A program made the position numbers and the translations under genes. A stretch of 64,000 nt of DNA from Deltaproteobacteria bacterium (lineage in GTDB: Bacteria; Desulfobacterota; Binatia; UTPRO1): contig JADYZW010000047.1 in the NCBI GenBank assembly GCA_020852955.1, positions 24,436-88,435 on the forward strand, read 5' to 3'. The notes under the pieces were generated by a model, which ran no database searches, had not been told where the DNA came from, and saw only the letters and a program-made list of their open reading frames with translations. Numbering within the stretch: the first letter of the stretch is position 1; the number at the start of each line of letters is the position of its first letter. This document shows positions 1 to 64,000 of this stretch, in pieces.

Positions 1-1
1 C

Positions 2-676
2 CACGGCCTCACCCAGCAGCTCGACAAGCTCTCGCTCATGCACGCGCCCTTCCTGCTCGGGCTCGTGACCGGCGGCGCCGTCATCTACTGGTTCAGCGGC
101 GCGTCGATGCAGGCCGTCGCAACCGGCGCGTACCGGGCCGTCGAGTTCATCAAGCAGAACATCAAGCTGGAGAACACCGAGAAGGCCTCGATCACCGACT
201 CCAAGAAAGTCGTCGAGATCTGCACCCAGTACGCGCAGAAGGGCATGTTCAACATCTTCCTGACGGTCTTCTTCTCGACCCTCGCCTTCGCCTGCGTCGA
301 GCCGTTCTTCTTCATCGGCTATCTGATCTCGATCGCGCTGTTCGGCCTCTACCAGGCGATCTTCATGGCGAACGCCGGCGGCGCCTGGGACAACGCGAAG
401 AAGCTCGTCGAAGTCGAGCTCAAGGAGAAGGGCACCGAGCTCCACGCCGCGTCGGTGGTCGGCGACACCGTCGGCGATCCCTTCAAGGACACCTCGTCGG
501 TCGCCATGAACCCGATCATCAAGTTCACGACGCTCTTCGGCTTGTTGGCCGTGGAGCTCGCGATCACCATGTCCCGGAGCGCCAGCGCGGGGCTCGCCGT
601 CGTGTTCTTCGCGCTGTCGCTCGTGTTCGTGTACCGCTCCTTCTACGGGATGCGCATCCCGGTCGAAGGGAAGTAG
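2..676 (+). CDS. hppA: Membrane-bound proton/sodium-translocating pyrophosphatase, C-terminal part (5' end lies outside the window)
   Basis: The ORF runs off the left edge (track ORF 38..676, same frame open from nt 2). It carries the hallmark motifs GGAWDNAKK and GDTVGDPFKDTSSVAMNPIIKF plus hydrophobic C-terminal helices. Confidence 0.9.
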   Translation, partial: HGLTQQLDKLSLMHAPFLLGLVTGGAVIYWFSGASMQAVATGAYRAVEFIKQNIKLENTEKASITDSKKVVEICTQYAQKGMFNIFLTVFFSTLAFACVEPFFFIGYLISIALFGLYQAIFMANAGGAWDNAKKLVEVELKEKGTELHAASVVGDTVGDPFKDTSSVAMNPIIKFTTLFGLLAVELAITMSRSASAGLAVVFFALSLVFVYRSFYGMRIPVEGK

Positions 677-682
677 CTCCCG

Positions 683-723
683 TCGAGGCCGGCCTGCGCG
701 CGATCGCGGCAGGCCGGCCTCGA
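683..723 (+). terminator. GC-rich stem-loop immediately downstream of hppA
   Basis: A perfect 15-bp inverted repeat, tcgaggccggcctgc (683-697) and gcaggccggcctcga (709-723), begins 7 nt after the stop codon. No T-tract follows. Confidence 0.55.
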
Positions 724-1003
724 TGTTGCCGACCGGAGCGTTCGTTTCGACCGAGCCCTCGCCAAGGACAACGGCTGCCCGAAGGCCTGGACCGCCAGCA
801 CGTGCGGCGGGCAACCCGTACGGGGTGATCGCAAGTCGGAAACGCGACGTACCGGAAGTCGACCGTTGACGGTGTTCCGCGCGATCGACGCCGCGAATCC
901 GAACTGCGCGGTAGTCGCCAACGGCTGGTGCAGCGACCAGTCGCACCCCCTCACGGGAGGGCGATGGCGATACCACGACCAGAGCATTCCGGCTCACGGC
1001 TTC

Positions 1004-1372
1004 CTATGCCCACAGCACGCTCACGCCGTAGGGGCCAAACGTCGGATCGCGCGTCACCAGGGTCAGCTCCTCAATCCTGGTCTGCACGACGAGCAACCGG
1101 TCGAACGGATCGCGATGGTGCGCGGGAAGGCCAGCGACGGCATCGGCGTGCTCGACGGTCACCGGCAGCCGCGTGAACCCGTAATCGTCGATCGCATCCG
1201 CGACCGTTCCGCGTGCGGACAGCTTGCCGAGCGCAGTCTTGATTGCGATCTCCCAGGCCGTCACGGCGCTCACGTAGACCTCGTCGGCGCGCTGGATCTG
1301 TGTAGTGACCCGCTTCGGAAGGCGGGCGTTGTCCCACCAGATGAACGTATGCGTGTCGAGAAGGAGCCTCAC
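1004..1372 (-). CDS. vapC: Type II toxin, PIN-domain VapC family
   Basis: 122 aa with the N-terminal MRLLLDTHTFIWW motif and PIN-like acidic residues. It overlaps the upstream antitoxin ORF by 4 nt. Confidence 0.85.
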   Translation of the reverse strand: MRLLLDTHTFIWWDNARLPKRVTTQIQRADEVYVSAVTAWEIAIKTALGKLSARGTVADAIDDYGFTRLPVTVEHADAVAGLPAHHRDPFDRLLVVQTRIEELTLVTRDPTFGPYGVSVLWA

Positions 1373-1632
1373 TGCGTCGGTCCGTAGAAGAGCGCGAGCA
1401 CGTCCCCCGGAAGCTCGGTGTCGAACCCGGGGCCGGGCTTGAAGCGACCTTTCCCCTTTCCCGGGACGCGGAGGGCTTTGTGATCGTCGGCGAGCGGGAC
1501 CAACCGAGCACGCGGCCGCCCGGCGCGTGCGAGGATGATCTCTTCGCCACGAGCCGCCCGCTCGATCAGCTCAGGCAGTCGAGCCTTGGCGGAGGCGACG
1601 TTGACGATGACCGTGCTGGCGCGGCGAGGCAT
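1369..1632 (-). CDS. Type II antitoxin, Phd/YefM-like, partner of VapC
   Basis: 87 aa with an N-terminus typical of Phd/YefM antitoxins (VNVASAKARLPELIERAARGEEIILARAGRPRARLVP). Its stop overlaps the vapC start. Confidence 0.8.
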   Translation of the reverse strand: MPRRASTVIVNVASAKARLPELIERAARGEEIILARAGRPRARLVPLADDHKALRVPGKGKGRFKPGPGFDTELPGDVLALFYGPTQ

Positions 1633-1838
1633 GGGTCCCTCCGGTTGACCATCATGGTCTCCTCAGGTGTATCTTGACTGACCAAGATGGTCAACTAAAC
1701 GTCTGCCTGCGCCGCTCATTCGCTGTCCACCACTTCGTCCGGACAGATCCACTGCGCACCCGCTCTTGTCGGCGGAAGCGCTCGCCGGGCCATCGAGCTC
1801 GCGATCACCATGCCCCGGAGCGCGAAGGGCATCCTCGC

Positions 1839-3632
1839 TCACTTGCACTTCATGGTGGTGCCGGTCGCATTGTAGAGGCATTCGTGCGCGGAGAGCGGCG
1901 CCCCCGGCCACTGCGCGGTCGCACATTGCGCGGACTCCGGAGCGGTGACGTCGAACACCAAGCTCACGTTCTCGAGATCGTCGAAGGCGCTGAAGTCGGC
2001 GTCCTTGCCGGACATCTTGAGCGCGAGCTGCCCGGGAACCTTGGGCTTGCGCTTCAGCTGCAGGTACGTGATCCCCTGGATGCCGGCCTTGTTCTTGTAG
2101 GTCCACTGCGTCGCGCTGCGGTTCGTCTTCCAGCCGGCGCCGCCCGGGATGGTGACGTCGAGGTCGCCCTCGCCGACGATGAGGCGGATCCCATTGGCGG
2201 CCGGATCCACGGGCGCACCGGTCTCGTCGACGACCAGCAGGCCCTTCAGCGTCACCTTCTCGTCGCCGGTCGGAGCCCCGAGCTTGCCGAGGCTCAGGCT
2301 CGCAGCGGCAACCCCGCTGCAGCCGTCGCCCTCGTAGCGTCCGATGAGAAGCGACGTGACGCCCCCCGTCAACGGATAGTAGCGCCCCCAGCCGGCGGCG
2401 ATCGGTTGCCCGTCCGGCTGCACCACCACCCCGGCGAAGTGGCCGCTGAAGTTGTCGCCGTCGTCTCCCGGATCGAGCTGGGGCACGGCCGTCGTCGACC
2501 GTCCATCGCCATAGGGACCGAAGGTCGGGTCGAGGGTGCCCGTCTGCGTGACGCCCCAGATCCTCGGTGACGCGCCGGCGACGACCAGCAAACGGCCGTT
2601 CGGCTGCCGACCGACTCTGGTATTGAGCGTCGTCGGGTAGACGTTCTCCACCAGGACCATGCCGCCGGGCGGACCGAAGGTGGGATCGATCATCCCGCTC
2701 GGGTTCCAGCGCGCCATCGCCAGATTGGAGGCCTGCTCTCCGGCGGCGAAGATGCGATCGTCGGGATCGACGAGCAGGGCGAAGGCATTGAAGTTCGTGT
2801 CTTCGCCGACGCTCGCGACCTCGGCGCGGCCGGTGCCATAGGGGCCGAACGTGGTGTCGATCGTCCCATCGCTCGTGTAGCGCTCGACGCCGCCACCGGC
2901 GAGGACGATCTTGCCGTCCGACTGCAAAGCAAGTCCTTTCCCGAGCTCGGAGTTTCCGGAGGTGGCGATGGTGATACCGCCGGTACCGAACGCGGGATCC
3001 AGGGCGCCGTTGGAGAGGTGCCGGGCGAGCGTATTCCGCGCCGTGCCGTCCATCACCCCCGCGTAGCCGGCGGTGACCAACGCGCCGTCCGGTTGGCGGA
3101 CGATCGCGAGGGCCGCGTCACCGAAGGTGCCTGCGGCCACCGGCGTGATGACCTTGCCGCCGACGCCGAAGGAGGAATCGAGGGTGCCGTCGGCGAGATA
3201 GCGCACGAGAGCGGAATCGCGGCCGCCGGAGCCGAACGCGCCGCCGGCGACGACGATGGCGCCGTTCGGCTGGACGAGGACCGCGTAGGCTCTGCTGTCG
3301 CCGCTGCCGACGCTGGTGACGACGATGCCGTCGCCTCCGAAGGTCGGATCCAGCTCGCCGTCGGCATCGACGCGCGCCACGAACATATCGTCCGTGCCGG
3401 GCTTCCCGAACTCGCCGGCCACGACCAGCATGCCGTCCGGCTGCATCGCCACGGCCCTCGTGTAGACGGCGTTCGCGCCAGCGAAGACCTTCAGCGCAAC
3501 GCCGACACCATCGCTACCGTAGGAAAGATCGAGATCCCCCTGTACGCCGGCCCCGGCGCACGTGCCCAGGGAGAGCACGAGCATACAAGCGAGCATGGCG
3601 AAACGACGGGTCGAACGCAGCTCACCGGACAT
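1839..3632 (-). CDS. Secreted delta-60 repeat protein with an unassigned C-terminal module
   Basis: I re-called the start at the internal ATG 3632 (MSGELRSTRRFAMLACMLVLSLGTCAG signal peptide; RBS ggagggag upstream). The protein has multiple DP(T/S)FG..G repeats (DPTFGGDGIVV, DSSFGVGGKV, DPAFGTGGIT, DTTFGPYGTG) as in the delta-60 repeat family. The last ~155 aa form a separate module, discussed in the findings. Confidence 0.75.
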   Translation of the reverse strand: MSGELRSTRRFAMLACMLVLSLGTCAGAGVQGDLDLSYGSDGVGVALKVFAGANAVYTRAVAMQPDGMLVVAGEFGKPGTDDMFVARVDADGELDPTFGGDGIVVTSVGSGDSRAYAVLVQPNGAIVVAGGAFGSGGRDSALVRYLADGTLDSSFGVGGKVITPVAAGTFGDAALAIVRQPDGALVTAGYAGVMDGTARNTLARHLSNGALDPAFGTGGITIATSGNSELGKGLALQSDGKIVLAGGGVERYTSDGTIDTTFGPYGTGRAEVASVGEDTNFNAFALLVDPDDRIFAAGEQASNLAMARWNPSGMIDPTFGPPGGMVLVENVYPTTLNTRVGRQPNGRLLVVAGASPRIWGVTQTGTLDPTFGPYGDGRSTTAVPQLDPGDDGDNFSGHFAGVVVQPDGQPIAAGWGRYYPLTGGVTSLLIGRYEGDGCSGVAAASLSLGKLGAPTGDEKVTLKGLLVVDETGAPVDPAANGIRLIVGEGDLDVTIPGGAGWKTNRSATQWTYKNKAGIQGITYLQLKRKPKVPGQLALKMSGKDADFSAFDDLENVSLVFDVTAPESAQCATAQWPGAPLSAHECLYNATGTTMKCK

Positions 3633-3883
3633 CTTGAAGGTCTCCCTCCGGACAACGGAGTCGCTCGGCCTTACGACCGAACGGCGTTCGCCGTCAAGAC
3701 GATTCGCCTGCCGACCAGCAGCGGCATCGCCGAGCCGCGCCCCGGCAACGGGAGCCGCGGCGATCGACGCGATGGTCGGGCTACCCGGTCCGGGCGCGCT
3801 CACGCGGCCGGTCGACTCCCCGCGCACGCCAGGGTGCGCCGGACGCGACAAGCTCGCCGAAGTCCTCTATCACTCGGGACACC

Positions 3884-4165
3884 GTGACGCGCGACGATCG
3901 TTGGAAGAACCTGGTGACAGGGGCGTTCCACCTCGACGACGAGCTCGGCTCCGTCCGCGTGCGCGGGTCGGTCGCGCGCCGCCGCCGCGCCATCGAGTAT
4001 CTCGACAGCATCCTGGAGGTCTTCCCCCCGGACCTCGACCCGGTCGAGGACTTCGAGGGCTACGCGGTCCGCCGCCTCGCGCAGTCGCTGCGGCGGGCGC
4101 TCCACGACGCGGGCGCGCCGCCCCCGGCCCGCTCGCGCGTCCGACCGCCGCGCCGAACGTCGTGA
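3884..4165 (+). CDS. Small hypothetical protein (GTG start)
   Basis: 93-codon ORF in an otherwise empty 670-bp gap. It shows strong GC3 codon bias and a non-low-complexity first 70 aa (DDRWKNLVTGAFHLDDELGS...IEYLDSILEVFPPDLDPVEDFEGYAV). I recognise no homology. Confidence 0.3.
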   Translation: MTRDDRWKNLVTGAFHLDDELGSVRVRGSVARRRRAIEYLDSILEVFPPDLDPVEDFEGYAVRRLAQSLRRALHDAGAPPPARSRVRPPRRTS

Positions 4166-4305
4166 AGAGGCGCTGCGACCGGGCCGACCCCCGCGCCCCG
4201 ATCCCTCGGCCTGCGGCCCCGACCCCCGGCGTCCCGGGGCTCGCAGCGTCGAAGGCGGTACTTGCGAGCTTGATCCCGACGCGGCCGTGCCCTTAGGTGG
4301 AGCGC

Positions 4306-6255
4306 ATGACCGTCGCCCGTTCGCTCGCCGCCACGGCCTTCCTCCTCGCGCTCGCGTTCGGCCCTTCCGCCGAGGCCGCCGACTACTACGTGAAGACCGG
4401 CGGCAACGACGGGCTCGACGGCCTCTCGCTCGCGACGGCGTGGGCGACGCTCGGACAGGCCGCCGACGTCGTCGACCCCGGTGACACCGTGCACGTGCAG
4501 GACGGCGACTACCAGGGATTCTACCTGGAACGCTCCGGCGCGCCGGGTCAGCCGATCACCTTCGTCGCCGAGGGCGCCGCCGTCCGGATCACGAGCGACA
4601 ACGGCACCACGCCCGACGGCATCAACCTCGAAGGCGCGAGTCACGTCGTCATCGACGGCTTCGTGGTCGACGGCCGGACGCGCGCCGGCATCCGCGCCGT
4701 GCTGGGAGCGTTCGTGACGGTTCGCAACTGCCGCGCCGGATACAATGGCCGCTGGGGCATCCTCACGGGCTTCGTCGACGACTTCACCGCCGAGTTCAAC
4801 GAAACGCACCACTCGGTCGCCGAGCACGGCATCTACGTCTCGAACAGCGGCGACCGGCCGATCCTCCGCGCCAACCACTCGCACGACAACCACGCGAACG
4901 GCATCCACATGAACGGCGACGCCGAGCAGGGCGGCGACGGCATCATCGCGAACGCGCTCGTCGAGCGCAACGTCATCCACGGGAACGGCGTCGGGGGCGG
5001 ATCCGGCATCAACATGGACGGCGTCACGGACAGCGTCGTCCGGAACAACCTGCTCTACGACAACCACGCGAGCGGGATCAGTCTCTACCGTATCGACGGT
5101 GGCGCGGCCTCGAGCGGCAACCTGGTCGTGAACAACACGATCGTGACCGCCTCGAACGGACGCTGGTGCGTGAACATCAGCGACGGCTCGACCGGGAATC
5201 GCGTGGTGAACAACGCGCTCTACAACCTGCACGGCTTCCGCGGCGTCATCACGATCGATCCGGCGAGCCGGCCCGGCTTCACGAGCGACTACAACACGGT
5301 CATGAGCCGCTTCAGCCTCGATGGCGGCGACACCGTGTCGAGCCTCGCTGCCTGGCAGGGCCAGGGCTACGATGCGCACTCGTTCGTCGCGACGCCGGCC
5401 GAGCTCTTCGTCGCAGCCGGCAGCGACTTCCACCTGAAGCCGGGGAGCCCCGCGCGCGACGCCGGCAGCGCCGCCGACGCGCCGCCCTTCGATCTCGACG
5501 ATGCGCCCCGCCCCGTCGGCGCGGGCGTCGACATCGGCGCGTACGAGGAGCAGCTCGTGAGCTGCGGCGACGGCACGGTCGACCCCGGCGAGCAGTGCGG
5601 CGAGGCCGGGCTCGCCTGCGCCGATCCGTGCACCACGTGTAGCGGCTGCACCTGCGTCCCGCCGGCGCCGGTCTGCGGCGACGCCATCGTCTGCGGCGCC
5701 GAGGAGTGCGAGGACGACGGCCAGTGCGGCGCGGCCGAGGTCTGCGCCGGCTGCCGGTGCGTGAACGCTCCGGCCTGCGCGAGCGGGATCACGCTCGGGA
5801 AAGCATCGCTCACGATGCGCGTCGCGCCGGCGAGTCTGCGCGTGCAGGGCGAGGCGCTGATCCCGCGGCCGTGGGTCGGCGTGGACCCGCTCGCGAACGG
5901 CATGCGCGTCGTGGTCGATGCGACGAGCGGAGGCGGTGGGATCGACGTGACGCTCCCGGGCGGCGGCGGGTGGACCCGCAACCGGAGCGGCACGCAGTGG
6001 ACCTACAAGGATCGCACGGGAGCGGTCGGCGGCATCACGCGGGCCGTGCTGCGGGACCGGTCGAAGCAGCTCCCCGGTCTCGTCCGCGTCACCGTGCAGG
6101 GAAAGCCCGCCGGCCTCGTGCTGCCGGCGCCGACCGTCACGCGCACGGCCCTCGTGGTCGGTACCGCCGCCGAATGCGCAAGCCTCGCCTGGAATCCGCC
6201 GACGGGGCCGAAGCCCCGCTGCATCGGGACCAGCGCGAAGCTCGCGTGCAGATGA
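4306..6255 (+). CDS. Secreted right-handed parallel beta-helix protein with Myxococcus-type Cys-rich repeats and the shared C-terminal module
   Basis: ATG 4306 is preceded by aggtggag. It has a signal peptide (MTVARSLAATAFLLALAFGPSAEA) and YYVKTGGNDGLDG followed by repeated NxxxxN/G beta-helix turns. A CGDGTVDPGEQCGE...CGAEECEDDGQCG Cys repeat precedes the C-terminal PGGGGWTRNRSGTQWTYK module. Confidence 0.8.
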   Translation: MTVARSLAATAFLLALAFGPSAEAADYYVKTGGNDGLDGLSLATAWATLGQAADVVDPGDTVHVQDGDYQGFYLERSGAPGQPITFVAEGAAVRITSDNGTTPDGINLEGASHVVIDGFVVDGRTRAGIRAVLGAFVTVRNCRAGYNGRWGILTGFVDDFTAEFNETHHSVAEHGIYVSNSGDRPILRANHSHDNHANGIHMNGDAEQGGDGIIANALVERNVIHGNGVGGGSGINMDGVTDSVVRNNLLYDNHASGISLYRIDGGAASSGNLVVNNTIVTASNGRWCVNISDGSTGNRVVNNALYNLHGFRGVITIDPASRPGFTSDYNTVMSRFSLDGGDTVSSLAAWQGQGYDAHSFVATPAELFVAAGSDFHLKPGSPARDAGSAADAPPFDLDDAPRPVGAGVDIGAYEEQLVSCGDGTVDPGEQCGEAGLACADPCTTCSGCTCVPPAPVCGDAIVCGAEECEDDGQCGAAEVCAGCRCVNAPACASGITLGKASLTMRVAPASLRVQGEALIPRPWVGVDPLANGMRVVVDATSGGGGIDVTLPGGGGWTRNRSGTQWTYKDRTGAVGGITRAVLRDRSKQLPGLVRVTVQGKPAGLVLPAPTVTRTALVVGTAAECASLAWNPPTGPKPRCIGTSAKLACR

Positions 6256-6289
6256 CGTCGCATCGGTCTCGCCCTCTGCGGCGCGCGGC

Positions 6290-6541
6290 TCAGGGCAGCC
6301 GCAGCCGGTCGAGTTCGTCGAGCCAGTAGGTCGGAAGGGCGTCCCAAGGCGTCCCGGCATCGTGCGCCTCGATGCACGTGTCGGTCGCCTTGGTGAAGGC
6401 AGCCGCGAGCTTCTGCCAGCTCGCATTCGCGCCGACGACGCACGCCTGCTGGGTCCTGGTGAGAGCGCCGTGGGCCGGCACGGTGAGGACGAGGAGCGCG
6501 GCGCATCCACCCCCGGACGGCGGCGAGCCGGGCGGGCGCAT
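6290..6541 (-). CDS. Small secreted hypothetical protein
   Basis: 83 aa with a hydrophobic N-terminus (CAALLVLTVPAHG). It starts 2 nt after the stop of the upstream SHOCT lipoprotein gene. No family recognised. Confidence 0.4.
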   Translation of the reverse strand: MRPPGSPPSGGGCAALLVLTVPAHGALTRTQQACVVGANASWQKLAAAFTKATDTCIEAHDAGTPWDALPTYWLDELDRLRLP

Positions 6542-6543
6542 CC

Positions 6544-7155
6544 TCAGTGCTCTCCGAGGATGGACTTCCGTTTCGCCGCGTACTCCTTCTCGGTGATCAG
6601 CCCTTGCGCTCGCATGCTGTTCAGCTCTTCGAGTCGGCTCGTGGTCGAGCGGCCGGCGTCGGCGCCTTCCGCGTTCACGGGGACGGGGTCGCGCGCGTCA
6701 GCGGGCAACGCGCCAGCAGCGGCCCGCACGCTGGCGACGTCGTTGATCGCGTCGAGGACGTCTTGATTCGCGCCGGTCCAGACCATGCCCCGGCGCATGA
6801 AGCTCGTATGCATGTGTGTGCCGTAAGCGTAGTCCTTCACTTCAACCCAGCCCGACGTCGACCAGAATCCCGGAGACCAGCCGATCGAGACCGTGCACGC
6901 CTTCCTGCGGACGTCCGGGTGCGCGAGTCGCGGATCGCTGTCGCTGACGACGACGAACGATCGCTCGAGCGTCGCGCTCGCTCGTTGGTAGTACTCGCCC
7001 GCGGACTGCGCGGTGAGCACCGCGTAGTCGCATCTCGCGACCGGTCCGCCGGGACCGGTTTCGCGCTTCATCGCGCAGCCCGTCCCGACCACCGGGATCA
7101 CGGCGATACAGCAGAAGAACGCGAGGGTCTGGCGCGACGGCCGGCTGACACGCAT
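6544..7155 (-). CDS. Lipoprotein with C-terminal SHOCT domain
   Basis: I re-called the start at ATG 7155 (MRVSRPSRQTLAFFCCIAVIPVVGTGC, lipobox-like VGTGC). The C-terminus LEELNSMRAQGLITEKEYAAKRKSILGEH matches the SHOCT short oligomerisation motif. Confidence 0.65.
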   Translation of the reverse strand: MRVSRPSRQTLAFFCCIAVIPVVGTGCAMKRETGPGGPVARCDYAVLTAQSAGEYYQRASATLERSFVVVSDSDPRLAHPDVRRKACTVSIGWSPGFWSTSGWVEVKDYAYGTHMHTSFMRRGMVWTGANQDVLDAINDVASVRAAAGALPADARDPVPVNAEGADAGRSTTSRLEELNSMRAQGLITEKEYAAKRKSILGEH

Positions 7156-7260
7156 CGAGGCACTCCACGGAGACAGGGGTTCACGAGTCGCTAGCGCATC
7201 GGCGATTCGCTGCGCAAGGACGATGCGACCCCCGATGCGCCGTTTCCGCCGGCCAGCGGC

Positions 7261-7301
7261 TTGCAATTGAATGGAGTTCATCTAATCTTGGAGATTCTCC
7301 A
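7261..7301 (+). promoter_or_regulatory. Putative sigma70-type promoter plus palindromic operator for the TetR-NMO operon
   Basis: This is a locally AT-richer stretch. It reads TTGCAA (7261-7266), a 16-nt spacer, TAATCT (7283-7288), then the perfect palindrome tggaga-t-tctcca (7289-7301) ending in the A of the TetR ATG. Confidence 0.4.
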
Positions 7302-8014
7302 TGATTGCGCGATCCCAGACCGGCGGCGGCACGCTGCCCCTCGGCGACGCCTCCGAAGGGCGCCGCACCCGGCGGCGCCGCGAGCTGCACCAGAGCATCC
7401 TGGAAACGGCGGCCGAGCTCTTCGCGCGGGACGGCTACGAAACCACCACGGTCGAGAAGATCGCCGCCGCCGCCGACATCGCGCCCGCGACCTTCTTCAA
7501 CCACTTCCGCAGCAAGGAGGACGTGCTGCGGGAAATCGGTCAGGACGTGTTCTCGCGTTTCCGGCGGCTGGTCGACGAGCAGCTCGAGCGCCCGGTCACG
7601 AGCATGGAGCGGCTGCACGGGTTCGCGACGCGCGGCGCGGCCCTGGTGCGGCGAGCGCCCGAGATGACCCGACGGGTGCTCATGGCCGTGCTGCGCGCGC
7701 CGCGTCCCGGCGAGGCCGGCAACGAGCTCGCCTCGATGCAGGCCGCCTTCGCGCAACTGTTGCGCCGCGGCCGCGACGACGACGCGCCCGCGAAGGACGT
7801 CCCCGACGACCTCGACGTCGAGCTCGCGGCCGAGATCCTCGTCTCGGTCGTGATCGGCGCCATGACCCATTGGATCAACGATCCCGACTATCCGCTGGAA
7901 GGCCGGCTGCGTGCCTCGTTGACGCTGCTCGCCGACCGATTGCTGACCCCCACCACCACCGCGCCCGCGGCGTCCCGACGTCCGGCGCGCCAACGCCAGA
8001 GGAAGACACCATGA
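7301..8014 (+). CDS. TetR/AcrR family transcriptional regulator
   Basis: The N-terminal HTH (ILETAAELFARDGYETTTVEKIAAAADIAPATFFNHFRSKEDVL) is typical of TetR. Its stop overlaps the next start (ATGA). Confidence 0.9.
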   Translation: MIARSQTGGGTLPLGDASEGRRTRRRRELHQSILETAAELFARDGYETTTVEKIAAAADIAPATFFNHFRSKEDVLREIGQDVFSRFRRLVDEQLERPVTSMERLHGFATRGAALVRRAPEMTRRVLMAVLRAPRPGEAGNELASMQAAFAQLLRRGRDDDAPAKDVPDDLDVELAAEILVSVVIGAMTHWINDPDYPLEGRLRASLTLLADRLLTPTTTAPAASRRPARQRQRKTP

Positions 8015-9129
8015 AGACCGAGATCTGCAAGCGCCTCGGGATCGAGTTCCCGATTTTCGCGTTCAGCCATTGTCGCGACGTCGTCGCCGCGGTCAGCAAT
8101 GCCGGCGGGTTCGGCGTGCTCGGGGCGGTCGGCTTCTCAGCCGAGCAGCTCCGCGTCGAGCTCGACTGGCTCGACGAGCACGTCGTCGGCGGATACGGCG
8201 TCGACATCGTCATCCCCGGCAAGTACGTCGGCATGGGCGAGATGGACGTCGAGAAGCTGCAGGCCATGCTCGCCGCGCAGATCCCCGCCGAGCACCGCGC
8301 CTTCGCGAAGAAGCTCCTCGCCGACCACGGCGTGCCGGAGCTGTCCGCCGATGAGAAGCCGCGCGAGCTGCTCGGCTGGACGGAGGCGACCGCGGGCCTG
8401 CAGGTGGAGGTGGCGCTCCAGCACCCCAAAGTGAAGGCGATCGCGAACGCGCTCGGCACGCCGCCTCCCGAGGTCATCCAGGAGATCCAGGACACCGGCC
8501 GGCTGGTGGGCGCGCTCTGCGGCAGCGCCAAGCAGGCCCTGTCGCACAAGGCGGCGGGCCTCGATTTCATCATCGCGCAGGGCACCGAGGGCGGCGGCCA
8601 CACCGGCGAGATCGGCAGCATCGTACTCTGGCCCGAGGTCATCGACGCCGCGGCGCCGGTCCCCGTGCTCGCCGCCGGCGGCATCGGCAGCGGCAAGCAA
8701 ATGGCGGCCGCGATGGCGCTCGGCGCGCAGGGCGTATGGACCGGCTCGATCTGGCTGACCGTGACCGAAGCCGATACGCCGCCGGCGCAGAAGGAGAGCT
8801 ATTTGAAGGCGACGAGCAGGGACACGGTCCGGTCGCGCTCGTGGACGGGCAAGCCCTGCCGCATGCTGAAGAACGACTGGACCGAAGCCTGGGACAAGCC
8901 CGAGAACCCGAAGCCGCTCGGTATGCCGCTCCAGTTCATGGTGACGGCCGAGGCCGTGAGCCGCGGGCACCACTATGCCGCCAAGGCGCAGGCGGTCGGC
9001 TTCAATCCGGTCGGCCAGATCGTGGGCCGCATGAACGAGATCCGCTCGGCGCGCCACGTGATCCAGGACATGGTGCAGGACTACCTCGAGGCGGCCGAGC
9101 GCCTGCAGGGGCTTCTGCCGGAAGCCTGA
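8011..9129 (+). CDS. Nitronate monooxygenase (NMO / 2-nitropropane dioxygenase family, FMN-dependent)
   Basis: Start re-called at ATG 8011 (MKTEICKRLGIEFPIFAFSH...). The motifs IIAQGTEGGGHTG and AAGGIGSG are characteristic of the NMO family. Confidence 0.85.
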   Translation: MKTEICKRLGIEFPIFAFSHCRDVVAAVSNAGGFGVLGAVGFSAEQLRVELDWLDEHVVGGYGVDIVIPGKYVGMGEMDVEKLQAMLAAQIPAEHRAFAKKLLADHGVPELSADEKPRELLGWTEATAGLQVEVALQHPKVKAIANALGTPPPEVIQEIQDTGRLVGALCGSAKQALSHKAAGLDFIIAQGTEGGGHTGEIGSIVLWPEVIDAAAPVPVLAAGGIGSGKQMAAAMALGAQGVWTGSIWLTVTEADTPPAQKESYLKATSRDTVRSRSWTGKPCRMLKNDWTEAWDKPENPKPLGMPLQFMVTAEAVSRGHHYAAKAQAVGFNPVGQIVGRMNEIRSARHVIQDMVQDYLEAAERLQGLLPEA

Positions 9130-9151
9130 GGCGGAGGAGACGGGCCGCGCG

Positions 9152-9219
9152 GCGCCGCCCCCGACGCCGCGCGCGTACCGGGACGGCGTCGCCCCCGGCG
9201 CCGCGCGCGTGCCGGGACG
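9152..9219. repeat. Tandem 34-bp direct repeat (2 copies, 3 mismatches) between convergent genes; each copy can form a GC hairpin
   Basis: Copy 1 is gcgccgcccccgacgccgcgcgcgtaccgggacg (9152-9185) and copy 2 is gcgtcgcccccggcgccgcgcgcgtgccgggacg (9186-9219). Copy 2 contains the stem cccggc..gccggg. Confidence 0.7.
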
Positions 9220-9225
9220 ACGCGC

Positions 9226-10257
9226 TCAGCGCAGCGCCTTGACGCGCGCGATCGCGTCCCGCCAGCGCTCCATCATCGCGGGACCGCGCTCCCAGGCCTC
9301 GGTCGCGAAGTAGACGATGAGGCACTCGGCGACGCCGCCGTACTTCTCGACCAGACGCCGCGGCAGGTCGGCCCACGTGCTCGTCACGGCGTACACGTCG
9401 AGCATCTCGTCCGTGATGGCGTCCGCCATGGCGGACAGATCGCCCTGGCGCTGAAGGCGCGTCAGGCGCTCCGAGACCCCATGCCAGCCGTGCAGCTCGA
9501 AGACGCCCTTGTACGCGGGCGTCGACCCGTAGAAGGCGATCTGGAAGCGCGCCCGCTGCCGCCACTCGGCGCGCTCCTCCTCGGTGTCGCCCACGATCGT
9601 GAAGACCGGGCAGGCGAGCGCGATCGCCTGCGGATCGCGACCGGCCTTCGCGGCGCCGGCGGCGAGGTTCGGGCGGATCACTTCGTCGAGATAGCGGCGG
9701 GAGTGGAACGGATGCACGTGCACGCCGTCGGCGACCTCGCCGCAGGCGCGCAGCATCCACGGCCTGACGGCCGCCAGGTAGATCGGCACGTCGGGATGCT
9801 CGATCGGCCCCGGACTCCACAAACCGAGGAGGTCGAAGCGGTAGAACTCGCCCCGGAAGTCGAGCCGCTCCGTCCCCTGGAACGCCCGGAAGATGGCGCG
9901 GAGCGCCAGCGCGTACTCACGCAGGCGTGCACCCGGACGATCGTAGGTCGCCGAGAAGCGGCGCTCGATGTGCGCCTTGATCTGCGTCCCGAGCCCGAGG
10001 ACGAAGCGGCCGCGGGTCACCTCGGCGAGCTCCCACGCGGCCTGCGCGGTCACCATGGGGCTCCGCGGAAACGCCGTCGCCACGGCCGTGCCGATGCGGA
10101 GCTCCGGGGCCGCGAGCGCCGACGCCACGCACGTGAGGTAGGCCGTGCGTCCCGCTTCGGCGAGCCAGAGCCCGTCGAACCCGGCGCGCGCGAGCTCCGT
10201 GGCGCGAACGCCCGCGCGGTGCAGCTCCATCCCGGCTCCGAACGCTTCGATGCGCAT
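9226..10257 (-). CDS. LLM-class (luciferase-like) F420-dependent oxidoreductase
   Basis: The sequence is luciferase-like monooxygenase in character (FDGLWLAEAGRTAYL..., FVLGLGTQIKAHIERRF, ATYDRPGARLREY). The start is ambiguous between ATG 10257, ATG 10278 and GTG 10281. Confidence 0.8.
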   Translation of the reverse strand: MRIEAFGAGMELHRAGVRATELARAGFDGLWLAEAGRTAYLTCVASALAAPELRIGTAVATAFPRSPMVTAQAAWELAEVTRGRFVLGLGTQIKAHIERRFSATYDRPGARLREYALALRAIFRAFQGTERLDFRGEFYRFDLLGLWSPGPIEHPDVPIYLAAVRPWMLRACGEVADGVHVHPFHSRRYLDEVIRPNLAAGAAKAGRDPQAIALACPVFTIVGDTEEERAEWRQRARFQIAFYGSTPAYKGVFELHGWHGVSERLTRLQRQGDLSAMADAITDEMLDVYAVTSTWADLPRRLVEKYGGVAECLIVYFATEAWERGPAMMERWRDAIARVKALR

Positions 10258-10382
10258 GGGAGGTCCCTGTAGTCGCATCACGCGCCGCCGCCAACCCGGC
10301 CGCAGGTCCCCGTGGGCGACGCGACGTTGGATGCCGCGAGCCGGTTGACGGCGACGAGCCGTCCGCGCATCGCGCGCCCGCG

Positions 10383-10500
10383 ATGTACCTCGCTTACACC
10401 CCCGAGCGGGAAGCGCTCCGCGAAGAGCTCCGCGCCTACTTCGCCACCATGATGACCCCCGAGGTCGAGACCGAGGTGGCGAACGGCGATACCGGTCGCC
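10383..10500 (+). pseudogene. Possible remnant of an acyl-CoA dehydrogenase N-terminus
   Basis: MYLAYTPEREALREELRAYFATMMTPEVETEV resembles the conserved ACAD N-terminus. The frame then degenerates into Ser/Ala/Arg low complexity and runs antisense into the ABM gene, and no ACAD core follows. Confidence 0.3.
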
Positions 10501-10615
10501 GCGGCAACGCCGGGAGCTCCTGCCGCGCGTCGTCGACGGCTCCCTCGTCCTCGCCGTCGCGTTCCTCGCCCGCCTCGGGGAGCGGATCGTGGCGGGCGGC
10601 TGAACGGCGACGCGC

Positions 10616-10978
10616 TCAGCCGCCTGCCGGCGCCGGCTCGGTCGTCTGGATGACCTCGTGGATCTCGAGCACGCTCGGCCCCGCGAACATCTCGGCCGGC
10701 GGCCGGTTGCCGTGCGCGATCCGGAACGACTCGCTGTTCGTCCAATCCCAGAACGCCTGCTCGGACTCCCAGTAGGTCTGCACCAGGTAGTAGCCCTGCT
10801 CCTGGCGCTCCTCGATCCGTCCCGTTCGATGGTCGAAGCGGCGCTGCACCGGCCGCAGCACGAGGTTCTTCACGAAGCCCGGCGAGCGGTCGATCAGGTG
10901 GGCGCGCTTCCTGAAGCGCTCCTCGAACTCGGCCTCGAAGGCCTTGGTGACGGGGATGCGGTTGGTGACGACGAACAC
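10616..10978 (-). CDS. Antibiotic-biosynthesis-monooxygenase (ABM) family protein, IsdG/HmoA-like
   Basis: 120 aa with a GTG start preceded by aaggagg. The sequence MFVVTNRIPV...FEERF...GFVKNLVLRP...YLVQTYWESEQAFWDWTNSESFRIAH has the typical ABM ferredoxin-like fold signature. Confidence 0.8.
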   Translation of the reverse strand: MFVVTNRIPVTKAFEAEFEERFRKRAHLIDRSPGFVKNLVLRPVQRRFDHRTGRIEERQEQGYYLVQTYWESEQAFWDWTNSESFRIAHGNRPPAEMFAGPSVLEIHEVIQTTEPAPAGG

Positions 10979-11003
10979 GGGAGCCTCCTTCGCTGCCGGA
11001 AAT

Positions 11004-11711
11004 CTAGGGGAGCGCGGCGAGCAACGCGCGCAGTCGCTCCATCGCGGGCCGGTGATCCTCCGCTACGAGGATGCCGCGCATGCCGAGGCGCTCGGCCGCG
11101 GCGATGTTGCCGTGGAAATCGTCGAGGAAGACCGCCCGCTCGGGCGCGCCGACGCCGAGCCGCTCGAGCGCCAGCCGGAAGATCCGCGGATCGGGCTTCC
11201 GGACGCCGACGTGCGCCGAGTCGACCACCACGTCGAAGAGCTCGTCCACCGGCAGCATGGCGCGCCAGCCGTCGCCGAACTCCCGTACGTTGTTGGTGAC
11301 GATCGCCGTCTTGACGCCGAGCGCGCGGGTGTGGCGGGCGAGCGCGATCACGTCCTCGCGGATGCTCGTATCGCGAAGCGAGCCGAGCGCCTCGAAGAGA
11401 TCGATGCGGTGGCCCGGCGCCGCGAGATCGAAGATCGCCTGGCGGGCATCGGCGAGCGACACCTCGCCGCGCTCGAGGCGGTGCCACGGATGGTCGGTGT
11501 CGCGGTCGTAGGCTCCGAAGACGATCTCGACGACGCGCTCGGGCGCGAGTCCGAGTCCGGCGGCGAACACGCGCACCGCCGCGAAGGGCGATGCCATGAA
11601 GACGCCGCCGAAGTCGAAGAGGACGGCCTGGACGGAGGGCACCGGCACATCCTCGCGGTTTCTCCGCTCCGCCTCAAGCTCCCGGCGCGCGGCGCCGGCG
11701 AAGTCGGACAT
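11004..11711 (-). CDS. HAD-superfamily hydrolase (subfamily IA)
   Basis: Start re-called at ATG 11711. HAD motif I is AVLFDFGGV, motif II is IVTNN, and motifs III/IV are VGVRKPD and FLDDFHGNI. Confidence 0.85.
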   Translation of the reverse strand: MSDFAGAARRELEAERRNREDVPVPSVQAVLFDFGGVFMASPFAAVRVFAAGLGLAPERVVEIVFGAYDRDTDHPWHRLERGEVSLADARQAIFDLAAPGHRIDLFEALGSLRDTSIREDVIALARHTRALGVKTAIVTNNVREFGDGWRAMLPVDELFDVVVDSAHVGVRKPDPRIFRLALERLGVGAPERAVFLDDFHGNIAAAERLGMRGILVAEDHRPAMERLRALLAALP

Positions 11712-11767
11712 GGTCCGCCTCGACTCGACTCCTCTCTCCGCAGCCTGCGGGGACCGGCCGATGATCG

Positions 11768-13078
11768 TCAGCGGGTCGCCGACCAGCTCCCGCTGCTGAC
11801 GATGATCGGCGGCCAGCCGAGCAGGTAGTGACCGCTCCCCGGGAAGGCGGCCATCAGCCTCCCGTCCATGACCATGCGACAGAACCCGGCGCCAGTGCCG
11901 CCGCAGCTCGCGGCCGGCGAGGTCGGATCGGCCGCGGCGTAGCGGCCTTCGAAATGCCATCGACCCCGGGGCGATACCCAGCACTCTCCGCTGGAGAACG
12001 TGCCGCGCGTCGCGCCTTGTCCATCGATGTCGCTCGTCGCGGCGCAGGTTCCGATGCCGTCCGCCGGTACGGCGAGGTCGAACGCCGCATGCGACGTCGA
12101 TCCGAGCCCGTCGGGGCTGTGCGCGAACGTGAGGACGTGGGCGCCGTTCAGCGAGGGCGGGATGCCCGCCGCGGGTCGCGCCATCGCGAACGTCACGGTG
12201 CGATCGCCGTCGTAGCCGACGTACGCGACTCCCGTCACGCGGCGCTCCGTTCCGATGATGCTCACCGTGGCGGTGGCGTTCGCCGTGAACAAGATGTCGC
12301 CGCCCAACACGAGAGAGCCGTCGAGGACGAGAGCACCGGTATCCGCGTTCGGGCCGCGAAGCGACAGGGAGTCGTAGGGGCCGAACCGGAGCACGAGACC
12401 GAGGGTGCCGGCGGACACCTCCGCGATCCTGCCGAGCGCCTCGGAGGCGCCGACCACCGGCCGCGGATCGGGACCGATCACCGCATCGTAGGTGCCGAAG
12501 AGCGATGCGGGTTCGCCATCGGGCCCGAGGATGGTCACGAGATCGGCGACGAACGCCTCGAGGAGCCGATCGAGCGTGAGCTCTCCACCGGCGCTCCCGC
12601 ACGGACCCTTGGACTCGCCCCGCGCCCAGCGGATGTCGAGCCGCCGCTCGGCCGCACCGAAGCAGGCGGTCGTGCCGGGCATGCCCCGCACGGCACGCGA
12701 TCGGCAGTGGAGGACGTCCCGCACCGCTCCGATCGCGGCACGGTGCTTCGTGGTCGCGCAGCGGGACGCATCCGTCCCGACGATCCCGAGTACGGCATCC
12801 ACGAGCTGATCCGAGCGCGTCGCGAGCGCGGCAAGATCCTGCGTACCGAGGCAGGCGACGGCATGGGCGTCGGCGCGTGCCGCGACCTTCGCGAGACAGC
12901 GATCCGGCGCACGGCCTGCGGCCACGCCGACGTGACAGCGCAGCAGGGCGCGTACGCGCCAGCTCGCGTGATCCAGGGTGTCCGAGGCGCACGTCACGTC
13001 GATCTGTGCCGATGCGGCGGAGGCCGTCAGCAGCATCGCGATCGCCGCGCCGCCAAGACCCTTCGAGACACGTCCCAT
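11768..13078 (-). CDS. Secreted hypothetical protein with paired-Cys helical N-terminal region
   Basis: Signal peptide MGRVSKGLGGAAIAMLLTASAASAQ with RBS gggaggaa upstream. Good GC3 bias. No family recognised. Confidence 0.6.
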   Translation of the reverse strand: MGRVSKGLGGAAIAMLLTASAASAQIDVTCASDTLDHASWRVRALLRCHVGVAAGRAPDRCLAKVAARADAHAVACLGTQDLAALATRSDQLVDAVLGIVGTDASRCATTKHRAAIGAVRDVLHCRSRAVRGMPGTTACFGAAERRLDIRWARGESKGPCGSAGGELTLDRLLEAFVADLVTILGPDGEPASLFGTYDAVIGPDPRPVVGASEALGRIAEVSAGTLGLVLRFGPYDSLSLRGPNADTGALVLDGSLVLGGDILFTANATATVSIIGTERRVTGVAYVGYDGDRTVTFAMARPAAGIPPSLNGAHVLTFAHSPDGLGSTSHAAFDLAVPADGIGTCAATSDIDGQGATRGTFSSGECWVSPRGRWHFEGRYAAADPTSPAASCGGTGAGFCRMVMDGRLMAAFPGSGHYLLGWPPIIVSSGSWSATR

Positions 13079-13251
13079 CGCCGTTCCTCCCGCCCCCGCG
13101 AGCAGGGCGCTCCTGCGCGTATTAGGGCGTCGGCACGCACCGACGAGTCAAGCGGAAGATCTCGAATGGCGCGCCCGGCGTCCCCCGGATCGGTCGGAAG
13201 CGCAGAGCGCTTGCGATCCGCGGATCGTACGGGGCAAGCTCGAAGTCCCCC

Positions 13252-14100
13252 ATGTGCCCGCGCCGGATCCACGTTCTCGCCGCCGTCGTCGCGCTGGTCG
13301 CCACGGCGGCAGACCCCGCCGCGTTCGGGCACGCGCCGCCGGAGGCGATCGAGGCGGAGGCGCGCGCCGCGATCGCCCGTCACCCGGCCGACGCCGACGC
13401 GCACCTCGCCGCCGGACGCATGCAGCGCGCCGCACGGGCCTGGGACGCCGCGCTCGCCGCCTTCGCGCGCGCCGCGGAGCTCGGCGCCGATCCGAGCGTC
13501 GTCGCCGTCGCCACGGGCCAGGTCTGTCTCGACGCGGGATGGCCGCGCCTCGCCGAGCGGGCGTTCACGCGCGCGCTCGAACGCACGCCGGAAGACCTCG
13601 CGGCGCGCTACGATCGCGGGCGCGCCCGCATGGCGCTCGGCGATCCCGCGGGCGCAGCACGGGACTTCGAGCGCGCGATCGCGCGCATGCGCGAGCCGCG
13701 CCCCGAGCACGTGTTCGCATGGCGCGACGCGCGCATCGCGCTCGGCGACCGCGCCGGGGCGATCCGCGTGCTCGACGCCGGCATCGCGCACCTCGGCGCC
13801 GTGCCGTCCTTGCAGCTCGCCGCGCTCGACCTCGAGCTCGCCCTCGGGCGCTACCCCGACGCGCTCCGCCGCCTCGACGCGCTCCTCGCAACCGGCGCCC
13901 AGAGCCCCGTCTGGGTCGCGCGCCGGGCCGAGGTGCTCGATCGGCTCGCACGCCGCGACGACGCGCGGCGCGAGCGCGCCCGCGCCCTCGCCATGATCGA
14001 GCGCCGGCGCCCGGAACGGCGCGGCGCCGCCTTGACCGGACTCGCCGCCGATCTCCGCCGCGATCTCGCCACCACGGAGCTTCAGGAGGATCACCCATGA
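13252..14100 (+). CDS. Secreted tetratricopeptide-repeat protein
   Basis: It has a signal peptide (MCPRRIHVLAAVVALVATAADPAAFG) and repeated Ala-rich helical pairs of TPR character. Its stop overlaps the next start (ATGA). Confidence 0.7.
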   Translation: MCPRRIHVLAAVVALVATAADPAAFGHAPPEAIEAEARAAIARHPADADAHLAAGRMQRAARAWDAALAAFARAAELGADPSVVAVATGQVCLDAGWPRLAERAFTRALERTPEDLAARYDRGRARMALGDPAGAARDFERAIARMREPRPEHVFAWRDARIALGDRAGAIRVLDAGIAHLGAVPSLQLAALDLELALGRYPDALRRLDALLATGAQSPVWVARRAEVLDRLARRDDARRERARALAMIERRRPERRGAALTGLAADLRRDLATTELQEDHP

Positions 14101-15887
14101 CGCCGACCGCCCGGCGCGTCGCCGCCCTCGCCACGACCCTGCTCATCGCGACCGCTGCGGAGGCTGCGACCGTCATCCGCGGCCCGTACCTCCAGCAGCC
14201 GACGTCGACCGGCATGATCGTGCGCTGGCGAACGGACGTCCCCACCGACAGCCGCGTGCGCTACGGCGCGGCCCCGGGGGCGCTCGGCCAGAACGTCGAC
14301 GACGCGACCGCCACCACCGAGCACGCCGTGAACGTGTCGGCGCTCTCGCCCGACACCGTCTACTACTACGCCATCGGCACGACGAGCGCGGACCTCGAAG
14401 GCGACGACGCGGCACACTTCTTCCGGACGACCCCGCTCCCCGGCGCGGTGCGGCCCATGCGCATCTGGGTCACCGGCGACGGCGGCTACGCCGACGCGAA
14501 CGGCATGGCGGTGCGGGACGCGTATGCCGCGTACAACGGCGTGAATCCGACCGACCTCTGGCTCCTCCTCGGCGACAACGCCTATCCGACCGGCAACGAC
14601 GCCAACTACCAGGCGGCGCTCTTCGACGTGCACCACGACATGCTGCGCAGCGTCCCGGTGCTCTCGACGTTCGGCAACCACGAGGCCATGGCGGGGAACT
14701 CCGCTCTCCAGACCGGCCCCTACTTCGCCATGTTCAGCTTCCCGACCGCCGGCGAGGCCGGCGGCGTGGCCTCGGGCTCCGAGGCCTATTACTCGTTCGA
14801 CTACGGCAATGTCCACTTCGTCGTCCTCGACTCGGAGCACAACGCGAAGGCGGCGGGGAGTCCGATGATGCTCTGGCTCGAGGCCGACCTGCAGGCGACG
14901 ACCGCCGACTGGGTCGTCGCGCTCTTTCACCGGCCGCCCTACAGCAAGGGCCTGCTCCACGACTCGGACGTCGAGGTCGAGGAGATCACGATGCGCACGA
15001 ACGTCGTGCCGATGCTCGAGGACTATGGCGTCGATCTCGTCCTCTGCGGACACAGCCACTCCTACGAGCGCAGCTTTCTGCTCGACGGTCACTACGGCTT
15101 CTCCGACACGTTCGAGCGCTCGGTCCACACCCGCGATGACGGCGACGGCGATCCGAACGGCAACGGCCCCTACCGCAAGCCGAGCCTCGGCCAGCGCCCG
15201 CACGACGGCGCGGTGTACGTCGTTGCCGGCAGCTCGAGCGACGTGCGCACGACGACGCTGAATCATCCGGCGCTCCCCGTCGGGCTCCTCGAGCTCGGCT
15301 CGCTTGTCCTCGACGTCGACGACCAGACGCTCTCCGCCACGTTCGTGAACGCCGCCACGCAAACCCCCGACCGCTTCCGCATCGTGAAGGGCCCCTCGTG
15401 CCCGAGCGCCCCGCACGCGGGCTGCACCGACGCCCCCAAGGGCGGCGTGGCGATCAAGAACCATCCCGTCGACGGGCGGGACAAGCTGCAATGGACGTGG
15501 CAGAACGGCACGCTCGACAGCGCGCAGATCGGCGTGCCGAGCGGCCCGCACGACGTCGCGGTCTGCCTCTACGATCAGAACGGACGCCTGCTCGGCGACG
15601 CGCTCCGGCACGGCGCCTCGGCGTGGACGGCCAAGGCGGACCGCGTGCACTACATCGAGAAGTCCGGCGCGCACGCGGGCGTCACGAGCGTGAAGGGCAC
15701 GTCGGGCGTCGGAACGGGCCGGATCCGGGTGAAGGGCGCGGGACCCTCGCTCGGCCTCGCGCCGGGCGCCGCGGCGTTCCCGCTCACGGCGCAGCTGATC
15801 AACCTCCAGAGCGGGGCCTGCTGGCAGTCGGTGTTCCCGACCTCCAGGGTGAACGACGGCGTGAAGCTCTCGGCGAAGATCCCGTGA
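14097..15887 (+). CDS. Secreted purple-acid-phosphatase-like metallophosphoesterase with extra C-terminal module
   Basis: Start re-called at ATG 14097 (caggagga RBS) with signal peptide MTPTARRVAALATTLLIATAAEA. An N-terminal PAP Ig-like domain (VIRGPYLQQPTSTGMIVRW) is followed by the metallophosphatase motifs GDGG, GDNAY, GNHE and GHSHSYER. Confidence 0.85.
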   Translation: MTPTARRVAALATTLLIATAAEAATVIRGPYLQQPTSTGMIVRWRTDVPTDSRVRYGAAPGALGQNVDDATATTEHAVNVSALSPDTVYYYAIGTTSADLEGDDAAHFFRTTPLPGAVRPMRIWVTGDGGYADANGMAVRDAYAAYNGVNPTDLWLLLGDNAYPTGNDANYQAALFDVHHDMLRSVPVLSTFGNHEAMAGNSALQTGPYFAMFSFPTAGEAGGVASGSEAYYSFDYGNVHFVVLDSEHNAKAAGSPMMLWLEADLQATTADWVVALFHRPPYSKGLLHDSDVEVEEITMRTNVVPMLEDYGVDLVLCGHSHSYERSFLLDGHYGFSDTFERSVHTRDDGDGDPNGNGPYRKPSLGQRPHDGAVYVVAGSSSDVRTTTLNHPALPVGLLELGSLVLDVDDQTLSATFVNAATQTPDRFRIVKGPSCPSAPHAGCTDAPKGGVAIKNHPVDGRDKLQWTWQNGTLDSAQIGVPSGPHDVAVCLYDQNGRLLGDALRHGASAWTAKADRVHYIEKSGAHAGVTSVKGTSGVGTGRIRVKGAGPSLGLAPGAAAFPLTAQLINLQSGACWQSVFPTSRVNDGVKLSAKIP

Positions 15888-15900
15888 GTCCGTCGCGCGT

Positions 15901-17082
15901 TCAGAGTTTCAACTGTCGCGCGGCGAGATCGCGCATGATCTCCTCGCTGCCGCCGCCGATCGCGTTGACGCGTACCTCGCGGTAGATGCGCTCGACCTTG
16001 TTGCCGCGCAGATAGCCGGCCCCGCCGAGCACCTGCATCGCCTCGCGGGCGCAATACTCCATGGTGAGCGTCGCCTGGACCTTGAGGAGCGCCAGGTCGG
16101 CGACCGGCGTCTCGCCCTGTTGCACGCGCCAGGCGCAGCTCTCGAGATAGGCCTGCGTCGCGTTCACCTGGCGGAGCATCTCCGCGATCTTGTGGCGGAT
16201 GACCTGGTGATCGGCGAGGCGCTTGCCGAAGGTGCGGCGCTCCCGCGCGTAGCGCGCGGCCTCGACGAGGCAGACGCGAGCGTAGGCGTTCGCGCTCGCC
16301 GCCAGCCCGAGCCGCTCGCCGTTGAAGTTCAGCACGATGCCGAGAAAGCCCTGGTTCTCGGCGCCGATCAGGTTCGCCGCCGGCACCCGCACCTCGTCGA
16401 AATAGAGCGCCGCCGTGTCCGACGCCCACCATCCCATCTTCTCGAGCCGCGTGCGCGACACGCCGGGACGGTCGAGCTCGATCAGGAGGAGCGAGATGCC
16501 GCCATAGCCGGGCCCGCCCGTCCGGACCGCGGCCGTCACGTAGTCGGCGCGCAGCCCGCCCGTGATGAACATCTTGCTGCCGCGCACGACGTAGTCGTCG
16601 CCGTCGCGCACGGCGCGGGTCTGGATGTTGGCGACGTCGCTGCCGGCGTCGGGCTCGGTGATGCCGAGGCAGATGTGCCGCTCGCCGGAGAGCACGCGCG
16701 CCGCCACGCGGGCCTTCAGCTCGTCGGAGCCGAGCGCGAGCACCGGCGGAAGCCCGATCGAGTGCACCATCAACGAGGCGAAGACGCCGCCCGCGCCGAT
16801 CTGGGCGGCCTCCTCGGACGTGACGATGTGGTGGAAGTGGTCGATACCGGCCGACGTGCCGCCGTACCGCTCCGGGTACCCGAGCCCGAGCAGACCGACC
16901 TCGGCCGCCTTGCCGTACAGCGCGAGCGGGATCTCTCCCGCCGCTTCCCACGCCTCGACGTACGGCGCGACCTCCTTCGCGAGCCACCGGCGGAGCACAT
17001 CGCGCCACTCCCGGTGGCTGTCGGTGTAGAAGGGCGAGGTCGGCTTCGTAGAATCGAAATCGATGACGGCGGTGGACGGCAT
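15901..17082 (-). CDS. Acyl-CoA dehydrogenase
   Basis: Start re-called at ATG 17082 (MPSTAVIDFD...). The protein is ACAD-like throughout (GITEPDAGSD, YFDEVRVPAANLIG, GGAGYLRGNKVERIYREVRVNAIGGGSEEIM). Confidence 0.9.
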   Translation of the reverse strand: MPSTAVIDFDSTKPTSPFYTDSHREWRDVLRRWLAKEVAPYVEAWEAAGEIPLALYGKAAEVGLLGLGYPERYGGTSAGIDHFHHIVTSEEAAQIGAGGVFASLMVHSIGLPPVLALGSDELKARVAARVLSGERHICLGITEPDAGSDVANIQTRAVRDGDDYVVRGSKMFITGGLRADYVTAAVRTGGPGYGGISLLLIELDRPGVSRTRLEKMGWWASDTAALYFDEVRVPAANLIGAENQGFLGIVLNFNGERLGLAASANAYARVCLVEAARYARERRTFGKRLADHQVIRHKIAEMLRQVNATQAYLESCAWRVQQGETPVADLALLKVQATLTMEYCAREAMQVLGGAGYLRGNKVERIYREVRVNAIGGGSEEIMRDLAARQLKL

Positions 17083-17224
17083 GGCGGCGGGCTCCCGTGG
17101 CGAAGGTGACCGAGCGCGGCTCGGCCGCTCCCCATAGCAGCCGGCGCCGCACGCGCGCCACATGGTGGCCCGAGCGGGAAGCCGGCGAAGCGCCCGCGCG
17201 GCGCCCCGCCGGATCGGATCCCCC

Positions 17225-17788
17225 TCAGAGCTTGCCGACGAGCTCGAGCGACGGCTTCAGCGTCTTCGATCCCTGCTGCCACTTCGCCGGACACACCTCG
17301 CCCGGATGCGCCGCGACGTACTGGGCCGCCGTCACCTTGCGCAGCAGCTCCTTGGCGTCGCGCCCGATGCCGTTATCGTGGACCTCGTAGAGCTTGATCT
17401 TGCCCTTGGGATCGACGACGAAGCTGCCGCGCAGCGCGAGGCCCTCTTCCTCGATCAGGACCTCGAAGTTGCGGGCGAGCGTCGCGGTCGGGTCGCCGAC
17501 CAGGGGATAGCGGACCTTCTTGATGGCCGGCGACGTGTCGTGCCACGCCTTGTGGGCGAAGTGGGTGTCGGTCGACACGCCGTAGACTTCGACGCCGATC
17601 TTCTTGAACTCGTCGTAGTGATCGGCCAGATCCTCGAGCTCGGTCGGGCAGACGAAGGTGAAATCGGCGGGATAGAAGACGAAGACGCTCCACTTTCCGC
17701 GGATCGACTCGTCGGATACCTGGACGAAGTCCCCCTCGTGGAACGCGGTGGCCTTGAACGGCTTGATGGTCGTGTTGATCAGCGACAT
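17225..17788 (-). CDS. ahpC: Alkyl hydroperoxide reductase subunit C (typical 2-Cys peroxiredoxin)
   Basis: Start re-called at ATG 17788 (MSLINTTIKPFKATAF). The peroxidatic Cys context is FYPADFTFVCPTE and the resolving Cys context is EVCPAKW. Confidence 0.92.
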   Translation of the reverse strand: MSLINTTIKPFKATAFHEGDFVQVSDESIRGKWSVFVFYPADFTFVCPTELEDLADHYDEFKKIGVEVYGVSTDTHFAHKAWHDTSPAIKKVRYPLVGDPTATLARNFEVLIEEEGLALRGSFVVDPKGKIKLYEVHDNGIGRDAKELLRKVTAAQYVAAHPGEVCPAKWQQGSKTLKPSLELVGKL

Positions 17789-17916
17789 CTCGATTCCTCC
17801 TCCTGGGTGATTGGTTCGGCCGGGGCCTCCCGGCGCTCTTCCTATGTGCCCCGCGAGCGCTCGACAGTCCAATCGAACGTTTTGAACTTCCGATCGCTCC
17901 CGGTTATCAGACGGAG
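17789..17916. promoter_or_regulatory. Divergent ahpC/oxyR control region
   Basis: This 128-bp gap is AT-richer than its surroundings and contains the imperfect dyad atcgaa-N10-ttccgat (about 17870-17895). Divergent ahpC-oxyR regions classically carry OxyR operators. No consensus match was verified. Confidence 0.3.
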
Positions 17917-18888
17917 GTGGTCGATCTCGGGCAGATCACCCTCACCCAGATGCGCTACGCCGTGGCGGTCGAGACGACGCGGAACTTCCGGGAAGCCGCC
18001 GCGCGCTGTCACGTGTCGCAGTCGGGCCTCAGCATGCAGCTCCGGAAGCTCGAAGATCTCCTCGGGATCGTGCTCTTCGACCGCGGCAAGAAGCCGCTCC
18101 TCGTCACCTCCGACGGCGCGACGGCGCTCGCCCAGATGCGAGCGGTCCTGCGGGAGACCGAGCGGCTCGGCCAGGTCGTCGCCGAGGGCGAGGAGCCCGC
18201 GGGACCCTTCCGGCTGGGCGTCATCCCGACGCTCTCCCCGACCGTCCTGCCGTTGTTTCTCGGACGGTTCGCCGCCGCGCACCCCCGCGTCGAGCTCGTC
18301 ATCGAGGAGCTCAAGACGGAGGAGGTCATCGCGCGCCTGCGCGCCGACACGCTCGACGCCGGCCTCGTCGCGACGCCGCTCCGGGCCCTGGGACTCCGTG
18401 AGGAGACCCTCGGCCGCGAGCGCATGCTCGCCTATCTGCCGCCGGGCGACCCGCTCCTCCGCAAGAAGGTCGTCACCCAGGCGGCGCTCAGCGTGCGCGA
18501 CCTCTGGATCATGTCGGAAGGCCACTGCTTCCGGAGCCAGGTCCTGTCCTACTGCGGGACCGAGCCGCGCCCGCACCCCTCGCGCATCCACTTCGAGAGC
18601 GGCAGCTTCCAGACGCTCGTGCGGCTCGTCGACGAAGGACTCGGCGCCACCGTGCTGCCGGAACTGGTCGTGGACGGACTCCCGGCCACGCGCCGTCGCC
18701 GGCAGGTGCGCCCGCTGGTCGCCCCGACGCCGGTCCGCGAGATCGGGCTCGTCACCGCCCGGAGCCACCTGCGGCGGCGCGTCACCGACGCGCTCATGGC
18801 GGCGATCCGGCACGGGCTCGATCAGGCGCTGCCGCCCGCGGCGCGCAGCGCCGTCGTGCTGGATCCATTGGCGCCGCCGGCCGAGTGA
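17917..18888 (+). CDS. oxyR: LysR-family hydrogen-peroxide sensor OxyR
   Basis: It has a LysR HTH (MRYAVAVETTRNFREAAARCHVSQSGLSMQLRKLEDLLG) and the redox pair GHCFRSQVLSYC, with the same C-x8-C spacing as E. coli OxyR C199/C208. It is divergent from ahpC. The GTG start is uncertain. Confidence 0.85.
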   Translation: MVDLGQITLTQMRYAVAVETTRNFREAAARCHVSQSGLSMQLRKLEDLLGIVLFDRGKKPLLVTSDGATALAQMRAVLRETERLGQVVAEGEEPAGPFRLGVIPTLSPTVLPLFLGRFAAAHPRVELVIEELKTEEVIARLRADTLDAGLVATPLRALGLREETLGRERMLAYLPPGDPLLRKKVVTQAALSVRDLWIMSEGHCFRSQVLSYCGTEPRPHPSRIHFESGSFQTLVRLVDEGLGATVLPELVVDGLPATRRRRQVRPLVAPTPVREIGLVTARSHLRRRVTDALMAAIRHGLDQALPPAARSAVVLDPLAPPAE

Positions 18889-18963
18889 CGATCGCGAGCC
18901 GCGCCGGCGCGGCTCGCGCAGCCTTGAGGCGGGCGGTGAAACTCGGCATAGCAGCTCTCGGCG

Positions 18964-19692
18964 ATGGGCGCGGGGATCCAGACGAAGATCTTCGAGACCG
19001 GGGAGGCGCTGGCGCGAGCGGTGGCGGAGGATCTCGGCGCGCTCGCCGCGGCGACGGCCTCGACACCGTTCACGATCGCCCTCTCGGGCGGCTCGACGCC
19101 GAAGCGCCTCTACGAGATCCTCGCCGCCTCTCCCTTCCGCGAGCGGGTGCCGTGGACCAGGGTCGAGCTCTTCTTCGGCGACGAGCGTCGCGTTCCTCCC
19201 GAGCACCCCGACTCGAACTTCGGCATGGCGAAGCGCGCGCTCCTCGACCACGTCCCGGCCAAGGCGCACCGCATGCGCGCCGAGCACGACGACGCCGACG
19301 GCTATGCGCGCCTCCTCGGCGAGCGCATCGCGCGGCGGCGGAACGACGCGCCCGTGCTCGACGTCGTGCTGCTCGGCCTCGGGGAAGACGGTCACACCGC
19401 GTCGCTGTTTCCGGGAACCGCCGCGCTCGGCGAGCGCCGGCGCTGGGTCGTGATGAACGACGTCCCGCAGCTCCGCACGCGCCGCATGACCCTCACCTAC
19501 CCCGTGCTGAACGCTGCCGACCGCGTCTGGGTGCTCTCGGCCGGCGCGGGCAAGCGCCCCATGGTCGCCGCGTGCCTCGCGGCGGCGGCGCGCGGCGACG
19601 AGCCGCCGCCGCACCCCGTCCTCGGCGTCCGGCCGACCGACGGCGAGCTCGTCTGGTTCCTCGACAAAGCGGCCGCGGGGCCGACGGCCTGA
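18964..19692 (+). CDS. pgl: 6-phosphogluconolactonase
   Basis: Motifs IALSGGSTPKRLYE, FFGDERRVPPEHPDSNF and LLGLGEDGHTASLFPG. Confidence 0.88.
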   Translation: MGAGIQTKIFETGEALARAVAEDLGALAAATASTPFTIALSGGSTPKRLYEILAASPFRERVPWTRVELFFGDERRVPPEHPDSNFGMAKRALLDHVPAKAHRMRAEHDDADGYARLLGERIARRRNDAPVLDVVLLGLGEDGHTASLFPGTAALGERRRWVVMNDVPQLRTRRMTLTYPVLNAADRVWVLSAGAGKRPMVAACLAAAARGDEPPPHPVLGVRPTDGELVWFLDKAAAGPTA

Positions 19693-19733
19693 CGGCCGGG
19701 CGACGGCCGCACGGCCGAGAAAGGCAGTCGCGC

Positions 19734-21141
<1,408 letters not shown>

Positions 21142-21167
<26 letters not shown>

Positions 21168-22143
21168 CATCGGCGGCACCAACTCGCGCCTCGCGCTCTA
21201 CCAGACTGGAGCGGACGGGCTGACGCTCGTCCGCGGCGCGACGTTCCCGAGCCGCGACCACGCCGGCCTCGAGGAGGTGATCGCCCGCTTCCTCGCCGAA
21301 GCCTCGGCGCCGCCCGTCGCCGCCGCCGCGTTCGGCGTCGCGGGGCCGGTGGTCGACGACGCCGTCGTCGCCACCAACCTCCCGTGGCACATCCGGAGCG
21401 CGGCGCTGCGCGCGCGCCTCGGCACGCCCCTCGTGCGGCTGCTCAACGACCTCGAGGCGACGGCCCACGGCGCGCTCGCGCTCGCGCCGGAGAAGCTCCT
21501 CGCGCTGAACGCCGGGGTCGCCCGGCCGGGCAATCGCGCCGTAATCGCCGCGGGCACGGGCCTCGGCCAGGCGCTCCTCTTCTGGGACGGCGCGCGCCAC
21601 GTACCGGTCGCGACCGAGGGCGGCCACGCTGACTTCGCGCCGCGCGACGAGGTCGAGCACGACCTGCTCCGCTGGCTCGAGCGCAAGTACGATGGCCACG
21701 TCTCCTACGAGCGTGCGGTCTCGGGGCACGGGCTCGCCAACATCTTCGCGTTCCTGGACGAGCACTGCCGGATGCCGGTCGCCGACGAAACGCGCCGTCG
21801 CCTCCAGCACGAGGACCCGGCGGCCGTGATCGGCGAGCTCGGCGTCGCCGGCGCGTGCGGCACCGCCGTCGCGGCGGTCGAACGCTTCGTCTCGATCTAC
21901 GGCGCGCAGGCCGGAAACCTCGCGCTCACCGTCATGGCAACGAGCGGCGTCTACGTCGGCGGCGGCATCGTCAACAAGCTGCTGTCGGCCATGACGGGCG
22001 GCGCCTTCATGCGCGCCTTCGTCGCCAAGGGACGCTACGAACGGCTCGTGCGCGAGATCCCGGTGTGGATCATCCGCGAGCCGAACGCCGGGCTGTACGG
22101 CGCGGCGCACGTCGCCGCGGCGCTCCTGCACGCCCGAGCGTGA
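21142..22143 (+). CDS. glk: Glucokinase
   Basis: It has the MTTHVLAGDIGGTNSRLAL ATP-binding N-terminus and a ROK-less Glk family layout. It overlaps the gnd 3' end by 26 nt. Confidence 0.85.
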
Positions 22144-22456
22144 CGCGGCGACGGCGACGGAAACGCGGGGAATCGAACGAGACAGTGCCGGCGCAGAGGT
22201 TCCCGATGAACGGGGACGCGGCGCTGGCGAATGCCGCCCATCTCGATGACGGGCGTTCCCAGTGCTAGTGTTCTGGCCGAGTCGATGCGTCAACAGCGGC
22301 ACGACGCGCCTTCTCTCACCGGTGGATCGACATGACGCGCGCTATCGGACGTTCGCCTCTCTCCTGGCGTTTGCCACGGCGTCCGGGCTCGGATCGCAAG
22401 GAATGTCTCGAGTGGCCTGATCCGCTGCAGTCAACCGAGCGATGGGGAGACTCACC

Positions 22457-24001
22457 ATGAGCGACGCAAACGGCGAACTCGCCGGGCCAGACCTCTGCAA
22501 AGGGGTCCCGTTTTCGGCGCTCGCGGAATCGGTGCCGTTGCTCGGCCACGCGCAAGGCGAGCCGACGATCGTCGTGCGTCGCGGCAAGGATCTGTTCGCG
22601 ATCGGGGCCGTCTGTACCCACTACAGCGGCCCGCTCGCCGAAGGGCTGGTCGATGGCGACACGGTGCGCTGCCCGTGGCATCACGCCTGCTTCAGCCTGC
22701 GCACCGGGGAGGCCCTGCGCGCACCGGCACTCGATCCGGTGTCGTGCCGGCACGTCGAATTGCGCGACGGCACGGTCTACGTCGGCGACCGGATCGCAGC
22801 GGCGGCACCACCGCGGGCGCGCGCCGCGGGCAACGCCCCGACGCCCAAGGCGGTCGTGATCGTCGGCGGCGGCGCGGCCGGCAACGCCGCGGCCGAGACG
22901 CTGCGGCGCGAACGCTTCGAGGGCAGCATCACGCTGCTGAGCGCCGACGACTCGCCGCCTTGCGACCGGCCCAATCTGTCGAAGAGCTACCTCGCCGGAA
23001 CGGCGCGGGAAGACTGGATTCCGCTGCGCAGTGCCGAGTTCTATCGCGAGCAACGCATCGACCTGCGGCTCGGCACGCGCGTCGCGAACATCGACGTTCC
23101 GAGGCGCGAAGTGGTGCTCGAAGACGGCACGCGCCACGGCTACGACGCGCTGCTGCTCGCCACCGGCGCCGATCCGGTGCGGCTTTCGGTGCCGGGGTCC
23201 GATCTCCCGCACGTCCACCGGCTGCGCAGCTGGGCCGACAGCCGCGCGCTCGCCACCGCGGCAGCCAAGGCCAAGCGCGCGGTCGTCATCGGCGCGAGCT
23301 TCATCGGGCTCGAAGTCGCCGCGTCGCTGCGGGCACGGGGCATCGACGTCGATGTCGTCGGCCGCGAGACAGTGCTGATGGAGCGCGTGCTGGGCGCCGA
23401 GGTCGGCGCCTTTCTGCTCGCGCTGCATCAGGAGCACGGCGTGCGCGTTCATCTGGGCGCGACGCCCGCGTCGATCGACGAACGAGCGGTGCGGCTTGCA
23501 AGCGGCATGTCGCTCGCCTGCGATCTGGTCGTCGTCGGCGTCGGCGTGCGCCCGGCACTCGAACTTGCCGAGCGCGCCGGGCTTGCGATCGATCGCGGCG
23601 TCAGGGTCGACCGTTACCTCGCGACGAGCGTTCCCGGCATCTACGCGGCGGGCGACATCGCGCGCTGGCCGGATCGCCTGAGCGGCGAGCCGATCCGCGT
23701 CGAGCACTGGGTCGTCGCCGAGCGCGCCGGCCAGACCGCCGCGCGCAACATGCTCGGCCGGCGGGAGGCGTTCGACCACGTGCCGTTCTTCTGGACCGAG
23801 CAGTACGACTTCGTGCTCGGCTACGTCGGGCACGCCGAGCGCTTCGACCGCGTCGAGATCGACGGCTCACTCGCGGCACGCGATTGCACGCTGCGCTACA
23901 GCCGCGGCGGCAAGACGCTTGCCGTCGCCGTCGTGCGGCGCGACCTGGAGGGGCTGCGCAGCGAAGTCGAGTTCGAACGCGCGATCGCCGCCAGCAGCTG
24001 A
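22457..24001 (+). CDS. Rieske [2Fe-2S] domain fused to an FAD-dependent pyridine-nucleotide-disulfide (ferredoxin-reductase-like) oxidoreductase
   Basis: Start re-called at ATG 22457 (ggggag RBS). The Rieske motif is CTHYSGPL...CPWHHACF, followed by the VVIVGGGAAGNAAAE FAD fold, the VVIGASFIGLEVAA NAD fold and AAGDIARW. Confidence 0.8.
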   Translation: MSDANGELAGPDLCKGVPFSALAESVPLLGHAQGEPTIVVRRGKDLFAIGAVCTHYSGPLAEGLVDGDTVRCPWHHACFSLRTGEALRAPALDPVSCRHVELRDGTVYVGDRIAAAAPPRARAAGNAPTPKAVVIVGGGAAGNAAAETLRRERFEGSITLLSADDSPPCDRPNLSKSYLAGTAREDWIPLRSAEFYREQRIDLRLGTRVANIDVPRREVVLEDGTRHGYDALLLATGADPVRLSVPGSDLPHVHRLRSWADSRALATAAAKAKRAVVIGASFIGLEVAASLRARGIDVDVVGRETVLMERVLGAEVGAFLLALHQEHGVRVHLGATPASIDERAVRLASGMSLACDLVVVGVGVRPALELAERAGLAIDRGVRVDRYLATSVPGIYAAGDIARWPDRLSGEPIRVEHWVVAERAGQTAARNMLGRREAFDHVPFFWTEQYDFVLGYVGHAERFDRVEIDGSLAARDCTLRYSRGGKTLAVAVVRRDLEGLRSEVEFERAIAASS

Positions 24002-24037
24002 CCGCGCCCACCCGTTGCGAAACATGAGGAGAAGATC

Positions 24038-24391
24038 GTGGACAAGCACATGTACCCCGAGGCATCGATCGAACTGCACCGCCAGCGCCAGGCGCTCGCA
24101 CCCGAAATCGGGGCCGCGTTCAAGGCGTTCAGCAACGCGGTGTTCGCCGACGGCGCGCTGTCGGCGAAGACGAAGGATCTGATCGCGGTCGCCGTCGCCC
24201 ACGTCACGCAGTGCCCGTATTGCATCCGCGGCCACACCGCGAGCGCGTTGCGCAGGGGCGCGACGCAGCAGGAGATCATGGAGGCCATCTGGGTCGCCGC
24301 CGAGATGCGCGCCGGCGGGGCGTACGCGCATTCGAACCTGGCGCTCGACGCGATGAACCAGTTCGCGGCGAAGACGACCGGCGCCGACTGA
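24038..24391 (+). CDS. Carboxymuconolactone decarboxylase / AhpD-like alkylhydroperoxidase family protein
   Basis: 117 aa with the core motif [14 protein letters not shown] (CxxC-containing AhpD-type helix). Confidence 0.8.
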
Positions 24392-24577
24392 AGCCACGTC
24401 TACCACCCCCGCCCGTTCGTTCGCGTCAGCCACGGTCTCTACGCCCCGAACCCCGCCCTCGACGTCGGCGATCACGACGAATGGGACCTGATCGCCGACC
24501 TCAGGGGGCTGCCGCAGCTGTTCGCGACCACCGGCCTCGAACGCTCCCGGAGCGGCGATCCGTCGCCATGCCGGGCG

Positions 24578-26053
24578 TCAGAAGCGGAAGATTGCCTGCA
24601 TCCTGGCGAGCAGGCGGCGCGCCCTGCCCTCGTTGCTTTCCGTCGCCACGCTCTGGCCGCGGCGCTCGCGGAGCTCGCTCTGCCGGGTCGCCAGAATGCG
24701 GCTCACCGCGGCCGCGACGCTCGGCCGGGTCTTGAAGAGGGCCTCGAACCCGGCCCGCGCGACGATCAGGAGCTCCGCGTCGCCCCTGGCGCGGACCGTC
24801 GCCGAGCGCGCCTCTCCCGTGAGGAGCGCCATCTCTCCGAAGAACGCCGGCGCGCGGAGATCGGCGACGTGGGTCTCGTGGCCAGCGGCGCCCCGCGCGA
24901 CGACCTCCACGGTTCCCCGCCGCAGCACGAAGAAGGCGTCACCGGCATCGCCCTCGCGACAGATGACCTCGTCCCGGCCGAACGCGGCCTCCCGGACGTC
25001 CGGCCGCAGCATGCCGAGCGCCGCGTCGTCGAGCTCCGCCAGGAAGTCGACCTGCCGGAGGGCCGCGAGGCGCTGCTCCTGGGCGCGCGCGTCCGGGTCC
25101 CGCTGCGGCGCCGCTTCGTGCAGGTAGACGTTCCGGATCGGGAACGGAATCTCCATGTCGTGGCGGCGAAGCGCGTACCAGAGCCTGCTCATGATCGCGT
25201 CGCGGACCGCGGGCTGACGCGTGTAGTCGCGGATCCAGAACCGGATCCGATACTTGATCGCAGAGTCGCCGTAGTCCACCACCTCCGCCGTCGCCGGCGG
25301 CGTCGCGACGACGTCGGGCACGCCGCGCAGCACCTCGACGATGACCTCCTTCACCTCGTTCGGCGGAATCGCGTACGCGACGCCGACGAAGAGCTCGTCG
25401 CCGATGGCCTCGCCCCGGAAGTTGCGTACGACCTCGCGCGCGAGGAACGCGTTCGGGACGTCGAGGATCTCGAGGTTGCGGGTGACGATCGACGTCGAGC
25501 GCCACCCGATGCCCTGCACCCGGCCGACGTTGCCACCGAAGCCGATCCAGTCGCCCGGCTCGAAGGGCTTCTGCATCTGCAGCGACAGGCCGCTGAAGAC
25601 GTTGCCGAGCGTCTCCTGGAGCGCGAGGCCGATCACCGCGGTCACGATCGCGGAGGTCGTGAGGAGGCCGGAGACGTCGACGTCCACCGAGTGCAGCACC
25701 GCGAGGATGACCACGGCGTAGACCAGGAGCGTCGCGAGGTCGCGGAAGATCGTCGAGAAGTGCGCCTGGCGGCGGCGCATGACGAGGTCGGCGGTCACGG
25801 CGATGCCGCGCACGACCGCGAACGACACGGCGGCGATCGCCAGCACGAACGCGACGTTGGCCGGCCGCGACGCCAGCCACGGCATGACGGCCTCGACGAC
25901 GGTCGCGGCGACGAGGCACCAGAGCGCGCCCCCGAACCGCCGGAAGGCCGGCTGATCCCGCCCGAGCCACCACCCCCCCACCAGGATCAGAGCTCCCGCG
26001 AGCCACAGGGCGGATGTCACGAGCGGTGAGCTGAGCGTCGCAGCGTCCATCAC
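24578..26053 (-). CDS. MscS-family mechanosensitive channel with C-terminal cyclic-nucleotide-binding domain
   Basis: N-terminal TM helices are followed by an MscS beta-domain (FEPGDWIGFGGNVGRVQGIGWRSTSIVTRNLEILDVPN). The C-terminal CNB domain reads FFVLRRGTVEV...FFGEMALLTGEARSATVRA. Confidence 0.85.
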   Translation of the reverse strand: MMDAATLSSPLVTSALWLAGALILVGGWWLGRDQPAFRRFGGALWCLVAATVVEAVMPWLASRPANVAFVLAIAAVSFAVVRGIAVTADLVMRRRQAHFSTIFRDLATLLVYAVVILAVLHSVDVDVSGLLTTSAIVTAVIGLALQETLGNVFSGLSLQMQKPFEPGDWIGFGGNVGRVQGIGWRSTSIVTRNLEILDVPNAFLAREVVRNFRGEAIGDELFVGVAYAIPPNEVKEVIVEVLRGVPDVVATPPATAEVVDYGDSAIKYRIRFWIRDYTRQPAVRDAIMSRLWYALRRHDMEIPFPIRNVYLHEAAPQRDPDARAQEQRLAALRQVDFLAELDDAALGMLRPDVREAAFGRDEVICREGDAGDAFFVLRRGTVEVVARGAAGHETHVADLRAPAFFGEMALLTGEARSATVRARGDAELLIVARAGFEALFKTRPSVAAAVSRILATRQSELRERRGQSVATESNEGRARRLLARMQAIFRF

Positions 26054-26137
26054 GCCTGTCGGGTCGACGGCGCGGCACTATGCAGAAGGCGCCGCGCGCC
26101 TGTCAAATCATCCGCCCGCGTGCTAGCCCTGCGGACC

Positions 26138-27019
26138 ATGGCGGACGCGCCGATCACCGTCATCTTCGCCGACATCAGCGGCAGCACCATGCTCTGCGCG
26201 GTGCGGGGCGACGAGACCGCCTACAAGCTGGTCTCGACCTGCCTGAGCACGCTCGAAGCCGAGGTCGAGCGCTTCAACGGCCGCGTGATCAAGCGGGTCG
26301 GCGACGCCATCCTCGCCATCTTCGACGCTGCCGAGCCGGCGGTGCACGCGGCGCACGCGATGCAGGTCGCGCTTGAGGCCCCCGGCAGCGAGGTCCACGC
26401 CGAGGGCGTCCGCGTCCGGGTCGGCATCGCGACCGGCACAGCCGTCCTCGACGCGGGCGACATCTACGGCGACGTCGTCAACGTCGCCGCCCGACTCACC
26501 TCGCTCGCCGGCGCGGACGAGGTGTTCATGGCCGGCGAGACCTACGAAGGGATCCCGGCGTCGATGAAGGACAACGTCCGCGTCATCGACCAGCTCGCGC
26601 TCCGCGGCCGTCCCGACTGGGTGCTCGTCTACCAGTACCTCTGGAAGCAGGAAGGCGCGACGGTCAGCACGACCGTCCGCCCGCGCGGCTACACGGCGGC
26701 GCTCGAGGTCGCCTACCGCGGCGAGAAGTACGCCCTCGGCCCGTCGCGTCCGAAGCTCACGGTCGGCCGCGATCCCGACAACGACATCAGCATCGACGAG
26801 ACGGTCGTTTCGCGCCATCACTGCGAGGTGGTGCTGCGCGGCGACAAGTTCCTGCTGGTCGATCGCAGCACGAACGGCACCTGGGTGCTGACCGACGGCG
26901 GCGACACGTTCCGCGTGACCCGCGAGGAGATCACCCTCGCCGGCAGCGGCCGAATCCTGCCGGGACGTCAGAATCTGGAACCCCTGCGCTATAGAGTCGG
27001 GCCGCAAACCCCGGCGTGA
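26138..27019 (+). CDS. Class III adenylate/guanylate cyclase fused to an FHA domain
   Basis: The cyclase core is ITVIFADISGST...RVIKRVGDAILAIFD...VRVGIATG. The C-terminal FHA is LTVGRDPDNDISIDETVVSRHHCEVVLRGDKFLLVDRSTNGTWV. The start could instead be GTG 26120. Confidence 0.85.
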   Translation: MADAPITVIFADISGSTMLCAVRGDETAYKLVSTCLSTLEAEVERFNGRVIKRVGDAILAIFDAAEPAVHAAHAMQVALEAPGSEVHAEGVRVRVGIATGTAVLDAGDIYGDVVNVAARLTSLAGADEVFMAGETYEGIPASMKDNVRVIDQLALRGRPDWVLVYQYLWKQEGATVSTTVRPRGYTAALEVAYRGEKYALGPSRPKLTVGRDPDNDISIDETVVSRHHCEVVLRGDKFLLVDRSTNGTWVLTDGGDTFRVTREEITLAGSGRILPGRQNLEPLRYRVGPQTPA

Positions 27020-27094
27020 TCCCGGCCGCGTCACGCCCGCTTCGCGAACCCGCGTTGCGCGAACGTGGGTCGATATGGGACAACGGTGGAGTTC

Positions 27095-27799
27095 ATGGTG
27101 GTCGTGGGTGACGTGCTGTCGGATCGCGGGCTCCGCCGCGAGCTGAACGAGGACGCGTACGCGTACGAGCCCGCGCTCGATCTCTTCCTGGTCGCGGACG
27201 GCATGGGCGGCCACGCCGCGGGCGAGATCGCGAGCCGCACGGCCGCCGAGACGATCACGACCAAGCTCCAGGAGCTCCTGGCCGACGACGATCTGACCCC
27301 GTTCCGCGACGCCGACGGCAAGCCCTGCGTCGGAGCCCGCCGGCTGGTGATCGCGGTCGAATGCGCCAACGACGCCATCTTCCGGACGGCCGCGAGCAAC
27401 CCGAGCCAGCGCGGCATGGGAACCACGGTCGCCGCCCTGCACTTCGCCGACGGGTTCGCGAACCTCTGCCACGTCGGCGACAGCCGCATCTACCGCATCC
27501 GCAACGGCGCCATCGAGCGCCTCACGGAGGACCACGCGATCGCGGCGAACGTCCTCTCCCGCGCGCTCGGCGCCGAGCCGATGGTCGAGGCGAGCTGGCG
27601 GGTCGAGCCGGTTCGTCCCGGCGAGTGCTTCGTCCTCTGCACCGACGGCGTCCATGGCCAGGTGAAGGACGAGGAGATGCTCGAGATCGTCGAGCGCAAC
27701 GGCGACGATTTCGGCGCCGCCTGCCGCGAGCTGATCGCCCTCGCCAACGACCGCGGCGGCCGCGACAACTCGACCGCCCTCGTCGTCGGCGTCCGCTGA
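27095..27799 (+). CDS. PP2C-family Ser/Thr protein phosphatase
   Basis: Motifs SDRGLRRELNEDAY, FLVADGMGGHAAGEIAS, LCTDGV and GGRDNSTALVV. The start could instead be GTG 27065. Confidence 0.88.
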   Translation: MVVVGDVLSDRGLRRELNEDAYAYEPALDLFLVADGMGGHAAGEIASRTAAETITTKLQELLADDDLTPFRDADGKPCVGARRLVIAVECANDAIFRTAASNPSQRGMGTTVAALHFADGFANLCHVGDSRIYRIRNGAIERLTEDHAIAANVLSRALGAEPMVEASWRVEPVRPGECFVLCTDGVHGQVKDEEMLEIVERNGDDFGAACRELIALANDRGGRDNSTALVVGVR

Positions 27800-27823
27800 C
27801 CGGCGCCGTCCGCCCCGAACGAG

Positions 27824-29155
27824 CTACCTCGTGGGCGCCCGAGCGCGCGGCGCCTCTCTGCCGAAGATCGCCTCGATGGTGATCTCCTTGCGCCGAGCAT
27901 CCCGCAGCACATGGTCCTTGCTGGTGTCGTGGTACAGGTGGCAGAGCATGCAGCTCGTGCCCGCCGACCGCGTCTCGCCGTCGATGTGGCAGCGCTGGCA
28001 GACGTCCTTCATCGGGAGGTTCACGTCGGCGGTCTCGGCGCTCTCGCGCACGTCGGGATGGCAGTGCTCGCACTTCAGGAGGTCGTGCGCCCGGTGCGAG
28101 AACTCGCCCCGTACGAGCCAGCGCGTCGGGATCATGGTCGGCTCGATCTCGGGGAGATCCCCCGGCGCGTGCGTGCCCTCCTCGTCGTGGCACAAGAAAC
28201 AGTACTTGTTGGCGTCGAGGAGCGACGAGGCGCCGTCGCCGAGGTTCGGGTCGAGTGGCTGATAGAGCTTGGCCTCGGCCTTGGCGAGTGCGCTCTTCGG
28301 GTTGGTCGGGTCGATAAAGGCGGCCAGCGAGACCGAGGCGTCGAGCGGGTCGCGGCGGACGCGGCCCGGGAGGCCCGGATCGGTCGAGCCGAAGATGCCG
28401 TCGGGGTTGTTCACGGCCGCGAAGAGAAGCTTCGCCTTCAGATCCTCGCGCACGACGTCGGGCGCCTCGTGCACCGCCTCGACCGACGAGTCCGGACCGA
28501 GCCCCGACTGCGCATGGCACTTCTTGCAATGCCGCTCGAAATCGATCGGCAGCATCAGCGCGCCGTCCTTCGCGGGCACGTGGCACTCGACGCACGAGAG
28601 CGTGTCGTCGGGATCGATCTTGGTGCTCGACAGATGGATCTCGTGATCGAAGCGGATCGCGGCTTCGTCGCGACGCCCGGCGCGGAGCGCCCCGAACTCC
28701 GGGTGGTCGGCGAAGGTCCGGACCGAACGCCGGATCTCGGGCTGCTCGCGCGTCGACGCAAGCTCGCCGTGGCACTCGACGCAGCTCGCGTTCGCGACGG
28801 CGAGGAACACGCCGGTGGCTCGATGCTCGACGTGACACGCCGCGCAGTCCGGCGTCTCCACCTCGGACTTCGCGTGCGTACGGTCGGTATGACAGCCGAG
28901 ACACGCCTCGGTCGGAACCCCGGCGTACGCGGCATGGCAGGTTTCGCAGCGGTCGCCGAAGCTCGCGTGCCCCTGCGACACGGGTCCCGGCAGGTACTGG
29001 CGCTGCTTCGTGCCGGCGTGGAGCCCCCACCACGCGAGGCCGCCGATCGCGACGAACAGCACCCCCACGAGCCAGTACCAGCGCCGGAAGAAGTCGGGAC
29101 GCGGGAAGAGGTCGAAGCGGAGGCGTTTCGCGAGGTCTTTGCTGTTCCGGACCAC
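27824..29155 (-). CDS. Membrane-anchored decahaem c-type cytochrome (class III/c3-like)
   Basis: One N-terminal TM helix (WYWLVGVLFVAIGGLAWWGL) followed by ten CxxCH motifs: CETCH, CLGCH, CAACH, CVECH, CVECH, CKKCH, CFLCH, CEHCH, CQRCH, CMLCH. Confidence 0.85.
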   Translation of the reverse strand: MVRNSKDLAKRLRFDLFPRPDFFRRWYWLVGVLFVAIGGLAWWGLHAGTKQRQYLPGPVSQGHASFGDRCETCHAAYAGVPTEACLGCHTDRTHAKSEVETPDCAACHVEHRATGVFLAVANASCVECHGELASTREQPEIRRSVRTFADHPEFGALRAGRRDEAAIRFDHEIHLSSTKIDPDDTLSCVECHVPAKDGALMLPIDFERHCKKCHAQSGLGPDSSVEAVHEAPDVVREDLKAKLLFAAVNNPDGIFGSTDPGLPGRVRRDPLDASVSLAAFIDPTNPKSALAKAEAKLYQPLDPNLGDGASSLLDANKYCFLCHDEEGTHAPGDLPEIEPTMIPTRWLVRGEFSHRAHDLLKCEHCHPDVRESAETADVNLPMKDVCQRCHIDGETRSAGTSCMLCHLYHDTSKDHVLRDARRKEITIEAIFGREAPRARAPTR

Positions 29156-29167
29156 CGGTACACCGAC

Positions 29168-30076
29168 TCAGTACTTGAGCGCCATGACGATGTGGAACGC
29201 CGCGAGCACGAAGAGCGCGAACGAGAGCGGCGCGTGGACGAAGAGCCAACCGTGCAGCACGTCGTGCAGGCGGCGCTGCACCGCGAGCTGGTGTGACTCC
29301 TCGCAGATGGCCGCGAGGCGCTCGAGCTTCGGGGCCCACTCCCCGGGCGCCCGCACGACGAGGGTGCGGATGTCGGGCGGGTTGGTGCGCGTGCGGGCGT
29401 CGCGCAGGAGGTACGGGCGGATCTCGCGTAGGTAAACGTCCCTGAGCAGCGCGGCCTCGGGCACGGGATCAGTCACCGGGGGCTTCCGCGCCACGGCCTT
29501 CCAGTTGCCCGGGCGCGTCTGCAGGGCGGCCTGCTCGGCGGCGAGCCGGGCCTGCTCCTCGGCGGCCTCGGGGACGACGCCGGCCAGGCTCGCGACGAGC
29601 TCGTACGCGTCGGTCGCGAGCCCCTCGCGCACGTGGTCCATCTGACCGACGAGCGTCTCGAGCGGCACGCGCTCGGTCATGATCCCCGGCAGGTACTGCT
29701 GCAGCGCCAGCCCGAAGAGGCCGCTCACCGTAACGACCGCGAACAGCGCCATGAGCGTCGTCGTGAGGGCGCCGCCGAGCCGGAGGCCGGCGTGGAAGAG
29801 GATCAGCGGCACGGCGAGGAGGCCGAGCCAGACGTGCATCTGCATCCAGACGCGCGCCGGCCCGATCCGCCACGTGCGAACCTTCTTCCGCCCCGCGAGG
29901 AGGCCGGCGAGCAGCATCGCGAGCGTCCCGAGGACGCCGTACGCGAGCCCGGGCCAGCTGCCTCCCGACGCACCGTACGGGCTCGCCGCTACGTAGAGGC
30001 GGTAGCTCACCGCGCCGGCGATCGTCGCGACGATCGTGAACGCGAGCCAGCCGCGGTGGTCCCTGTTGAGCCTCAT
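29168..30076 (-). CDS. Five-TM membrane protein with two H-x13-H pairs (putative dihaem b-type cytochrome)
   Basis: Start re-called at ATG 30076, overlapping the upstream stop (ATGA). TM3 reads HVWLGLLAVPLILFH and TM5 reads HAPLSFALFVLAAFH. A helical soluble insert of about 140 aa lies between TM4 and TM5. Confidence 0.7.
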   Translation of the reverse strand: MRLNRDHRGWLAFTIVATIAGAVSYRLYVAASPYGASGGSWPGLAYGVLGTLAMLLAGLLAGRKKVRTWRIGPARVWMQMHVWLGLLAVPLILFHAGLRLGGALTTTLMALFAVVTVSGLFGLALQQYLPGIMTERVPLETLVGQMDHVREGLATDAYELVASLAGVVPEAAEEQARLAAEQAALQTRPGNWKAVARKPPVTDPVPEAALLRDVYLREIRPYLLRDARTRTNPPDIRTLVVRAPGEWAPKLERLAAICEESHQLAVQRRLHDVLHGWLFVHAPLSFALFVLAAFHIVMALKY

Positions 30077-31941
30077 CGCAGATCGGAGGGCGCGAGAAAC
30101 TCGCCAGGAGCGACCCGGATCGCGGCGTCGTGGGGACACGCGTAGACGCAGTTCGGGCCGTCGTAGCCGGCGCAGAGGTCGCAGACCGTGGCGCGCAGCG
30201 ACACGCCCTCGCGCGGGGGCGGCGGCCGCTTCAGCTCGGAGAGCTCGACCATGTTGATGTTCCCGAAGGGACACTGGTTGGCGCAGCGCTCGCAGCCGAT
30301 GCACCAGTCCTCGATCTTGATCTCGAGCGAATCCTCGCGGCGGATCGAGCCGACCGGGCAGCCGACCATGCACTTCGGGTCGGTGCAGGAGCGGCAGGCC
30401 ATGGTGACGAGGTACCGGCCGATGCGCGGCCCGTCGCGGGTAAAGCGCGCCACCCCGTCGTGGGCGTCGGCGCAGGCGCGCACGCACTCGTCGCAGCGCG
30501 TACAGCGTTCGAGATCTATGAGCAGGACGTTCTGCGAGTTGTAGAGGTTGAGCTCGACGGTCTCCTCGAGCATCGCCTGCTCGTTCGCCGAGCGGCTGAA
30601 GGCGGCCGTCTCGAGCGCGCGCCCAGCCCGCGTCGCGGCCGCCAGCGCCGCGGCATTGGCCTCCGCGAGGCGGCCGAGCGCCTCGGCCGGGACGCGGACC
30701 ACCTCGAAGCTGTCGAGTCCGGAGGCGCGCGCGACCCGCACCGCCGCAGGCGCGTCGACCGCGGTGACGTCCTCGCGTCCGATCTCGAAGACGTACTCGA
30801 CGACGCCGATGTGATCGCCCTCGGCGAGGATGGCCTCGCGGATGCGCTCGCCGTTCAGAAGCGTGTGATTCGCGCTGTCGAGATCGACGATCCAGAGCTC
30901 GCCGTCCCGCTCCTCGACGCGGCAATGGCGACGGCCGATCGCACGGCTCTCCTTCGGCACCAGCATGTCGCAGGACTCGCTGCGACCGATCGTGATGGGC
31001 TTGGTGAGCGCCAGCTCCCGGAAGAGAGTCGGGTGCGACGCGCAGCGCAGGACCAGCCTGGTCCGCGGACGCGCCGGCATGAGCGCCTCGAAGCCGAAGG
31101 CTCCGCCGCGACCGAGATAGGTGAAGACGAACTCCCCGCCGGCCTTCGTCTGCGACATCTTGATGGTGCCGGCACGCACGAGATACAGCGCGTCGGCCGG
31201 CGTGTCCTCCGCGTAGACGACGCCGTCCGAAACCTCGTCGGAGTCGGGCGTGAGGAGCGTGCTCACCGCCGCGAGCGCCTCGATCTGCGAGGCGCTCAGC
31301 TCCGCCAGGAGCGCGCTCTGATGCAGGGTGCTGCGGATGGCGTGCGCCTCGTAGGCCTCGTCGATGGCGTCGCCGGCGCCGCGAATCGTGTCGAGCACCG
31401 AGCGCAGCATCTCGAGCGCGACGCACCGGGTCTCGGCGCGCACCGTCGCCTCGCGCGGGTAGAAATTCACGCAGGTATCGAGCCCGAAGATCTCGCCGGG
31501 ACGGATCGCCGCGGGCCCGAGGCGGCGGTCGTGCGCGAGCGTCGCGTAGCGGCTCACCTCGCCGACCTCGGGACGTCCGGGTGTCCGCTCGGCGCGCCGC
31601 GTACGGCGCCGGAAACCGTCCAAGATCCGGGCGAGCGAGCGCGGCGTACGTCCCTCGACGCTCTTCGCCTCGACCCGCTCGGGAAGGAACGCGGTCGCGG
31701 CGCCCTCGACGAGGAGAAACGCGGTCGAGCCGTAGGCGCCGGCCTCGCAGATGACCTCGCCGGGCTCGTACTCGCGCCGTACGACGGCCTTGATGCCGGG
31801 CTCGCCGGCGTCCGGCGCGGCCCCGAGCAGCGTCGGCAGCTTCAGCTTCGCGCGCTTGCTGCTCTTGAAGAAGTCGAGCTCGGCGACCTCTTCGAGTGAG
31901 AGCCACTGGCCGTCGAGGCCATCGGCGTGTCGTCGTGTCAC
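30073..31941 (-). CDS. Cytoplasmic polyferredoxin (NrfC/DmsB-like 4x[4Fe-4S]) fused to two cNMP-binding-like domains and an FHA domain
   Basis: Start re-called at GTG 31941 (gagggtgag RBS), because the upstream part of the track ORF overlaps hldD in another frame. Domains are CNB1 (GEIFGLD...REATVRAETRCVALEM), CNB2 (LYLVRAGTIKM...GGAFGFEAL) and FHA (ITIGRSESCDMLV...RRHCRVEERDGELWIVDLDSANHTLLNG). The Cys clusters are CTRCDECVRAC, CRSCTDPKCMVGCP, CIGCERCANQCP and CDLC...CVYACP. No signal or Tat motif. Confidence 0.8.
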   Translation of the reverse strand: MTRRHADGLDGQWLSLEEVAELDFFKSSKRAKLKLPTLLGAAPDAGEPGIKAVVRREYEPGEVICEAGAYGSTAFLLVEGAATAFLPERVEAKSVEGRTPRSLARILDGFRRRTRRAERTPGRPEVGEVSRYATLAHDRRLGPAAIRPGEIFGLDTCVNFYPREATVRAETRCVALEMLRSVLDTIRGAGDAIDEAYEAHAIRSTLHQSALLAELSASQIEALAAVSTLLTPDSDEVSDGVVYAEDTPADALYLVRAGTIKMSQTKAGGEFVFTYLGRGGAFGFEALMPARPRTRLVLRCASHPTLFRELALTKPITIGRSESCDMLVPKESRAIGRRHCRVEERDGELWIVDLDSANHTLLNGERIREAILAEGDHIGVVEYVFEIGREDVTAVDAPAAVRVARASGLDSFEVVRVPAEALGRLAEANAAALAAATRAGRALETAAFSRSANEQAMLEETVELNLYNSQNVLLIDLERCTRCDECVRACADAHDGVARFTRDGPRIGRYLVTMACRSCTDPKCMVGCPVGSIRREDSLEIKIEDWCIGCERCANQCPFGNINMVELSELKRPPPPREGVSLRATVCDLCAGYDGPNCVYACPHDAAIRVAPGEFLAPSDLR

Positions 31942-32036
31942 CCGCTCACCCTCGCTTCCCAGCCGGACCGAAAAGCCGGTCGCTCTTAGCAGGAAGGCGC
32001 GAGCCAGGGCAACGATTCCGTCGGGGCGGGGCGGCG

Positions 32037-33011
32037 CTACGCCTCCGCCAGCAAGCGCGCGACGTAGCGCCGCGCGCCTTCCTCGAGCGTCGTGAACGGC
32101 GTCGTCCACCCGGCGCCGCGCACGCGGTCCATCCTCGCTTCGGTCGCGTACTGGTAGCGCGCGCGCAGGCTCTCGGGCATCTCGATGAAGCGGATCCTCG
32201 GGGGAACGCCGAGCGCGGCAAACGTCGCGCGGGCGAGGTCGAGGAAGCTGCGGCTCGCGCCACTGCCGAGATTGAAGATGCCGCGCGCGAGCGGGCGCTC
32301 GAGCGCGAACCAGAGAACCGCGACGACGTCCTCGACATGGACGAAGTCGCGCCGCTGCTCGCCGTCGGCGACGTCCGGCCGATAGCTCTTGAAGAGCCGC
32401 ACCTCGCCGTCGGCGCGGATCTGGTCGTACGCGTGCAGGATGACGCTCGCCATCTTGCCCTTGTGGCGTTCGCCGAAGCCGTAGACGTTGAAGAACTTGA
32501 AGCCGCTCCAGGCCGGCGGCGTCCGACCGGCGCCCTCCTCGCCGAGCGCCCACAGATCGAACCGCTGCTTCGACTCGCCGTAGGGGTTGAGAGGACGGAG
32601 CTTCGGGATCGAGGCCTCGTCGTCGTCGTACCCGTTCGCTCCGTCGCCGTAGGTGGCGGCGCTGCTCGCGTAGACGAAGGGCACGCGGTGCGCGCTCGCC
32701 CAACGCCACAGCCGTTGCGAGTACTCGAGGTTGACCCGCCGGAGATGGTCGAGGTCCATCTCGGTCGTGTCGGTGCACGCGCCGAGGTGGACGATGCCGG
32801 CGAGCCCGGGCGCCTCCGCCGCGAGCCATCCGTCGAGCCCGTCGACGTCCACCCTGGCGCCGAAGTCGAGCCCCCGGTGCTCGGGGCGGTCCACGAAGCT
32901 CGCGAGGCGATCCACCGAAACGAGCGGCACGCCGCGCCGATTGCACGACTCGACGAAGCGCGCGCCGATGAAGCCGGCGGCGCCGGTGACGAGAAGCGCG
33001 CGCGCCGCCAT
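32037..33011 (-). CDS. hldD: ADP-L-glycero-D-manno-heptose 6-epimerase-like NAD-dependent epimerase
   Basis: It has a VTGAAGFIG Rossmann motif, the YASSAATYG catalytic region, and FKFFNVYGFGERHKGKMASVILH typical of HldD/RfaD. Confidence 0.72.
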   Translation of the reverse strand: MAARALLVTGAAGFIGARFVESCNRRGVPLVSVDRLASFVDRPEHRGLDFGARVDVDGLDGWLAAEAPGLAGIVHLGACTDTTEMDLDHLRRVNLEYSQRLWRWASAHRVPFVYASSAATYGDGANGYDDDEASIPKLRPLNPYGESKQRFDLWALGEEGAGRTPPAWSGFKFFNVYGFGERHKGKMASVILHAYDQIRADGEVRLFKSYRPDVADGEQRRDFVHVEDVVAVLWFALERPLARGIFNLGSGASRSFLDLARATFAALGVPPRIRFIEMPESLRARYQYATEARMDRVRGAGWTTPFTTLEEGARRYVARLLAEA

Positions 33012-33018
33012 GGCCGCC

Positions 33019-33999
33019 TCAGTCGCCGAGGAGATACGCGAAGATCAACGGCGCCACGATCGTCGCGTCCGACTGGATCATGAACTTCGGCGTCGCGACC
33101 TCGAGCTTGCCCCAGGTGATCTTCTCGTTCGGCACGGCGCCGGAATAGCCGCCGAAGCTCGTCACCGCATCCGAGATCTGCGCGAAGTATCCCCAGTACG
33201 GCACGTCGTCGCGCTGGAGATCCTGGATGATGGTCGGCACGGCGCAGATCGCGAAGTCGCCTGCGATGCCGCCGCCGACCTGGAAGAAGCCGACGCTCGG
33301 CGTCCCGTCGTCCTTGCCGCAGCTCTCGAGGTACCACTCGATGAGATGCTGCATCTGCTCGGTGCCGCTCTTCACGCACTGGTGATGCGGCAGCGCACCG
33401 CGCAGCACGCCGGCCGCGAACATGTTGCCGGTCGTGCTGTCCTCCCAGCCGGGCGAGTACACCGGAATCCCCTTCTCCCACGCGGCGAGGAGCCAGCTGT
33501 GCTCCGCGGGGATCTGGTAGAACCGCTCCATCTCGCCGTCGCGGAAAAGATCGTGGAGGAACTCGGCCTCGAACTTCCGCTCGCCGCGCTCGCAGGCGAG
33601 TTTCCAGCGCTCGAGGAGCCGACTCTCCAGGTGGCGCATGACGGTCTCGGGGATGCAGGTGTCCGTCACGCGGTTGAAGCCGCGCGCGTAGAGATCGGCC
33701 TCGTCCTGAGCGGAGAGCGCGCGCCAGTCCGGAATGATCTCGTACTCCTCGTAGGCCAGGAGGTTGAAGAGATCCTCTTCGAGATTGGCCCCGGTGCAGC
33801 TGATGGCGTGCACCTTGCCCGCCCGGATCATCCGGCTCAAGATCTGGCCGAGCTTGGCGGTGCTCATCGCGCCGGCGAGCGCCACCAGCATCTTGCCGCC
33901 CGCCGCGAGGTGCGCCTCGTAGGCCTTCGCGGCGGCGACCGTCTCCCGGCTGTTGAAGTGGAGGAAGTGCTTCTCCATGAACGCACGCACGGTGCTCAT
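33019..33999 (-). CDS. Deoxyhypusine synthase-like protein (DHS/homospermidine-synthase family)
   Basis: LVALAGAMSTAKLGQILSRMIRAGKVHAISCTGANLEEDLFNL and the remaining sequence match the bacterial DHS-like family. Confidence 0.82.
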   Translation of the reverse strand: MSTVRAFMEKHFLHFNSRETVAAAKAYEAHLAAGGKMLVALAGAMSTAKLGQILSRMIRAGKVHAISCTGANLEEDLFNLLAYEEYEIIPDWRALSAQDEADLYARGFNRVTDTCIPETVMRHLESRLLERWKLACERGERKFEAEFLHDLFRDGEMERFYQIPAEHSWLLAAWEKGIPVYSPGWEDSTTGNMFAAGVLRGALPHHQCVKSGTEQMQHLIEWYLESCGKDDGTPSVGFFQVGGGIAGDFAICAVPTIIQDLQRDDVPYWGYFAQISDAVTSFGGYSGAVPNEKITWGKLEVATPKFMIQSDATIVAPLIFAYLLGD

Positions 34000-34095
34000 G
34001 GCCCCGCTTGTAGGTGATATTCCGATGCTGCACCAGTCGGCGCGCCGGTTGCAGCTGGCGCGCGGCGCGTGTTACTCGGCGCACCGGGGGTGGGG

Positions 34096-35421
34096 ATGAT
34101 GCGCGCGACGTTCCTCCTGATCGCCTCGATCGGCTTCGGGATGCTGACGGCGACGCCCGTGGCGGCCGGCCCCGGGTTCCTCGGCGACGGGCGGTGCGGC
34201 AATCCCACGTGCCACGGCGCCGGACTCCCGAACCGCGAGAAGCCCGACCCCAAGTGGCGCCCGTGGAAGTCGGCGCGGACGCAGTGGATCAACACCAACA
34301 TCGACCGCCACTCCCGCGCCTATCGCACCCTCGAGACCGACGAGGGGAGGACGATCGCGCGCTACATGGGTATCGAGGCGACTCAGAGCGACAAGTGCCT
34401 CGCCTGCCATGCCCCCGCGGCGACGGCCGCGCCCGGCGGTCGTTACAAGAAGAGCGACGGCGTCACCTGCGAGCACTGTCACGGCCCCGCCGAGCTCTGG
34501 CTCGAGCCGCACTCGCAGAAGGATTGGCCGCAAACGCGCCGCCAGTACGTCTCGAAAGGCTTCTACGACAACGACGACTATGTGCTGCGCGCCCGTAACT
34601 GCGCGCGCTGTCACGTCGCGATCGACCATGAGATCGTGGCCGGCGGCCACCCGCCCCTCCAGTTCGAGCTGGTCGCGTACGCACAGATCATGAAGCACTG
34701 GGACGACCAGGACGAGCTGCCGGCGGGTGCGTTCAGCGTCGACCCCACGATCTGGGCGCTCGGGCAGGTCACCGGCCTCCGCGACGCGCTTCGCATGCTC
34801 TCGGAACGCGCCGACGGCGCCAACTACCAGTCGTTCGACCAGTTCCCCCACTTCGCCGACCGCAACTGCTACACCTGTCATCACAAACTCGTGGACGACG
34901 CGCTCCGCCAGGCGCGCGGCCACTACCTGATGGTCGACGCCGTGCTCTCGGGCGTCGCCACCGGCAAGCGCGACGAGCTCGCCGGCCTCTGGAACGCCGT
35001 CGCCGCCGCCGTCCCGTCGAGCCCGCAGGCCGCCAAGCAGAAGGCCGACGCCATGATCGGCTGGCTCGGAGCGCTGGAAGGGCGGCTCGATGCGATCGAC
35101 CAGAGTGCGACGCGCCGCATGCTCGCCCGCGTGACCGCGGGCGGCGACCGCCTGAAGCTCGCCGAGCGCTTCTCCTTCAGCCGCTCGAAGAGCTCCAACT
35201 GCGTCGACATCGACAACCCGAGCACCCCCTGGTGGTGGACGACCGGCGGCCCAGAGCAGAGCTATCTCGCGATCCGCGCCCTCTGCCGCCCCGCCTGGGG
35301 CGACCGCTGCGACGTCGTCAAGAGCGACATGCGCACGATGCTCGATGCGATCGACCGCTTCGCCTACAAGCCGGACCAGTTCGCAGCGAGCCTCGGAGCG
35401 GTGGGCGCGAAGCTGAAGTGA
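34096..35421 (+). CDS. Periplasmic multihaem cytochrome c (cytochrome c554-like family)
   Basis: Start re-called at ATG 34096 (MMRATFLLIASIGFGMLTATPVAAG). It has four CxxCH motifs (CLACH, CEHCH, CARCH, CYTCH) plus one CX4CH (CGNPTCH). Confidence 0.75.
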   Translation: MMRATFLLIASIGFGMLTATPVAAGPGFLGDGRCGNPTCHGAGLPNREKPDPKWRPWKSARTQWINTNIDRHSRAYRTLETDEGRTIARYMGIEATQSDKCLACHAPAATAAPGGRYKKSDGVTCEHCHGPAELWLEPHSQKDWPQTRRQYVSKGFYDNDDYVLRARNCARCHVAIDHEIVAGGHPPLQFELVAYAQIMKHWDDQDELPAGAFSVDPTIWALGQVTGLRDALRMLSERADGANYQSFDQFPHFADRNCYTCHHKLVDDALRQARGHYLMVDAVLSGVATGKRDELAGLWNAVAAAVPSSPQAAKQKADAMIGWLGALEGRLDAIDQSATRRMLARVTAGGDRLKLAERFSFSRSKSSNCVDIDNPSTPWWWTTGGPEQSYLAIRALCRPAWGDRCDVVKSDMRTMLDAIDRFAYKPDQFAASLGAVGAKLK

Positions 35422-35501
35422 CGGGCGTTCGAACGATCCGCACCGCTACAGTGTCGCGCTCGCATCCAGGCAACCGGACGCGGAACTCCGGGCCCGAAAA
35501 C

Positions 35502-35540
35502 GCGAGGGGACCAACCCCGGTGCGGGATCGGCCCCCTCGC
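35502..35540. terminator. Bidirectional stem-loop between convergent genes
   Basis: An 8-bp stem, gcgagggg (35502-35509) paired with cccctcgc (35533-35540), with an inner cccg/cggg pairing. It lies in the 139-bp gap between the convergent cytochrome and Cys-rich genes. Confidence 0.45.
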
Positions 35541-35560
35541 CGCGCTGCAGCGTCAGCCGG

Positions 35561-37915
35561 TCACGGAACCTTGATCACCGTCTCGCGCTGGATCAGGGCA
35601 CCCGGCCCGGCGAAGCCGGCCGCGATGTCGATCGCGCCGTTGTTCTGCGGCACGCAGTAGACCGCGGCCGTGTCCCTCGTGGGGGTGCCCGGCACGCCCT
35701 CGCGGATGATGCCGCTGTTCACGAAGCACGCACGCGGCCTGAGCTGGCAGGTGTCGCCCGCCGTACAGTAGGGGCACCCGGCCGATGGCTGGCAATCCGC
35801 GGCGGTGTTGCAGCCGCGGATCGGCGTCAGCACGCAGAACTTGTCGGGCGGGCCGTCCGTGCACTTGCCCTCTTGATTGGAGTCGGTGTCGGACGGATCG
35901 GCGCGGCAGTCCGCCGGATGGCAGAAACCCCCGCCGGTGCAATCGGCGTTGGTGTCGCACGGCGCGGCGTCGTTGTCGCCGCCGACGCACGCCTCGAAGC
36001 AGGCATTCGGCCGCTTCTGCCCCGAGCAGAAGCATTGGCCGTTGCACGTGCCTCCCGGGCACTCCGACGGCACCGTGCACGACCGGCCTTCGCTCGTACC
36101 GCCGACGCACGTCTTGTTGCCGAACCCGGCTTCGGTACAGTTGAAGTTGGGGACCAGGGTGACGGTCCCGGTCGTGCGCGGGTTCGCGTTGATGTCGAGC
36201 CCGGTGCCGTTCGGATTGGTGATGAAGTCGGTGTCGGGCGGACAGTCGACGCTCGTCAGGCCGAAGAACGGCAGCTCGCCCCCGAATGGCGGCGTACGCC
36301 GGCACGCTTTGTCCCTGCGGGTGCCGTCGCTGCACACGGCCTCCGTGACGCACGGGCCCATGCCGGGGGCGCAGTCGGTGTCGTCGTCGCAGCGCTGGCG
36401 ATCGACGCCGCAGAAGTTCCCGCATACGGGACAGGGCTTGTCCTGCGTGATCGCGAGGCGCGTGATCGCGCGCTGACGGACCTTCACGGCGGACGTGCCC
36501 GCCGTCAGGTTGACGGTGCCGACGACGTCCTCGCTGAAGAAGCTGACGTTGCAGACCGCGATGCCGCCGGCCGCCTGCGCGACGGGAGACGCATGGAAGG
36601 TCGTCGCGCAGAAGTCGCCCGGAGCGTTGCAGACCGGATCGTTCACGTTCCTGAGGTCGCACTTCTTGTTGATGTCCATGAAGCAGTGCGGACCCGTCGC
36701 GGTGCGCTCCTTGCGACAGGTTCCCTGACCGAGGCCGGCGCAGATCGAATCCGAGGTGGTCCCGGACGGTGCGTTCTCGGCGACGCTGCACGGCGAGTGC
36801 GGCGCGAGCGAGCAGCTCGGGCCGGCATTGCAGAGGCCGCTCATGTCGCAGTCGTAGAGATCGACGAGGAAGCCGCCCTCCTCCACGACGTCGCCGTCGG
36901 CGCTGACCCCCGTCCAGCCGTTGTCGACATCGGCGTTGGCGTCTTCGATGACCACCATGCGAGGCTTGGTCTTGCAGAGGCACGCGAAGAAGCCGTCCGG
37001 TGTGGTGGCGGTGCCGCACTGGCCCGGACACGCCGAATCGTCCGGCCCGTCACACTCCTCGTTCAGGTTGTTCACGACGTTGTCGCCGCAGAGGCCGCCG
37101 CGCGTGGCGTACTCGTAGTCGACGAGATCGGGGGGCACGATGATCTCCGGGCCGTCCGTCAACACGGTCGTCGCGTCGATCAGGCACGTCGCCGCGCCGG
37201 CGGCGTCCGTCTGATCGGGCGTGCACACCTTGAGGGTCGAAACCTGGGGGTTCGTGCACTTCTTCTCGAGGGCGGCCGTGAGCTTGTCCTTGCACTTCTG
37301 GATGGCGGCGCTCGTCTTCGGGTCGTTGGTGGCGCAGTAGTCGGGCGGCACGCCGAGCGGCTTGCCCTTGAGGATCGCGTCGCGGCACTTCGAGACGTTC
37401 TTGAGGACGCAGCTCGAAAACCCGGTCGTCTGCTTCGCGACCTCGGTCTGGCACTTGAGGTCGTCGCCGAGCGGCCCCGTCACGGTCGCGTCGTAGGCGA
37501 GCGCCATCGCCGCGGTCACGAACGCGTCGTGGGTATCCTTCATGCAGAGCTGGAGGTCGGCGGTCGTGAAGCCGTCGCCGGGATCCGGGTCCGTACAGGG
37601 GCCCGGGAATCCCATCAGGTCGAAGTCGGTCGGCGTGAGCGCGCAGGATTTCGCGATGGAGCTCGAGAGCTTTCCGTCGATCTTCGCGAGGGCCCCAGCG
37701 TCCGGCGTCGGACAGGTGCCGTCCTTCAGGTGGGTGTTCTTGCACTTCTGCAGCAGCTTCAGCTTCCCGATCGTGTACTTCTGGGAAGCCTTCGCGCTCG
37801 CGAGCAGGCACTTCAGACGATTCTTGCTGAGCTGCGCGTCGGCGTGCGACGCGGTCAGCATGACCGCGGTCAGTCCGGCGACGATGAAGGACGCTCGGGT
37901 TCGGCCGATCGTCAT
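35561..37915 (-). CDS. Large secreted cysteine-rich protein (about 60 Cys) of unknown function
   Basis: Signal peptide MTIGRTRASFIVAGLTAVMLTASHADA. My hand count gives about 62 Cys in 784 aa and no CxxCH. It contains one Myxococcus-type Cys repeat (CGDNVVNNLNEECDGPDDSACPGQCG). Confidence 0.7.
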   Translation of the reverse strand: MTIGRTRASFIVAGLTAVMLTASHADAQLSKNRLKCLLASAKASQKYTIGKLKLLQKCKNTHLKDGTCPTPDAGALAKIDGKLSSSIAKSCALTPTDFDLMGFPGPCTDPDPGDGFTTADLQLCMKDTHDAFVTAAMALAYDATVTGPLGDDLKCQTEVAKQTTGFSSCVLKNVSKCRDAILKGKPLGVPPDYCATNDPKTSAAIQKCKDKLTAALEKKCTNPQVSTLKVCTPDQTDAAGAATCLIDATTVLTDGPEIIVPPDLVDYEYATRGGLCGDNVVNNLNEECDGPDDSACPGQCGTATTPDGFFACLCKTKPRMVVIEDANADVDNGWTGVSADGDVVEEGGFLVDLYDCDMSGLCNAGPSCSLAPHSPCSVAENAPSGTTSDSICAGLGQGTCRKERTATGPHCFMDINKKCDLRNVNDPVCNAPGDFCATTFHASPVAQAAGGIAVCNVSFFSEDVVGTVNLTAGTSAVKVRQRAITRLAITQDKPCPVCGNFCGVDRQRCDDDTDCAPGMGPCVTEAVCSDGTRRDKACRRTPPFGGELPFFGLTSVDCPPDTDFITNPNGTGLDINANPRTTGTVTLVPNFNCTEAGFGNKTCVGGTSEGRSCTVPSECPGGTCNGQCFCSGQKRPNACFEACVGGDNDAAPCDTNADCTGGGFCHPADCRADPSDTDSNQEGKCTDGPPDKFCVLTPIRGCNTAADCQPSAGCPYCTAGDTCQLRPRACFVNSGIIREGVPGTPTRDTAAVYCVPQNNGAIDIAAGFAGPGALIQRETVIKVP

Positions 37916-38155
37916 GTGGAGGCCTCCTCTCTCGGCATGGGCGTACGTTGGCTTGGGGCTCGTCGGCTAGCAGCGCTCGCTCCATCGCTGCAAGCCGCAT
38001 CGCGGCGTAGGGATTCCGACATCGGCACTGGTCTCCGGAACGGGGACGCCCCCCGGGGACTTGGCGGAAGCCTAGCAGACTCGGATTGCCGAACGGGAGG
38101 GAAAAATTACATCGCAGGTCGAAAAGCAACCGCGCTGCCCGCGCCGGCCCCCGGG

Positions 38156-41100
38156 CTAGCGACGTCCCGGGAGGAGACGCTCTTCCTCGGGCGCGGCCGG
38201 CTGTACGACGGGCCCGCCGATCGGGCCCATGCCCGCCTCGGGAAGCTCGGGGCGCAGAAAGGCCCGAGGCTTCGCGGGGGCCGAGTTGGCGACCGTGAAG
38301 ACCTCGCCCCCGTGCATGAAGAGGCGTTCCATTTCGGGGCGGGTGAAGGGCCGCGCGCCGAGCCGGCCGAATACGGCCACCTGATGGCCGCTCTCGTCGA
38401 CCGCTCGGTCGCGCTCGAGGCCGCGGGACAGCGCGACGGCCGGCCCATGCGTGTGGCGGGTGGCGATGAGCCGCGGCGTCGGGATCGGACTGAATCCGGC
38501 GCTTCCCGGGGTCTCTCCCGGAGTGACGAGTTGGAGGATGCGCAGGCCGTTCTTCCCGTCCGCGACATAGGCGAAGACGCTGGCGTCGGTGCCGCCGACC
38601 CGCACCGCACGGGTATCGTCGAGGGTGCCATTGGCGTCGAACATCTGGAAGAGGACGGGCCTGGTCGGGCGTTCGACGTCGACGATCGCGAGGCCCTGCG
38701 ATCCGGCCGGCACGTAGGCGTAGGTGCGCGAGACGGTGAGGTCGCCGGCTTCCGCAATGTCGAGCGACGCCACGAAGCGCGGCTGGTCGAGGCGCGTCAC
38801 GTCGAGCACGCGCAGGCCGCGGGCGTCGGTCACGAACGCGTAGCGGAACTGGACCTGCACCGCGCGGGGCTCGACGACGTCCGGCGCACCCACCTCCGAC
38901 ACGATCCGCGGATGGACCGGGTCGGCGATGCTCACGACGACGAGGCCGCGCTTACACAGCACGTAGGCGTACTCGCCGGCGATCGTGACGTAGCGAGCGT
39001 CGTCGAGCGCGCCCGCCGGATTGAAGCTCGCGACCTTCTCCAGGAAGTTGTTGAGCGGATCGCCATCGGCGAGCATGTCGACGTCCACCACGACGAGCCC
39101 TTCGACCTTGTCGCTCACGTAGGCGTACTTGTAGATCGGGTGCATCGGCTGCTCTTCGTTCGCCGGGTCGCGCTCGCGCCCGTAGTGGATCGGTTGGTTC
39201 GTCGGCAGCGCGACGCCGGTGGCCCACGGCGTCTTCACGTAAGCGCGTTGCCCGAGCGGCGAGACCGGAGCGGTGACGATGCGCTCCGAGAAGCCCTTGT
39301 TGTCGGTGTTGGCGACGTCGAAGACCCGGAACCCGCCCGGCCCGTTGGCGACGTAGAGGTACTCGCCGCGGAGTTGGACCGACTGCACGTCGACGGCCCG
39401 GCTCGCGAGGTCGACGCCCGGATGCTCGTACGCCTCCTGGAGTTCCAGGTCGTGATCGAGGTGGGTCTGGAAATTGTCGGGGTACACCATGCGGTGCAGG
39501 TTCGAGCCGATCACCGCCTGCGGCTCGTCCCATTCCGTCACGGCGACGGCCTCGAGCCCGTGCTCGCCCTCGCCGACCCACGCGAAGCGGCCGACGAAGT
39601 TCACGAAGTTCGTCCCGAGCGTCAGCACCTGCGCCATCCAGGCGTTGTTGTCGCCGTTCGCCGACACGTGGCAGTCGTCGCACTGCCGCGTCTCCCTGGC
39701 GCGCACCGTGTGCGCGAAGTGGGCGTTGAACGCCTGCGAGCTGTAACCTTCGGCCGAGACGGGCGGCTGCTGGTAGTACTGCCGCTCGCGGTTCGCGTTG
39801 GTGGTGCTGATGATGACGGCGCTCGACGAGCGCACCGGCGCGACCGTGTGGCCCTTCACCGTGCTGTGCCGGCCGAGCATGAAGATGTCGTGGCGCAGCA
39901 CTTGCGGATTGTACGAGGTCCAGTTGCGGGTCTCGCCGCCGTCGTAGTGCTTCTTCGCGATCTTCCAGTTCGCCTGCTGCGGCAGGTGGCAGCCGAAGCA
40001 GCTCGTCACCCACGACGTGTGGCACGCGATGCACGACATCTTGTCGGCGCCGTGCGCGAGCGCATCGGTCTTTTCGGGCACGTCGCCCCAGGTCTTGCCG
40101 TCGGCGCGCATCGTCTTCGCGAGGCGCGCCTTCTCGCTGTAGTGCTTGGAGAGCGGGTCGATCACGTCGACGACCTGCGGCACCTCCCACTCCTTGCCCT
40201 CCTCGAGCATCGAGCGCTGAATCAGCTCGCCGCCGATCCATTCGAAGCGCCGCTCGCCCCAGGGCGTGAGGCCGGTGAGGAGGTTCGTACCCCCGTCCGG
40301 CGCCGCCGGGCCGCTCGTCGTGACGGTCGCCCAGGTGTTCACGGTCCCGTGACAATCGACGCAGCCGATCTCGATCGCGTCGGGATACTCGCCGTAGATC
40401 TTGCCGTTGGAGTGGACGTCCTGCTGGAAGTGGCAGTCCACGCAGTGCATGCCCTTCTCGAGGTGGATGTCCTTCAGGTGCACGGCCTTGTCGAACTTCT
40501 TCGGGTCGTTCGGGTCGACGATCGTGCCGTTCTTGTCGAGGAGATTGCCCTTGCGGTCCTGGCTGTAGACGGCGCGGAAGATCCAGCCGTGGCCGTGATA
40601 GTCGGCGAAGGTCGTCTCCTTGGTCTTGGCATTGAGGTCGCTGACGTTCTTCAGAAACTCGCGGTCGGTCCAGAGTCCGCGGATGGCGGCCTCTTCCGGG
40701 TTGTGGTCGAGGCTCCTGTGCATGGGCTCGTAGTCCGCGACGTTGAGCGGCCATGGCTTGTCCACCGTCCGATGCCGCTGCTCGGCCGGCCAGAGCAGCT
40801 GGCCGTCGGTCTCGTAGTCCCACATCTGGTAGCCGAGGAACGTGTTCACGAACGAGTTCGGCTGGTGCATGTGGCAGACCATGCACTGGCTCGTCGGGAT
40901 CGCGCGCGTGAGGCGGTGCTCGATCGGGTGACCGGACTCGTCCTTCGGGATCGTCGGGTCCTTGCCGAAGTAGCGGCCGTCGTGGCCGTATTTCGCGTAC
41001 GACGCGGAGTGCGCCGGATCCTTGTCGTTGGCGTAGACGACGTGGCAGCCGGTGCAGCCGCTCGAGCGATAGTCGCCGGGGTGGTCGTTGGTGCCGAGAA

Positions 41101-42082
41101 ACGAGAGGTGCGGGTCGTTCAGGCGCGTCTTCTGGATGTTCAGCACGCCGGCGCTGATGCGGAGGTCGGTGCCGAGCCCGCGCGTGCCGAACTTCATGTC
41201 CGGCTTGCCGGGGAGATCGGGGAGCGGGCCGAGCCCAGGGTTCCCGACCTCGGACACGACCGAACGGTCGATCTTGCCCCCGCGCTCGAAGGCGCGGAGC
41301 GGATCGGGAGGCTGCGCGACGTTCCAGGCCGGAAGCGGCAGGAGGAACGGCAGCACGCCCTTGCGCCGCTCCTCGGGCGTCGGCGGCGGCACGGTATTGA
41401 GCTTCCGCGGCTTCCCGTCCCTCGTGTACGACTCGCCGACGATGTAGCGCTTGGCCGGCAGGATCCCGTTGTTGTACGCGGCGCCGCCCCAGAGCAGCGC
41501 CGACGTCGTCATGAGGCTGCGCTCGACCTGGCGCACCTCGTTCAGGTGGCACCCGCCGCAGGTCTCCGGAGCGACGCGGAGATCCCCGGGATTGATGAAC
41601 TGCAGGTATTCCGGCGACTCCTCGTTCAGCGCGGTGTAGCTGCGCTCGGGATTCGCGGAGCTGATCCGGTCATGGTTCTTCGGATCGCGCCAGACGTCGG
41701 GGCGGCGCGGGGCCACGTGCGCGTCCCGCTGCGCCGCCGCGTACTCGTCGGTGCCGGGCTTGGCGCCGCGCGCGCTCGCCTGCACGTTGCCTCCGTGGCA
41801 ATCGACGCAGCCGAGGTTCACCTGCCCCGAGACGTGCATCGGCTCGATGCCCTGATGGCAGGAGAGGCAGCCGGCGCTCTTCGCGTCGGCCTCGCCCTGC
41901 GTCTGGCGCAGGAGCTTCGGCGCGCTGTCCGGGATGCCGCCGACGCCCGGCTCGTGTGCCGCCGCCCCCGCCCCGGTCGCCGTCGTCTCGTCGGCCCGTA
42001 CGGGGCCGGTCACGCCGGTGGCCGCCATGACCGCCAGCGCCGACGCCACGCCGACGCCGACCCATCGCGTTCGATCGCTCAT
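38156..42082 (-). CDS. Decahaem c-type cytochrome fused to a C-terminal LVIVD-repeat beta-propeller
   Basis: Start re-called at ATG 42082 (gggagggtgga RBS; signal peptide MSDRTRWVGVGVASALAVMAATGVTGPVRA). The ten CxxCH motifs are CLSCH, CVDCH, CGGCH, CTGCH, CMVCH, CVDCH, CVDCH, CIACH, CFGCH, CDDCH. Six or more LVIVD-like units lie at about 38525-39380 (YLYVANGPGGFRVFDV, YAYVSDKVEGLVVVDV, YAYVLCKRGLVVVSI, YAFVTDARGLRVLDV, YAYVPAGSQGLAIVDV, FAYVADGKNGLRILQL). Confidence 0.85.
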   Translation of the reverse strand: MSDRTRWVGVGVASALAVMAATGVTGPVRADETTATGAGAAAHEPGVGGIPDSAPKLLRQTQGEADAKSAGCLSCHQGIEPMHVSGQVNLGCVDCHGGNVQASARGAKPGTDEYAAAQRDAHVAPRRPDVWRDPKNHDRISSANPERSYTALNEESPEYLQFINPGDLRVAPETCGGCHLNEVRQVERSLMTTSALLWGGAAYNNGILPAKRYIVGESYTRDGKPRKLNTVPPPTPEERRKGVLPFLLPLPAWNVAQPPDPLRAFERGGKIDRSVVSEVGNPGLGPLPDLPGKPDMKFGTRGLGTDLRISAGVLNIQKTRLNDPHLSFLGTNDHPGDYRSSGCTGCHVVYANDKDPAHSASYAKYGHDGRYFGKDPTIPKDESGHPIEHRLTRAIPTSQCMVCHMHQPNSFVNTFLGYQMWDYETDGQLLWPAEQRHRTVDKPWPLNVADYEPMHRSLDHNPEEAAIRGLWTDREFLKNVSDLNAKTKETTFADYHGHGWIFRAVYSQDRKGNLLDKNGTIVDPNDPKKFDKAVHLKDIHLEKGMHCVDCHFQQDVHSNGKIYGEYPDAIEIGCVDCHGTVNTWATVTTSGPAAPDGGTNLLTGLTPWGERRFEWIGGELIQRSMLEEGKEWEVPQVVDVIDPLSKHYSEKARLAKTMRADGKTWGDVPEKTDALAHGADKMSCIACHTSWVTSCFGCHLPQQANWKIAKKHYDGGETRNWTSYNPQVLRHDIFMLGRHSTVKGHTVAPVRSSSAVIISTTNANRERQYYQQPPVSAEGYSSQAFNAHFAHTVRARETRQCDDCHVSANGDNNAWMAQVLTLGTNFVNFVGRFAWVGEGEHGLEAVAVTEWDEPQAVIGSNLHRMVYPDNFQTHLDHDLELQEAYEHPGVDLASRAVDVQSVQLRGEYLYVANGPGGFRVFDVANTDNKGFSERIVTAPVSPLGQRAYVKTPWATGVALPTNQPIHYGRERDPANEEQPMHPIYKYAYVSDKVEGLVVVDVDMLADGDPLNNFLEKVASFNPAGALDDARYVTIAGEYAYVLCKRGLVVVSIADPVHPRIVSEVGAPDVVEPRAVQVQFRYAFVTDARGLRVLDVTRLDQPRFVASLDIAEAGDLTVSRTYAYVPAGSQGLAIVDVERPTRPVLFQMFDANGTLDDTRAVRVGGTDASVFAYVADGKNGLRILQLVTPGETPGSAGFSPIPTPRLIATRHTHGPAVALSRGLERDRAVDESGHQVAVFGRLGARPFTRPEMERLFMHGGEVFTVANSAPAKPRAFLRPELPEAGMGPIGGPVVQPAAPEEERLLPGRR

Positions 42083-42123
42083 CGTCCACCCTCCCATGCC
42101 GCGCCTGCCCCGCATGGGCTTCA

Positions 42124-43842
42124 TCAGAAGACCAGCACCACTTCGGTGCCGACCTGATAGAGCGTGTTGCTCTCCGTAATGTCCGTGAGCCCCCCGAACG
42201 GCTGGAGGATCGCCCCGAAGCCCTTCACGATGACGTTGTTGTTGAGGAAGGGCCGGTACTCGACGCCAAGGCTCAGGTCGATGCCGATGTCCTGGCGAAC
42301 GTCGGGCTGCTTCAGCAGGATCTGGAGCGGCTCGGTGTCGACGAACCGGAGGTAGGTGGCGTTGCCGATCAGGCTCACCTTCTGGGTGAGATCGGCCGTC
42401 GCGCCGACGTTCACCATCAGGATGCCGGGATTCACGAAGTTCGGCTGGCCCTGGGTCTTCGAGCTGCGCAGATCGGGCACGACGCTGTTGCGCTGCATGA
42501 GCGCGACGCCGCCGCGATCGGTGACGCGGATCGATTGGCGCTGCCAGTAGCCGAAGTTGCCGCCCATGATCTGCGGGTTGTCGAGGATCGTGTCGAAGCC
42601 CCGCGCGGTGTCGTCGCGCGGGTCGCTGTCGCCGGACGACCAGAAGACCGACGCCTGGTAGCGCATCCAGTCGCGGTCCATCGAGAGCTCGAGGAACGCC
42701 TGCTGCGCCTCGATGTCCACGTCGCGTCCCGCGATCGGGTTCGACGTGTCGTGACCGAGGGCCTGGTAGAAGGCGTGGCTGACGTTCACCCAGCCGAGGT
42801 GCCCCTCGCCGGTCCACCCGAGGTAGAAGACGTCGAGGTTGTGGGGCCGCGCGATGCCGACGGGATCGGGCCGGACCAGGAAGCCCTGGTTGTCGAAGAC
42901 GAACCCCGCGTCCTTCCCGTCGTCGTTCAGGTAGTGGACGCTGAACTGGGTCGTGTAGCCGAGCTTCAGGAAGTCCTGGATGTAGAGGTTGCCGATCGCG
43001 ATCTGCTGGTCGCGCAGACCGAACGTGTTGAGGTCCGAGTTCGTGTCCTTCTCCGCCGGATAGAAATACGCGAGGTTGTACTGGTAGCGGTTCGAATTGG
43101 CGTTGCCGAAGAACCGGATGCCCTGGTTCACGTCCGAGAAGACGAGGCTCCGGAAGTCGCTGTTGAACGGCTGCCGGCCGATCTTCGTCGAGAGGAAGTC
43201 GTAGTTCACCGAGGTGTCGAGGAGGTGGATCTCGACGAAGGCCTCCTGCAGGGCCGCGTGGGTCGTGAGCCGATCGGTCGCGTCGCGGACGTCGGGATCG
43301 ACGAGACCGTTCTCACCGGTCGCGAGCAGGTTCACGTCGAAGGCGCCCGCGAGGACGATCTGCCATTCGAACGGCTTGAACGACGTCTGGCCCTTCTGCA
43401 GCTCGAATCGCGTCACGAACTTCTGATCGAAAAGGATCGCGTTGCGGTTCCCGAAGAAATCGAAGCTGCCCGGGTCCTCGGTGGACACGCCGCTCGGCGA
43501 CGGCGCGCCTCGGCCCTCGACGCTCGTCTTCGAAATGCCGGTCAGCTTCATGAAGACGTCGTCGCCGAGGATCGGTATGTCGCCCTTGAGCACGTTCTGG
43601 TTGTAGGGATCCCACCAGTGGCCCTTGGTGTTGAGTTGGTAGGGCGGCAGCTCCATCCGCCAGCGATCCTCGAAGAGCTCCGTCGCGGGCGTATCGCTGC
43701 CGACCGCCGGGCTCTCGACCGTGACGCTCGGTCCGCCCCCGGGAGCGTCCTCGGCCCGCGCTGACGGCGCGGCGAGCGCCCACGCGAGCACGGCGGCGCA
43801 GGCGACGAACGGAACGACGTCGTGACGCGCGCGGCGGGCCAT
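42124..43842 (-). CDS. Outer-membrane beta-barrel protein (porin-like partner of the cytochrome)
   Basis: Start re-called at ATG 43842 (MARRARHDVVPFVACAAVLAWALAAPSARA signal peptide). It shows an alternating amphipathic strand pattern, abundant Tyr/Asn/Gly/Asp, and a C-terminal ...YQVGTEVVLVF ending in Phe, as in the OMP beta-signal. Confidence 0.75.
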   Translation of the reverse strand: MARRARHDVVPFVACAAVLAWALAAPSARAEDAPGGGPSVTVESPAVGSDTPATELFEDRWRMELPPYQLNTKGHWWDPYNQNVLKGDIPILGDDVFMKLTGISKTSVEGRGAPSPSGVSTEDPGSFDFFGNRNAILFDQKFVTRFELQKGQTSFKPFEWQIVLAGAFDVNLLATGENGLVDPDVRDATDRLTTHAALQEAFVEIHLLDTSVNYDFLSTKIGRQPFNSDFRSLVFSDVNQGIRFFGNANSNRYQYNLAYFYPAEKDTNSDLNTFGLRDQQIAIGNLYIQDFLKLGYTTQFSVHYLNDDGKDAGFVFDNQGFLVRPDPVGIARPHNLDVFYLGWTGEGHLGWVNVSHAFYQALGHDTSNPIAGRDVDIEAQQAFLELSMDRDWMRYQASVFWSSGDSDPRDDTARGFDTILDNPQIMGGNFGYWQRQSIRVTDRGGVALMQRNSVVPDLRSSKTQGQPNFVNPGILMVNVGATADLTQKVSLIGNATYLRFVDTEPLQILLKQPDVRQDIGIDLSLGVEYRPFLNNNVIVKGFGAILQPFGGLTDITESNTLYQVGTEVVLVF

Positions 43843-44543
43843 CACCAACTCCCCCACAGCCACAGCGCCGCCGCCACCAGCGCCCCGATCGCGAGCACGA
43901 GCCACCGCCGGCCGCCGGGCTTCGCGCCCGTCCCGGCTCCCTCTTCCGCCGCCGGAGCGCCGCGCTCGTCGAGGAAGATCAGCTCGTCGCCTCCGAGCTG
44001 CACTCGCATTTTGTGCGTCAAGGGAACCTCCTCCTTCACCTGTGTGCCGTCCACCAGCACGACCTTCCCGGTGACCGGCGTGAGGTACCAGTGGCCGTCG
44101 CGCACCGTCAGCTGCGCGTGCTCGCGCGACGCCGTCTGCGAATAGAGCCGGAGGTCGCACGAGGGCAGCCGGCCCATCAGATAGTGCGCGCGCTCGAGCG
44201 TGACGATGTCGGAGCGTCCCGGCGGCTGCACGCGCTGGAGGCGCGCCGGCGGCGGCGCCTGCGGCTGGAGGTCGGCGAGCAGGATCGTGTGCTCCGCGAA
44301 GTCGCCGCCCGCGGCCGGAGCCGTCGGCACGATCGTCCCGGGCGTCGCGGACGTCTTCGGCATCGGAGGCGGCGTCGCCGCGAGGCGCGTCGACTCGTCG
44401 AGCGGCGGCGCCGGGCTCGCGGGCGCGGCGGGTGTCGGCGGGGACGGAGGCGACGAGACTTGCGGCGCCCCCGGCAGCTTCGGCGGCGCGCCGCCGATCC
44501 GCGTGTGCTCGTCGAATCCCGTGTCGTCCCCGTCCTTCGCCAT
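43842..44543 (-). CDS. Tail-anchored FHA-domain protein
   Basis: A Pro/Ala-rich disordered N-terminus is followed by an FHA core (YLMGRLPSCDLRLYSQTASREHAQLTVRDGHWYLTPVTGKVVLVDG) and a single C-terminal TM helix (WLVLAIGALVAAALWLWGSW). Its stop overlaps the barrel ATG by 1 nt (TGATG). Confidence 0.8.
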   Translation of the reverse strand: MAKDGDDTGFDEHTRIGGAPPKLPGAPQVSSPPSPPTPAAPASPAPPLDESTRLAATPPPMPKTSATPGTIVPTAPAAGGDFAEHTILLADLQPQAPPPARLQRVQPPGRSDIVTLERAHYLMGRLPSCDLRLYSQTASREHAQLTVRDGHWYLTPVTGKVVLVDGTQVKEEVPLTHKMRVQLGGDELIFLDERGAPAAEEGAGTGAKPGGRRWLVLAIGALVAAALWLWGSW

Positions 44544-44587
44544 CGCTCGTGCTCGCGCCTACCTCGCCGCGCCTCGGCGACGCGCCG

Positions 44588-46432
44588 TCACTGATTGGGC
44601 TGCCGGTTGAACTTGAGGTACGGCAGCCGCACGCCGCGCACCTTCACCCGATCCGCGCGGATCGCCGACGGCGGCTCGAAGCCCGGTGGGGCGTTCGCGC
44701 CCGCGTTCGTCACGATGTCGTCCTGCTCGACACCGTCGCCGCTGACGCCGAAGCCCCCGATCAGCGTGCCGTCCCGGTAGAGCGGGGCACTGCCGGGAAA
44801 GAAGACGATGCCGTTCTGCCGTCCGTTCTCCGGCTCCTGGCCGTTGGTGCACGGATTCGCCGAGTCGAAGAGGAACACGCGCCGGAACGGGCCGGGCTGC
44901 GTGCCGTCGATGCCGGACGGAAAGAGCGGCTGCGCGCCGAAGCTCAGCGTGCGGTTGGTGATCGCCGTCCCGGGCTCGTAGGCCGTGCCGATCGTGACGT
45001 CGAGGCCCGGGCTGTCCCGCGTGTCGACGGGATCGATCGCCGGGTTGCTGAACCAGATCACGTTGCGCGACTTGGCGACGGCGACGTCGATCGAGAAGAC
45101 GGTCGCATCGTCCATACGATAGAGGCCGAGCAGCACGCCGTTGGCGTCCGAGACGGCGAGTATCATCGCGGTGCGCTCCTCGAGCGGCAGCCGGATCGCG
45201 GCGCGGGTCCTGCGCGCCTCCGCCACGCCCGTGTCGATGATCGCGCGCACCTCGGCGGCGCCGATCGGCGGCACGCCCGGCGAGGAATCGCGCGGACCGA
45301 CGAGCCAGCCGCCCGGCACGACGTCCGCGGCGGGCGCGCCCGCCGGGTCCATCACGAACGAGAGGGCGCGCGCGACGGGGCCCGAGCCGGCCTCGACCGG
45401 GGGATCGTTCGCGACCTCGGGCACCTCGATGCCGTCGATGAAGATCACCGGGTCGATGCGCTGAACGTTCGGCAGAATGCTGAAGGTGCAGGGACTCACC
45501 GGGTCCGCGCAACACGCCGGGCGTGCGATCGCGGTGTTGGCGCAGACGTTCACGAGCCCCTTGTCGACGACGGTCGGCACCACCGCCTTCACGTCGCCGG
45601 CGAAGGCGCGTGCGGCGAACTCGCCGACGTCGAAGTCCGGGTCGCCGTCCTGCCGGCGCAGCACGACGTCGCCCTCGGGCGCGGCCTCGGAATCGGGTCC
45701 GGGATCCTGGCCGCGCAGGAAGACGCCGATGCCGCCCGCCAAGCGTCCGTTCTTGAAGATCGGCACGCCGCCCGGAAGGGTCGCGATGCCGGTCGTGCAT
45801 CCGGCGCGCGACCCGCCGCTCTCGCACGCGAGCGGCGCGGCGCCGGCGAGATCGACGAGCGTCGCCGCGAGGCTGCGCGCGCGCGGGATCACCTGGTCCG
45901 CCTCGAAGAGCCCGTCGCCCGCTGCCGCGTCGAAGCTGCAGCCGCGGTTCGTGTTCTCGATGCCGAAGAGGGCGGCCGCCCCCGTGTTGTCGATGCGCGG
46001 CGGGAAGTGGATGTCGCTGATGAAGCGGATCGAGCGCGAGGTGAGCGGCGTCTGGTCGGCGCTGAAGAAAGCGGCGGTGCGCGCCAGCTGGGTCGCGAAG
46101 CTCGCGACCGCGCAATCGGTGCCCGGCGTCGGGTTCGGCGCCTCGCAGGCCGTCGCGTCGATCGCGAAGTTGGCGCCGACGCCGAGGATCACGCCGCGGC
46201 GGTCGGTCACGGCGACGACTAGATCGCGGTCGACCGCCCGCGCCGCGTGCTCCATGAGCGAACGCACCTCGTCGCGCTCAAGCGTCGGCGCCGTCGCCGC
46301 CGGCGGGGGACCCGTGCCGGGACCCTCGCCTTGTCCGGCGCCGCCGCCGCACGCGGCCAGCATCGTCACGAGCGCCGCTGCCAGCCACTCCGACCGCCTC
46401 CCGTACTGCGCCCCCATCACGGCTCTCCGCAT
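44588..46432 (-). CDS. Lipoprotein with two GlcG/HbpS-like (DUF336, haem-degrading/haem-binding family) domains
   Basis: Start re-called at ATG 46432 (…WLAAALVTMLAAC lipobox). Domain 1 reads LVVAVTDRRGVILGV...LPGGVPIFKNGRLAGGIGV. Domain 2 reads MILAVSDANGVLLGLYRMDDATVFSIDVAVAKSRN...PLYRDGTLIGGFGVSGDGVEQDDIV. Confidence 0.7.
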   Translation of the reverse strand: MRRAVMGAQYGRRSEWLAAALVTMLAACGGGAGQGEGPGTGPPPAATAPTLERDEVRSLMEHAARAVDRDLVVAVTDRRGVILGVGANFAIDATACEAPNPTPGTDCAVASFATQLARTAAFFSADQTPLTSRSIRFISDIHFPPRIDNTGAAALFGIENTNRGCSFDAAAGDGLFEADQVIPRARSLAATLVDLAGAAPLACESGGSRAGCTTGIATLPGGVPIFKNGRLAGGIGVFLRGQDPGPDSEAAPEGDVVLRRQDGDPDFDVGEFAARAFAGDVKAVVPTVVDKGLVNVCANTAIARPACCADPVSPCTFSILPNVQRIDPVIFIDGIEVPEVANDPPVEAGSGPVARALSFVMDPAGAPAADVVPGGWLVGPRDSSPGVPPIGAAEVRAIIDTGVAEARRTRAAIRLPLEERTAMILAVSDANGVLLGLYRMDDATVFSIDVAVAKSRNVIWFSNPAIDPVDTRDSPGLDVTIGTAYEPGTAITNRTLSFGAQPLFPSGIDGTQPGPFRRVFLFDSANPCTNGQEPENGRQNGIVFFPGSAPLYRDGTLIGGFGVSGDGVEQDDIVTNAGANAPPGFEPPSAIRADRVKVRGVRLPYLKFNRQPNQ

Positions 46433-46461
46433 GGCTCCGGACCCTCCAAGGATGCGCGCGC

Positions 46462-48882
46462 TCAGGCGGGTGGAATCGTCAACTTCACGGGACCTTTGAT
46501 CTTCGCGACGCACGCCAACCGATACTTCACGGGATTCCAGTCGAGCTGCCGCACCTTTTCGATGGTGGGCCGCTCCATGCCGCCCGGATCGGGCGGCACG
46601 AAGTGCTCGGCGCCCTCGATGATCTCGACCGTGCAGAGGCCGCACTGGCCGATCTTGCACTCCCAATCGAGCGGCTCTTCGTGATGATCGCGCGGCGCGC
46701 CGTCCTTGCCGACCTTGCAATCGGGAAAGCGCGTGACGAGCTCGTGGAAATACGCGTGCAGCAGGTCCTGGTCCGGCGCGACCGGGATCGTGAGCTTGTA
46801 CTTCTCGTAGTCGAGCGCGGCGACGAGCCCGCCCGCGGTGGCGGCGGCGAGCGCGGCCGGAGCGGGTGCGGCCGGAGCGGCCGCGGCAGGCGGCGCGGCG
46901 GCGTGCGGCGCGGCGACGACCACGTCGCTCGGCGCGAGCTTCGATACCGGCGCGAACCGTTCGAAGCGGAACCGCTTGCTCGCGACCCGGAACTCGTCGC
47001 CGTTCGCGAGCCGGGTCGGCGCCGTCAGCTTCACGTACGTGCCGTTCTTGCTCCCGAGATCGAAGATGCCGAGCGCGCCGCCCTCGATCCGCAACTGCGC
47101 GTGGCGCCGGGACAAGCTCAGATCCGCCTTGTCGAGGGACACCGCCTCGACCCGGCCGACGATCATCCCCTTGCCTGGGATCGGATAGGTTTCCCGCTGC
47201 ACGCCCTCGGCGTCGAAGTGGGTGACGGCCCAGCCGTTCCCCTGCTCCACGACCATGAGGATCTGCGCGCCGATCCAGACGAGGTCGTTCGCGACGAGCG
47301 GCCGCCCCTCCTGCCCTTTGGCGCGGAGCCACACGCCGGCCCCGCCGCTCTCGTCCTCGAGCGCGTAGCCGTCGTCCTGGCGGGTCAGGAGCGCGTGCGT
47401 GTCGGCCATGTAGACGTCGTCGGCGCAGGCGATGTCGGGCGTCTTCCTGCCGATCGTGACCTGATCCTTCGTGAGCGGGAACGCCTCTTCCGGCGAGTCG
47501 TCGGGATGGAGGCTCACCAGCTGCGCCGCGCTCGCCGGACGCTTGGCGGCCTCGGCGTGCGACGGCGCCGGCGGCACGACGACCGGCGGCGGCGGAGCGC
47601 TCGGCGCCACGGACGGCGCGCTCGAGGGCGCGGCGGCCGCCGGCTTCGGCGGCGCGGGCGCCGGCGTCGGCGTCGGCGCCACCTCGGACTTCGGCACCTC
47701 CATGCCGGCGCGCAGCGCGATCGCCTCGACCGCCTTCACCGCATCGACCATGGCGGCCTTGATGTTGCGCTTCTCGACGACCTGCTCGTACGAGCCCGCG
47801 TCGTCGAAATCCTTGCAGCGCAGATATTTCGGCCCGCGCGCGTCGCCCACCAGGAACACGCCCGGCAACGACACCTCGCCGTCGTGGTTCACCAGCATCT
47901 GCGGTCGGTTGTTGAGGAGCGGGATCTTGATGCCGCAGCCTTGCAGCAGCTTCACCGGCAGGTCCTCGCCGATGCAGGCCACCACCTGATCCTTGGCGAA
48001 CTCGAGGTGGACGGTCTCACAGGGCCTGCCCGCCGAGATCTTGCGGTCGATCCGCACCGACAGGTACTCGAGCTTGTCGTCGGCGGTGACCACCGCGACG
48101 GGCTCCGAGAACGCGAGATAGCGGACGTTGCCGTTCCCGACGTAGGCGGAGAAGAACACCTCGGAGAGCGCCCGCGACACCTTCGGCATGCCGCCGCCGC
48201 GATACGACCAGTAGATCGCGCTCTGATCCTCGCCCGCGATCTTCGCGCCCGAGATCGCGATCACCGCCTCCGCCGCCGACGTGCCGCCGCCGATCACGAG
48301 CGCGGGCCTCCCGACGTAGTCCTTCGCGTCGTCGAGGCGGAACGCGATGCCGTCGGTGTTGCCGGGGATGTCGAACCGGCGCGGCACGCCCGCGCCGATC
48401 GCGAGGAGGACATTGCGCGCTTGGTAGCGCTCTTCCTCGCCGGTGCGATGGTTCCAGGTCCGGACGCTCCACACGCCCTCGGGCAGCCGGTCGAGCCCCG
48501 TGAACTCGTGGCCGATCTTCGCGGTCAGGCCGTACTCCTTGTACTTGGCCTTCCAGACCTTCACGAGATCGTCCTTGTCGATGTCGTCGAACGCGAGGGC
48601 CGCGAGCATCGGCCCGCCGGCCGGGAACTGGAGCTTGTCGCCGCCGCCGTAGCTCGGAAGGATCTGCTTCTCCTTCGGGTAGTCGCGGATGCGCTTCATC
48701 AGGTCGTCGTAGTCGACGACCAGGCAGGAGAGTCCGAGCTCCTTGCAGCGCACCGCCGCCGCGGTGCCGGCGGGACCGCCGCCCGCGACGAAGACGTCGA
48801 CGACGTCCGGCACGGCAGCCGGCTGGTCGACCTTCAGCGTCCCTCGGCGGGTATAGTCCGCCTCGTCTATCTTGTCGGACAT
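46462..48882 (-). CDS. FAD/NAD(P)-binding oxidoreductase fused to two FHA domains and a plant-type [2Fe-2S] ferredoxin domain
   Basis: Start re-called at ATG 48882 (MSDKIDEADY). FAD fold VDVFVAGGGPAGTAAA, second nucleotide fold PALVIGGGTSAAEA, then GVFLVGDA. After a Pro/Ala linker come FHA1 (VTIGRKTPDIACADDVYMADTHALLTRQDDGYALEDES) and FHA2 (MIVGRVEAVSLDKADLSLSRRHAQLRIEGGALGIFDLGSKNGTYV). The C-terminal CKIGQCGLC...LAC matches the C-x4-C-x2-C...C ferredoxin pattern. No signal peptide. Confidence 0.8.
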   Translation of the reverse strand: MSDKIDEADYTRRGTLKVDQPAAVPDVVDVFVAGGGPAGTAAAVRCKELGLSCLVVDYDDLMKRIRDYPKEKQILPSYGGGDKLQFPAGGPMLAALAFDDIDKDDLVKVWKAKYKEYGLTAKIGHEFTGLDRLPEGVWSVRTWNHRTGEEERYQARNVLLAIGAGVPRRFDIPGNTDGIAFRLDDAKDYVGRPALVIGGGTSAAEAVIAISGAKIAGEDQSAIYWSYRGGGMPKVSRALSEVFFSAYVGNGNVRYLAFSEPVAVVTADDKLEYLSVRIDRKISAGRPCETVHLEFAKDQVVACIGEDLPVKLLQGCGIKIPLLNNRPQMLVNHDGEVSLPGVFLVGDARGPKYLRCKDFDDAGSYEQVVEKRNIKAAMVDAVKAVEAIALRAGMEVPKSEVAPTPTPAPAPPKPAAAAPSSAPSVAPSAPPPPVVVPPAPSHAEAAKRPASAAQLVSLHPDDSPEEAFPLTKDQVTIGRKTPDIACADDVYMADTHALLTRQDDGYALEDESGGAGVWLRAKGQEGRPLVANDLVWIGAQILMVVEQGNGWAVTHFDAEGVQRETYPIPGKGMIVGRVEAVSLDKADLSLSRRHAQLRIEGGALGIFDLGSKNGTYVKLTAPTRLANGDEFRVASKRFRFERFAPVSKLAPSDVVVAAPHAAAPPAAAAPAAPAPAALAAATAGGLVAALDYEKYKLTIPVAPDQDLLHAYFHELVTRFPDCKVGKDGAPRDHHEEPLDWECKIGQCGLCTVEIIEGAEHFVPPDPGGMERPTIEKVRQLDWNPVKYRLACVAKIKGPVKLTIPPA

Positions 48883-48962
48883 CGACCCCGATCCCTTCTC
48901 GGGAACACCACGCCGCCCCACCGTAGAAGCCGCGCCTTCCTACTGATTCGGCGTCGAAGTTG

Positions 48963-50504
48963 TCAAGGATTCGCGGCCGGACGCGAGCGGAAGTAGTCGA
49001 CGATCGCGGCCGCGAAGGCGGGCACCGTGTAGTCCTTCGGCTCGACATCGACCGCGAGGCCGAGATCGCGCGCCGTCGCCGCGGTCACCGGACCGATACA
49101 TCCGACGGCGACGCCCGCGAGCACCGCGCCCAGGTCGCGGCCCGGAAAGAGCCCCGCGAAGTGCGTGACCGTACTCGAGCTCGTGAAGGTGACGAGGTCG
49201 GGACGCGGCGAGCCGGCGAAGAGCGCGGGCGCGGCCGCGGCCTCCGGCGGCAGCACCGTCCGGTAGGTCGCGACGTCGTCGACGAGCGCGCCCGCCGCCC
49301 GCAGGCGCTCCGGCAGGACCCGGCGCGCGCCGGCGGCGCGGGCAAGGAGCACCCGCTTCCCGGCGACGCCGCGCGCGACGAGGCCGTCGGCGACCGCCTC
49401 GGCGCGGTACTCCCCGGGCGTGAGCGCCGCCGCGAGCCCGCGCGCTCCGATGGCAGCCGCCGTCGCCGGCCCGATCGCCGCGATCGCGACGCCGGCGAGC
49501 TCGCGGACGTCGCGCCCGAGCGCGCGCAGGCGGTCGAAGAACACCTCGACGCCGTGCGGGCTCGTGAGCACGAGCCAGGCATAGCGGCCGAGGTCGGCGA
49601 GCGCGGCGTCCCACGCGGCGAACGACGCGGGAGGCTCGGGCGCGATCGTCGGCAGCGACACCACCTCGGCGCCCTCGCCCTCGAGGAGTGCGGCGAACGC
49701 CTCGGCCCGTCCGCGCGGCCGCGTCACGACGACGCGACGGCCGAAGAGCGGGCGGCGCTCGAACCAGCCGAGCTCCGCGGCCAATCCGACGACTCCCCCG
49801 ATCACGACGAGCGCCGGCGGCCGCAGTCCGGCGGCCGCGACGAGCGCCGGCAGTGTCGCAACGGTGCCGCGCACCACGCGCTGGCGCGCGGTCGTGCCCC
49901 AGCGGATCGCCGCGGCGGGCGTCGCGGGGTCGAGCCCGCCGGCGGTCAGGCGGTCGAGGTTGCCAGAGAGTTGCAGCACGCTCATGTAGAGCACGAGCGT
50001 GCCGCCCTGCCGCGCGAGCGCCTCCCACGGCACGGCACGGTCGCCCTCGCGGTCCGCCTCGTGACCGGTCACGAAGCTCACGACCGACGCGTGATCGCGG
50101 TGGGTGAGCGGGATCCCCGCGTAGGCCGGCGCCGCGACGGCCGCCGTGACGCCCGGCACCACCTCGAACGGAACGCCGGCCCGCACGCACGCGCGCGCCT
50201 CCGCGCCGCCACGACCGAACACGAAGGGATCGCCGCCCTTGAGGCGCACGACCGAGCGTCCGGCGCGCGCGTATCCGAGCATCGTCTCGGTGATCTGCGC
50301 TTGCGTGAGGCGCACGCCGGAGCCGTGCTTGCCGGTGAAGATCACCTCGCAGTCGGGTCGGGTGAACGCGAGCAGACTCGGGTTCGAGAGGGCGTCGTAG
50401 ATCACGACGTCGGCGCTCTCGAGACGGCGCTTGCCGTGGAGCGTGAGGAGCCCCGGGTCGCCCGGCCCGGCGCCGACCAGGCTGACGCGGCCGCCGGCGC
50501 TCAC
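48963..50504 (-). CDS. cobA/hemD: Bifunctional uroporphyrinogen-III C-methyltransferase / uroporphyrinogen-III synthase
   Basis: N-terminal SUMT (VSLVGAGPGDPGLLTLHGKRRLESADVVIYDAL, VRLKGGDPFVFGRGGAE) with a C-terminal HemD-like half. Confidence 0.88.
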   Translation of the reverse strand: MSAGGRVSLVGAGPGDPGLLTLHGKRRLESADVVIYDALSNPSLLAFTRPDCEVIFTGKHGSGVRLTQAQITETMLGYARAGRSVVRLKGGDPFVFGRGGAEARACVRAGVPFEVVPGVTAAVAAPAYAGIPLTHRDHASVVSFVTGHEADREGDRAVPWEALARQGGTLVLYMSVLQLSGNLDRLTAGGLDPATPAAAIRWGTTARQRVVRGTVATLPALVAAAGLRPPALVVIGGVVGLAAELGWFERRPLFGRRVVVTRPRGRAEAFAALLEGEGAEVVSLPTIAPEPPASFAAWDAALADLGRYAWLVLTSPHGVEVFFDRLRALGRDVRELAGVAIAAIGPATAAAIGARGLAAALTPGEYRAEAVADGLVARGVAGKRVLLARAAGARRVLPERLRAAGALVDDVATYRTVLPPEAAAAPALFAGSPRPDLVTFTSSSTVTHFAGLFPGRDLGAVLAGVAVGCIGPVTAATARDLGLAVDVEPKDYTVPAFAAAIVDYFRSRPAANP

Positions 50505-51427
50505 GAACGGCTCGTGCCGGCGCGCGCGACCAACGCCGCCGCGCCGCGCGTGAGGAGGGCCTCGGCGAGCCGCGTTCCGATGTCGGCGGCGGCGTCGCGC
50601 GGCCCGTCGAAGGCGTCGCCGAGGATCTCGCGACCGTCGACCGACGCCACGATCGCCCGCATGCGGAGCTGGTCGCGGTGGACGGTCGCGTACGCCGCGA
50701 GCGGCGTGTGGCAGTCGCCGCCGATCGCGGCGAGAAAAGCGCGCTCGGCCACCGCCGCGGCGCGGGTCGGAGGATCGTCGAGCGCCGCGACGACCCGGCG
50801 CGTCGCCGCGTCGTCCTCCCGCACCTCGAGCGCGAGGATGCCCTGACCGATCGCGGGCAGGAAGCGCGCCGCCGGGATCGCCACGAGGCCGGCGGGCGCG
50901 AGACCGAGGCGCTCGAGCCCCGCCGCGGCGAGCAGGATGGCGTCGACCTCGCAGGCCCCGAGCTTGCGCAGGCGCGTATCGACGTTACCGCGCATGTCGA
51001 CGACGCCGAGATCGGGCCGCAGCGCCGCGAGCTGGGCGCGTCGGCGGAGGCTCGACGTGCCGACCCGCATGCCGGCCGGCAGGCGTCCGAGCCCGACGCC
51101 GACCGGCGAGATCACCACGTCGCGCGGGTCGGCGCGCGGCGGCGTGGCGGCGATCTCGAGCCCCGCGGGCAGTACCGCCGGCACGTCCTTCAACGAGTGC
51201 ACCGCGAGGTCGATGCGACCGCGCGCCAATGCCTCCTCGATCTCCTTCACGAACAGACCCTTGCCCCCGAGAGCGGCGAGGCTTCCGGTCGCGACGTCGC
51301 CGCTCGTGCGGATCGTGATGAGCTCGACGGGCGTGCCGCGGCGCTCGATCTCCGCCGCGACCATGCCGGACTGACGGAGCGCGAGCGCGCTGCCGCGGGT
51401 GCCGAGGCGAAGCGGCTCGACGCTCAT
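50501..51427 (-). CDS. hemC: Hydroxymethylbilane synthase (porphobilinogen deaminase)
   Basis: Motifs LRLGTRGSALALRQ, HSLKDVP and RGNVDTRLRKL. It has 4-nt overlaps on both sides. Confidence 0.92.
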   Translation of the reverse strand: MSVEPLRLGTRGSALALRQSGMVAAEIERRGTPVELITIRTSGDVATGSLAALGGKGLFVKEIEEALARGRIDLAVHSLKDVPAVLPAGLEIAATPPRADPRDVVISPVGVGLGRLPAGMRVGTSSLRRRAQLAALRPDLGVVDMRGNVDTRLRKLGACEVDAILLAAAGLERLGLAPAGLVAIPAARFLPAIGQGILALEVREDDAATRRVVAALDDPPTRAAAVAERAFLAAIGGDCHTPLAAYATVHRDQLRMRAIVASVDGREILGDAFDGPRDAAADIGTRLAEALLTRGAAALVARAGTSRS

Positions 51428-52734
51428 TTCTCCTCCTCGGGATCGTCCGTCAGGCGCGCCGCCGGGATCTCCAGGTCGAAGAGGCGCCGGACACTGGCGG
51501 CGAGATCGGGATCGTCGGGCGCCCCTTCGCGCTTCAGCGAGGCGAGCGGCGTGTGCAGGATCTTGTTCACGATCGACGACGTCAGCGCGTCGAGCAGCGC
51601 GCGGTGGCGCGGCGCCGCGTCCTGGAGCGCCGTCAGCGCCTTTTCGAGCTCGGCCCGGCGGATGGTCTCGAGCTTCTCCCGCAGCGCCACGATCGTCGGC
51701 ACGACGTCGAGGCCCGCGAGCCAGCGCACGAACCGCTCGACCTCGTCCTCGACGATGGCCTCGGCGCGCAGCGCCTCGCGCTCGCGCTCGCCGGTGTGGT
51801 CGGCGCTCGTCCGGGCGAGATCGTCCATGTCGTAGACGTAGACGTTGTCGAGGTCGTTGATCGCCGGATCGAAGTTGCGGGGCACGGCGAGGTCGATGAA
51901 GAACATCGGCCGCTGCTTGCGGGCGCGCAGGACCTCCTGGACGAGCTGCGGACCGACGAGGTGGTCGGCGGCGCCGGCGGAGCCGATCACGATGTCGGCG
52001 TGCTTCAGGTACTCGGCGAGGCGCTCGAACGGAATCGCCAGGCCGCCGAACGCGTGGGCGAGCGCGGCCGCGTGGTCGAAGGTGCGGGTCGTCACCATGA
52101 TGTCGCCGGTGCCGCGCGCCTGGAGATGGCGCGCGACGAGCTGGCTCATCTTGCCGGCGCCGACCAGCATCACCGTCTTGTCCTCCAGCGTCTCGAAGAT
52201 GGTGCGGGTGAGGTCGGCGGCAACCGACGCGACCGACACGGACTTGCTGGCGATGCCCGTCTCGGTGCGGACGCGCTTCGCCACCGTGAAGGCCCGGTGA
52301 AACGCCTTGTGCAGCACCGGCCCCGACGTCCCGGCCGCCGCGGCCGCCACGTACTGATCCTTCATCTGACCGAGGATCTGCGGCTCGCCGACGACCATCG
52401 AATCCAGGCTCGCCGCGACCCGGAAGAGGTGGCGGATCGCGTCCCGGCCGTGGTGGACGTAGAGGTGGGGCGCGAACGCCGAGCGCTCCACTTCGCGCAC
52501 GCGCGTGAGGTACGCCTCCACCTGGGCGGCCACCATCGCGGCCGGCACCGACGTGCCGGTCACCACCTCCACGCGGTTGCAGGTGGAAACGATCGCCGCC
52601 TCCTGCACGCCCGGCACCGCTTTGAGCTCGCCGAGCGCCGTCGCGATCCCATCCGCCGGGAACGCCAGACGCTCGCGCAGCGCGACCGGCGCGGTGCGAT
52701 GGTTCACGCCGACGATACAGAGGTCGCGCGCCAC
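51424..52734 (-). CDS. hemA: Glutamyl-tRNA reductase
   Basis: Start re-called at GTG 52734 (VARDLCIVGVNHRTAPVALRERLAF). It has the catalytic STCNRVE motif and the NADPH fold VMLVGAGKMSQL. Confidence 0.9.
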   Translation of the reverse strand: MARDLCIVGVNHRTAPVALRERLAFPADGIATALGELKAVPGVQEAAIVSTCNRVEVVTGTSVPAAMVAAQVEAYLTRVREVERSAFAPHLYVHHGRDAIRHLFRVAASLDSMVVGEPQILGQMKDQYVAAAAAGTSGPVLHKAFHRAFTVAKRVRTETGIASKSVSVASVAADLTRTIFETLEDKTVMLVGAGKMSQLVARHLQARGTGDIMVTTRTFDHAAALAHAFGGLAIPFERLAEYLKHADIVIGSAGAADHLVGPQLVQEVLRARKQRPMFFIDLAVPRNFDPAINDLDNVYVYDMDDLARTSADHTGEREREALRAEAIVEDEVERFVRWLAGLDVVPTIVALREKLETIRRAELEKALTALQDAAPRHRALLDALTSSIVNKILHTPLASLKREGAPDDPDLAASVRRLFDLEIPAARLTDDPEEEK

Positions 52735-52736
52735 GG

Positions 52737-53558
52737 TCAGTCGAAGCTCCCTCCGTGCTTGCCGGGGAAGATCATCTGTCCGAAGACGAACGACGCGAAG
52801 AGCAGCGTGAAGCCGACGATGGTGACGGTCGCGGCGCGCCGGCCGCGCCACCCGGCCACCATGCGCGCCTCGAGCAGCCCCGCGTAGACGCCCCAGGTGA
52901 CGAGCGAGAATATCTCTCGCTCGTCCCACGACCAGAACCGTCCCCAGGTGTGCTTCGCGAAGAGCGCGCCGGTCACGATGCCGAGCGTGAGGAGCGGAAA
53001 GCCCCAGGCGAGGGCGCGATAGTTGAGCGTATCGAGCGCCTCGAGCGACGGCAGCCGGCTGGAGAGCCCACCGATGCGCTTCTCCTTCAACTGCCGTTCG
53101 CGAAAGAGGTAGACGAGGCTCACGCAGAATGCGAGCGCGAGGATCGCGTTGCCGAGAAAGGCCGCGGTCACGTGCACGGGCAGCCACGCGCTCCGGAGGT
53201 TCGGGGGTAGCTCGCGCACCCCGGCGTAGAACGCGAAGGACGCGAGCGTCACCGTGAAGGCGAGCGGCGCGACGACCGCCCCGACGGCGGGCAGGTGATA
53301 GCGCGCTTGCACCCCGAGATAGACGCCGACGGTGAGCCAGGCGAAGAACGACAGCGCCTCGTATTCCGTCGTGAAGGCGGGATAGCCCGCCGCGACCGAC
53401 CGCAGGAAGATGCTCGCGCCGTGCGCCGCGAAGGCCGCCGCGAGGCCGAGGGTGCCGAGGCGGCGCGCGGCCGGCATGAGGCTCAGGAGGTGCAGGCTCA
53501 GGCCGACCGCGGCGGCCAGATAGGCGACGAGCGCGATCTTCAGCAGCAGGAGGTCCAT
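52737..53558 (-). CDS. Cytochrome c assembly protein, CcsA/HemX-like
   Basis: Start re-called at ATG 53558 (MDLLLLKIALVAYL). It is polytopic and carries the Trp-rich haem-handling motif WGRFWSWDEREI. Confidence 0.8.
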   Translation of the reverse strand: MDLLLLKIALVAYLAAAVGLSLHLLSLMPAARRLGTLGLAAAFAAHGASIFLRSVAAGYPAFTTEYEALSFFAWLTVGVYLGVQARYHLPAVGAVVAPLAFTVTLASFAFYAGVRELPPNLRSAWLPVHVTAAFLGNAILALAFCVSLVYLFRERQLKEKRIGGLSSRLPSLEALDTLNYRALAWGFPLLTLGIVTGALFAKHTWGRFWSWDEREIFSLVTWGVYAGLLEARMVAGWRGRRAATVTIVGFTLLFASFVFGQMIFPGKHGGSFD

Positions 53559-53563
53559 GGCGA

Positions 53564-54238
53564 TCAGCGATCCTCTCCGACCGCGAGGTCGATGCCGAGC
53601 TCGGCGAGCGTCGTGCGCGTCCCGGCGTGCTCGCGCAAGAGCGCATCGACGCGCGCCGCGTCGCGGGCGCGGAGCGCGTCGAGGAGCGGCGCGTCGGCGA
53701 GCGCCGCGAAGATCCGGCCGCGCGTCGACGCGTCGCCGGCGCCGAGCCGGGTCCGGAGCGCGCCGAGAATGCGCGCCGCCGTGCCCCACTCCACGCCGAG
53801 CGTGGCGTCGAGGTCGCGCGCGAGGCGCTTCGCGAGTGCCGGGCTCGCCCCGCCGGTCGAGACCGCGACCTGCACGGGGCCGCGGCGCACCACCGCGGGA
53901 ACGATGAAACCACACCGGCGCGGCTGGTCGACGACGTTGAGGAAGACGCGCGCCTCCTCGGCCTCGACCGCGATGGCCGCGAGCTGGGACTCGTCGCCTG
54001 CGGCGGCGCAGGCGAGCCACGCGCCGTCCAGGTCGCCCCGCCGGTACGCCCGCGCGTGGTGGACGATCTCGTGCGTATCGGCGAGCCCCCGGAGCTCCTC
54101 GGCGAGCGTCGGGCTCACCACGGTCACGCGCGCCCCGGCCTCGAGAAGCGCCGCGACCTTGCGCGCGGCGATCTCTCCGCCCCCGATCACGATGCACGGA
54201 CGCCCACGCAGGTCGAGATACGCCGGGTAATACTGCAC
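53564..54238 (-). CDS. sirC: Precorrin-2 dehydrogenase / sirohydrochlorin ferrochelatase (siroheme synthase N-terminal type)
   Basis: MQYYPAYLDLRGRPCIVIGGGEIAARKVAALLEAGARVTVVSP is typical of the CysG-N/SirC/Met8 family. Confidence 0.85.
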   Translation of the reverse strand: MQYYPAYLDLRGRPCIVIGGGEIAARKVAALLEAGARVTVVSPTLAEELRGLADTHEIVHHARAYRRGDLDGAWLACAAAGDESQLAAIAVEAEEARVFLNVVDQPRRCGFIVPAVVRRGPVQVAVSTGGASPALAKRLARDLDATLGVEWGTAARILGALRTRLGAGDASTRGRIFAALADAPLLDALRARDAARVDALLREHAGTRTTLAELGIDLAVGEDR

Positions 54239-54344
54239 GCCCGGTCACCCTATTATCGGCCGCCCCGACGCTCAAGGCGGATCGCGGGACAGGACGCGCG
54301 CGCGCATCGGCGCCGGAGGATTCGCGGCGGCGCCGAAGGCGCGC

Positions 54345-55766
54345 TCAGCCCGCCGGGATCTTCAGGACCTGCCCCGCCTTGACCGAGTTCCCGCGCAGGC
54401 GGTTCGCGTCGCGCAGCTTGCCGACCGGCACGCGGTAGCGCTCGGCGATGTGCGAGAGCGTCTGGCCACGGGTGACGGTGTGGGTGCGCGCGGCGACCGC
54501 GCCGGCGGCGGCCGCGCGTACGGCGCCGCTCCTGCCGTCGGCTCTGCGCCCGCGGCCCGACTTCGTCGCGACGACCGGCACGTCGGCGGCGACCTGCGCG
54601 AGGCGCTCCCGGAACGCACCCGCGGTGCCCTGCGGCACGCGCAACACGTAGCCGCGCGGGAGGTTGCCGCTCCCGAGAAAGACCGCGCCGTCGACCGCCG
54701 GGTTCAGGGCCGCGAGCGCCGCCGGCGGGACGTTGGCGCAGCGCGCAGCGACGTGTCCGGCGAGCGCCTCCGAGAGCTGCACCTCGTCGCCGACGAAGGG
54801 CCCTTCGAACTGCAGATCGCCGAAGTAGTCCCGATAGCGCCGTTCGACGTGGAGCGCGGCGAGGAACTCGGCGTAGAAGTTCCGCGAAGCGAACCCGAAG
54901 AGCGGCCCGCGGTACCGCCGCACGATCGCGCCGATATCGTCGGTGCCCGTCTCGCGGGCGGCGCGGGCCATCCCGGCGCGACCGTGATTGTAGGCGGTGA
55001 TCGCGAGCGGCCAGGTGCCCAGGACCTCGTAGTTCTCCTTCAGATGGAGGGCCGCGCCGTGCGTCGCCCGCAGGGGGTCGCGGCGCTCGTCGACCACGCC
55101 CGAGATCGCCAGGTAGCGCCGTCCCGTCGACGGCATGAACTGCCAGATACCGGCGGCGCCGACCTTCGAGTACGCCTCGATGTCGAAGCACGACTCGACG
55201 AGCGGCAGACGCGTGAGCTCGGTCGGCAGGCCCTCGCGACGGAAGATCTCTTCCATCTCGGCCAGGTAGCGACGGGAGACGCGCACGCCCTCGGCGAACC
55301 GCTCGCGGAGCCCGCGTTGCGACCGGATGCGCCCGGGGTCGGCGGCGAGCGCGAACCGCTTCGCATCCTTGTCTTTCCCGAAGAGGTCCCATAGCTTCCG
55401 CTCCTCGTCGTCGAGGCCGCCGGTGTTGCCCTGGCGCGCGTCGAGGCGGAGGAGAACCCCCCGGATGCGCTCCCGCTCCCGTGCGACGGCGTCGCGCTCG
55501 GCGAGCTCGAGCGCGAGCGCGCTCTCGCCGGCGGCCGCGCGATCGCGGAAGTCGAGGACGCTGTAGACGCGGGCGAGGTGTTCGGGATCGTGCAGGACGA
55601 TCTGGTGCTTCGAGTAGACGCCGAAGATCCGCTCCCAGAACTCGACCTGGGCGCGGAGGACGGCGGGCTCGGGAAAGAGCGGCGGCGCCTTCGCCCGGCT
55701 CGCGTCGACGCTCGCGACGACGGCCGAGAGCGTCAGAAGCGCGATGCGTACGCTACGCGCGGTCAC
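54345..55766 (-). CDS. Membrane-bound lytic murein transglycosylase D-like protein with C-terminal LysM
   Basis: It has a signal peptide and an SLT catalytic region (ESCFDIEAYSKVGAAGIWQFMPSTGRRY). The C-terminal LysM reads HTVTRGQTLSHIAERYRVPVGKLRDANRLRGNSVKAGQVLKIP. Confidence 0.85.
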   Translation of the reverse strand: MTARSVRIALLTLSAVVASVDASRAKAPPLFPEPAVLRAQVEFWERIFGVYSKHQIVLHDPEHLARVYSVLDFRDRAAAGESALALELAERDAVARERERIRGVLLRLDARQGNTGGLDDEERKLWDLFGKDKDAKRFALAADPGRIRSQRGLRERFAEGVRVSRRYLAEMEEIFRREGLPTELTRLPLVESCFDIEAYSKVGAAGIWQFMPSTGRRYLAISGVVDERRDPLRATHGAALHLKENYEVLGTWPLAITAYNHGRAGMARAARETGTDDIGAIVRRYRGPLFGFASRNFYAEFLAALHVERRYRDYFGDLQFEGPFVGDEVQLSEALAGHVAARCANVPPAALAALNPAVDGAVFLGSGNLPRGYVLRVPQGTAGAFRERLAQVAADVPVVATKSGRGRRADGRSGAVRAAAAGAVAARTHTVTRGQTLSHIAERYRVPVGKLRDANRLRGNSVKAGQVLKIPAG

Positions 55767-55820
55767 GAGCCGTCCTCGCCTTCTCCGTCACGGTCGGGAA
55801 TCGTATGGCACGGTCGAAAA

Positions 55821-57425
55821 ATGTGTCAACGCGGTTTCGTCATCGCGAAACGCCGCGGACGTCGCGCGCGCGCCGCGCTCGCGGTCCTGCTGCTCTGCGT
55901 GTTGTCATGTAGCCGTCCGGTCGCGCCCGCCGCGCCGCCCGGCACCGTGGTGATCGCCCTCGAGAGCGCGCCGACGGTGCTCGATCCCCGCTTCACGACC
56001 GACGCGAACTCTTCGCTCGTCTCCGAGCTCGTGAGCGACGGCCTCACCACGAACGACGCGCGGGGAGAGACCGTCCCGGCCCTCGCGGAGTGGCGGCATC
56101 CATCGCCGCTCGAGTGGCAGTTCAGCCTGCGTCCGAACGTCCGCTTCCACGACCGGACGCCGCTCACCGCCGCCGACGTGGTCGCGACCTACCGGTCCAC
56201 GCTCGATCCCGCCCTCGGCTCCCCGAAGCGCGAGGCCCTCGCGGCGATCGCCGCCGTCGAGGCGCCCGATCCCAAGACCATCGTCTTCCGGCTGCGCGAG
56301 GTGTCGGCGTCGTTCCTCGAGAGCACGAGCCTCGGCATCCTGCCCGCCCGCCTCACGGCGACGGGCCCGGTCGCGCCGGCGGCGGTCGTCGGCACCGGGC
56401 CGTTCCGGGTGGCGGAGCCGCTCGCCGGCGGCGGCATCGATCTCGTGCCGTGGGCGGAGGCGCACGACGGAGCGCCCCGCCTCGCGCGCGTACGCTTCCG
56501 CGTCGTACCGGACGGGATCGTGCGCGCGCTCGAGCTCGCGAACGGCGGCGTCCATCTCGTGCAGAACGCCCTCGATCCGGACCTCCTGCCGTGGCTCGCG
56601 GCGCGCCCCGGGCTCGAACTCCTCGTCTCGCCGGGCACGACGTTCCAGTACCTCGGCATGAACCTCCGCGACCCGCGCCTCGCCGACCGCCGCGTACGGG
56701 CCGGGATCGCCGCCGGAATCGACCGCGAGGCGATCGTCCACCACCTGCTGCGCGACACCGCGACGCCCGCAACGGGCCTCCTGCCGCCGTCGCATTGGGC
56801 CTACACGGACGAGGTCGCTCGCCACCCCTACGACCCGGCGCGCGCCGCCGCCCTGCTGCGCGAGGCCGGGCTCGGCCCCGATGCGGACGCTGCGCTCCGC
56901 CGCTTCTCCTACAAGACCTCGACGGTGGAGCTGCGCCGCCGGATCGCCGAGGTGTTCCAGCACGACCTGGAAGCGCTCGGGCTCGGCCTCGACATCCGCA
57001 GCTACGAATGGGCGACCTTCTACGAGGACATCAAGCGGGGCAATTTCGACCTCTACGCGCTGGCCTGGGTCGGGGTCCGGGATCCCGACATCTATTTCCG
57101 GATGTTCCACTCGACAATGCGGCCGCCGGCCGGTGTGAACCGCGGCGGCTACGCCGATCCCGCGATGGACGATCTGGTCGCCGCGGCGCACGCGACCGAG
57201 GACCGCGCCGAGCGTCGCCGCCTCTACGCCGAGGTGCAGCGCCGCGCCGCGGAGGATCTGCCGATCGTTCCGCTCTGGTGGGCAGAGAACGTCGTCGTGA
57301 AACACCGCGCGCTCACGGGCTTCGCGCCGGCGCCGGACGGGAGCTTGCGCTCGCTGGCGGGCGCGCGCTTCGCCGAGCCCGCGGACCAGGCGCCGCCGGG
57401 CCCCCGCACGTCGGGCGCCGACTGA
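55821..57425 (+). CDS. ABC transporter substrate-binding protein, family 5 (peptide/nickel type)
   Basis: Start re-called at ATG 55821, with a lipoprotein-like N-terminus (ALAVLLLCVLSC). The sequence is SBP_bac_5-like (LDPRFTTDANS..., WQFSLRPNVRFHD, NFDLYALAW). Confidence 0.85.
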   Translation: MCQRGFVIAKRRGRRARAALAVLLLCVLSCSRPVAPAAPPGTVVIALESAPTVLDPRFTTDANSSLVSELVSDGLTTNDARGETVPALAEWRHPSPLEWQFSLRPNVRFHDRTPLTAADVVATYRSTLDPALGSPKREALAAIAAVEAPDPKTIVFRLREVSASFLESTSLGILPARLTATGPVAPAAVVGTGPFRVAEPLAGGGIDLVPWAEAHDGAPRLARVRFRVVPDGIVRALELANGGVHLVQNALDPDLLPWLAARPGLELLVSPGTTFQYLGMNLRDPRLADRRVRAGIAAGIDREAIVHHLLRDTATPATGLLPPSHWAYTDEVARHPYDPARAAALLREAGLGPDADAALRRFSYKTSTVELRRRIAEVFQHDLEALGLGLDIRSYEWATFYEDIKRGNFDLYALAWVGVRDPDIYFRMFHSTMRPPAGVNRGGYADPAMDDLVAAAHATEDRAERRRLYAEVQRRAAEDLPIVPLWWAENVVVKHRALTGFAPAPDGSLRSLAGARFAEPADQAPPGPRTSGAD

Positions 57426-57693
57426 GCGTACGCGGCCGCACGTTCCGCGCGCGGAGGCTGGTAGCGTCTCGGTTTGGTCATGCACCGGAGCCTCGGCCTG
57501 CCACGAGCCGTCTCTCGTTCGGTGTCGCAACACCGCCCGAGCGATCCGCGTGCCGCCTCGCCGTGCCGCACCCAACGGCGGCACGACGACTGAGGGATGC
57601 TGCCGCCGGCGCCGACCCCTTTCGAATGACTCCGCCGGCGGCCACCCATCCACCTGGCGCAGGCGCGCGACGCTCGCTAGGGTCGGCGCGCCG

Positions 57694-58632
57694 ATGCTGC
57701 GACTCGCGCTCCGCCGTCTCGCGCTCGCCGTCCCGACGATGCTCGCGGCCGCGACGTTCGTCTTTCTCTTGATCCACCTCGTCCCGGGCGACCCCGTCGA
57801 CGTGATGCTCGGCGAGAGCGCGGCCCGGGCGGACCGCGAAGCGCTCCGCCGGACGCTCGGCCTCGACCGGCCGATCGCCGCGCAGTACGCGGCCTTCCTC
57901 TCCGGCCTCGCGCGCGGCGACCTCGGCCGCTCGCTCGTCCACGGGACGCCGGTCGCGCGCCTCCTCGCCGACCGCGTTCCCGCGACCGCGGAGCTGACCT
58001 TCGCGGCGCTCGCCGTCGCCGTCGCGCTGGCGCTGCCGCTCGGGCTCGCCGCGGCGGCGCGGCCCGGCACGTGGATCGACCGCGGCTCGGTCGGCGTGGC
58101 GCTCCTCGGGGTCTCGGTGCCGAGCTTCTGGCTCGGGCCGATGCTCGTCATCCTCTTCGCGATCGACCTCGGCTGGCTGCCGGTCTCGGGCCGGGGCACG
58201 TGGGCGCATCTCGTGCTCCCCGCCGCGACCCTCGGCTTCGGCATGGCCGCGATCCTCACCCGCATGACGCGCGCGAGCGTCCTCGAGTGCCTGGCGGAAG
58301 AGTACGTCCGGACGGCGCGCGCCAAGGGGGTGAGCCGTGCCGGCATCCTGGCGCGGCACGCGCTCCGCAACGCGCTCGCCCCGGTCGTGACCATCCTCGG
58401 CCTCCAGTTCGGCGCGCTCCTCGCCGGCACCGTCATCACCGAGACGATCTTCGCGTGGCCCGGCCTCGGGCGGCTCCTCATCGACGCCATCAACCAGCGC
58501 GACTACCCGGTGGTGCAGGGCTGCATCCTCGCCATCGCGGCCGGATTCGTCGCCGCCAACGCGCTCGCCGACGTCGCGAACGGGTGGCTCGACCCCCGGA
58601 TCGGCGCTGCGGCGGCCCGGGCCCGCCCGTGA
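57694..58632 (+). CDS. ABC transporter permease (DppB/OppB-like)
   Basis: Start re-called at ATG 57694. It has the MLRLALRRLALAVPTMLAAATFVFLLIHLVPGDP N-terminus and the EAA-type loop EEYVRTARAKGVSRAGILARHALRNAL. Confidence 0.88.
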   Translation: MLRLALRRLALAVPTMLAAATFVFLLIHLVPGDPVDVMLGESAARADREALRRTLGLDRPIAAQYAAFLSGLARGDLGRSLVHGTPVARLLADRVPATAELTFAALAVAVALALPLGLAAAARPGTWIDRGSVGVALLGVSVPSFWLGPMLVILFAIDLGWLPVSGRGTWAHLVLPAATLGFGMAAILTRMTRASVLECLAEEYVRTARAKGVSRAGILARHALRNALAPVVTILGLQFGALLAGTVITETIFAWPGLGRLLIDAINQRDYPVVQGCILAIAAGFVAANALADVANGWLDPRIGAAAARARP

Positions 58633-59453
58633 GGCCGCCCGTTGCGGCGCTGCGCTTGCGGCTCGGAGCGACGATCGTCGCCGGACTGCTCGTCGTCGCG
58701 GCCGCGGCCGCCTGGATCGCGCCGTACGACCCGACGACGCAGGTGCTCGCCGAGAACCTCGCGCCGCCGACCGCGGCGCATCTGCTCGGGCAGGACAAGC
58801 TCGGACGCGACATCCTGGCGCGCATCGTCTACGGCACACGCGTGTCGCTCGCGGTCGGAGTCGTGACGGTCCTCGTGTCGCTCGGAATCGGCGCCGCGAT
58901 CGGCGCGCTCGCGGGCTTCGCGGGCGGCTGGGTCGACGAGATCGTCATGCGCGCCATCGACGTCCTGCTCGCCTTCCCCGGCCTGCTCCTCGCCATCGCG
59001 CTCACCGGCATCCTCGGTCCGAGCCTCCGCAACGTCGTCATCGCCCTCTGCCTGATCGGCTGGACCGGTTATGCGCGCCTCGCGCGCTCCGAGGTCGTGC
59101 GCCTGCGCGAGCGGGAGTTCGTGGAAGCGGCGCGCGCGCTCGGCGTCCCGGAGCGCCGCATCCTCGTCCGCCACGTCGCGCCGCTCCTCGCGACGCCCAT
59201 GCTCGTGCAAGCGACCTTCGGCATGGCGGCGGCGATCGTCGCCGAGGCGTCGCTCAGCTTCCTCGGGCTCGGCGCCCAACCGCCGACGCCTTCGTGGGGC
59301 GCCATGCTGAACGACGGGCGCGCGTTCGTGCTCGTCGCGCCCCATCTCACCGTCTTTCCCGGGCTGGCGATCTTCGTCACGGTGCTCGGGCTGACCTTCC
59401 TGGGCGACGGGCTCCGCGATCGACTCGACGTCCGGAGACCGACGGAGCTCTGA
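58629..59453 (+). CDS. ABC transporter permease (DppC/OppC-like)
   Basis: GTG 58629 overlaps the upstream stop (GTGA). Motifs are HLLGQDKLGRDILARIVYG and REFVEAARALGVPERRILVRHVAP. Confidence 0.88.
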   Translation: MRPPVAALRLRLGATIVAGLLVVAAAAAWIAPYDPTTQVLAENLAPPTAAHLLGQDKLGRDILARIVYGTRVSLAVGVVTVLVSLGIGAAIGALAGFAGGWVDEIVMRAIDVLLAFPGLLLAIALTGILGPSLRNVVIALCLIGWTGYARLARSEVVRLREREFVEAARALGVPERRILVRHVAPLLATPMLVQATFGMAAAIVAEASLSFLGLGAQPPTPSWGAMLNDGRAFVLVAPHLTVFPGLAIFVTVLGLTFLGDGLRDRLDVRRPTEL

Positions 59454-59491
59454 CGCCGCGCGCGCCGGTCGCTCGCTCCCTCGCGCCGGGC

Positions 59492-60985
59492 CTAGCCCGT
59501 CCCCTGCGCCGCACGGGCGGCGGGGAGACGCACGGTGACGGAGGTTCCCCGTCCCCGCATCGACGCGATCTCGATGCGCCCGCCGTGGCGCGCGACGATG
59601 GCGTGCGAGATCGCGAGGCCGAGGCCGCTGCCGCGTCCGGGCTCCTTCGTGGTGACGAAGGGCTCGAAGACGCTCGGCAGTAGATCGTCCGCGATGCCGA
59701 CGCCGTCGTCGCGGACGACGAGGCAGACGTCGCCGCCGTCGCGCGCGAGCGCGAGCCAGAGGTTGCCGCCGGGCGCGAGGGCGTCGAGGGCGTTCATCAG
59801 GAGATTGATGACGACCTGGTTGATCTCCGCGGGCACGCAGACCACGGGGGGCACCTCGCCGTAGTCTTCGTGCACCGTCACGCCGGGCGGGACCCGATAG
59901 CGCAGGAGCGCGAGGGTAGCTACGAGCCCCGGCGCGAGCGGCGCCGCGCGCCGCACCGTCCCTTTGCCGCCGCGGCCGAAATCGCGCAACTGCGCAAGGA
60001 GCCCGGTCGCGCGGCTCGTCGCTTCGGCGCAGTTCGCGAGGAACCACGGCGCTTCGCGCCGCGCCGCGGCCGCCGCAACGAGCGCCGCGGTCGCGGCGCA
60101 CGACGCGCCGGGGGCATCGGCCGCGCCGGGAGGCGCGCAGAGCGCGAGCGCACGCTCGTACGCGCGCACCGCTTCCGTGAGGGGCTCGATCGTGCCGGCG
60201 AGGACCGCGAGCGGGTTGCCGAGCTCGTGGGCCATGCCGGCGACGAGGAGTTGCAAAGTCTTCATGCGGTCGGTCTCGACGAGCCCCGCCTCGGCGCGCG
60301 CGAGACGGTCGTACGCGTCCCGCAACGAGGCGTGGGTCGCGGTCAGCCGGCGGAGCGAGCGCGCCAGCCGGCGATGGGTGCCCGCGAGCGCGCGCTCGCT
60401 CCTGGTCAGCCGGCGCGCGAGCACGCCGCCCACGAACACGAGGAAGAGGAGCGTGGTCCCGAACGAGGCGAGACGGACGGCGGCCTCCGCGACGGCGACG
60501 GGCCGGGCGGCGTTCCCGAGCCCGGCCGGCTCCGCGAGCGACGCGGCCGTCAGGAGGGCGAGGCTCGCGGCGCCCGTCGCCGCGCCGAGCCCGACGTCGA
60601 CCACGATCGCGGTCGTCAGCACCTGCACCACATAGAGGAAGAGGAACGGGCTCGCGGCGCCGCCGGTCCACGCCACCACGTAGGTGATGAGGACCGCGTC
60701 GCCCGCCCCCGTCCACGCCAGCATCCCCGGAATGCGTTCCCACCGCGCGATCCGGCCCGCCGCGAGCCGGTTCATGACGCCGCCCACGACCGCGGCGACG
60801 AGCGCCGGGCCGAGCGCCGGCAGCACGCCGCGCCGCCATCCCGCGACGGCGACCGCGAGGAACACGACGATCACCGTGGCGCGCACCCGCACCGACCAGC
60901 GCAGCCGGTCGGGCGTGACGCGGACGCGCGCGCGCCGCGCGTAGCGGCGAAGCGCGCGGACGATCCGGCGGCCTCCACGGGTCAT
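59492..60985 (-). CDS. Membrane sensor histidine kinase (no adjacent response regulator)
   Basis: Start re-called at ATG 60985. A multi-TM N-terminus is followed by the HisKA H-box LVAGMAHELGNPL and HATPase N/G boxes (NLLMNALDA, DDGVGI, GSGLGLAISH). Confidence 0.8.
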   Translation of the reverse strand: MTRGGRRIVRALRRYARRARVRVTPDRLRWSVRVRATVIVVFLAVAVAGWRRGVLPALGPALVAAVVGGVMNRLAAGRIARWERIPGMLAWTGAGDAVLITYVVAWTGGAASPFLFLYVVQVLTTAIVVDVGLGAATGAASLALLTAASLAEPAGLGNAARPVAVAEAAVRLASFGTTLLFLVFVGGVLARRLTRSERALAGTHRRLARSLRRLTATHASLRDAYDRLARAEAGLVETDRMKTLQLLVAGMAHELGNPLAVLAGTIEPLTEAVRAYERALALCAPPGAADAPGASCAATAALVAAAAARREAPWFLANCAEATSRATGLLAQLRDFGRGGKGTVRRAAPLAPGLVATLALLRYRVPPGVTVHEDYGEVPPVVCVPAEINQVVINLLMNALDALAPGGNLWLALARDGGDVCLVVRDDGVGIADDLLPSVFEPFVTTKEPGRGSGLGLAISHAIVARHGGRIEIASMRGRGTSVTVRLPAARAAQGTG

Positions 60986-61138
60986 GCGCGCCAGCCAAGC
61001 CCGCGCGTCCGGGGCCGGGCAACGACGCCGGCGGGCTACGCGTATCCGTTCGCCCCGCCCCTCGTTCCGCAGACCCGATGCTGTTAGAAGGACGCCCGTG
61101 ACGCGTCCTTCCCCGCGGCTCCGCATCCCCCGTCCCGC

Positions 61139-61933
61139 ATGACCGAGGCGCACGTCGAGCTTTCGCACGTGCGCGTGGCGTTCGGCGCGCGCGAGGTGCT
61201 GCGGGATCTGTCGTGCCGGTTTCCGCGCGGTAGGATCTCGGTGATCCTCGGCGGCAGCGGCTCGGGCAAGAGCACGCTGCTGCGGACGATCGGCGGCCTC
61301 GTGCGACCGCGCTCCGGTTCGGTCGTGGTCGACGGCGAGGACGTCACCCGGCTCTCGGAGTCGGAGCTCTACCGGGTGCGCAAGAAGCTCGGGATGATGT
61401 TCCAGCACGGCGCGCTCCTCGACGCCCTGACGGTGTTCGACAATCTGGCGTTTCCGCTCCGCGAGCACACGCGTCTTCCCGCGCGCGAGATCGCCGACGC
61501 CGTCCACGCCTGCATCGAAGCGGTCGGCCTGCAGAACGTCGACGCGCTCCTTCCGGGCCAGCTCTCGGGCGGGATGGTGAAGCGCGTGGCGCTCGCGCGC
61601 GCCATCGTGCGCGAGCCCGACATCCTGCTCTGCGACGAGCCGTTCTCGGGCCTCGACCCGATCTCGGCGCGACGGATCGAAGGGCTCCTCGTCGAAATCA
61701 ACCGCCGCCGCGGCGTCACGTTGATCGTCGTTTCGCACAGCATCCCGTCCACCATGCGGATGGCCGATCACGTCGTCGTGCTCCTCCCCGACGGGCCGGT
61801 CGAGGGCACTCCGGCGGCGCTACGGGCGAGCACCGATCCGCGCATCGTCGCCTTCCTGAGCGACGGCGAGGATCCGTCGGTCGGCGCGCCCGACGATCTC
61901 CCCGGCACGTCCGCCGTCGCGAGGCCCGCGTGA
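61139..61933 (+). CDS. mlaF: Phospholipid ABC transporter ATP-binding protein
   Basis: Walker A GGSGSGKST, signature LSGGMVKRVALARA and Walker B ILLCDEP. It is followed by mlaE/D/A-like genes. Confidence 0.88.
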   Translation: MTEAHVELSHVRVAFGAREVLRDLSCRFPRGRISVILGGSGSGKSTLLRTIGGLVRPRSGSVVVDGEDVTRLSESELYRVRKKLGMMFQHGALLDALTVFDNLAFPLREHTRLPAREIADAVHACIEAVGLQNVDALLPGQLSGGMVKRVALARAIVREPDILLCDEPFSGLDPISARRIEGLLVEINRRRGVTLIVVSHSIPSTMRMADHVVVLLPDGPVEGTPAALRASTDPRIVAFLSDGEDPSVGAPDDLPGTSAVARPA

Positions 61934-61946
61934 GGGGCGCGCGCTG

Positions 61947-62723
61947 ATGTTGCGACCGATTCAGGATCTCGGCTGGGCGTCGCTGCGCTTCGTCGCCGAC
62001 CTCGGCGCGCTCGCGATCTTCACGCTCCAGGTGCTCCGCGCGACCGTGATACCGCCCTGGCGTTTCCGGCTCTTCGTCGACGAGATCTACAAGCTCGGCG
62101 TACTGTCGCTCGTCATCATCTGCGTCTGCGGGCTGGCGGTCGGCATGGTGCTCGGCCTCCAGGGCTACAACACGCTGGTGCGCTTCGGCGCGGCCGAGTC
62201 GCTCGGGGCGGTGGTGGGGCTGAGCCTCGTGCGCGAGCTCGGACCGGTGCTGACGGCGCTGCTGGCCACGGGACGCGCCGGATCCGCGACCGCCGCCGAG
62301 ATCGGCACGATGGTCGCGACCGAGCAGCTCGACGGGCTCCGCATGATGTCGGTCGACCCGGTGGATCTCGTCGTGCAACCGAAAGCCCTGGCCATGGTCG
62401 CGGTGATGCCGCTCCTCTCCGCGCTCTTCATTGTCTGCGGGCTCGCCGGCGGGTATCTCGTCGGCGTGGGGCTGATGGGGCTCGACGGCGGCAACTACCT
62501 GGCGAGCCTGCAGTCGGCGGTCGACTTCCACGACGACGTCCTCGGGAGCCTGCTGAAAGCGCTCATCTTCGGCGTGCTGATCGGCCTGATCGCGACCTAT
62601 CGCGGCTACCACGCCGCGCCGACGTCCGCGGGCGTGAGCGCCGCCACCACGTCCACCGTGGTCGTCGGATCGGTGAGCATCCTTATCTTCGACTACTTCG
62701 TGACCGCCCTCTGGGGAGTGTGA
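61947..62723 (+). CDS. mlaE: Phospholipid ABC transporter permease
   Basis: MlaE/Ttg2B-like sequence (VRELGPVLTALLATGRAGSATAAEIGTM). Confidence 0.88.
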   Translation: MLRPIQDLGWASLRFVADLGALAIFTLQVLRATVIPPWRFRLFVDEIYKLGVLSLVIICVCGLAVGMVLGLQGYNTLVRFGAAESLGAVVGLSLVRELGPVLTALLATGRAGSATAAEIGTMVATEQLDGLRMMSVDPVDLVVQPKALAMVAVMPLLSALFIVCGLAGGYLVGVGLMGLDGGNYLASLQSAVDFHDDVLGSLLKALIFGVLIGLIATYRGYHAAPTSAGVSAATTSTVVVGSVSILIFDYFVTALWGV

Positions 62724-62726
62724 CCC

Positions 62727-63197
62727 ATGACTCGATCCCCCCTCCGCGACCTCGTCGTCGGCCTCTTCGTGCTCGCCGGGCTCGGCGCGATGGCCTACCT
62801 CTCGATCAACGTCGGCGGGCTCTCGTACAGCGGCCCGGGCGGCCTCACGCTCTATGCGTCCTTCGATCAGACCGGCGGACTCAAGGTGCGGGCGCCGGTG
62901 GTCATCGCCGGGGTGAAGGTCGGGCAGATCTCCAAGATCGAGCTCGCCGACGACTACCGCGCCCGGGCCACCCTCGATCTCGACCCGAAGCTCGCGCTGC
63001 CGACCGACACCACCGCGTCGATCCAGACGGCCGGTCTCCTCGGCGACCGCTACGTCGCGCTCCAGCTCGGCGGCGAGGAGCAGATGCTGAAGCCCGGCGA
63101 CGACATCACCTTCACCGAATCGGCGGTGATTCTCGAGCGCCTGATCGGCAAAATGGTGCACGACGCTCCCGGCGAGCGCGACACGAAAAAGGAATAG
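62727..63197 (+). CDS. mlaD: MCE-domain phospholipid-binding protein
   Basis: An N-terminal TM helix followed by an MCE fold (GLKVRAPVVIAGVKVGQISKIEL). Its position lies between mlaE and mlaA. Confidence 0.8.
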   Translation: MTRSPLRDLVVGLFVLAGLGAMAYLSINVGGLSYSGPGGLTLYASFDQTGGLKVRAPVVIAGVKVGQISKIELADDYRARATLDLDPKLALPTDTTASIQTAGLLGDRYVALQLGGEEQMLKPGDDITFTESAVILERLIGKMVHDAPGERDTKKE

Positions 63198-63207
63198 AGG
63201 AGCCCCG

Positions 63208-63963
63208 ATGGTCCTGATGCGAACGATGCTCGCCCTGTTGGCGGCGCTCGCGCTCGCGGCGCCCGCGGCCGCGCGCGCGGACGAGGAGGCGGGCGCCGAC
63301 TACGATCCGTGGCAGCGCATGAACCGCGGCATCTTCTGGTTCAATGACCGGTGCGACGTCTACGTGCTCGAGCCCGTCGCGAAGGGCTGGGACCTGGTGA
63401 TGCCCGAACGCGCCGAGACCAGCATCGCGAACTTCTTCGCGAACCTGCGCTTCCCGGTCGTGATGGTGAACAACCTGCTGCAGGGAAAGCCCGGCGCGGC
63501 AGCGATCGACGTCGGCCGCTTCATGGTGAACACCAGCTTCGGCATCGCCGGCCTGTTCGATCCGGCGACCATCTGGGGCCTGACCAAGCACGACGAGGAC
63601 TTCGGACAGACGCTCGGAGTCTGGGGCGTTCCGCCGGGACCGTATCTCGTGCTCCCGCTGCTCGGGCCGTCGAACCCGCGCGACACGGGCGGCATGCCGG
63701 TCGACTACGTGCTCAGCATCACGCCCCTCGTCCTCGACTCGTTCTGGTGGACGGGCGCGGGGATCGTGAACGTCGTCAACACGCGGGCGCAGTACCTCGA
63801 CGAGGTCCGGAACGCGAAGGAGGCCTCGCTCGACTACTACGTCTTCGCACGGAACGCGTACTATCAACGACGCAAGGCGCTCGTGAACGACCAACAGGAG
63901 GAAAGCGGCCAGGCGCCGCCGGACGATCTCTATGACCTCAACGCCACCGAAGGCTCGAACTAG
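63208..63963 (+). CDS. mlaA: MlaA/VacJ family lipoprotein
   Basis: Motifs NRGIFWFNDRCDVYVLEPVAKGW, FGQTLGVWGVPPGPYLVLPLLGPSNPRD and a signal peptide. Confidence 0.85.
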   Translation: MVLMRTMLALLAALALAAPAAARADEEAGADYDPWQRMNRGIFWFNDRCDVYVLEPVAKGWDLVMPERAETSIANFFANLRFPVVMVNNLLQGKPGAAAIDVGRFMVNTSFGIAGLFDPATIWGLTKHDEDFGQTLGVWGVPPGPYLVLPLLGPSNPRDTGGMPVDYVLSITPLVLDSFWWTGAGIVNVVNTRAQYLDEVRNAKEASLDYYVFARNAYYQRRKALVNDQQEESGQAPPDDLYDLNATEGSN

Positions 63964-64000
63964 GGAAGGTCTGCGCAGCCGGGAGCCATCCGTACGGAGC

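Follow-up and report, generated by a model that had tools for sequence, protein, structure and literature searches.

When a gene for an iron-sulfur protein and a gene for a decahaem cytochrome c flank a gene for a small integral membrane protein, the question that follows is whether this protein connects the two electrically across the membrane and, if so, by what means. The locus described here raises that question for P0001, a protein of Deltaproteobacteria bacterium (Binatia; UTPRO1) encoded in a window of 64,000 nucleotides, by which we mean the whole stretch of contig JADYZW010000047.1 that was analysed. A sequence-only reading had proposed that P0001 is an unannotated dihaem cytochrome b, with histidine pairs spaced as in the cytochrome b of bc1 complexes, that carries electrons between its two neighbors.

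The G+C content of the window is 71%, and spurious long open reading frames occur in every frame, so the frame of P0001 was confirmed via homology. Full-length homologues share 33 to 91% identity with it and are 270 to 880 amino acids long, with the differences in size confined to the insert between transmembrane helices TM4 and TM5, and word-indexed searches returned hundreds more, every one of them labelled "hypothetical protein." A chance open reading frame in GC-rich DNA is ruled out by these hundreds of conserved full-length homologues. At the upstream end, the start codon (ATG, 30076) shares bases with the TGA of the preceding gene (ATGA), and 12 nucleotides separate the stop codon from the GTG of the decahaem gene at 29155 (Table 1).

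Five transmembrane helices had been claimed for the protein, and five is the number that both hydropathy and structure prediction returned. Hydrophobic segments occupy residues 10-31, 42-62, 76-99, 103-127, and 277-300, and a confident AlphaFold2 model based on 88 homologues (pLDDT 92.8, pTM 0.82) has long helices at residues 5-31, 41-65, 74-96, 103-136, and 245-301, with four shorter ones within residues 143-242. Orientation can be read from the distribution of charge. A basic cytoplasmic N-terminus with three Lys or Arg residues precedes TM1, and H7 and W10 in this part of the protein are conserved; the loop between TM2 and TM3, RKKVRTWRIGPAR, has six Lys or Arg residues and no acidic ones, while the TM1-TM2 and TM3-TM4 loops are uncharged. 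The positive-inside rule puts the RKKVRTWR loop inside and the C-terminus, which ends two residues past TM5, outside. With the basic N-terminus and the TM2-TM3 loop both cytoplasmic, it follows that TM3 and TM5 each cross the membrane in the inside-to-outside direction and that the insert between TM4 and TM5 is cytoplasmic as well.

Table 1. Features of the P0001 locus, with positions counted from the first letter of the window
Feature	Position	Strand	Basis
P0001 gene, candidate dihaem cytochrome b, PtdF-like	29168..30076	(-)	302 aa, stop codon included; open frame and homology
TM1 (residues 10-31), in to out	29984..30049	(-)	hydropathy, charge count, AlphaFold2 helix 5-31, conservation
TM2 (residues 42-62), out to in	29891..29953	(-)	hydropathy, AlphaFold2, conservation
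TM3 (residues 76-99), in to out, W77-x3-H81-x13-H95	29780..29851	(-)	sequence read directly
TM4 (residues 103-127), out to in	29696..29770	(-)	hydropathy, AlphaFold2, conservation
Cytoplasmic helical insert (residues 128-276)	29249..29695	(-)	positive-inside topology, AlphaFold2 helices
TM5 (residues 277-300), in to out, W277-x3-H281-x13-H295	29177..29248	(-)	sequence read directly
Upstream partner, PtdE-like	30073..31941	(-)	Pfam: two cNMP-binding, FHA, C-terminal 2x[4Fe-4S]; start codon uncertain
Downstream partner, PtdG-like decahaem cytochrome c	27824..29155	(-)	10 CxxCH
Candidate cytoplasmic electron donor, Pyr_redox_2 FAD/NAD(P)H flavoprotein with FHA domains	46462..48921	(-)	Pfam

The insert had been described as a soluble helical stretch of about 140 residues rich in Ala, Glu, and Arg, which is a fair account of the 149 residues found between TM4 and TM5 (Ala 14%, Leu 13%, Arg 11%, and Glu 9%), part of which consists of helical extensions of TM4 and TM5 themselves. 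Its length is highly variable across the family, and Pfam searches of ten long-insert homologues found no flavin or NAD domain in the loop, their inserts being low-complexity repeats. Conserved residues nevertheless occur in it (P130, E140, C258, Q267, H271, and H275), the last four of which lie just below TM5 and are near-invariant in the family, and the insert is likely to provide the docking surface for the Fe-S subunit.

The case for two haems begins with the histidines. TM3 contains H81-VWLGLLAVPLILF-H95 (codons at 29834-29836 and 29792-29794) and TM5 contains H281-APLSFALFVLAAF-H295 (codons at 29234-29236 and 29192-29194), exactly the strings that had been quoted from the translation. 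An H-x13-H motif on each of two transmembrane helices is the classical bis-histidine signature for two stacked b haems. As a pattern of letters, however, the motif alone is weak evidence, since at least two such pairs turned up in 1.8% of 200,000 shuffles of P0001; what raises it above chance is its placement on two parallel transmembrane helices together with its invariance across the family. In a set of the 150 best representatives, with mutual identities of no more than 50%, H81 was present in 149 of 149, H95 in 148 of 149, H281 in 141 of 141, and H295 in 140 of 140, so the proposal, which depended on conservation of all four residues, met a single exception, at H95, in 140 to 149 sequences per position. 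The same four histidines were invariant or at least 90% conserved in each of the alignments A1, A2, and A3, and they are also retained in sister clades that match at E values of 1e-15 to 1e-29. W77 and W277 are near-invariant as well, and because each stands four residues ahead of the first histidine of its helix, the motif on either ligand helix is W-x3-H-x13-H.

Hydropathy and the positive-inside rule place H81 and H281 at the cytoplasmic level, 5 to 6 residues from the inner face, and H95 and H295 at the periplasmic level, 5 to 6 residues from the outer face. P0001 thus has four conserved histidines, two on each of two transmembrane helices that run in the same direction, in depth-matched pairs near both faces, and the expectation that the histidines would lie within the membrane core is borne out at both depths. 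For the contact between TM3 and TM5, mean-field DCA (341 sequences, Neff 203) was noisy, its top pairs were physically implausible, and the analysis was discarded. In the proposed model the two helices would be adjacent.

Conservation in the flanking helices follows the same two levels. An invariant glycine cluster on TM2 (G43, G47, and G50) lies at the depth of the outer histidine pair, and on TM4 the conserved residues S118, G119, and G122 lie at the depth of the inner pair, accompanied by Q126. In cytochrome b, conserved glycines of helices A and C pack on the haems. By analogy, the outer cluster of TM2 and the inner cluster of TM4 would fit two porphyrins within a bundle formed by TM2, TM3, TM4, and TM5. 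The near-invariant positions of the family comprise these two clusters and Q126, together with G38, P130, and E140, and also R63 and R70 in the TM2-TM3 loop.

A scan of 1.84 billion cluster representatives (50% identity clusters) recovered 2158 members of the family at E values of 1e-3 or below, 332 of them at 1e-30 or below, and relatives of P0001 were found in at least 571 species genomes. In the class of the source genome, a match was present in 29 of 121 species genomes and 19 of 65 genera, or about a quarter of the genomes; approximately 17 of these 29 are full-length orthologues, and the others come from sister clades whose alignment is limited to TM1 to TM4. The sister-clade proteins have the same plan of four transmembrane helices, a cytoplasmic insert, and a fifth helix, with H-x13-H on TM3 and TM5. 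Carriers include Acidobacteriota, Binatia, "Deltaproteobacteria," Rokubacteria/Methylomirabilota, Verrucomicrobiota, Planctomycetota, and others. The phyla concerned are those of soil, groundwater, and marine habitats.

Searches against curated families gave a faint and consistent direction. The Pfam model Ferric_reduct (PF01794) matched residues 47-106 of P0001 at 16.1 bits (E 0.012), below its cut-off of 28, and DUF4405 (PF14358) matched at 15.5 bits (E 0.025), below its cut-off of 26.7, with a DUF4405 score of 17.2 bits on the genome. Both weak matches cover TM3, with Ferric_reduct spanning TM2 to TM3; Ni_hydr_CYTB reached an E value of 3.2, and an NCBIfam search of P0001 produced no match. 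When 63 diverse members were compared with Pfam one by one, DUF4405 appeared in 28, Ferric_reduct in 17, Ni_hydr_CYTB in 6, and PepSY_TM in 1, all below threshold (the best Ferric_reduct E value was 2.8e-4), and no unrelated Pfam family appeared in more than three. These four families are grouped in a single Pfam clan, that of the two-haem membrane cytochromes. Two homologues of P0001 at 60% identity have a precomputed PF14358 match.

Profile comparisons gave results of the same kind. Using DUF4405 and FRD alignments assembled from genomes of the same phylum, hhalign paired the P0001 family with DUF4405 over single W-x3-H-x13-H helices only (E 0.024 and 2.7e-4) and with the small FRD alignment at an E value of 0.011 and a probability of 4%; against single E. 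coli sequences of MsrQ and YodB, the family profile found nothing. With matches limited to one helix or to an E value of 0.011, homology to DUF4405 or FRD proteins is suggestive only. A PDB sequence-profile search returned coiled-coil noise on the insert only, and the best Foldseek match of the full AlphaFold2 model in the PDB was the TorS sensor at an E value of 0.57, which is not meaningful. Membership in the bc1-type cytochrome b family was rejected, as Pfam gave no Cytochrome_B or Cytochrom_B_N match at E values up to 10 and none appeared in the PDB profile or Foldseek searches. The bc1-like resemblance that had first drawn attention to the protein is therefore an analogy, and the faint signal that does exist leads instead toward the DUF4405, ferric-reductase, and b561 group. 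Judged by these comparisons, P0001 is best described as representing a separate family with a faint FRD/DUF4405 affinity, and not as a demonstrable member of a curated one.

A full-text literature search for the P0001 arrangement returned a sole match, a study by Elbon, Stewart, and Glass (bioRxiv 10.1101/2023.11.21.568154) that describes a putative ptdABCDEFG cluster in which PtdF is called "ferric reductase-like." That label is annotation-level, and the paper does not treat the haem ligands, topology, family, or biochemistry of the protein (10.1101/2023.11.21.568154). PtdF and P0001 occupy like positions among like neighbors, and their putative orthology is drawn from this shared architecture. 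The sequence-only reading had not recognised the family, which holds insofar as no Pfam or NCBIfam model reaches threshold, but PtdF had already been named in that one paper.

The locus in the window matches the PtdE-PtdF-PtdG layout, with a cNMP 2x[4Fe-4S] gene upstream of P0001 and a decahaem cytochrome c gene downstream, and it differs from the ptd cluster in the additional FHA domain of its Fe-S subunit. Related loci were collected in a search with 10 sequences, and in the best 80 of the at least 571 matching species genomes, which represent several phyla, the placement of the protein between an Fe-S protein and a decahaem cytochrome, previously noted at this one locus, is nearly invariant. 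In about 66 of the 80, the upstream frame has two Fer4 motifs at its end, and in about 66 likewise the downstream frame has exactly ten CxxCH motifs, the exceptions being contig ends or failures of our crude frame picker. The trio is also present in the cultured planctomycete Thalassoroseus pseudoceratinae.

Variation among these loci centers on the Fe-S partner. In Acidobacteriota, Rokubacteria, Verrucomicrobiota, and others, the partner begins with NuoG-like 2Fe-2S/4Fe-4S domains, and a gene for a NuoF-like NADH/FMN subunit precedes it. One sister clade has Pyr_redox_2, two cNMP domains, and 2x[4Fe-4S] joined in a single protein of 848 amino acids encoded directly upstream of the b gene, and the decahaem cytochrome of that clade carries an FHA domain. 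The flavoprotein part of this fusion is of the kind that the window encodes separately at 46462..48921. A second sister clade has a divergent Fer4/Pyr_redox_3 protein and an 18-haem cytochrome encoded downstream. On the other side of P0001, the decahaem partner has an N-terminus that is conserved across phyla, in which a basic tail (TKKLAQRIDLNYFKR-like) is followed by one transmembrane anchor and then by GPVSxAHA. This anchor may pack against the five-helix subunit. Elsewhere in the window, neighboring genes encode a cyclase-FHA protein, a PP2C, and a cNMP-binding MscS-like channel, and a train of porin and multihaem genes lies near P0001.

Taken together, we consider it likely that P0001 is the dihaem b membrane subunit of a three-gene module that moves electrons from Fe-S clusters to a decahaem cytochrome c. 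The module would comprise the cytoplasmic cNMP/FHA/2x[4Fe-4S] protein, P0001, and the membrane-anchored periplasmic decahaem cytochrome c. Most likely, P0001 would bind two b-type haems by bis-histidine ligation, one held near the cytoplasmic face by H81 and H281 and the other near the periplasmic face, about 21 A from the first, by H95 and H295, with the glycine clusters of TM2 at the outer level and TM4 at the inner level giving the porphyrins room. With the Fe-S protein docked on the insert, electrons from its clusters would pass to the inner haem b, on to the outer haem b, and from there to the first haem of the decahaem cytochrome, in a direction that could be reversed. The ultimate cytoplasmic donor would probably be NAD(P)H, by way of a flavoprotein or of NuoF/NuoG-like modules, and cNMP and phosphothreonine signals may act on the Fe-S subunit. 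Such an arrangement would follow the logic of an NADPH oxidase or ferric reductase split into subunits, with a multihaem cytochrome in place of O2 or Fe(III) as the acceptor.

The main alternative keeps both haems and changes their source of electrons. P0001 could be a quinone-reactive dihaem b protein like NarI, FdnI, CybB, or the CbcL of Geobacter, in which case the decahaem cytochrome would exchange electrons with the menaquinone pool and the cNMP/FHA/Fe-S protein would act as a regulator or as a second, conditional donor instead of an obligatory partner. It is established that most bacterial dihaem b subunits paired with Fe-S subunits have quinol or quinone sites, and conserved polar residues near the cytoplasmic face of P0001 (Q126, H271, H275, and E140) could form a pocket. 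The weak Ni_hydr_CYTB/b561 matches, present in 6 of the 63 members and reaching an E value of 1.5e-4 in the sister clades, point the same way. However, neither Pfam nor the PDB profile and Foldseek searches found significant similarity to quinone-reactive b families, and the P0001 gene is tied strictly to that of a cytoplasmic Fe-S protein, which elsewhere is fused to complete NAD(P)H-oxidising modules. Because of those fusions in other lineages, a quinone-free donor is already at hand, and a quinone-reactive P0001 seems unlikely.

Other alternatives concern the haems themselves. The protein might bind a single haem, as MsrQ and STEAP do, or hold its haems between two copies, leaving the second histidine pair as a metal site or a contact for the partner cytochrome. 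Single-haem members of the ferric-reductase superfamily are well established, and the haem sites of FezC arise by dimerisation (10.1101/2024.03.13.584918), but in P0001 all four histidines are equally invariant, they pair off at two matched depths on parallel helices, and each level has its own conserved glycine cluster, which leaves this arrangement a small chance of being correct. A last possibility is a protein that binds no haem at all and that transports metal ions, acts as a sensor, or simply anchors or scaffolds its two redox partners at the membrane. In keeping with it, none of the Pfam, NCBIfam, PDB profile, and Foldseek searches linked P0001 significantly to a protein proven to bind haem, and the weak HlyIII matches of the sister clades and a long cytoplasmic insert that looks regulatory would agree with it as well. 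Against it stand H-x13-H motifs on two parallel transmembrane helices with flanking glycine clusters, the classical dihaem signature, and the position of P0001 between a cytoplasmic and a periplasmic redox protein that would otherwise be electronically unconnected. We consider the absence of haem very improbable.

The dihaem wire that we favor has its nearest counterparts in the ferric-reductase superfamily (PF01794), where NOX/DUOX, yeast Fre, plant FRO, STEAP, and MsrQ/YedZ also have their histidine pairs on TM3 and TM5. The spacing within each pair is 13 residues in both helices of P0001 and 13 in the superfamily (12 to 13 in NOX), the N-terminus is inside in both, and the superfamily transfers electrons to the outside from an NAD(P)H/flavin donor in the cytoplasm, as P0001 is proposed to do. 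In contrast to the superfamily, P0001 has five transmembrane helices rather than six, its cytoplasmic TM4-TM5 loop is expanded to approximately 150 residues or more, and instead of a fused FAD/NADPH domain it has a separate Fe-S donor and a multihaem cytochrome c acceptor. P0001 is a real candidate for a dihaem cytochrome b of the NOX/FRD-like kind. DUF4405 proteins (PF14358) have the W-x3-H-x13-H ligand-helix motif in common with P0001, a resemblance that is sub-threshold and confined to single helices. They are described as having six transmembrane helices and are linked to ApbE flavinylation or ferrosomes, whereas P0001 is linked to an Fe-S protein and a decahaem cytochrome. Both a DUF4405 protein and FezC bind haem b, as determined for DUF4405 by pyridine haemochrome (bioRxiv 10.1101/2024.03.13.584918).

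The cytochrome b of bc1 and b6f complexes, like P0001, has H-x13-H on two transmembrane helices and conserved glycines on the flanking helices, and its two stacked low-spin haems parallel the two predicted for P0001. That cytochrome has two quinone sites and eight helices, of which B and D carry the ligands, and no homology to P0001 was detected. In the job proposed for P0001, the closest parallels are the inner-membrane links of the Tmc, Hmc, and DsrMKJOP complexes of sulfate reducers and of CbcL, ImcH, and CymA in metal reducers, which connect periplasmic multihaem cytochromes c to cytoplasmic Fe-S proteins or to the electron-transport chain. Their membrane subunits are of the NarI/HdrE, NapC/NirT, or HydC/FdnI type, with other histidine spacings and mostly quinone chemistry, and a sequence relation of P0001 to any of these systems was not detected.

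To our knowledge, every route characterised so far by which periplasmic multihaem cytochromes receive electrons for extracellular transfer begins at the quinone pool, through CymA, ImcH, or CbcL. The P0001 family would offer a different inner-membrane entry point, a two-haem wire that is fed by cytoplasmic Fe-S and flavin modules, in the manner of eukaryotic NADPH oxidases, and leads to a decahaem cytochrome. A serious possibility, which we advance tentatively, is that the module is a widespread and quinone-independent "split NADPH-oxidase," an NAD(P)H:multihaem-cytochrome oxidoreductase gated by cNMP and FHA signals that feeds porin-cytochrome conduits. If true, this would constitute a new route of extracellular electron transfer around the quinone pool, by which electrons could be exported or imported.

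The family very probably serves as the membrane wire in an electron conduit that is widespread and unstudied. At least one of its carriers is in culture. Defining the family would supply annotators with a means to mark a new module of respiration or redox balancing, and would open the role of the "ptd" clusters to testing.

The decahaem cytochrome of the window and the proteins encoded by the downstream genes of the related loci L006-L085 begin in the same way: a conserved, basic tail on the cytoplasmic side (TKKLAQRIDLNYFKR-like) leads into one transmembrane helix that looks uncleaved, and a GPVSxAHA motif precedes the first haem site. These features suggest that the N-terminal anchor is a component of the membrane complex rather than a cleaved signal peptide.

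In locus L128, from a sister clade of the same class, the decahaem cytochrome carries an FHA domain at its N terminus, ahead of the membrane anchor, and the Fe-S subunit forms one fusion protein with two cNMP domains and a flavoprotein of the Pyr_redox_2 type. FHA domains thus shift between module subunits from lineage to lineage. Five Planctomycetota homologues of the candidate cytochrome b (P0173, P0202, P0130, P0147, and P0264) have cytoplasmic TM4-TM5 inserts of 300-600 residues, which are low in complexity, rich in Ala, Pro and Lys, and without any match in Pfam. Within these expanded inserts, a short motif, K-L-SPLEQMKAKAA or LSAADKIAMMRAGK, occurs in numerous tandem copies and could represent a repeated docking peptide.

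An 80%-identical relative, L005, flanks its module with the same channel, cyclase-FHA and phosphatase set as the window. The SnoaL_2-like and molybdopterin oxidoreductase genes immediately upstream of its cNMP-FHA-Fe-S gene are missing from the corresponding place in the window, where an epimerase gene adjoins the cNMP-FHA-Fe-S gene instead. P0001, the cytochrome b candidate of the window, is single-copy in its own genome. That genome also encodes, outside the window, one bona fide Ferric_reduct (PF01794) protein scoring above threshold, so P0001 is not the organism's sole FRD-like candidate.

Coordinates of module genes and other features
Locus	Source	Position	Features
Window		24578-27799	Adjoining module: cNMP-binding MscS-like channel (-); class III cyclase-FHA protein (+); PP2C phosphatase (+)
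Window		27824-29155 (-)	Decahaem cytochrome
C59	Source genome (G000)	101204-101539	Ferric_reduct protein
L005	7-Mb contig	4947-7993	SnoaL_2-like gene; molybdopterin oxidoreductase gene
L128	Sister clade	1515-6666	Module: FHA-bearing decahaem cytochrome; fused Fe-S subunit
L131	Thalassoroseus pseudoceratinae GCA_011634775.1	6717-16653	Module: cNMP+Fer4 protein; 795-aa b protein; multihaem cytochrome

The module also occurs in a cultured planctomycete, Thalassoroseus pseudoceratinae, where the trio is followed by a c554-like cytochrome and a second multihaem cytochrome, making this organism a possible experimental host for the module.

Follow-up and report, generated by a model that had tools for sequence, protein, structure and literature searches.

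Here, a group of genes in a deltaproteobacterial genome is identified as the outer half of a larger, uncharacterised gene set that is found in many bacterial phyla and that looks built to carry electrons from cytoplasmic NAD(P)H through three multihaem cytochromes to the outer membrane, under cyclic-nucleotide and phosphothreonine control. The window analysed is a stretch of 64,000 nucleotides (GCA_020852955.1, JADYZW010000047.1:24436-88435). A first-pass annotation made from the sequence alone had described a train of six minus-strand genes at 35561-48882, and that description is correct in its gene models, spacing and domain assignments. Its interpretation, that the train is a porin-cytochrome electron-transfer system coupled to Ser/Thr phospho-signalling and matching no described system, is only partly supported. 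The inner half of the gene set matches, by architecture, the putative ptdC/E/F/G genes named in a 2024 preprint (Elbon et al., bioRxiv 10.1101/2023.11.21.568154), whose function is unknown, while no description of the outer half was found.

The six-gene train

The six minus-strand ORFs follow one another with gaps of 29, 44, -1 (a TGATG overlap of the g3 stop and g4 start codons), 41 and 240 nt, exactly as annotated. The first, g1 (46462-48882, 806 aa), encodes a cytoplasmic FAD/NAD(P)H-type oxidoreductase fused to two FHA domains and a [2Fe-2S] ferredoxin domain, and is the probable electron-entry module. Pfam searches returned Pyr_redox_2 (6.9e-18) and Pyr_redox_3, FHA (1.2e-15, residues 574-633) and a second FHA-like stretch (Yop-YscD_cpl, 5e-11, residues 467-547), whereas Fer2 passed only marginally (22.3 bits against a cut-off of 21), although the plant-type CX4CX2C...C motif is visible in the sequence. 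The second, g2 (44588-46432, 614 aa), is a lipoprotein (lipobox LAAC) with two HbpS/GlcG-like domains: the C-terminal half scores 64.3 bits against a gathering cut-off of 25 (1.4e-17), and the N-terminal half is a second copy, as shown by hhalign of one half against the other (probability 99.8%, E 7e-28). The third, g3 (43842-44543, 233 aa), is a tail-anchored FHA protein (5.7e-12) with one C-terminal transmembrane helix at residues 214-232.

The fourth gene, g4 (42124-43842, 572 aa, ending ...VLVF), gave no NCBIfam hit and no Pfam hit even at E<=5, but its AlphaFold2 model is a confident beta-barrel of about 18 strands (pLDDT 82.7, pTM 0.79). Foldseek placed AlgE first (E 2.4e-16, TM-score normalised to target about 0.68), followed by ChiP and OccD, and no MtrB-type barrel appeared among the 50 listed matches. 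The fifth, g5 (38156-42082, 1308 aa, with alternative starts at 42124 and 42049), is a secreted decahaem cytochrome c fused to an LVIVD beta-propeller (83.9 bits against a cut-off of 20.2), with a signal-peptidase-I type signal peptide and no lipid anchor; its 10 CxxCH motifs are spread over about 730 residues, and all 10, together with 14 further His residues, are conserved (>=92%) in 60 homologues. There are at least 7999 database hits to g5 at E<=1e-10, and identity is about 46-62% across phyla over about 1250 residues, which fits an enzyme with a defined substrate better than a simple wire; the cytochrome domain could not be modelled (pLDDT 56). The sixth, g6 (35561-37915, 784 aa), is a secreted protein with a signal peptide and 62 Cys, for which no Pfam, NCBIfam or PDB match was found even at E<=5. 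The train probably ends after g6 at an intrinsic terminator, a GC-rich 18-bp hairpin followed by UUUU (35497-35540, minus strand): the RNA fold of 35422-35560 on that strand has -79.4 kcal/mol (z = -3.2), 0 of 200 shuffles fold as well, and no comparable structure lies in the 240-nt gap between g5 and g6.

The inner-membrane module and neighbouring signalling genes

The conserved system requires four genes that lie outside the coordinates of the train, and the unit was therefore drawn wrongly at first. Three are contiguous on the minus strand at 27824-31941. Protein C (30073-31941, 622 aa) is a cytoplasmic protein with two cNMP-binding domains (7.1e-19), an FHA domain (2.6e-14) and a poly-[4Fe-4S] domain (Fer4 families) whose four Cys groups (16 Cys) are of the DmsB/HydN type. 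The FHA domains of g1, g3 and C score 58.2, 46.3 and 53.9 bits respectively, against a cut-off of 20.7.

Protein B (29168-30076, 302 aa) is a five-helix membrane protein and a predicted dihaem b-type cytochrome, in which two His pairs on two transmembrane helices, each 14 residues apart (H81/H95 and H281/H295), are invariant across 17 homologues from several phyla. Matches to the 2-haem cytochrome-b families are weak: DUF4405 was found in 12 of 17 homologues, Ni_hydr_CYTB in 10 of 17 and Ferric_reduct in 9 of 17, with best E-values among homologues of 3e-6 (Ni_hydr_CYTB) and 1.5e-5 (DUF4405), while the window protein itself is below threshold for Ferric_reduct (16.1 bits against 28) and DUF4405 (15.5 against 26.7). 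Protein A (27824-29155, 443 aa) is a membrane-anchored periplasmic decahaem cytochrome c with one N-terminal transmembrane helix, 10 CxxCH motifs and Pfam Cytochrome_C7/CIII hits. The fourth partner, protein D (34090-35421, plus strand, 443 aa), is a secreted C554-like pentahaem cytochrome (Cytochrome_C554, 4.1e-11) with 4 CxxCH motifs and 1 CxxxxCH motif.

Two plus-strand signalling genes lie beside this module. An adenylate/guanylate cyclase catalytic domain fused to an FHA domain (26120-27019, 299 aa; Guanylate_cyc 1.1e-16, FHA 1.1e-13) is transcribed divergently from the module and is a candidate source of the cNMP signal; CHASE2-cyclases occur next to the system in 8 other loci and in a further locus, L084 (related loci are numbered with the prefix L). 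A PP2C-type Ser/Thr phosphatase (27086-27799, 237 aa; PP2C_2, 2.4e-19) follows, but a homologue was found near the system in only 1 of 82 other loci, so its membership is tentative. No Ser/Thr kinase was found among the approximately 55 window genes scanned, and kinase genes lie within or at the edge of the 10-kb flanks in only about 8 of 86 loci, which could be chance in these kinase-rich phyla; whether the FHA domains have a phosphothreonine ligand and a cognate kinase is thus left undecided by these observations. FHA domains recur across phyla, in 24 of 84 sources (83 loci plus the window) and in four architectures.

Conservation across phyla

The first-pass annotation had stated that an absence of conserved synteny in any relative would count against it, and on this point it is clearly upheld. 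Across Acidobacteriota, Planctomycetota, Nitrospirota, Calditrichota, Binatia and cultured Sphingobium, the core consists of the barrel, the decahaem-LVIVD cytochrome and the double HbpS-like protein. Among the 46 loci with at least 8 kb of flank on both sides, g4 lies immediately upstream of a g5 homologue in 46, on the same strand and with gaps of 8-91 nt in six annotated loci, an adjacency that is more than chance and makes this an obligate and deeply conserved gene pair, while g2 is present in 41, B in 28, the FeS domain of C in 28 and D in 19. B and C were found within 10 kb of the barrel in only 28 of the 46 loci, and the 80 genome-scan loci were selected as the best barrel matches, which introduces ascertainment bias. 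All seven genes form a single co-directional operon in L009 (a Nitrospirae MAG), L084, L085 (a Calditrichaeota MAG) and L086, in each of which a D homologue follows g5 directly, and they are clustered in Sphingobium herbicidovorans, where the g2 homologue is named 'heme-binding protein' by NCBI.

In contrast, g3, g6 and the fused form of g1 are restricted to close Binatia-like relatives: homologues of g3 occur only in L001, L004 and L005, and those of g6 only in the close relatives L001 and L004. Elsewhere the FAD domain is fused to the cNMP-FeS protein, as a single FAD-cNMP-Fer4 protein in L009, L084, L086 and L087. The FAD domain of g1 (residues 27-355) aligns with the N-terminal FAD domain of the fused protein of L084 (E 2e-17), and C aligns with its cNMP and Fer4 parts (E 3e-15 and 3e-31), which links g1 to C by domain fission and ties it to the inner-membrane module. 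Two further fusions were observed: cNMP-Fer4 is fused to B in Pyrinomonadaceae (L055), and homologues of A, which lie beside the barrel-cytochrome pair in other phyla, in some cases carry an N-terminal FHA domain (L009, L078, L086 and L087) to give an FHA-TM-multihaem protein.

A model for regulated electron export

The best reading of these data, held with moderate confidence, is a redox system of seven core components that spans the cell envelope and acts as a gated electron-export chain fed by NAD(P)H, which in this lineage is split into two clusters and carries extra FHA, ferredoxin and Cys-rich parts. In this model, NAD(P)H would reduce the FAD domain of g1, and electrons would pass to its [2Fe-2S] domain and then to the [4Fe-4S] clusters of C, cross the inner membrane through the two b-haems of B, reach the anchored decahaem protein A and the soluble pentahaem protein D, and end at g5, which would sit at the outer membrane with the AlgE-like barrel g4 and the lipoprotein g2. 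The path is supported by the three fusions, by the alignment of both g1 and C with the fused protein of L084, by the two invariant His pairs and the weak 2-haem-b matches of B, and by the N-terminal anchor and 10 haem motifs of A. The terminal acceptor is unknown. With only about 18 strands, the barrel more probably admits or releases a substrate, or docks g5, than sheaths a cytochrome. Electron export from NAD(P)H is downhill and would dissipate membrane potential, and entry would therefore be gated by the cNMP-binding domains on C, supplied by the neighbouring cyclase, and by FHA domains that read phosphothreonine marks, with the PP2C phosphatase nearby.

The analysis itself demonstrates the composition of the system, its conservation, the fusions, the cofactor motifs and the barrel fold, whereas the order of carriers, the direction of flow, the substrate, the gating and the role of the barrel are inferred. 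There is no experimental datum of any kind, and direction is argued only from thermodynamics and from analogy with NOX, ferric reductases and MsrQ. B also resembles quinone-reactive cytochromes b, so a quinol link is not excluded. The occurrence of the system in aerobic Sphingobium makes a role in classical anaerobic mineral respiration doubtful.

A bolder possibility, which is unlikely but compatible with the data, is that this is a new class of envelope-spanning electron-export machine that may bypass the quinone pool, in which a flavin and iron-sulfur entry module switched by cyclic nucleotides and phosphothreonine feeds a dihaem-b membrane protein and 25 c-type haems, ending at an outer-membrane complex of a propeller cytochrome, a channel and an HbpS-like protein. 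It would be widespread in aerobic soil bacteria (Acidobacteriota, Sphingobium, Binatia, Planctomycetota) and would serve regulated extracellular or periplasmic reduction; candidate roles are Fe(III) or humic reduction for redox balancing or iron supply, or enzymatic production of extracellular superoxide.

Alternative explanations

A quinol-fed respiratory reductase is unlikely but is not ruled out. In this view B and A would act together as a split CbcL-like quinol:cytochrome c oxidoreductase, g5 would be a periplasmic enzyme that reduces a soluble substrate entering through the barrel, and C and g1 would regulate or add a second electron input. The Ni_hydr_CYTB matches of B (the cytochrome-b family of FdnI and HydC), the very strong, enzyme-like conservation of g5 and the substrate-channel fold of the barrel favour it. 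However, the covalent fusion of the FeS domain to B in Pyrinomonadaceae, and of the FAD domain to the FeS domain in several phyla, argues for a direct FAD-FeS-haem b path; no quinone-site motif was identified, but none was searched for.

A classical conduit of the MtrAB or Geobacter Pcc type, essentially as first proposed, is similarly unlikely. Here part of g5, or g5 together with D, would sit inside the barrel and pass electrons directly across the outer membrane to minerals or humic substances. The invariable adjacency of barrel and multihaem cytochrome genes, with further multihaem cytochromes nearby, is as expected for such a conduit. Against it, MtrB has 26 strands whereas g4 models with about 18 and matches AlgE, ChiP and OccD, g5 is a 1300-residue protein with a globular propeller, unlike the compact MtrA, and has a signal-peptidase-I signal peptide and no lipid anchor, and no MtrB or MtrA family hit was found in the Pfam and NCBIfam searches. 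Insertion of the cytochrome in the barrel and electron transfer across the outer membrane were not measured.

Slightly less likely still is electron uptake, in which g5 would oxidise an external or periplasmic donor, such as Fe(II) or a reduced sulfur or nitrogen species, and electrons would run inward through A and B to the cytoplasmic FeS and FAD proteins. The architecture parallels TmcABC and Hmc of sulfate reducers, and A shows weak hits to QrcA and TmcA, both far below their family cut-offs. However, reducing NAD(P)+ needs a very low-potential donor, inward electron movement works against the membrane potential, and the FAD domain is of the NAD(P)H-oxidising TrxR/YpdA type. Finally, that the six genes are not one functional unit, and that g1, g3 and g6 merely sit beside a barrel-cytochrome pair in this lineage, is very unlikely: despite the lack of g3 and g6 homologues outside close relatives and the 240-nt g5-g6 gap, the gene order is kept in L001 and L004 at about 80% identity, the FAD domain of g1 is homologous to a domain fused into the system elsewhere, FHA proteins recur in the system in other phyla, and g3 overlaps g4.

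Relationship to known systems

The closest known counterpart is the putative ptdABCDEFG operon, reported from marine and saline taxa, whose function its authors call 'completely unknown'. That preprint independently describes a FAD/NAD(P) oxidoreductase (PtdC, resembling the g1 FAD domain), a cNMP-binding protein with [4Fe-4S] clusters (PtdE, resembling C), a ferric-reductase-like membrane protein (PtdF, resembling B) and a decahaem cytochrome (PtdG, resembling A). The gene order E-F-G matches C-B-A, and both systems lie next to a porin and smaller multihaem cytochromes. The match is by architecture only, as sequence homology to the published proteins (for example MBT5131319 to MBT5131325) was not examined. 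Ptd is described with a pentahaem beta-sandwich protein (PtdA) and has no decahaem-LVIVD propeller, HbpS-like protein or FHA domains; the partner of the barrel here is the decahaem-LVIVD protein, neither g5 nor D matched any pentahaem c552 chain in a sequence search of solved structures, and D, despite its five haem motifs, resembles C554 only weakly.

MtrCAB, MtoAB/PioAB and the Geobacter Pcc conduits likewise have an outer-membrane barrel gene next to a decahaem cytochrome gene, with further multihaem cytochromes nearby. Their barrels are sheaths of 20-26 strands (26 in MtrB, about 20 predicted in OmbB) rather than about 18 with an AlgE-like fold, the cytochrome described here is four times larger than MtrA and carries a propeller, no surface lipoprotein cytochrome is present, and electron input appears to come from cytoplasmic FAD and FeS proteins rather than from CymA, ImcH or CbcL quinol dehydrogenases. 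The predicted barrel fold is that of the AlgE alginate export barrel (PF13372; 4b61 and 3rbh) and of OprD/ChiP-type 18-strand channels, and some homologues carry faint precomputed PF13372 hits, but identity is 12-14%, no alginate or polysaccharide synthesis genes were seen in the annotated neighbourhoods, and the barrel is always paired with a cytochrome.

The two PF03928-type domains of g2 are shared with HbpS of the Streptomyces HbpS-SenS/SenR system, GlcG, EfgA (the best match among solved structures, E 2.8e-11) and the PduO C-terminal domain. In g2 the domain is duplicated, has large insertions and is lipid-anchored in a Gram-negative envelope; haem binding or degradation was not assayed, and no SenS/SenR-like pair is conserved next to it, a histidine kinase being inserted in L001 only.

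TmcABCD, HmcABCDEF and CbcL of Geobacter also combine a periplasmic multihaem cytochrome, a membrane cytochrome b and a cytoplasmic FeS protein, but they belong to different protein families, the FeS subunits of Tmc and Hmc being of the HdrD/CCG type, and they have no cNMP, FHA or FAD parts and no outer-membrane module; Tmc and Hmc carry electrons inward. NOX, ferric reductase and MsrQ follow the same logic as that proposed here, from cytoplasmic NAD(P)H to flavin, then to two b-haems held by His pairs 13-14 residues apart on two helices, then to an acceptor outside the cytoplasm. B differs from these exporters in its five helices and a 135-residue cytoplasmic insert, and no match reaches the Pfam threshold, while FeS clusters are interposed between flavin and haem b and the acceptor is a chain of 25 c-haems.

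Gene content of the train and its probable transcriptional end

The window has about 70% G+C, and the six minus-strand genes proposed in the first-pass annotation are present at the stated coordinates (35561-48882), with gaps of 29, 44, -1, 41 and 240 nt, so that the observation is confirmed. Failure of the FHA, GlcG or LVIVD assignments at the HMM thresholds had been named in advance as a refutation of the interpretation, but the domain calls pass the Pfam thresholds. The first gene product, g1, has Pyr_redox_2 and Pyr_redox_3 hits, an FHA domain (58 bits) and a second FHA-like stretch; its Fer2 match is marginal (22.3 bits against a cut-off of 21), although the plant-type Cys motif is visible in the sequence. 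g2 has a lipobox and an HbpS-like domain (64 bits), and its N-terminal half is a second, diverged copy (hhalign 99.8%, E 7e-28). g3 has an FHA domain and a C-terminal transmembrane helix, while g5 has ten CxxCH motifs and LVIVD repeats (84 bits). The barrel, g4, and the Cys-rich protein, g6, match no family.

A strong hairpin followed by a U-tract lies after g6, at 35497-35540 on the minus strand (z = -3.2), and probably ends the train. Nothing comparable lies in the 240-nt gap before g6, and a consensus promoter and terminator scan of 33900-49100 gave nothing above the shuffled controls. Directly upstream of g1, 80 nt away on the same strand, is a haem biosynthesis cluster (48963-54238) comprising a sirohaem-synthase N-terminal domain protein, a CcsA-like 'cytochrome c assembly' protein, hemA, hemC and a cobA-hemD fusion. 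This linkage is kept in the close relative L001 but is absent in the relatives L002 and L003 and in other phyla, and the hem genes were therefore rejected as part of the system.

Conservation of the core genes

The barrel has more than 4600 database relatives, and a scan of species-representative genomes found at least 597 loci. The 80 best of these come from MAGs labelled Acidobacteriota (most of them), Planctomycetota, Nitrospirae, Verrucomicrobiia, Bacteroidota, Chlorobiaceae and Binatia. Metagenomes hold thousands of cytochrome homologues; metagenome contigs were not themselves scanned for loci, as the best 80 would again have been close relatives. The window's domains were compared with the loci by tblastn and their ORFs were clustered. 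Synteny being conserved in no relative had also been named in advance as a refutation, but the barrel is followed on the same strand by a g5 homologue in 46 of 46 loci with at least 8 kb of flank on both sides, with about 46-62% identity across phyla, and a g2 homologue is present in 41 of 46. In contrast, g3, g6 and the ferredoxin domain of g1 appear only in the closest relatives (L001, L002/L003, L004 and L005), and the core of the train is therefore three genes: barrel, decahaem-LVIVD cytochrome and double HbpS-like protein.

The closest relatives are labelled 'Deltaproteobacteria bacterium', 'Polyangiaceae' and 'Candidatus Binatia' MAGs. In the 60%-identical Binatia relative (L002/L003, 17622-18347) the gene order is rearranged to barrel, g5, HbpS-like, a lipid desaturase, a g1-like gene and an FHA gene; a 426-aa protein with no Pfam match precedes the barrel, and an Mrp antiporter operon and a 1957-aa Ser/Thr kinase lie upstream.

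Four further partners outside the train

The same clustering showed four more families linked to the barrel in other phyla, all of which are present in the window but outside the region first reported. Protein C (30073-31941, minus strand) has two cNMP-binding domains, an FHA domain and four Cys groups of the DmsB/HydN poly-[4Fe-4S] type. Protein B (29168-30076) is a five-helix membrane protein, and protein A (27824-29155) has an N-terminal membrane anchor and ten CxxCH motifs. Protein D (34090-35421, plus strand) is C554-like, with four CxxCH motifs and one CxxxxCH motif. Between the two halves of the system, at 32037-33999 on the minus strand, sit a deoxyhypusine-synthase-like gene and an NAD-dependent epimerase gene, which also follow D in L001 and have no obvious connection with electron transfer.

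In a Nitrospirae MAG (L009) and in loci L084 and L086, all seven genes form one co-directional operon in the order C, B, A, HbpS-like, barrel, g5, D. In a Calditrichaeota MAG (L085) the order is HbpS-like, barrel, g5, D, C, B, A, followed by a double-FHA protein.

B carries four invariant histidines in two pairs, each 14 residues apart, on two transmembrane helices, and weakly matches the 2-haem cytochrome-b families DUF4405, Ni_hydr_CYTB and Ferric_reduct. This is the classic design for carrying electrons across a membrane.

Domain fusions

In several phyla the FAD domain, the cNMP domains and the FeS domain are one protein (L009, L084, L086 and Sphingobium). The FAD domain of g1 aligns with the N-terminal part of that fused protein (E 2e-17), and protein C aligns with its cNMP and FeS parts (E 3e-15 and 3e-31). 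In the window lineage the entry protein is thus split in two, which ties g1 functionally to the C-B-A module lying about 15 kb away. In 14 Blastocatellia/Pyrinomonadaceae loci (L055, 361-4362, and 13 others) the cNMP-FeS protein and the dihaem-b protein are one polypeptide of 770-870 aa, and the next gene encodes an FHA domain, a transmembrane helix and a heptahaem cytochrome; several small multihaem cytochromes and a 250-aa protein with no Pfam match lie beside the HbpS-like gene. Together, the fusions support the path FAD, FeS, haem b, c-haems.

Structural predictions for the barrel and g5

The AlphaFold2 model of the barrel is confident (pLDDT 82.7, pTM 0.79), with about 18 strands and a long, highly conserved loop at residues 403-473. 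Its best structural matches are the alginate exporter AlgE (E 2e-16), followed by the 18-strand channels ChiP and OccD, and no MtrB-type barrel appears among the 50 listed matches. A barrel of this size cannot enclose a protein like g5, and it more probably passes a substrate or product, or docks g5 at the outer membrane. g5 homologues have ordinary signal peptides, and g2 homologues are lipoproteins in 22 of 59 cases.

An AlphaFold2 model of g5 from a 38-sequence alignment was poor in the cytochrome part (pLDDT 56; only the propeller exceeded 90), and a Foldseek search with it returned only generic propellers, so that no conclusion was drawn from it on whether g5 is a wire or an enzyme. The model left out the tail after the propeller (38156-38480, the C-terminal 110 or so residues), which contains nearly invariant residues across phyla, including a DRDRAxDESG motif, and could be an interaction segment for the barrel or for g2. 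In sequence searches of solved structures, g5 gave only a weak N-terminal match to octahaem nitrite reductase (E 0.002), A and D gave only marginal hits, and g4, B and g6 gave nothing meaningful.

Regulatory domains and neighbouring genes

An HMM scan found FHA domains in 24 of 84 sources (83 loci plus the window), in four unrelated architectures. In Binatia-like relatives they occur on g1, g3 and C; they are fused to the cytoplasmic N-terminus of the A-type cytochrome in L009, L078, L086 and Sphingobium, and to a heptahaem cytochrome in 14 Blastocatellia loci; and they occur as stand-alone double-FHA proteins in L029, L038, L045 and L085. In the window, a cyclase-FHA gene (26120-27019) and a PP2C phosphatase gene (27086-27799) are transcribed divergently from A, and CHASE2-cyclases accompany the system in eight or more loci. 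The window has no Ser/Thr kinase, and kinase genes lie near only about 8 of 86 loci, which may be chance; the phosphorylated partner was not identified. The proposal that the system is coupled to phospho-signalling is therefore supported at the level of recurrent FHA fusion, and cNMP control must be added to it. Putting FHA and cNMP-binding domains directly on electron-transfer proteins is an unusual form of respiratory control, and one that can be tested.

At 24578-26053 (minus strand) and 22457-24391 (plus strand), an MscS-type mechanosensitive channel with a cNMP-binding domain lies next to the cyclase-FHA gene, and beside it are a Rieske-FAD reductase fusion (Rieske, Pyr_redox_2 and Reductase_C domains) and a CMD-family protein; these could be further targets of the same cNMP signal. 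At 17225-22143, a divergent pair of AhpC peroxiredoxin and LysR-type (possibly OxyR-like) regulator genes is followed by 6-phosphogluconolactonase, 6-phosphogluconate dehydrogenase and glucokinase genes. These oxidative-stress and NADPH-producing functions lie a few kb from a putative NAD(P)H-consuming system. A DUF5122 beta-propeller protein and a NosD-like beta-helix protein near the left end of the window (1839-6255), and an Mla lipid-transport system (ABC ATPase, MlaE, MlaD and MlaA) at the right end (61139-63963), both appear unrelated.

Occurrence in cultured Sphingobium

A tblastn search of plasmids found full-length g5 homologues (about 50% identity) on megaplasmids of 12 Sphingobium strains and one Sphingopyxis strain; three cyanobacterial plasmid records gave partial matches that were not examined. 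The whole system is present on pMSHV, a 959-kb replicon of the cultured aerobic soil alphaproteobacterium Sphingobium herbicidovorans MH (L087, NZ_CP020539.1 792330-824175). This replicon carries a C554-like cytochrome, a double HbpS-like protein named 'heme-binding protein', the barrel (39% identity, E 6e-112) and the g5 homologue, and convergent to these lie a FAD-cNMP-Fer4 protein, a B homologue (hhalign 99.7%) and an FHA-multihaem cytochrome. The B homologue was recognised by profile comparison, although tblastn of B against plasmids found nothing. The system is flanked by two ShlB/FhaC-type secretion genes and a 2092-aa protein with no Pfam match. Its presence in a cultured strain makes it open to genetics, including knock-out tests.

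Proposed mechanism

The interpretation of the first-pass annotation, a porin-cytochrome type electron-transfer system coupled to Ser/Thr phospho-signalling, is supported in part. The reading favoured here, with moderate confidence, is regulated electron export from NAD(P)H through g1, C, B, A and D, and finally to g5 at the outer membrane. The analysis itself demonstrates the composition, the linkage, the cofactor motifs, the fusions and the predicted barrel fold, whereas the order of the carriers, the direction of flow, the gating and the substrate are inferences drawn from them. Three points count against a simple wire: g5 is very strongly conserved, which suggests an enzyme with a defined substrate; the system occurs in aerobic Sphingobium; and B resembles quinone-reactive cytochromes b. 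If the reading holds, it would give abundant soil phyla, Acidobacteriota above all, a dedicated and regulated route for moving cytoplasmic reducing power to the cell surface, which bears on iron and humic cycling, on extracellular reactive oxygen production and on how aerobes balance redox state.

Comparison with known systems

The first-pass annotation did not recognise the gene combination as any described system. Literature searches on the barrel, decahaem-LVIVD and HbpS module, and on its component domains together with multihaem cytochromes, found no description of the module and no functional study, but one relevant text was found. Elbon et al. (bioRxiv 10.1101/2023.11.21.568154) name a putative ptdABCDEFG operon that includes a pentahaem beta-sandwich protein, a porin, a FAD/NAD(P) oxidoreductase, a tetrahaem cytochrome, a cNMP-binding protein with [4Fe-4S] clusters, a ferric-reductase-like membrane protein and a decahaem cytochrome, and state that its function 'remains completely unknown'. 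The inner half of the present system (g1 FAD domain, C, B and A) matches PtdC, E, F and G in architecture and order. Sequence homology to the Ptd proteins was not examined, and a protein-database search with B returned only close relatives and so did not reach Ptd-type loci. The outer half (g2, g4 and g5) is not in that description. The system is widespread, strongly conserved and regulated in an unusual way.

The verrucomicrobial porin-cytochrome cluster of He et al. 2017 (PMC5615132) was considered and set aside, because its cytochromes are described as periplasmic proteins with eight haem sites. The system is not a member of the Mtr/Pcc family, as neither the barrel size nor the cytochrome type fits. 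In logic it resembles NOX, ferric reductases and MsrQ on the one hand, and Tmc, Hmc and CbcL on the other.

Follow-up and report, generated by a model that had tools for sequence, protein, structure and literature searches.

Several described systems share parts with the locus reported here. In the porin-cytochrome systems MtrCAB, PioAB and MtoAB and in Omb-Oma-Omc of Geobacter, a barrel gene lies beside a decahaem gene and a long multihaem path leads from the inner membrane. AlgE and OprD/Occ (Pfam Alginate_exp, PF13372) are 18-stranded barrels. In cytochrome cd1 nitrite reductase, NirN and hydrazine synthase alpha, c-type haem domains feed the beta-propeller of a periplasmic enzyme. Hmc/Tmc of sulfate reducers and the haem b conduits of the NOX/FRE ferric-reductase type bypass quinones, a membrane haem b protein joining cytoplasmic Fe-S or flavin to periplasmic multihaem cytochromes. 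Beta-propellers have also been tied to multihaem cytochromes in envelope electron pathways: Desulfovibrio ferrophilus IS5 encodes NHL-repeat beta-propeller proteins with outer-membrane cytochromes (PMC5815863) and ‘Ca. Tenderia’ has NHL and LVIVD proteins (bioRxiv 10.1101/2022.05.06.490989), but these are separate NHL-type or unlinked LVIVD proteins with a role that has only been proposed. In Ferrigenium straubiae a trio (‘NHC’), made up of a [4Fe-4S] protein in the cytoplasm, a 5-TM protein and a multihaem cytochrome that is anchored by a single helix and has a cytoplasmic FHA domain, has been proposed to bring in electrons from Fe(II) oxidases of the outer membrane; it is described without barrel, haem-propeller, HbpS-like or c554-like proteins (bioRxiv 10.64898/2026.01.22.701106).

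The window, a stretch of 64,000 nucleotides from a Deltaproteobacteria bacterium (Binatia; contig JADYZW010000047.1), encodes a decahaem cytochrome covalently fused to an LVIVD beta-propeller, thus differing from the separate propellers of D. ferrophilus and ‘Ca. Tenderia’. An earlier, sequence-only reading pictured a two-gene unit of this cytochrome and an upstream barrel; that picture is incomplete, as it overlooked a roughly 27-kb module of seven or more genes, reaching into the cytoplasm, of which the pair is part. The features, with their positions in the window, are:

24578-27799, MscS-like channel with cNMP domain (minus), nucleotide cyclase with FHA (plus) and PP2C phosphatase (plus); signalling genes flanking the module
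27824-29167, minus, decahaem cytochrome c anchored in the membrane by one N-terminal helix, ten CxxCH (tblastn, sequence)
29168-30076, minus, membrane protein of about five helices, putative dihaem cytochrome b (tblastn, sequence)
30073-31941, minus, cytoplasmic cNMP-binding, FHA and poly-[4Fe-4S] ferredoxin protein (Pfam, tblastn to homologues of other phyla)
34069-35421, plus, cytochrome c554-like, four CxxCH and one CX4CH (Pfam Cytochrome_C554, 44 bits)
35561-37915, minus, secreted protein of 784 aa containing 62 Cys; next gene downstream of the cytochrome
38156-42082, minus, decahaem cytochrome c fused to LVIVD beta-propeller, 1308 aa (ORF, Pfam, AF2); haem part about aa 76-858 (CxxCH motifs)
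38387-38416, minus, (D/E)RDRAVDESG motif just past the propeller, here ERDRAVDESG (alignment)
38528-39361, minus, six LVIVD repeat units, the propeller blades (regex, Pfam, AF2, Foldseek)
42124-43842, minus, predicted 18-stranded outer-membrane beta-barrel of AlgE/OprD-like fold, 572 aa (AF2, Foldseek)
43842-44543, minus, FHA-domain protein with C-terminal membrane anchor (Pfam FHA, 46 bits)
44588-46432, minus, tandem HbpS/GlcG-like lipoprotein, 614 aa, lipobox LAAC (Pfam HbpS-like)
46462-48921, minus, cytoplasmic flavoprotein with Pyr_redox_2/3, two FHA and 2Fe-2S (domain search)
48963-54238, minus, haem synthesis genes directly upstream of the module: cobA/hemD fusion, hemC, hemA, sirohaem-synthase-like

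The enclosing ORF of the cytochrome gene (38156-42817, minus strand) offers two candidate starts: an ATG at 42082, which follows a Shine-Dalgarno sequence (GGGAGGG) at a distance of 7 nt, agrees with the public gene call and gives 1308 aa, and an ATG at 42124, which gives 1322 aa and a 1-nt overlap with the barrel stop. As the sequence-only reading had stated, the protein is exported (a Sec signal peptide is recognisable) and carries ten CxxCH motifs (aa 86, 106, 189, 357, 414, 561, 588, 698, 709 and 815, numbered from the ATG at 42124). All ten are invariant in an alignment of 33 homologues from several phyla, as are 14 other His, and a motif scan of the whole protein gave no further Cys pairs. 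The haem part is modelled by AF2 at pLDDT below 50 and, consequently, no active site or open haem is visible. A family profile search yielded no MtrA/DmsE or MtrC/OmcA match; the ExtM profile scored 87 bits, its cut-off being 800, and octahaem nitrite reductase (TvNiR) matched marginally, at motif level only (E 0.002-0.015). No solved or curated relative that names a substrate was found.

The six LVIVD units (aa 922-937, 1000-1015, 1052-1066, 1095-1109, 1135-1150 and 1184-1199) bear out the at least six that had been placed at about 38525-39380, and the Pfam LVIVD profile scores 83.9 bits with the whole protein and 93.3 bits, in five stretches, with the C-terminal part (cut-off 20.2). The region (about aa 845-1235) indeed models as a beta-propeller (AF2 pLDDT 80-95) and matches 6-8-bladed propellers (Foldseek E about 5e-8); the matches include cd1 nitrite reductase and NirN, but these are generic (E about 1e-7, 10-12% identity). 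The 33-sequence alignment showed no cluster of invariant His in the blades, and the propeller shows neither a haem d1 nor a metal-binding signature. A conserved tail of 123 aa follows, in which RDRA, DESG and the next Q of the (D/E)RDRAVDESG motif are invariant in the same alignment. This stretch, modelled at pLDDT below 50, is specific enough to work as a search pattern for homologues and is a candidate docking peptide.

The fusion is widespread: at 50-90% identity, it is found in about 8000 protein clusters and in at least 576 species genomes, with Binatia, Nitrospirota, Acidobacteriota, Methylomirabilia, Planctomycetota, Bacteroidota and Proteobacteria represented; the host habitats are soil and groundwater. 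Cultured hosts include Limnobacter and Fontimonas, and aerobic ones Limnobacter, Methylobacter and Nitrospira. Between phyla, 50-60% identity is retained over about 1200 aa, and haem and propeller parts are fused in every complete member examined, including the most divergent. Since thousands of full-length homologues keep every one of the features, these are far beyond chance. The linkage to the barrel gene also extends to other genomes: it lies directly upstream on the same strand in all 73 loci with enough upstream DNA, and a single reverse look-up from the barrel side found the cytochrome-propeller gene downstream. Literature searches gave no paper describing a decahaem-LVIVD cytochrome, in line with the earlier remark that no characterised example was known.

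The barrel protein has a signal peptide, no CxxCH and a C-terminal Phe (...VVLVF), and its start overlaps with the stop codon of the FHA-domain protein (TGATG). Its identification as an outer-membrane barrel is upheld by the AF2 model (pLDDT 80.4), with 18 strands and short periplasmic turns. The top Foldseek matches are AlgE (E 8e-17, target-normalised TM up to 0.72), followed by OprD/Occ and MOMP, and an MtrB-type fold is absent among the best 50 structural matches listed. Alginate_exp is reached by 4 of 36 barrel homologues, and the window barrel gives no match to it at E ≤ 0.1. The external loops are conserved, as is the long loop L7 (71 aa), which in the model probably folds into the lumen. 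A crude count of lumen charges revealed no AlgE-like positive pore. In contrast to AlgE, no alginate or other polysaccharide synthesis genes lie near the barrel gene and, unlike AlgE/OprD, the barrel has a multihaem enzyme partner and a conserved periplasmic N-terminal extension, which in some lineages contains SH3, Ig-like or CarboxypepD_reg domains. The predicted strand number exceeds the 16 below which the barrel had been held too narrow for a cytochrome segment but is far from the 26 of MtrB. Of the proposal that the two genes form a trans-outer-membrane conduit, the adjacency stands, whereas the 18-stranded AlgE/OprD-like fold and the 71-aa loop speak against the conduit itself.

Beyond this pair, the module recurs widely: among 82 loci the HbpS-like protein is present in 65, the c554-like cytochrome in 55, the FHA-cytochrome in 53, the flavo/Fe-S protein in 51 and the 5-TM protein in 50, and the window holds every one of these partners. 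The HbpS-like lipoprotein is 41% identical to a Nitrospirota homologue (tblastn), and in most loci the c554-like gene adjoins that of the cytochrome-propeller. The flavoprotein is similar to YpdA/TrxR and HydN/AegA; its counterpart in other phyla is a Pyr_redox, cNMP and 4Fe-4S protein. Other phyla have the domain of the FHA protein and the membrane-anchored multihaem cytochrome joined in one protein (locus comparison), and the anchored decahaem cytochrome of the window is homologous to the cytochrome part of these fusions. This window cytochrome is of the same three-gene type as Ferrigenium ‘NHC’, a likeness by description rather than sequence. The 5-TM protein (helix count from the Ferrigenium homologue) has two membrane-helix His pairs spaced i/i+14 and only sub-threshold Pfam matches (Ferric_reduct, DUF4405, b561); it is probably a dihaem cytochrome b. 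Where the window has its flanking signalling genes, other phyla carry a CHASE2-cyclase, and the Limnobacter cluster includes its own ccm genes and a cyclase. The cluster, with the cytochrome-barrel pair as its core, looks built for electron transport between the inside of the cell and its outer membrane.

We tentatively prefer a regulated chain of haems that starts from NAD(P)H in the cytoplasm and ends at a haem-propeller enzyme in the periplasm, docked beneath a solute channel dedicated to it. The cytoplasmic flavo/Fe-S protein, which combines an FAD domain resembling thioredoxin reductase with HydN-like [4Fe-4S] clusters and with cNMP and/or FHA domains, would trade electrons with NAD(P)(H); the 5-TM protein would carry them across the inner membrane, and the membrane-anchored deca- or nonahaem cytochrome and the c554-like cytochrome across the periplasm. 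The decahaem-propeller protein would be the terminal oxidoreductase, its propeller serving as substrate-binding or docking face, and the barrel, rather than sheathing haems, would pass soluble substrate or product across the outer membrane to it; cyclic-nucleotide and FHA/PP2C signalling would gate the flow. We infer the localisation, the physical docking to the barrel, the electron direction and the substrate; outward flow is favoured, which would make the module a reductase or electron sink independent of quinones, with a soluble, probably anionic, acceptor. In most of the family the signal is of the plain Sec type without lipobox and the Chitinophagales (Bacteroidota) member lacks a T9SS C-terminal domain, so that the periplasm is the default location. 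This reading is further supported by the barrel fold, the invariant linkage, the recurrent module, the enzyme-like conservation of the cytochrome-propeller protein, the aerobic hosts, the ccm genes and cyclase of the Limnobacter cluster, the YpdA/TrxR and HydN/AegA likeness of the flavoprotein and the signalling genes at the module's flank. Counting against it are two lipoprotein-like homologues (Planctomycetota, Nitrospira), the lumen charge and the row of more than 25 c-type haems leading up to an outer-membrane barrel, an arrangement that extracellular electron-transfer pathways also show. Compared with Hmc/Tmc and NOX/FRE, the module proteins match HmcA/QrcA and Ferric_reduct weakly, far below cut-offs and not at family level, and those systems have nothing that corresponds to the cNMP and FHA domains or to the outer-membrane end.

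The conserved external barrel loops could equally dock a surface-exposed partner, as in a porin-cytochrome conduit, where the barrel would sheathe or anchor part of the cytochrome and the exposed haem-propeller would deliver electrons to insoluble acceptors (for instance Fe(III)/Mn(IV) oxides, humics or partner cells), the propeller docking the mineral. Barrel and multihaem genes are always adjacent, barrel first, as they are in Geobacter ombB-omaB-omcB, and at least 25 c-type haems plus putative haem b lead from the inner towards the outer membrane. Soil and groundwater hosts, and the propeller proteins accompanying outer-membrane cytochromes in D. ferrophilus (PMC5815863), also fit. We nevertheless consider an MtrAB-style conduit unlikely, and less likely than the solute channel: the AlgE/OprD-like barrel with its in-folded loop, the lack of MtrA/DmsE or MtrC/OmcA matches and the scarcity of lipoproteins argue against it. 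The locus also departs from the MtrCAB type in the fused propeller, the length of the cytochrome (about 1300 aa) and the inner-membrane end, which consists of flavo/Fe-S/haem b components instead of a CymA/ImcH-type quinol dehydrogenase. The absent T9SS domain and the obligate aerobes among the hosts likewise argue against a conduit, as does the cross-phylum conservation, which would be unusual for a surface cytochrome.

Electrons might also flow inward, the haem-propeller oxidising a donor that enters via the barrel, for instance Fe(II) or Mn(II), humics in reduced form, or a reduced compound of sulfur or nitrogen. From there they would reach the inner-membrane trio by way of the c554-like cytochrome and the membrane-anchored one, and finally the cytoplasm or quinone pool. 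The c554-like partner recalls the oxidative pathway from HAO to c554, and lithotrophs abound in host groups such as Nitrospirota, Methylomirabilia and Burkholderiales. The same trio is expressed in the Fe(II) oxidiser F. straubiae, but, by published haem counts, without the barrel/haem-propeller pair (bioRxiv 10.64898/2026.01.22.701106). Sequence gives no evidence of direction, NAD(P)+ reduction by Fe(II)/Mn(II) would be uphill in a cluster with no visible energy-coupling subunit, and periplasmic metal oxidation risks encrustation; we regard inward uptake as rather improbable.

An envelope redox sensor, in which the haem-propeller and the HbpS-like protein (Streptomyces HbpS is a haem-based redox sensor partner) would report an external redox-active compound to cyclase, cNMP and FHA/PP2C signalling, accords with the dense and conserved association of FHA, cNMP-binding, cyclase and PP2C genes with the module, but is very improbable, because more than 25 haems, a multi-Fe-S flavoprotein, dedicated genes (ccm, haem synthesis) and a channel of its own would be costly for a sensor and the signalling domains are borne by the electron carriers themselves, which fits flux gating.

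The 784-aa, 62-Cys protein, which gave no Pfam or NCBIfam match, is a lineage-specific addition: among the loci compared it occurs, besides the window, only in the closest relative.

The barrel gene lies directly upstream of the gene for the decahaem cytochrome fused to an LVIVD propeller (hereafter the cytochrome-propeller), on the same strand, in all 73 loci where the upstream DNA extends for at least 1.9 kb, a linkage in keeping with the pairing proposed in the sequence-only reading. A single look-up in the opposite direction, from a barrel with 49% identity, found a cytochrome-propeller gene immediately downstream. The pair belongs to a larger module, the other parts of which lie no more than 10 kb away in 50-65 of 82 loci. 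Contigs of Nitrospirota, Thermoanaerobaculia, and Calditrichota (three neighbourhoods) share a common gene set, comprising on the cytoplasmic and inner-membrane side a protein with Pyr_redox, cNMP, and [4Fe-4S] domains, a 277-aa membrane protein, and an FHA-multihaem cytochrome, and further an HbpS-like protein, the barrel, the cytochrome-propeller, a c554-like cytochrome and, often, a CHASE2 nucleotide cyclase. Every module part is present in the window, arranged in two minus-strand blocks and one plus-strand gene:

24578-27799: MscS-like channel with a cNMP domain, cyclase-FHA protein, and PP2C phosphatase, flanking the inner-membrane part of the module
27824-29167, minus strand: membrane-anchored decahaem cytochrome
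29168-30076, minus strand: membrane protein (5-TM) with two pairs of membrane-helix His, spaced i/i+14
30073-31941, minus strand: cNMP/FHA/[4Fe-4S] protein
34069-35421, plus strand: c554-like cytochrome
35561-37915, minus strand: secreted 784-aa protein with 62 Cys, directly downstream of the cytochrome-propeller gene
38156-42082, minus strand: cytochrome-propeller
38156-38200, minus strand: its C-terminal motif ERLLPGR(R/N)
38387-38416, minus strand: its (D/E)RDRAVDESG stretch, just past the propeller
42124-43842, minus strand: barrel
43842-44543, minus strand: membrane-anchored FHA protein, the stop of which overlaps the barrel ATG (TGATG)
44588-46432, minus strand: tandem HbpS-like lipoprotein
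46462-48921, minus strand: flavoprotein with two FHA domains and a 2Fe-2S domain
48963-54238, minus strand: haem synthesis genes (cobA/hemD fusion, hemC, hemA, sirohaem-synthase-like), immediately upstream of the module

The secreted 62-Cys protein has no Pfam or NCBIfam match and is shared only with the closest relative of this locus (L004), and thus is a lineage-specific add-on. The place of the signalling genes is taken in other phyla by the CHASE2 cyclase. For the 5-TM membrane protein only sub-threshold matches were obtained (Ferric_reduct, DUF4405, and cytochrome b561); it is read as a probable dihaem b conduit. The tetrapyrrole block fits a demand of at least 35 haems, and the sirohaem genes in it may indicate that the alternative haem pathway is used. 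A deoxyhypusine-synthase-like gene and an NAD-dependent epimerase gene (32037-33999, minus strand) separate the cluster halves and have no visible link to the redox module. An Rfam scan of the whole window gave no match, and a scan for promoters and terminators yielded nothing beyond what shuffled sequences gave.

In the public record, where the sequence belongs to a “Deltaproteobacteria bacterium” MAG, both cytochrome-propeller and barrel are named “hypothetical”; among the matches listed, the closest relatives are labelled Binatia. The cytochrome-propeller reading frame, in a window of ca. 70% G+C, has two candidate starts. ATG 42124 overlaps the stop of the barrel gene by one base, while ATG 42082 is preceded, at a distance of 7 nt, by the Shine-Dalgarno sequence GGGAGGG, is the start in the public record, and gives a product of 1308 aa, the length reported in the sequence-only reading. 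Because of the strong Shine-Dalgarno sequence and the agreement with the public call, ATG 42082 is the more likely start; translational coupling through the overlap was, therefore, dropped, since a gap of 41 nt remains. The product begins with a Sec-type signal peptide and contains ten CxxCH motifs (at aa 86, 106, 189, 357, 414, 561, 588, 698, 709, and 815, counted from ATG 42124), with one Cys beyond these motifs. All ten are invariant in an alignment of 33 sequences from several phyla, as are 14 His besides the CxxCH motifs, and the long non-haem motifs GD(Y/F)RSSGC, CHMHQPN, ADYHGHGW, and DNNAW are invariant or nearly so. Pfam Cytochrom_c3_2 matches with 30.8 bits (cut-off 25). With its export signal and its conserved CxxCH set, the protein can be classed from its sequence as a probable multihaem cytochrome c. 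Sequence and profile searches of PDB chains and NCBIfam revealed no real relative of the haem part with a structure or a curated name. The PDB-chain matches are marginal (TvNiR, E 0.002-0.015; ActA, E 0.09; YncE), and by sequence the cytochrome-propeller does not qualify as an octahaem nitrite reductase, HAO, or NrfA, since the TvNiR match is at motif level only and no CxxCK occurs in the protein.

The propeller is well supported. Pfam LVIVD (PF08309; cut-off 20.2) gives 83.9 bits for the entire protein and 93.3 bits, over five stretches, for the C-terminal 464 aa; a pattern search places six units at aa 922-1199 (window 38528-39361), where the sequence-only reading had located them, followed by a 123-aa tail. 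An AF2 model of residues 76-1275, based on the 33-sequence alignment, shows strands in sets of four with pLDDT 80-95 between aa ~845 and 1235, and Foldseek matches this part to propellers of 6-8 blades (E ~5e-8), the number of blades being six or seven. Both the fusion and the propeller fold claimed earlier are thereby corroborated. The haem part is modelled with pLDDT below 50, so that neither haem packing, an open site, nor the haem-propeller distance can be read from it; since only the propeller was modelled, the Foldseek matches are generic propellers (beta-TrCP, LRP6, YbhE, cytochrome cd1 nitrite reductase, NirN, Dtox_1751). In the (D/E)RDRAVDESG stretch, RDRA, DESG, and the following Q are invariant across the alignment and pLDDT is below 50, a pattern typical of segments that may fold only on a partner. 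A variable Pro-rich linker and the terminal motif ERLLPGR(R/N) close all cytochrome-propellers of the Binatia-like clade in the alignment; the motif is absent from the other phyla and could serve in sorting or docking as a signal peculiar to this clade.

Some 8000 database clusters match the cytochrome-propeller, and the best 120 of these are full length (1206-1385 aa, 57-92% identity) with the exception of one 1114-aa partial sequence. The haem part matches 2739 proteins in a library of 50%-identity representatives. Among the matches listed, all complete divergent members (43-47% identity) retain the LVIVD part, and the survey for haem-only or propeller-only relatives suggested with the original claim found no split form. 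Four short haem-part matches (P0311, P0316, P0381, and P0375) were discarded as split forms because they are visibly garbled, frameshifted calls, and the other short matches, with alignments that begin at residue 1 or 2 of the matched protein or run up to its end, look like truncated gene calls. Since no split form was found among these matches, the fusion looks obligate. The longer members P0254 (1648 aa) and P0259 (1702 aa) have the same core; P0254 carries additional N-terminal c7/c3-type haem modules (Pfam), so the haem count of the family is not fixed at ten. Lipobox-like signal peptides occur in the loci L022 (Planctomycetota, LAAC) and L016 (Nitrospira, LQGC), unlike in most members, and anchoring may differ between lineages.

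The barrel protein (572 aa) starts with a signal peptide and has the C-terminus VVLVF. It has more than 4600 homologues and no match of its own in Pfam, NCBIfam, or PDB sequences. An AF2 model based on 36 homologues (mean pLDDT 80.4) has 18 long strands, and the top 15 Foldseek matches in the PDB are all AlgE (E 8e-17 to 2e-15; TM 0.61-0.72, normalised to the target), followed by 18-stranded OprD/Occ channels, Campylobacter MOMP, and general porins. Pfam Alginate_exp (PF13372) matches four of the 36 homologues (best E 1.9e-6), though not the window barrel at E <= 0.1, and one source labels a homologue “alginate export family protein.” The likeness to AlgE is one of fold and not of gene context: at every locus read no polysaccharide synthesis or export genes lie beside the barrel, the neighbours being cytochromes and HbpS-like, FHA, and Fe-S proteins. 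If the N-terminus is taken to be periplasmic, the turns on its side measure 2-9 aa, whereas those on the outside are long loops. One of the latter, L7 (71 aa), is 72% conserved, a pattern that would fit a loop folded inward like those of OprD- and AlgE-type channels. A conserved stretch of ~40 aa precedes strand 1, and in other lineages SH3, Ig-like, or CarboxypepD_reg domains are present at the N-terminus, which suggests that this extension may be a periplasmic docking arm. The lumen-facing charges number 13 positive and 18 negative, a crude count that is too rough to indicate the charge of a substrate.

The sequence-only reading had considered that barrel and cytochrome form a trans-outer-membrane conduit. 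While fusion, propeller, barrel, and linkage all stood, passage through the barrel became doubtful with a model of 18 strands resembling AlgE and OprD. In the MtrCAB structure, MtrB has 26 strands and sheathes a decahaem. An 18-stranded barrel with an in-folded loop cannot do so, which would place the cytochrome-propeller in the periplasm; this placement is also favoured by the plain Sec signal without lipobox of the window protein and most homologues, and from a Chitinophagales member that has no T9SS C-terminal domain. With its partner so placed, the barrel would serve a soluble substrate or product as a dedicated channel, and the cytochrome-propeller would be held below it, perhaps by way of the barrel's N-terminal arm and the DRDRAVDESG tail. 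The 50-60% conservation of the cytochrome-propeller across phyla and its extra invariant His suggest that it is an enzyme and more than a simple wire.

We propose, tentatively, that the module represents a new class of electron pathway, regulated and independent of quinones, in which electrons would pass from cytoplasmic NAD(P)H by way of a NOX-like haem b protein and ~25 c-type haems to a haem-propeller catalytic unit at an AlgE-like outer-membrane pore, under the control of cyclic nucleotides and FHA/PP2C phospho-signalling, and which would have spread horizontally, with its own ccm genes, among soil, groundwater, and freshwater bacteria of at least ten phyla. The route that would link NAD(P)(H) in the cytoplasm with the envelope would start at the YpdA/thioredoxin-reductase-like FAD domain and the HydN-like Fe-S clusters, proceed through the haem b membrane protein, the anchored decahaem cytochrome, and the c554-like cytochrome, and end at the decahaem-propeller protein, with the cNMP, FHA, PP2C, and cyclase parts gating the flux. 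We favour outward flow, in which case the module would act as a quinone-independent reductase or electron sink.

A porin-cytochrome conduit for extracellular electron transfer would accord with the order of the genes, the length of the haem chain, the conservation of external barrel loops, and the habitat of the carriers. It is, however, rather doubtful given the narrow, AlgE-like barrel, the missing surface-sorting signals, and the high conservation. A barrel-cytochrome pathway of the Mtr type would work somewhat alike, and the conserved adjacency that characterises MtrAB is shared by the window family (73/73 loci), but the two systems differ in barrel width and in cytochrome families: no MtrB-type structure is among the 50 best Foldseek matches of the barrel, and no DmsE/MtrA or OmcA/MtrC family in NCBIfam matches the cytochrome-propeller at E <= 0.01. 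Cyc2 is a fused porin-cytochrome, whereas the window barrel contains no CxxCH. ExtM (NF040943), of a selenite/tellurite reduction operon, matches with 87 bits over three short stretches against a cut-off of 800. Desulfovibrio ferrophilus encodes NHL propeller proteins beside outer-membrane cytochromes, although as separate proteins, unlike the fusion described here (PMC5815863). The cd1-type haem-propeller enzymes resemble the cytochrome-propeller at the level of architecture only, and a hydrazine-synthase-like homology, raised by a paper, was rejected because the propeller and the haem count differ and there is no sequence link.

Electron flow in the opposite direction, as in a donor-oxidising pathway, is unlikely in our estimation, yet it is suggested by the sole related description in the full texts searched, a 2026 preprint on Ferrigenium straubiae. 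This Fe(II) oxidiser possesses the same inner-membrane trio, which was called novel and of unknown function, and which was proposed to accept electrons from outer-membrane oxidases (bioRxiv 10.64898/2026.01.22.701106). No description of the fusion or of the barrel-cytochrome pair was found in the full texts searched, from which most subscription papers are absent, so that “undescribed” is provisional. A purely sensory role is very improbable considering the cofactor cost.

The distribution of the family is wide: scanning one genome per species, at least 576 genomes contain a full-length relative of the cytochrome-propeller. Carriers are found in Binatia, Nitrospirota, several classes of Acidobacteriota, Methylomirabilia, Planctomycetota, Bdellovibrionota, Chitinophagales, Dormibacterota, and many Beta- and Gammaproteobacteria, including the isolates Limnobacter alexandrii LZ-4 and Fontimonas sp. 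Multihaem envelope pathways drive the cycling of metals, sulfur, and nitrogen, and the well-studied ones come from few model genera. The present family, annotated only as “hypothetical”, occurs in soil and aquifer groups that are abundant and poorly understood (Acidobacteriota, Binatia, Nitrospirota, and Methylomirabilia) as well as in ordinary aerobes. It would represent a widespread, unnamed envelope multihaem module of unusual architecture, made up of parts that are not known to occur together: a fusion of cytochrome and propeller, a narrow AlgE-like channel, a quinone-bypassing inner-membrane route, and built-in cNMP/FHA control. If it does serve as an electron sink or uptake route, the genome-based reading of the redox metabolism of these groups would change, and the two cultured carriers make the module directly testable. 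In the aerobe Limnobacter alexandrii LZ-4 (L040, 659-23734) the module is flanked by its own ccm genes (CcmA/B fusion and CcmH/CycH), and the cluster also holds a CHASE2 cyclase, a FecR-domain protein, an unannotated 764-aa protein, and a barrel with an N-terminal SH3 domain; here the module looks like a transferable, self-sufficient cassette. A barrel and cytochrome-propeller pair is also present in a Candidatus Dormiibacterota MAG (L082), which may reflect contamination of the bin or may be a clue to the envelope type of this group.
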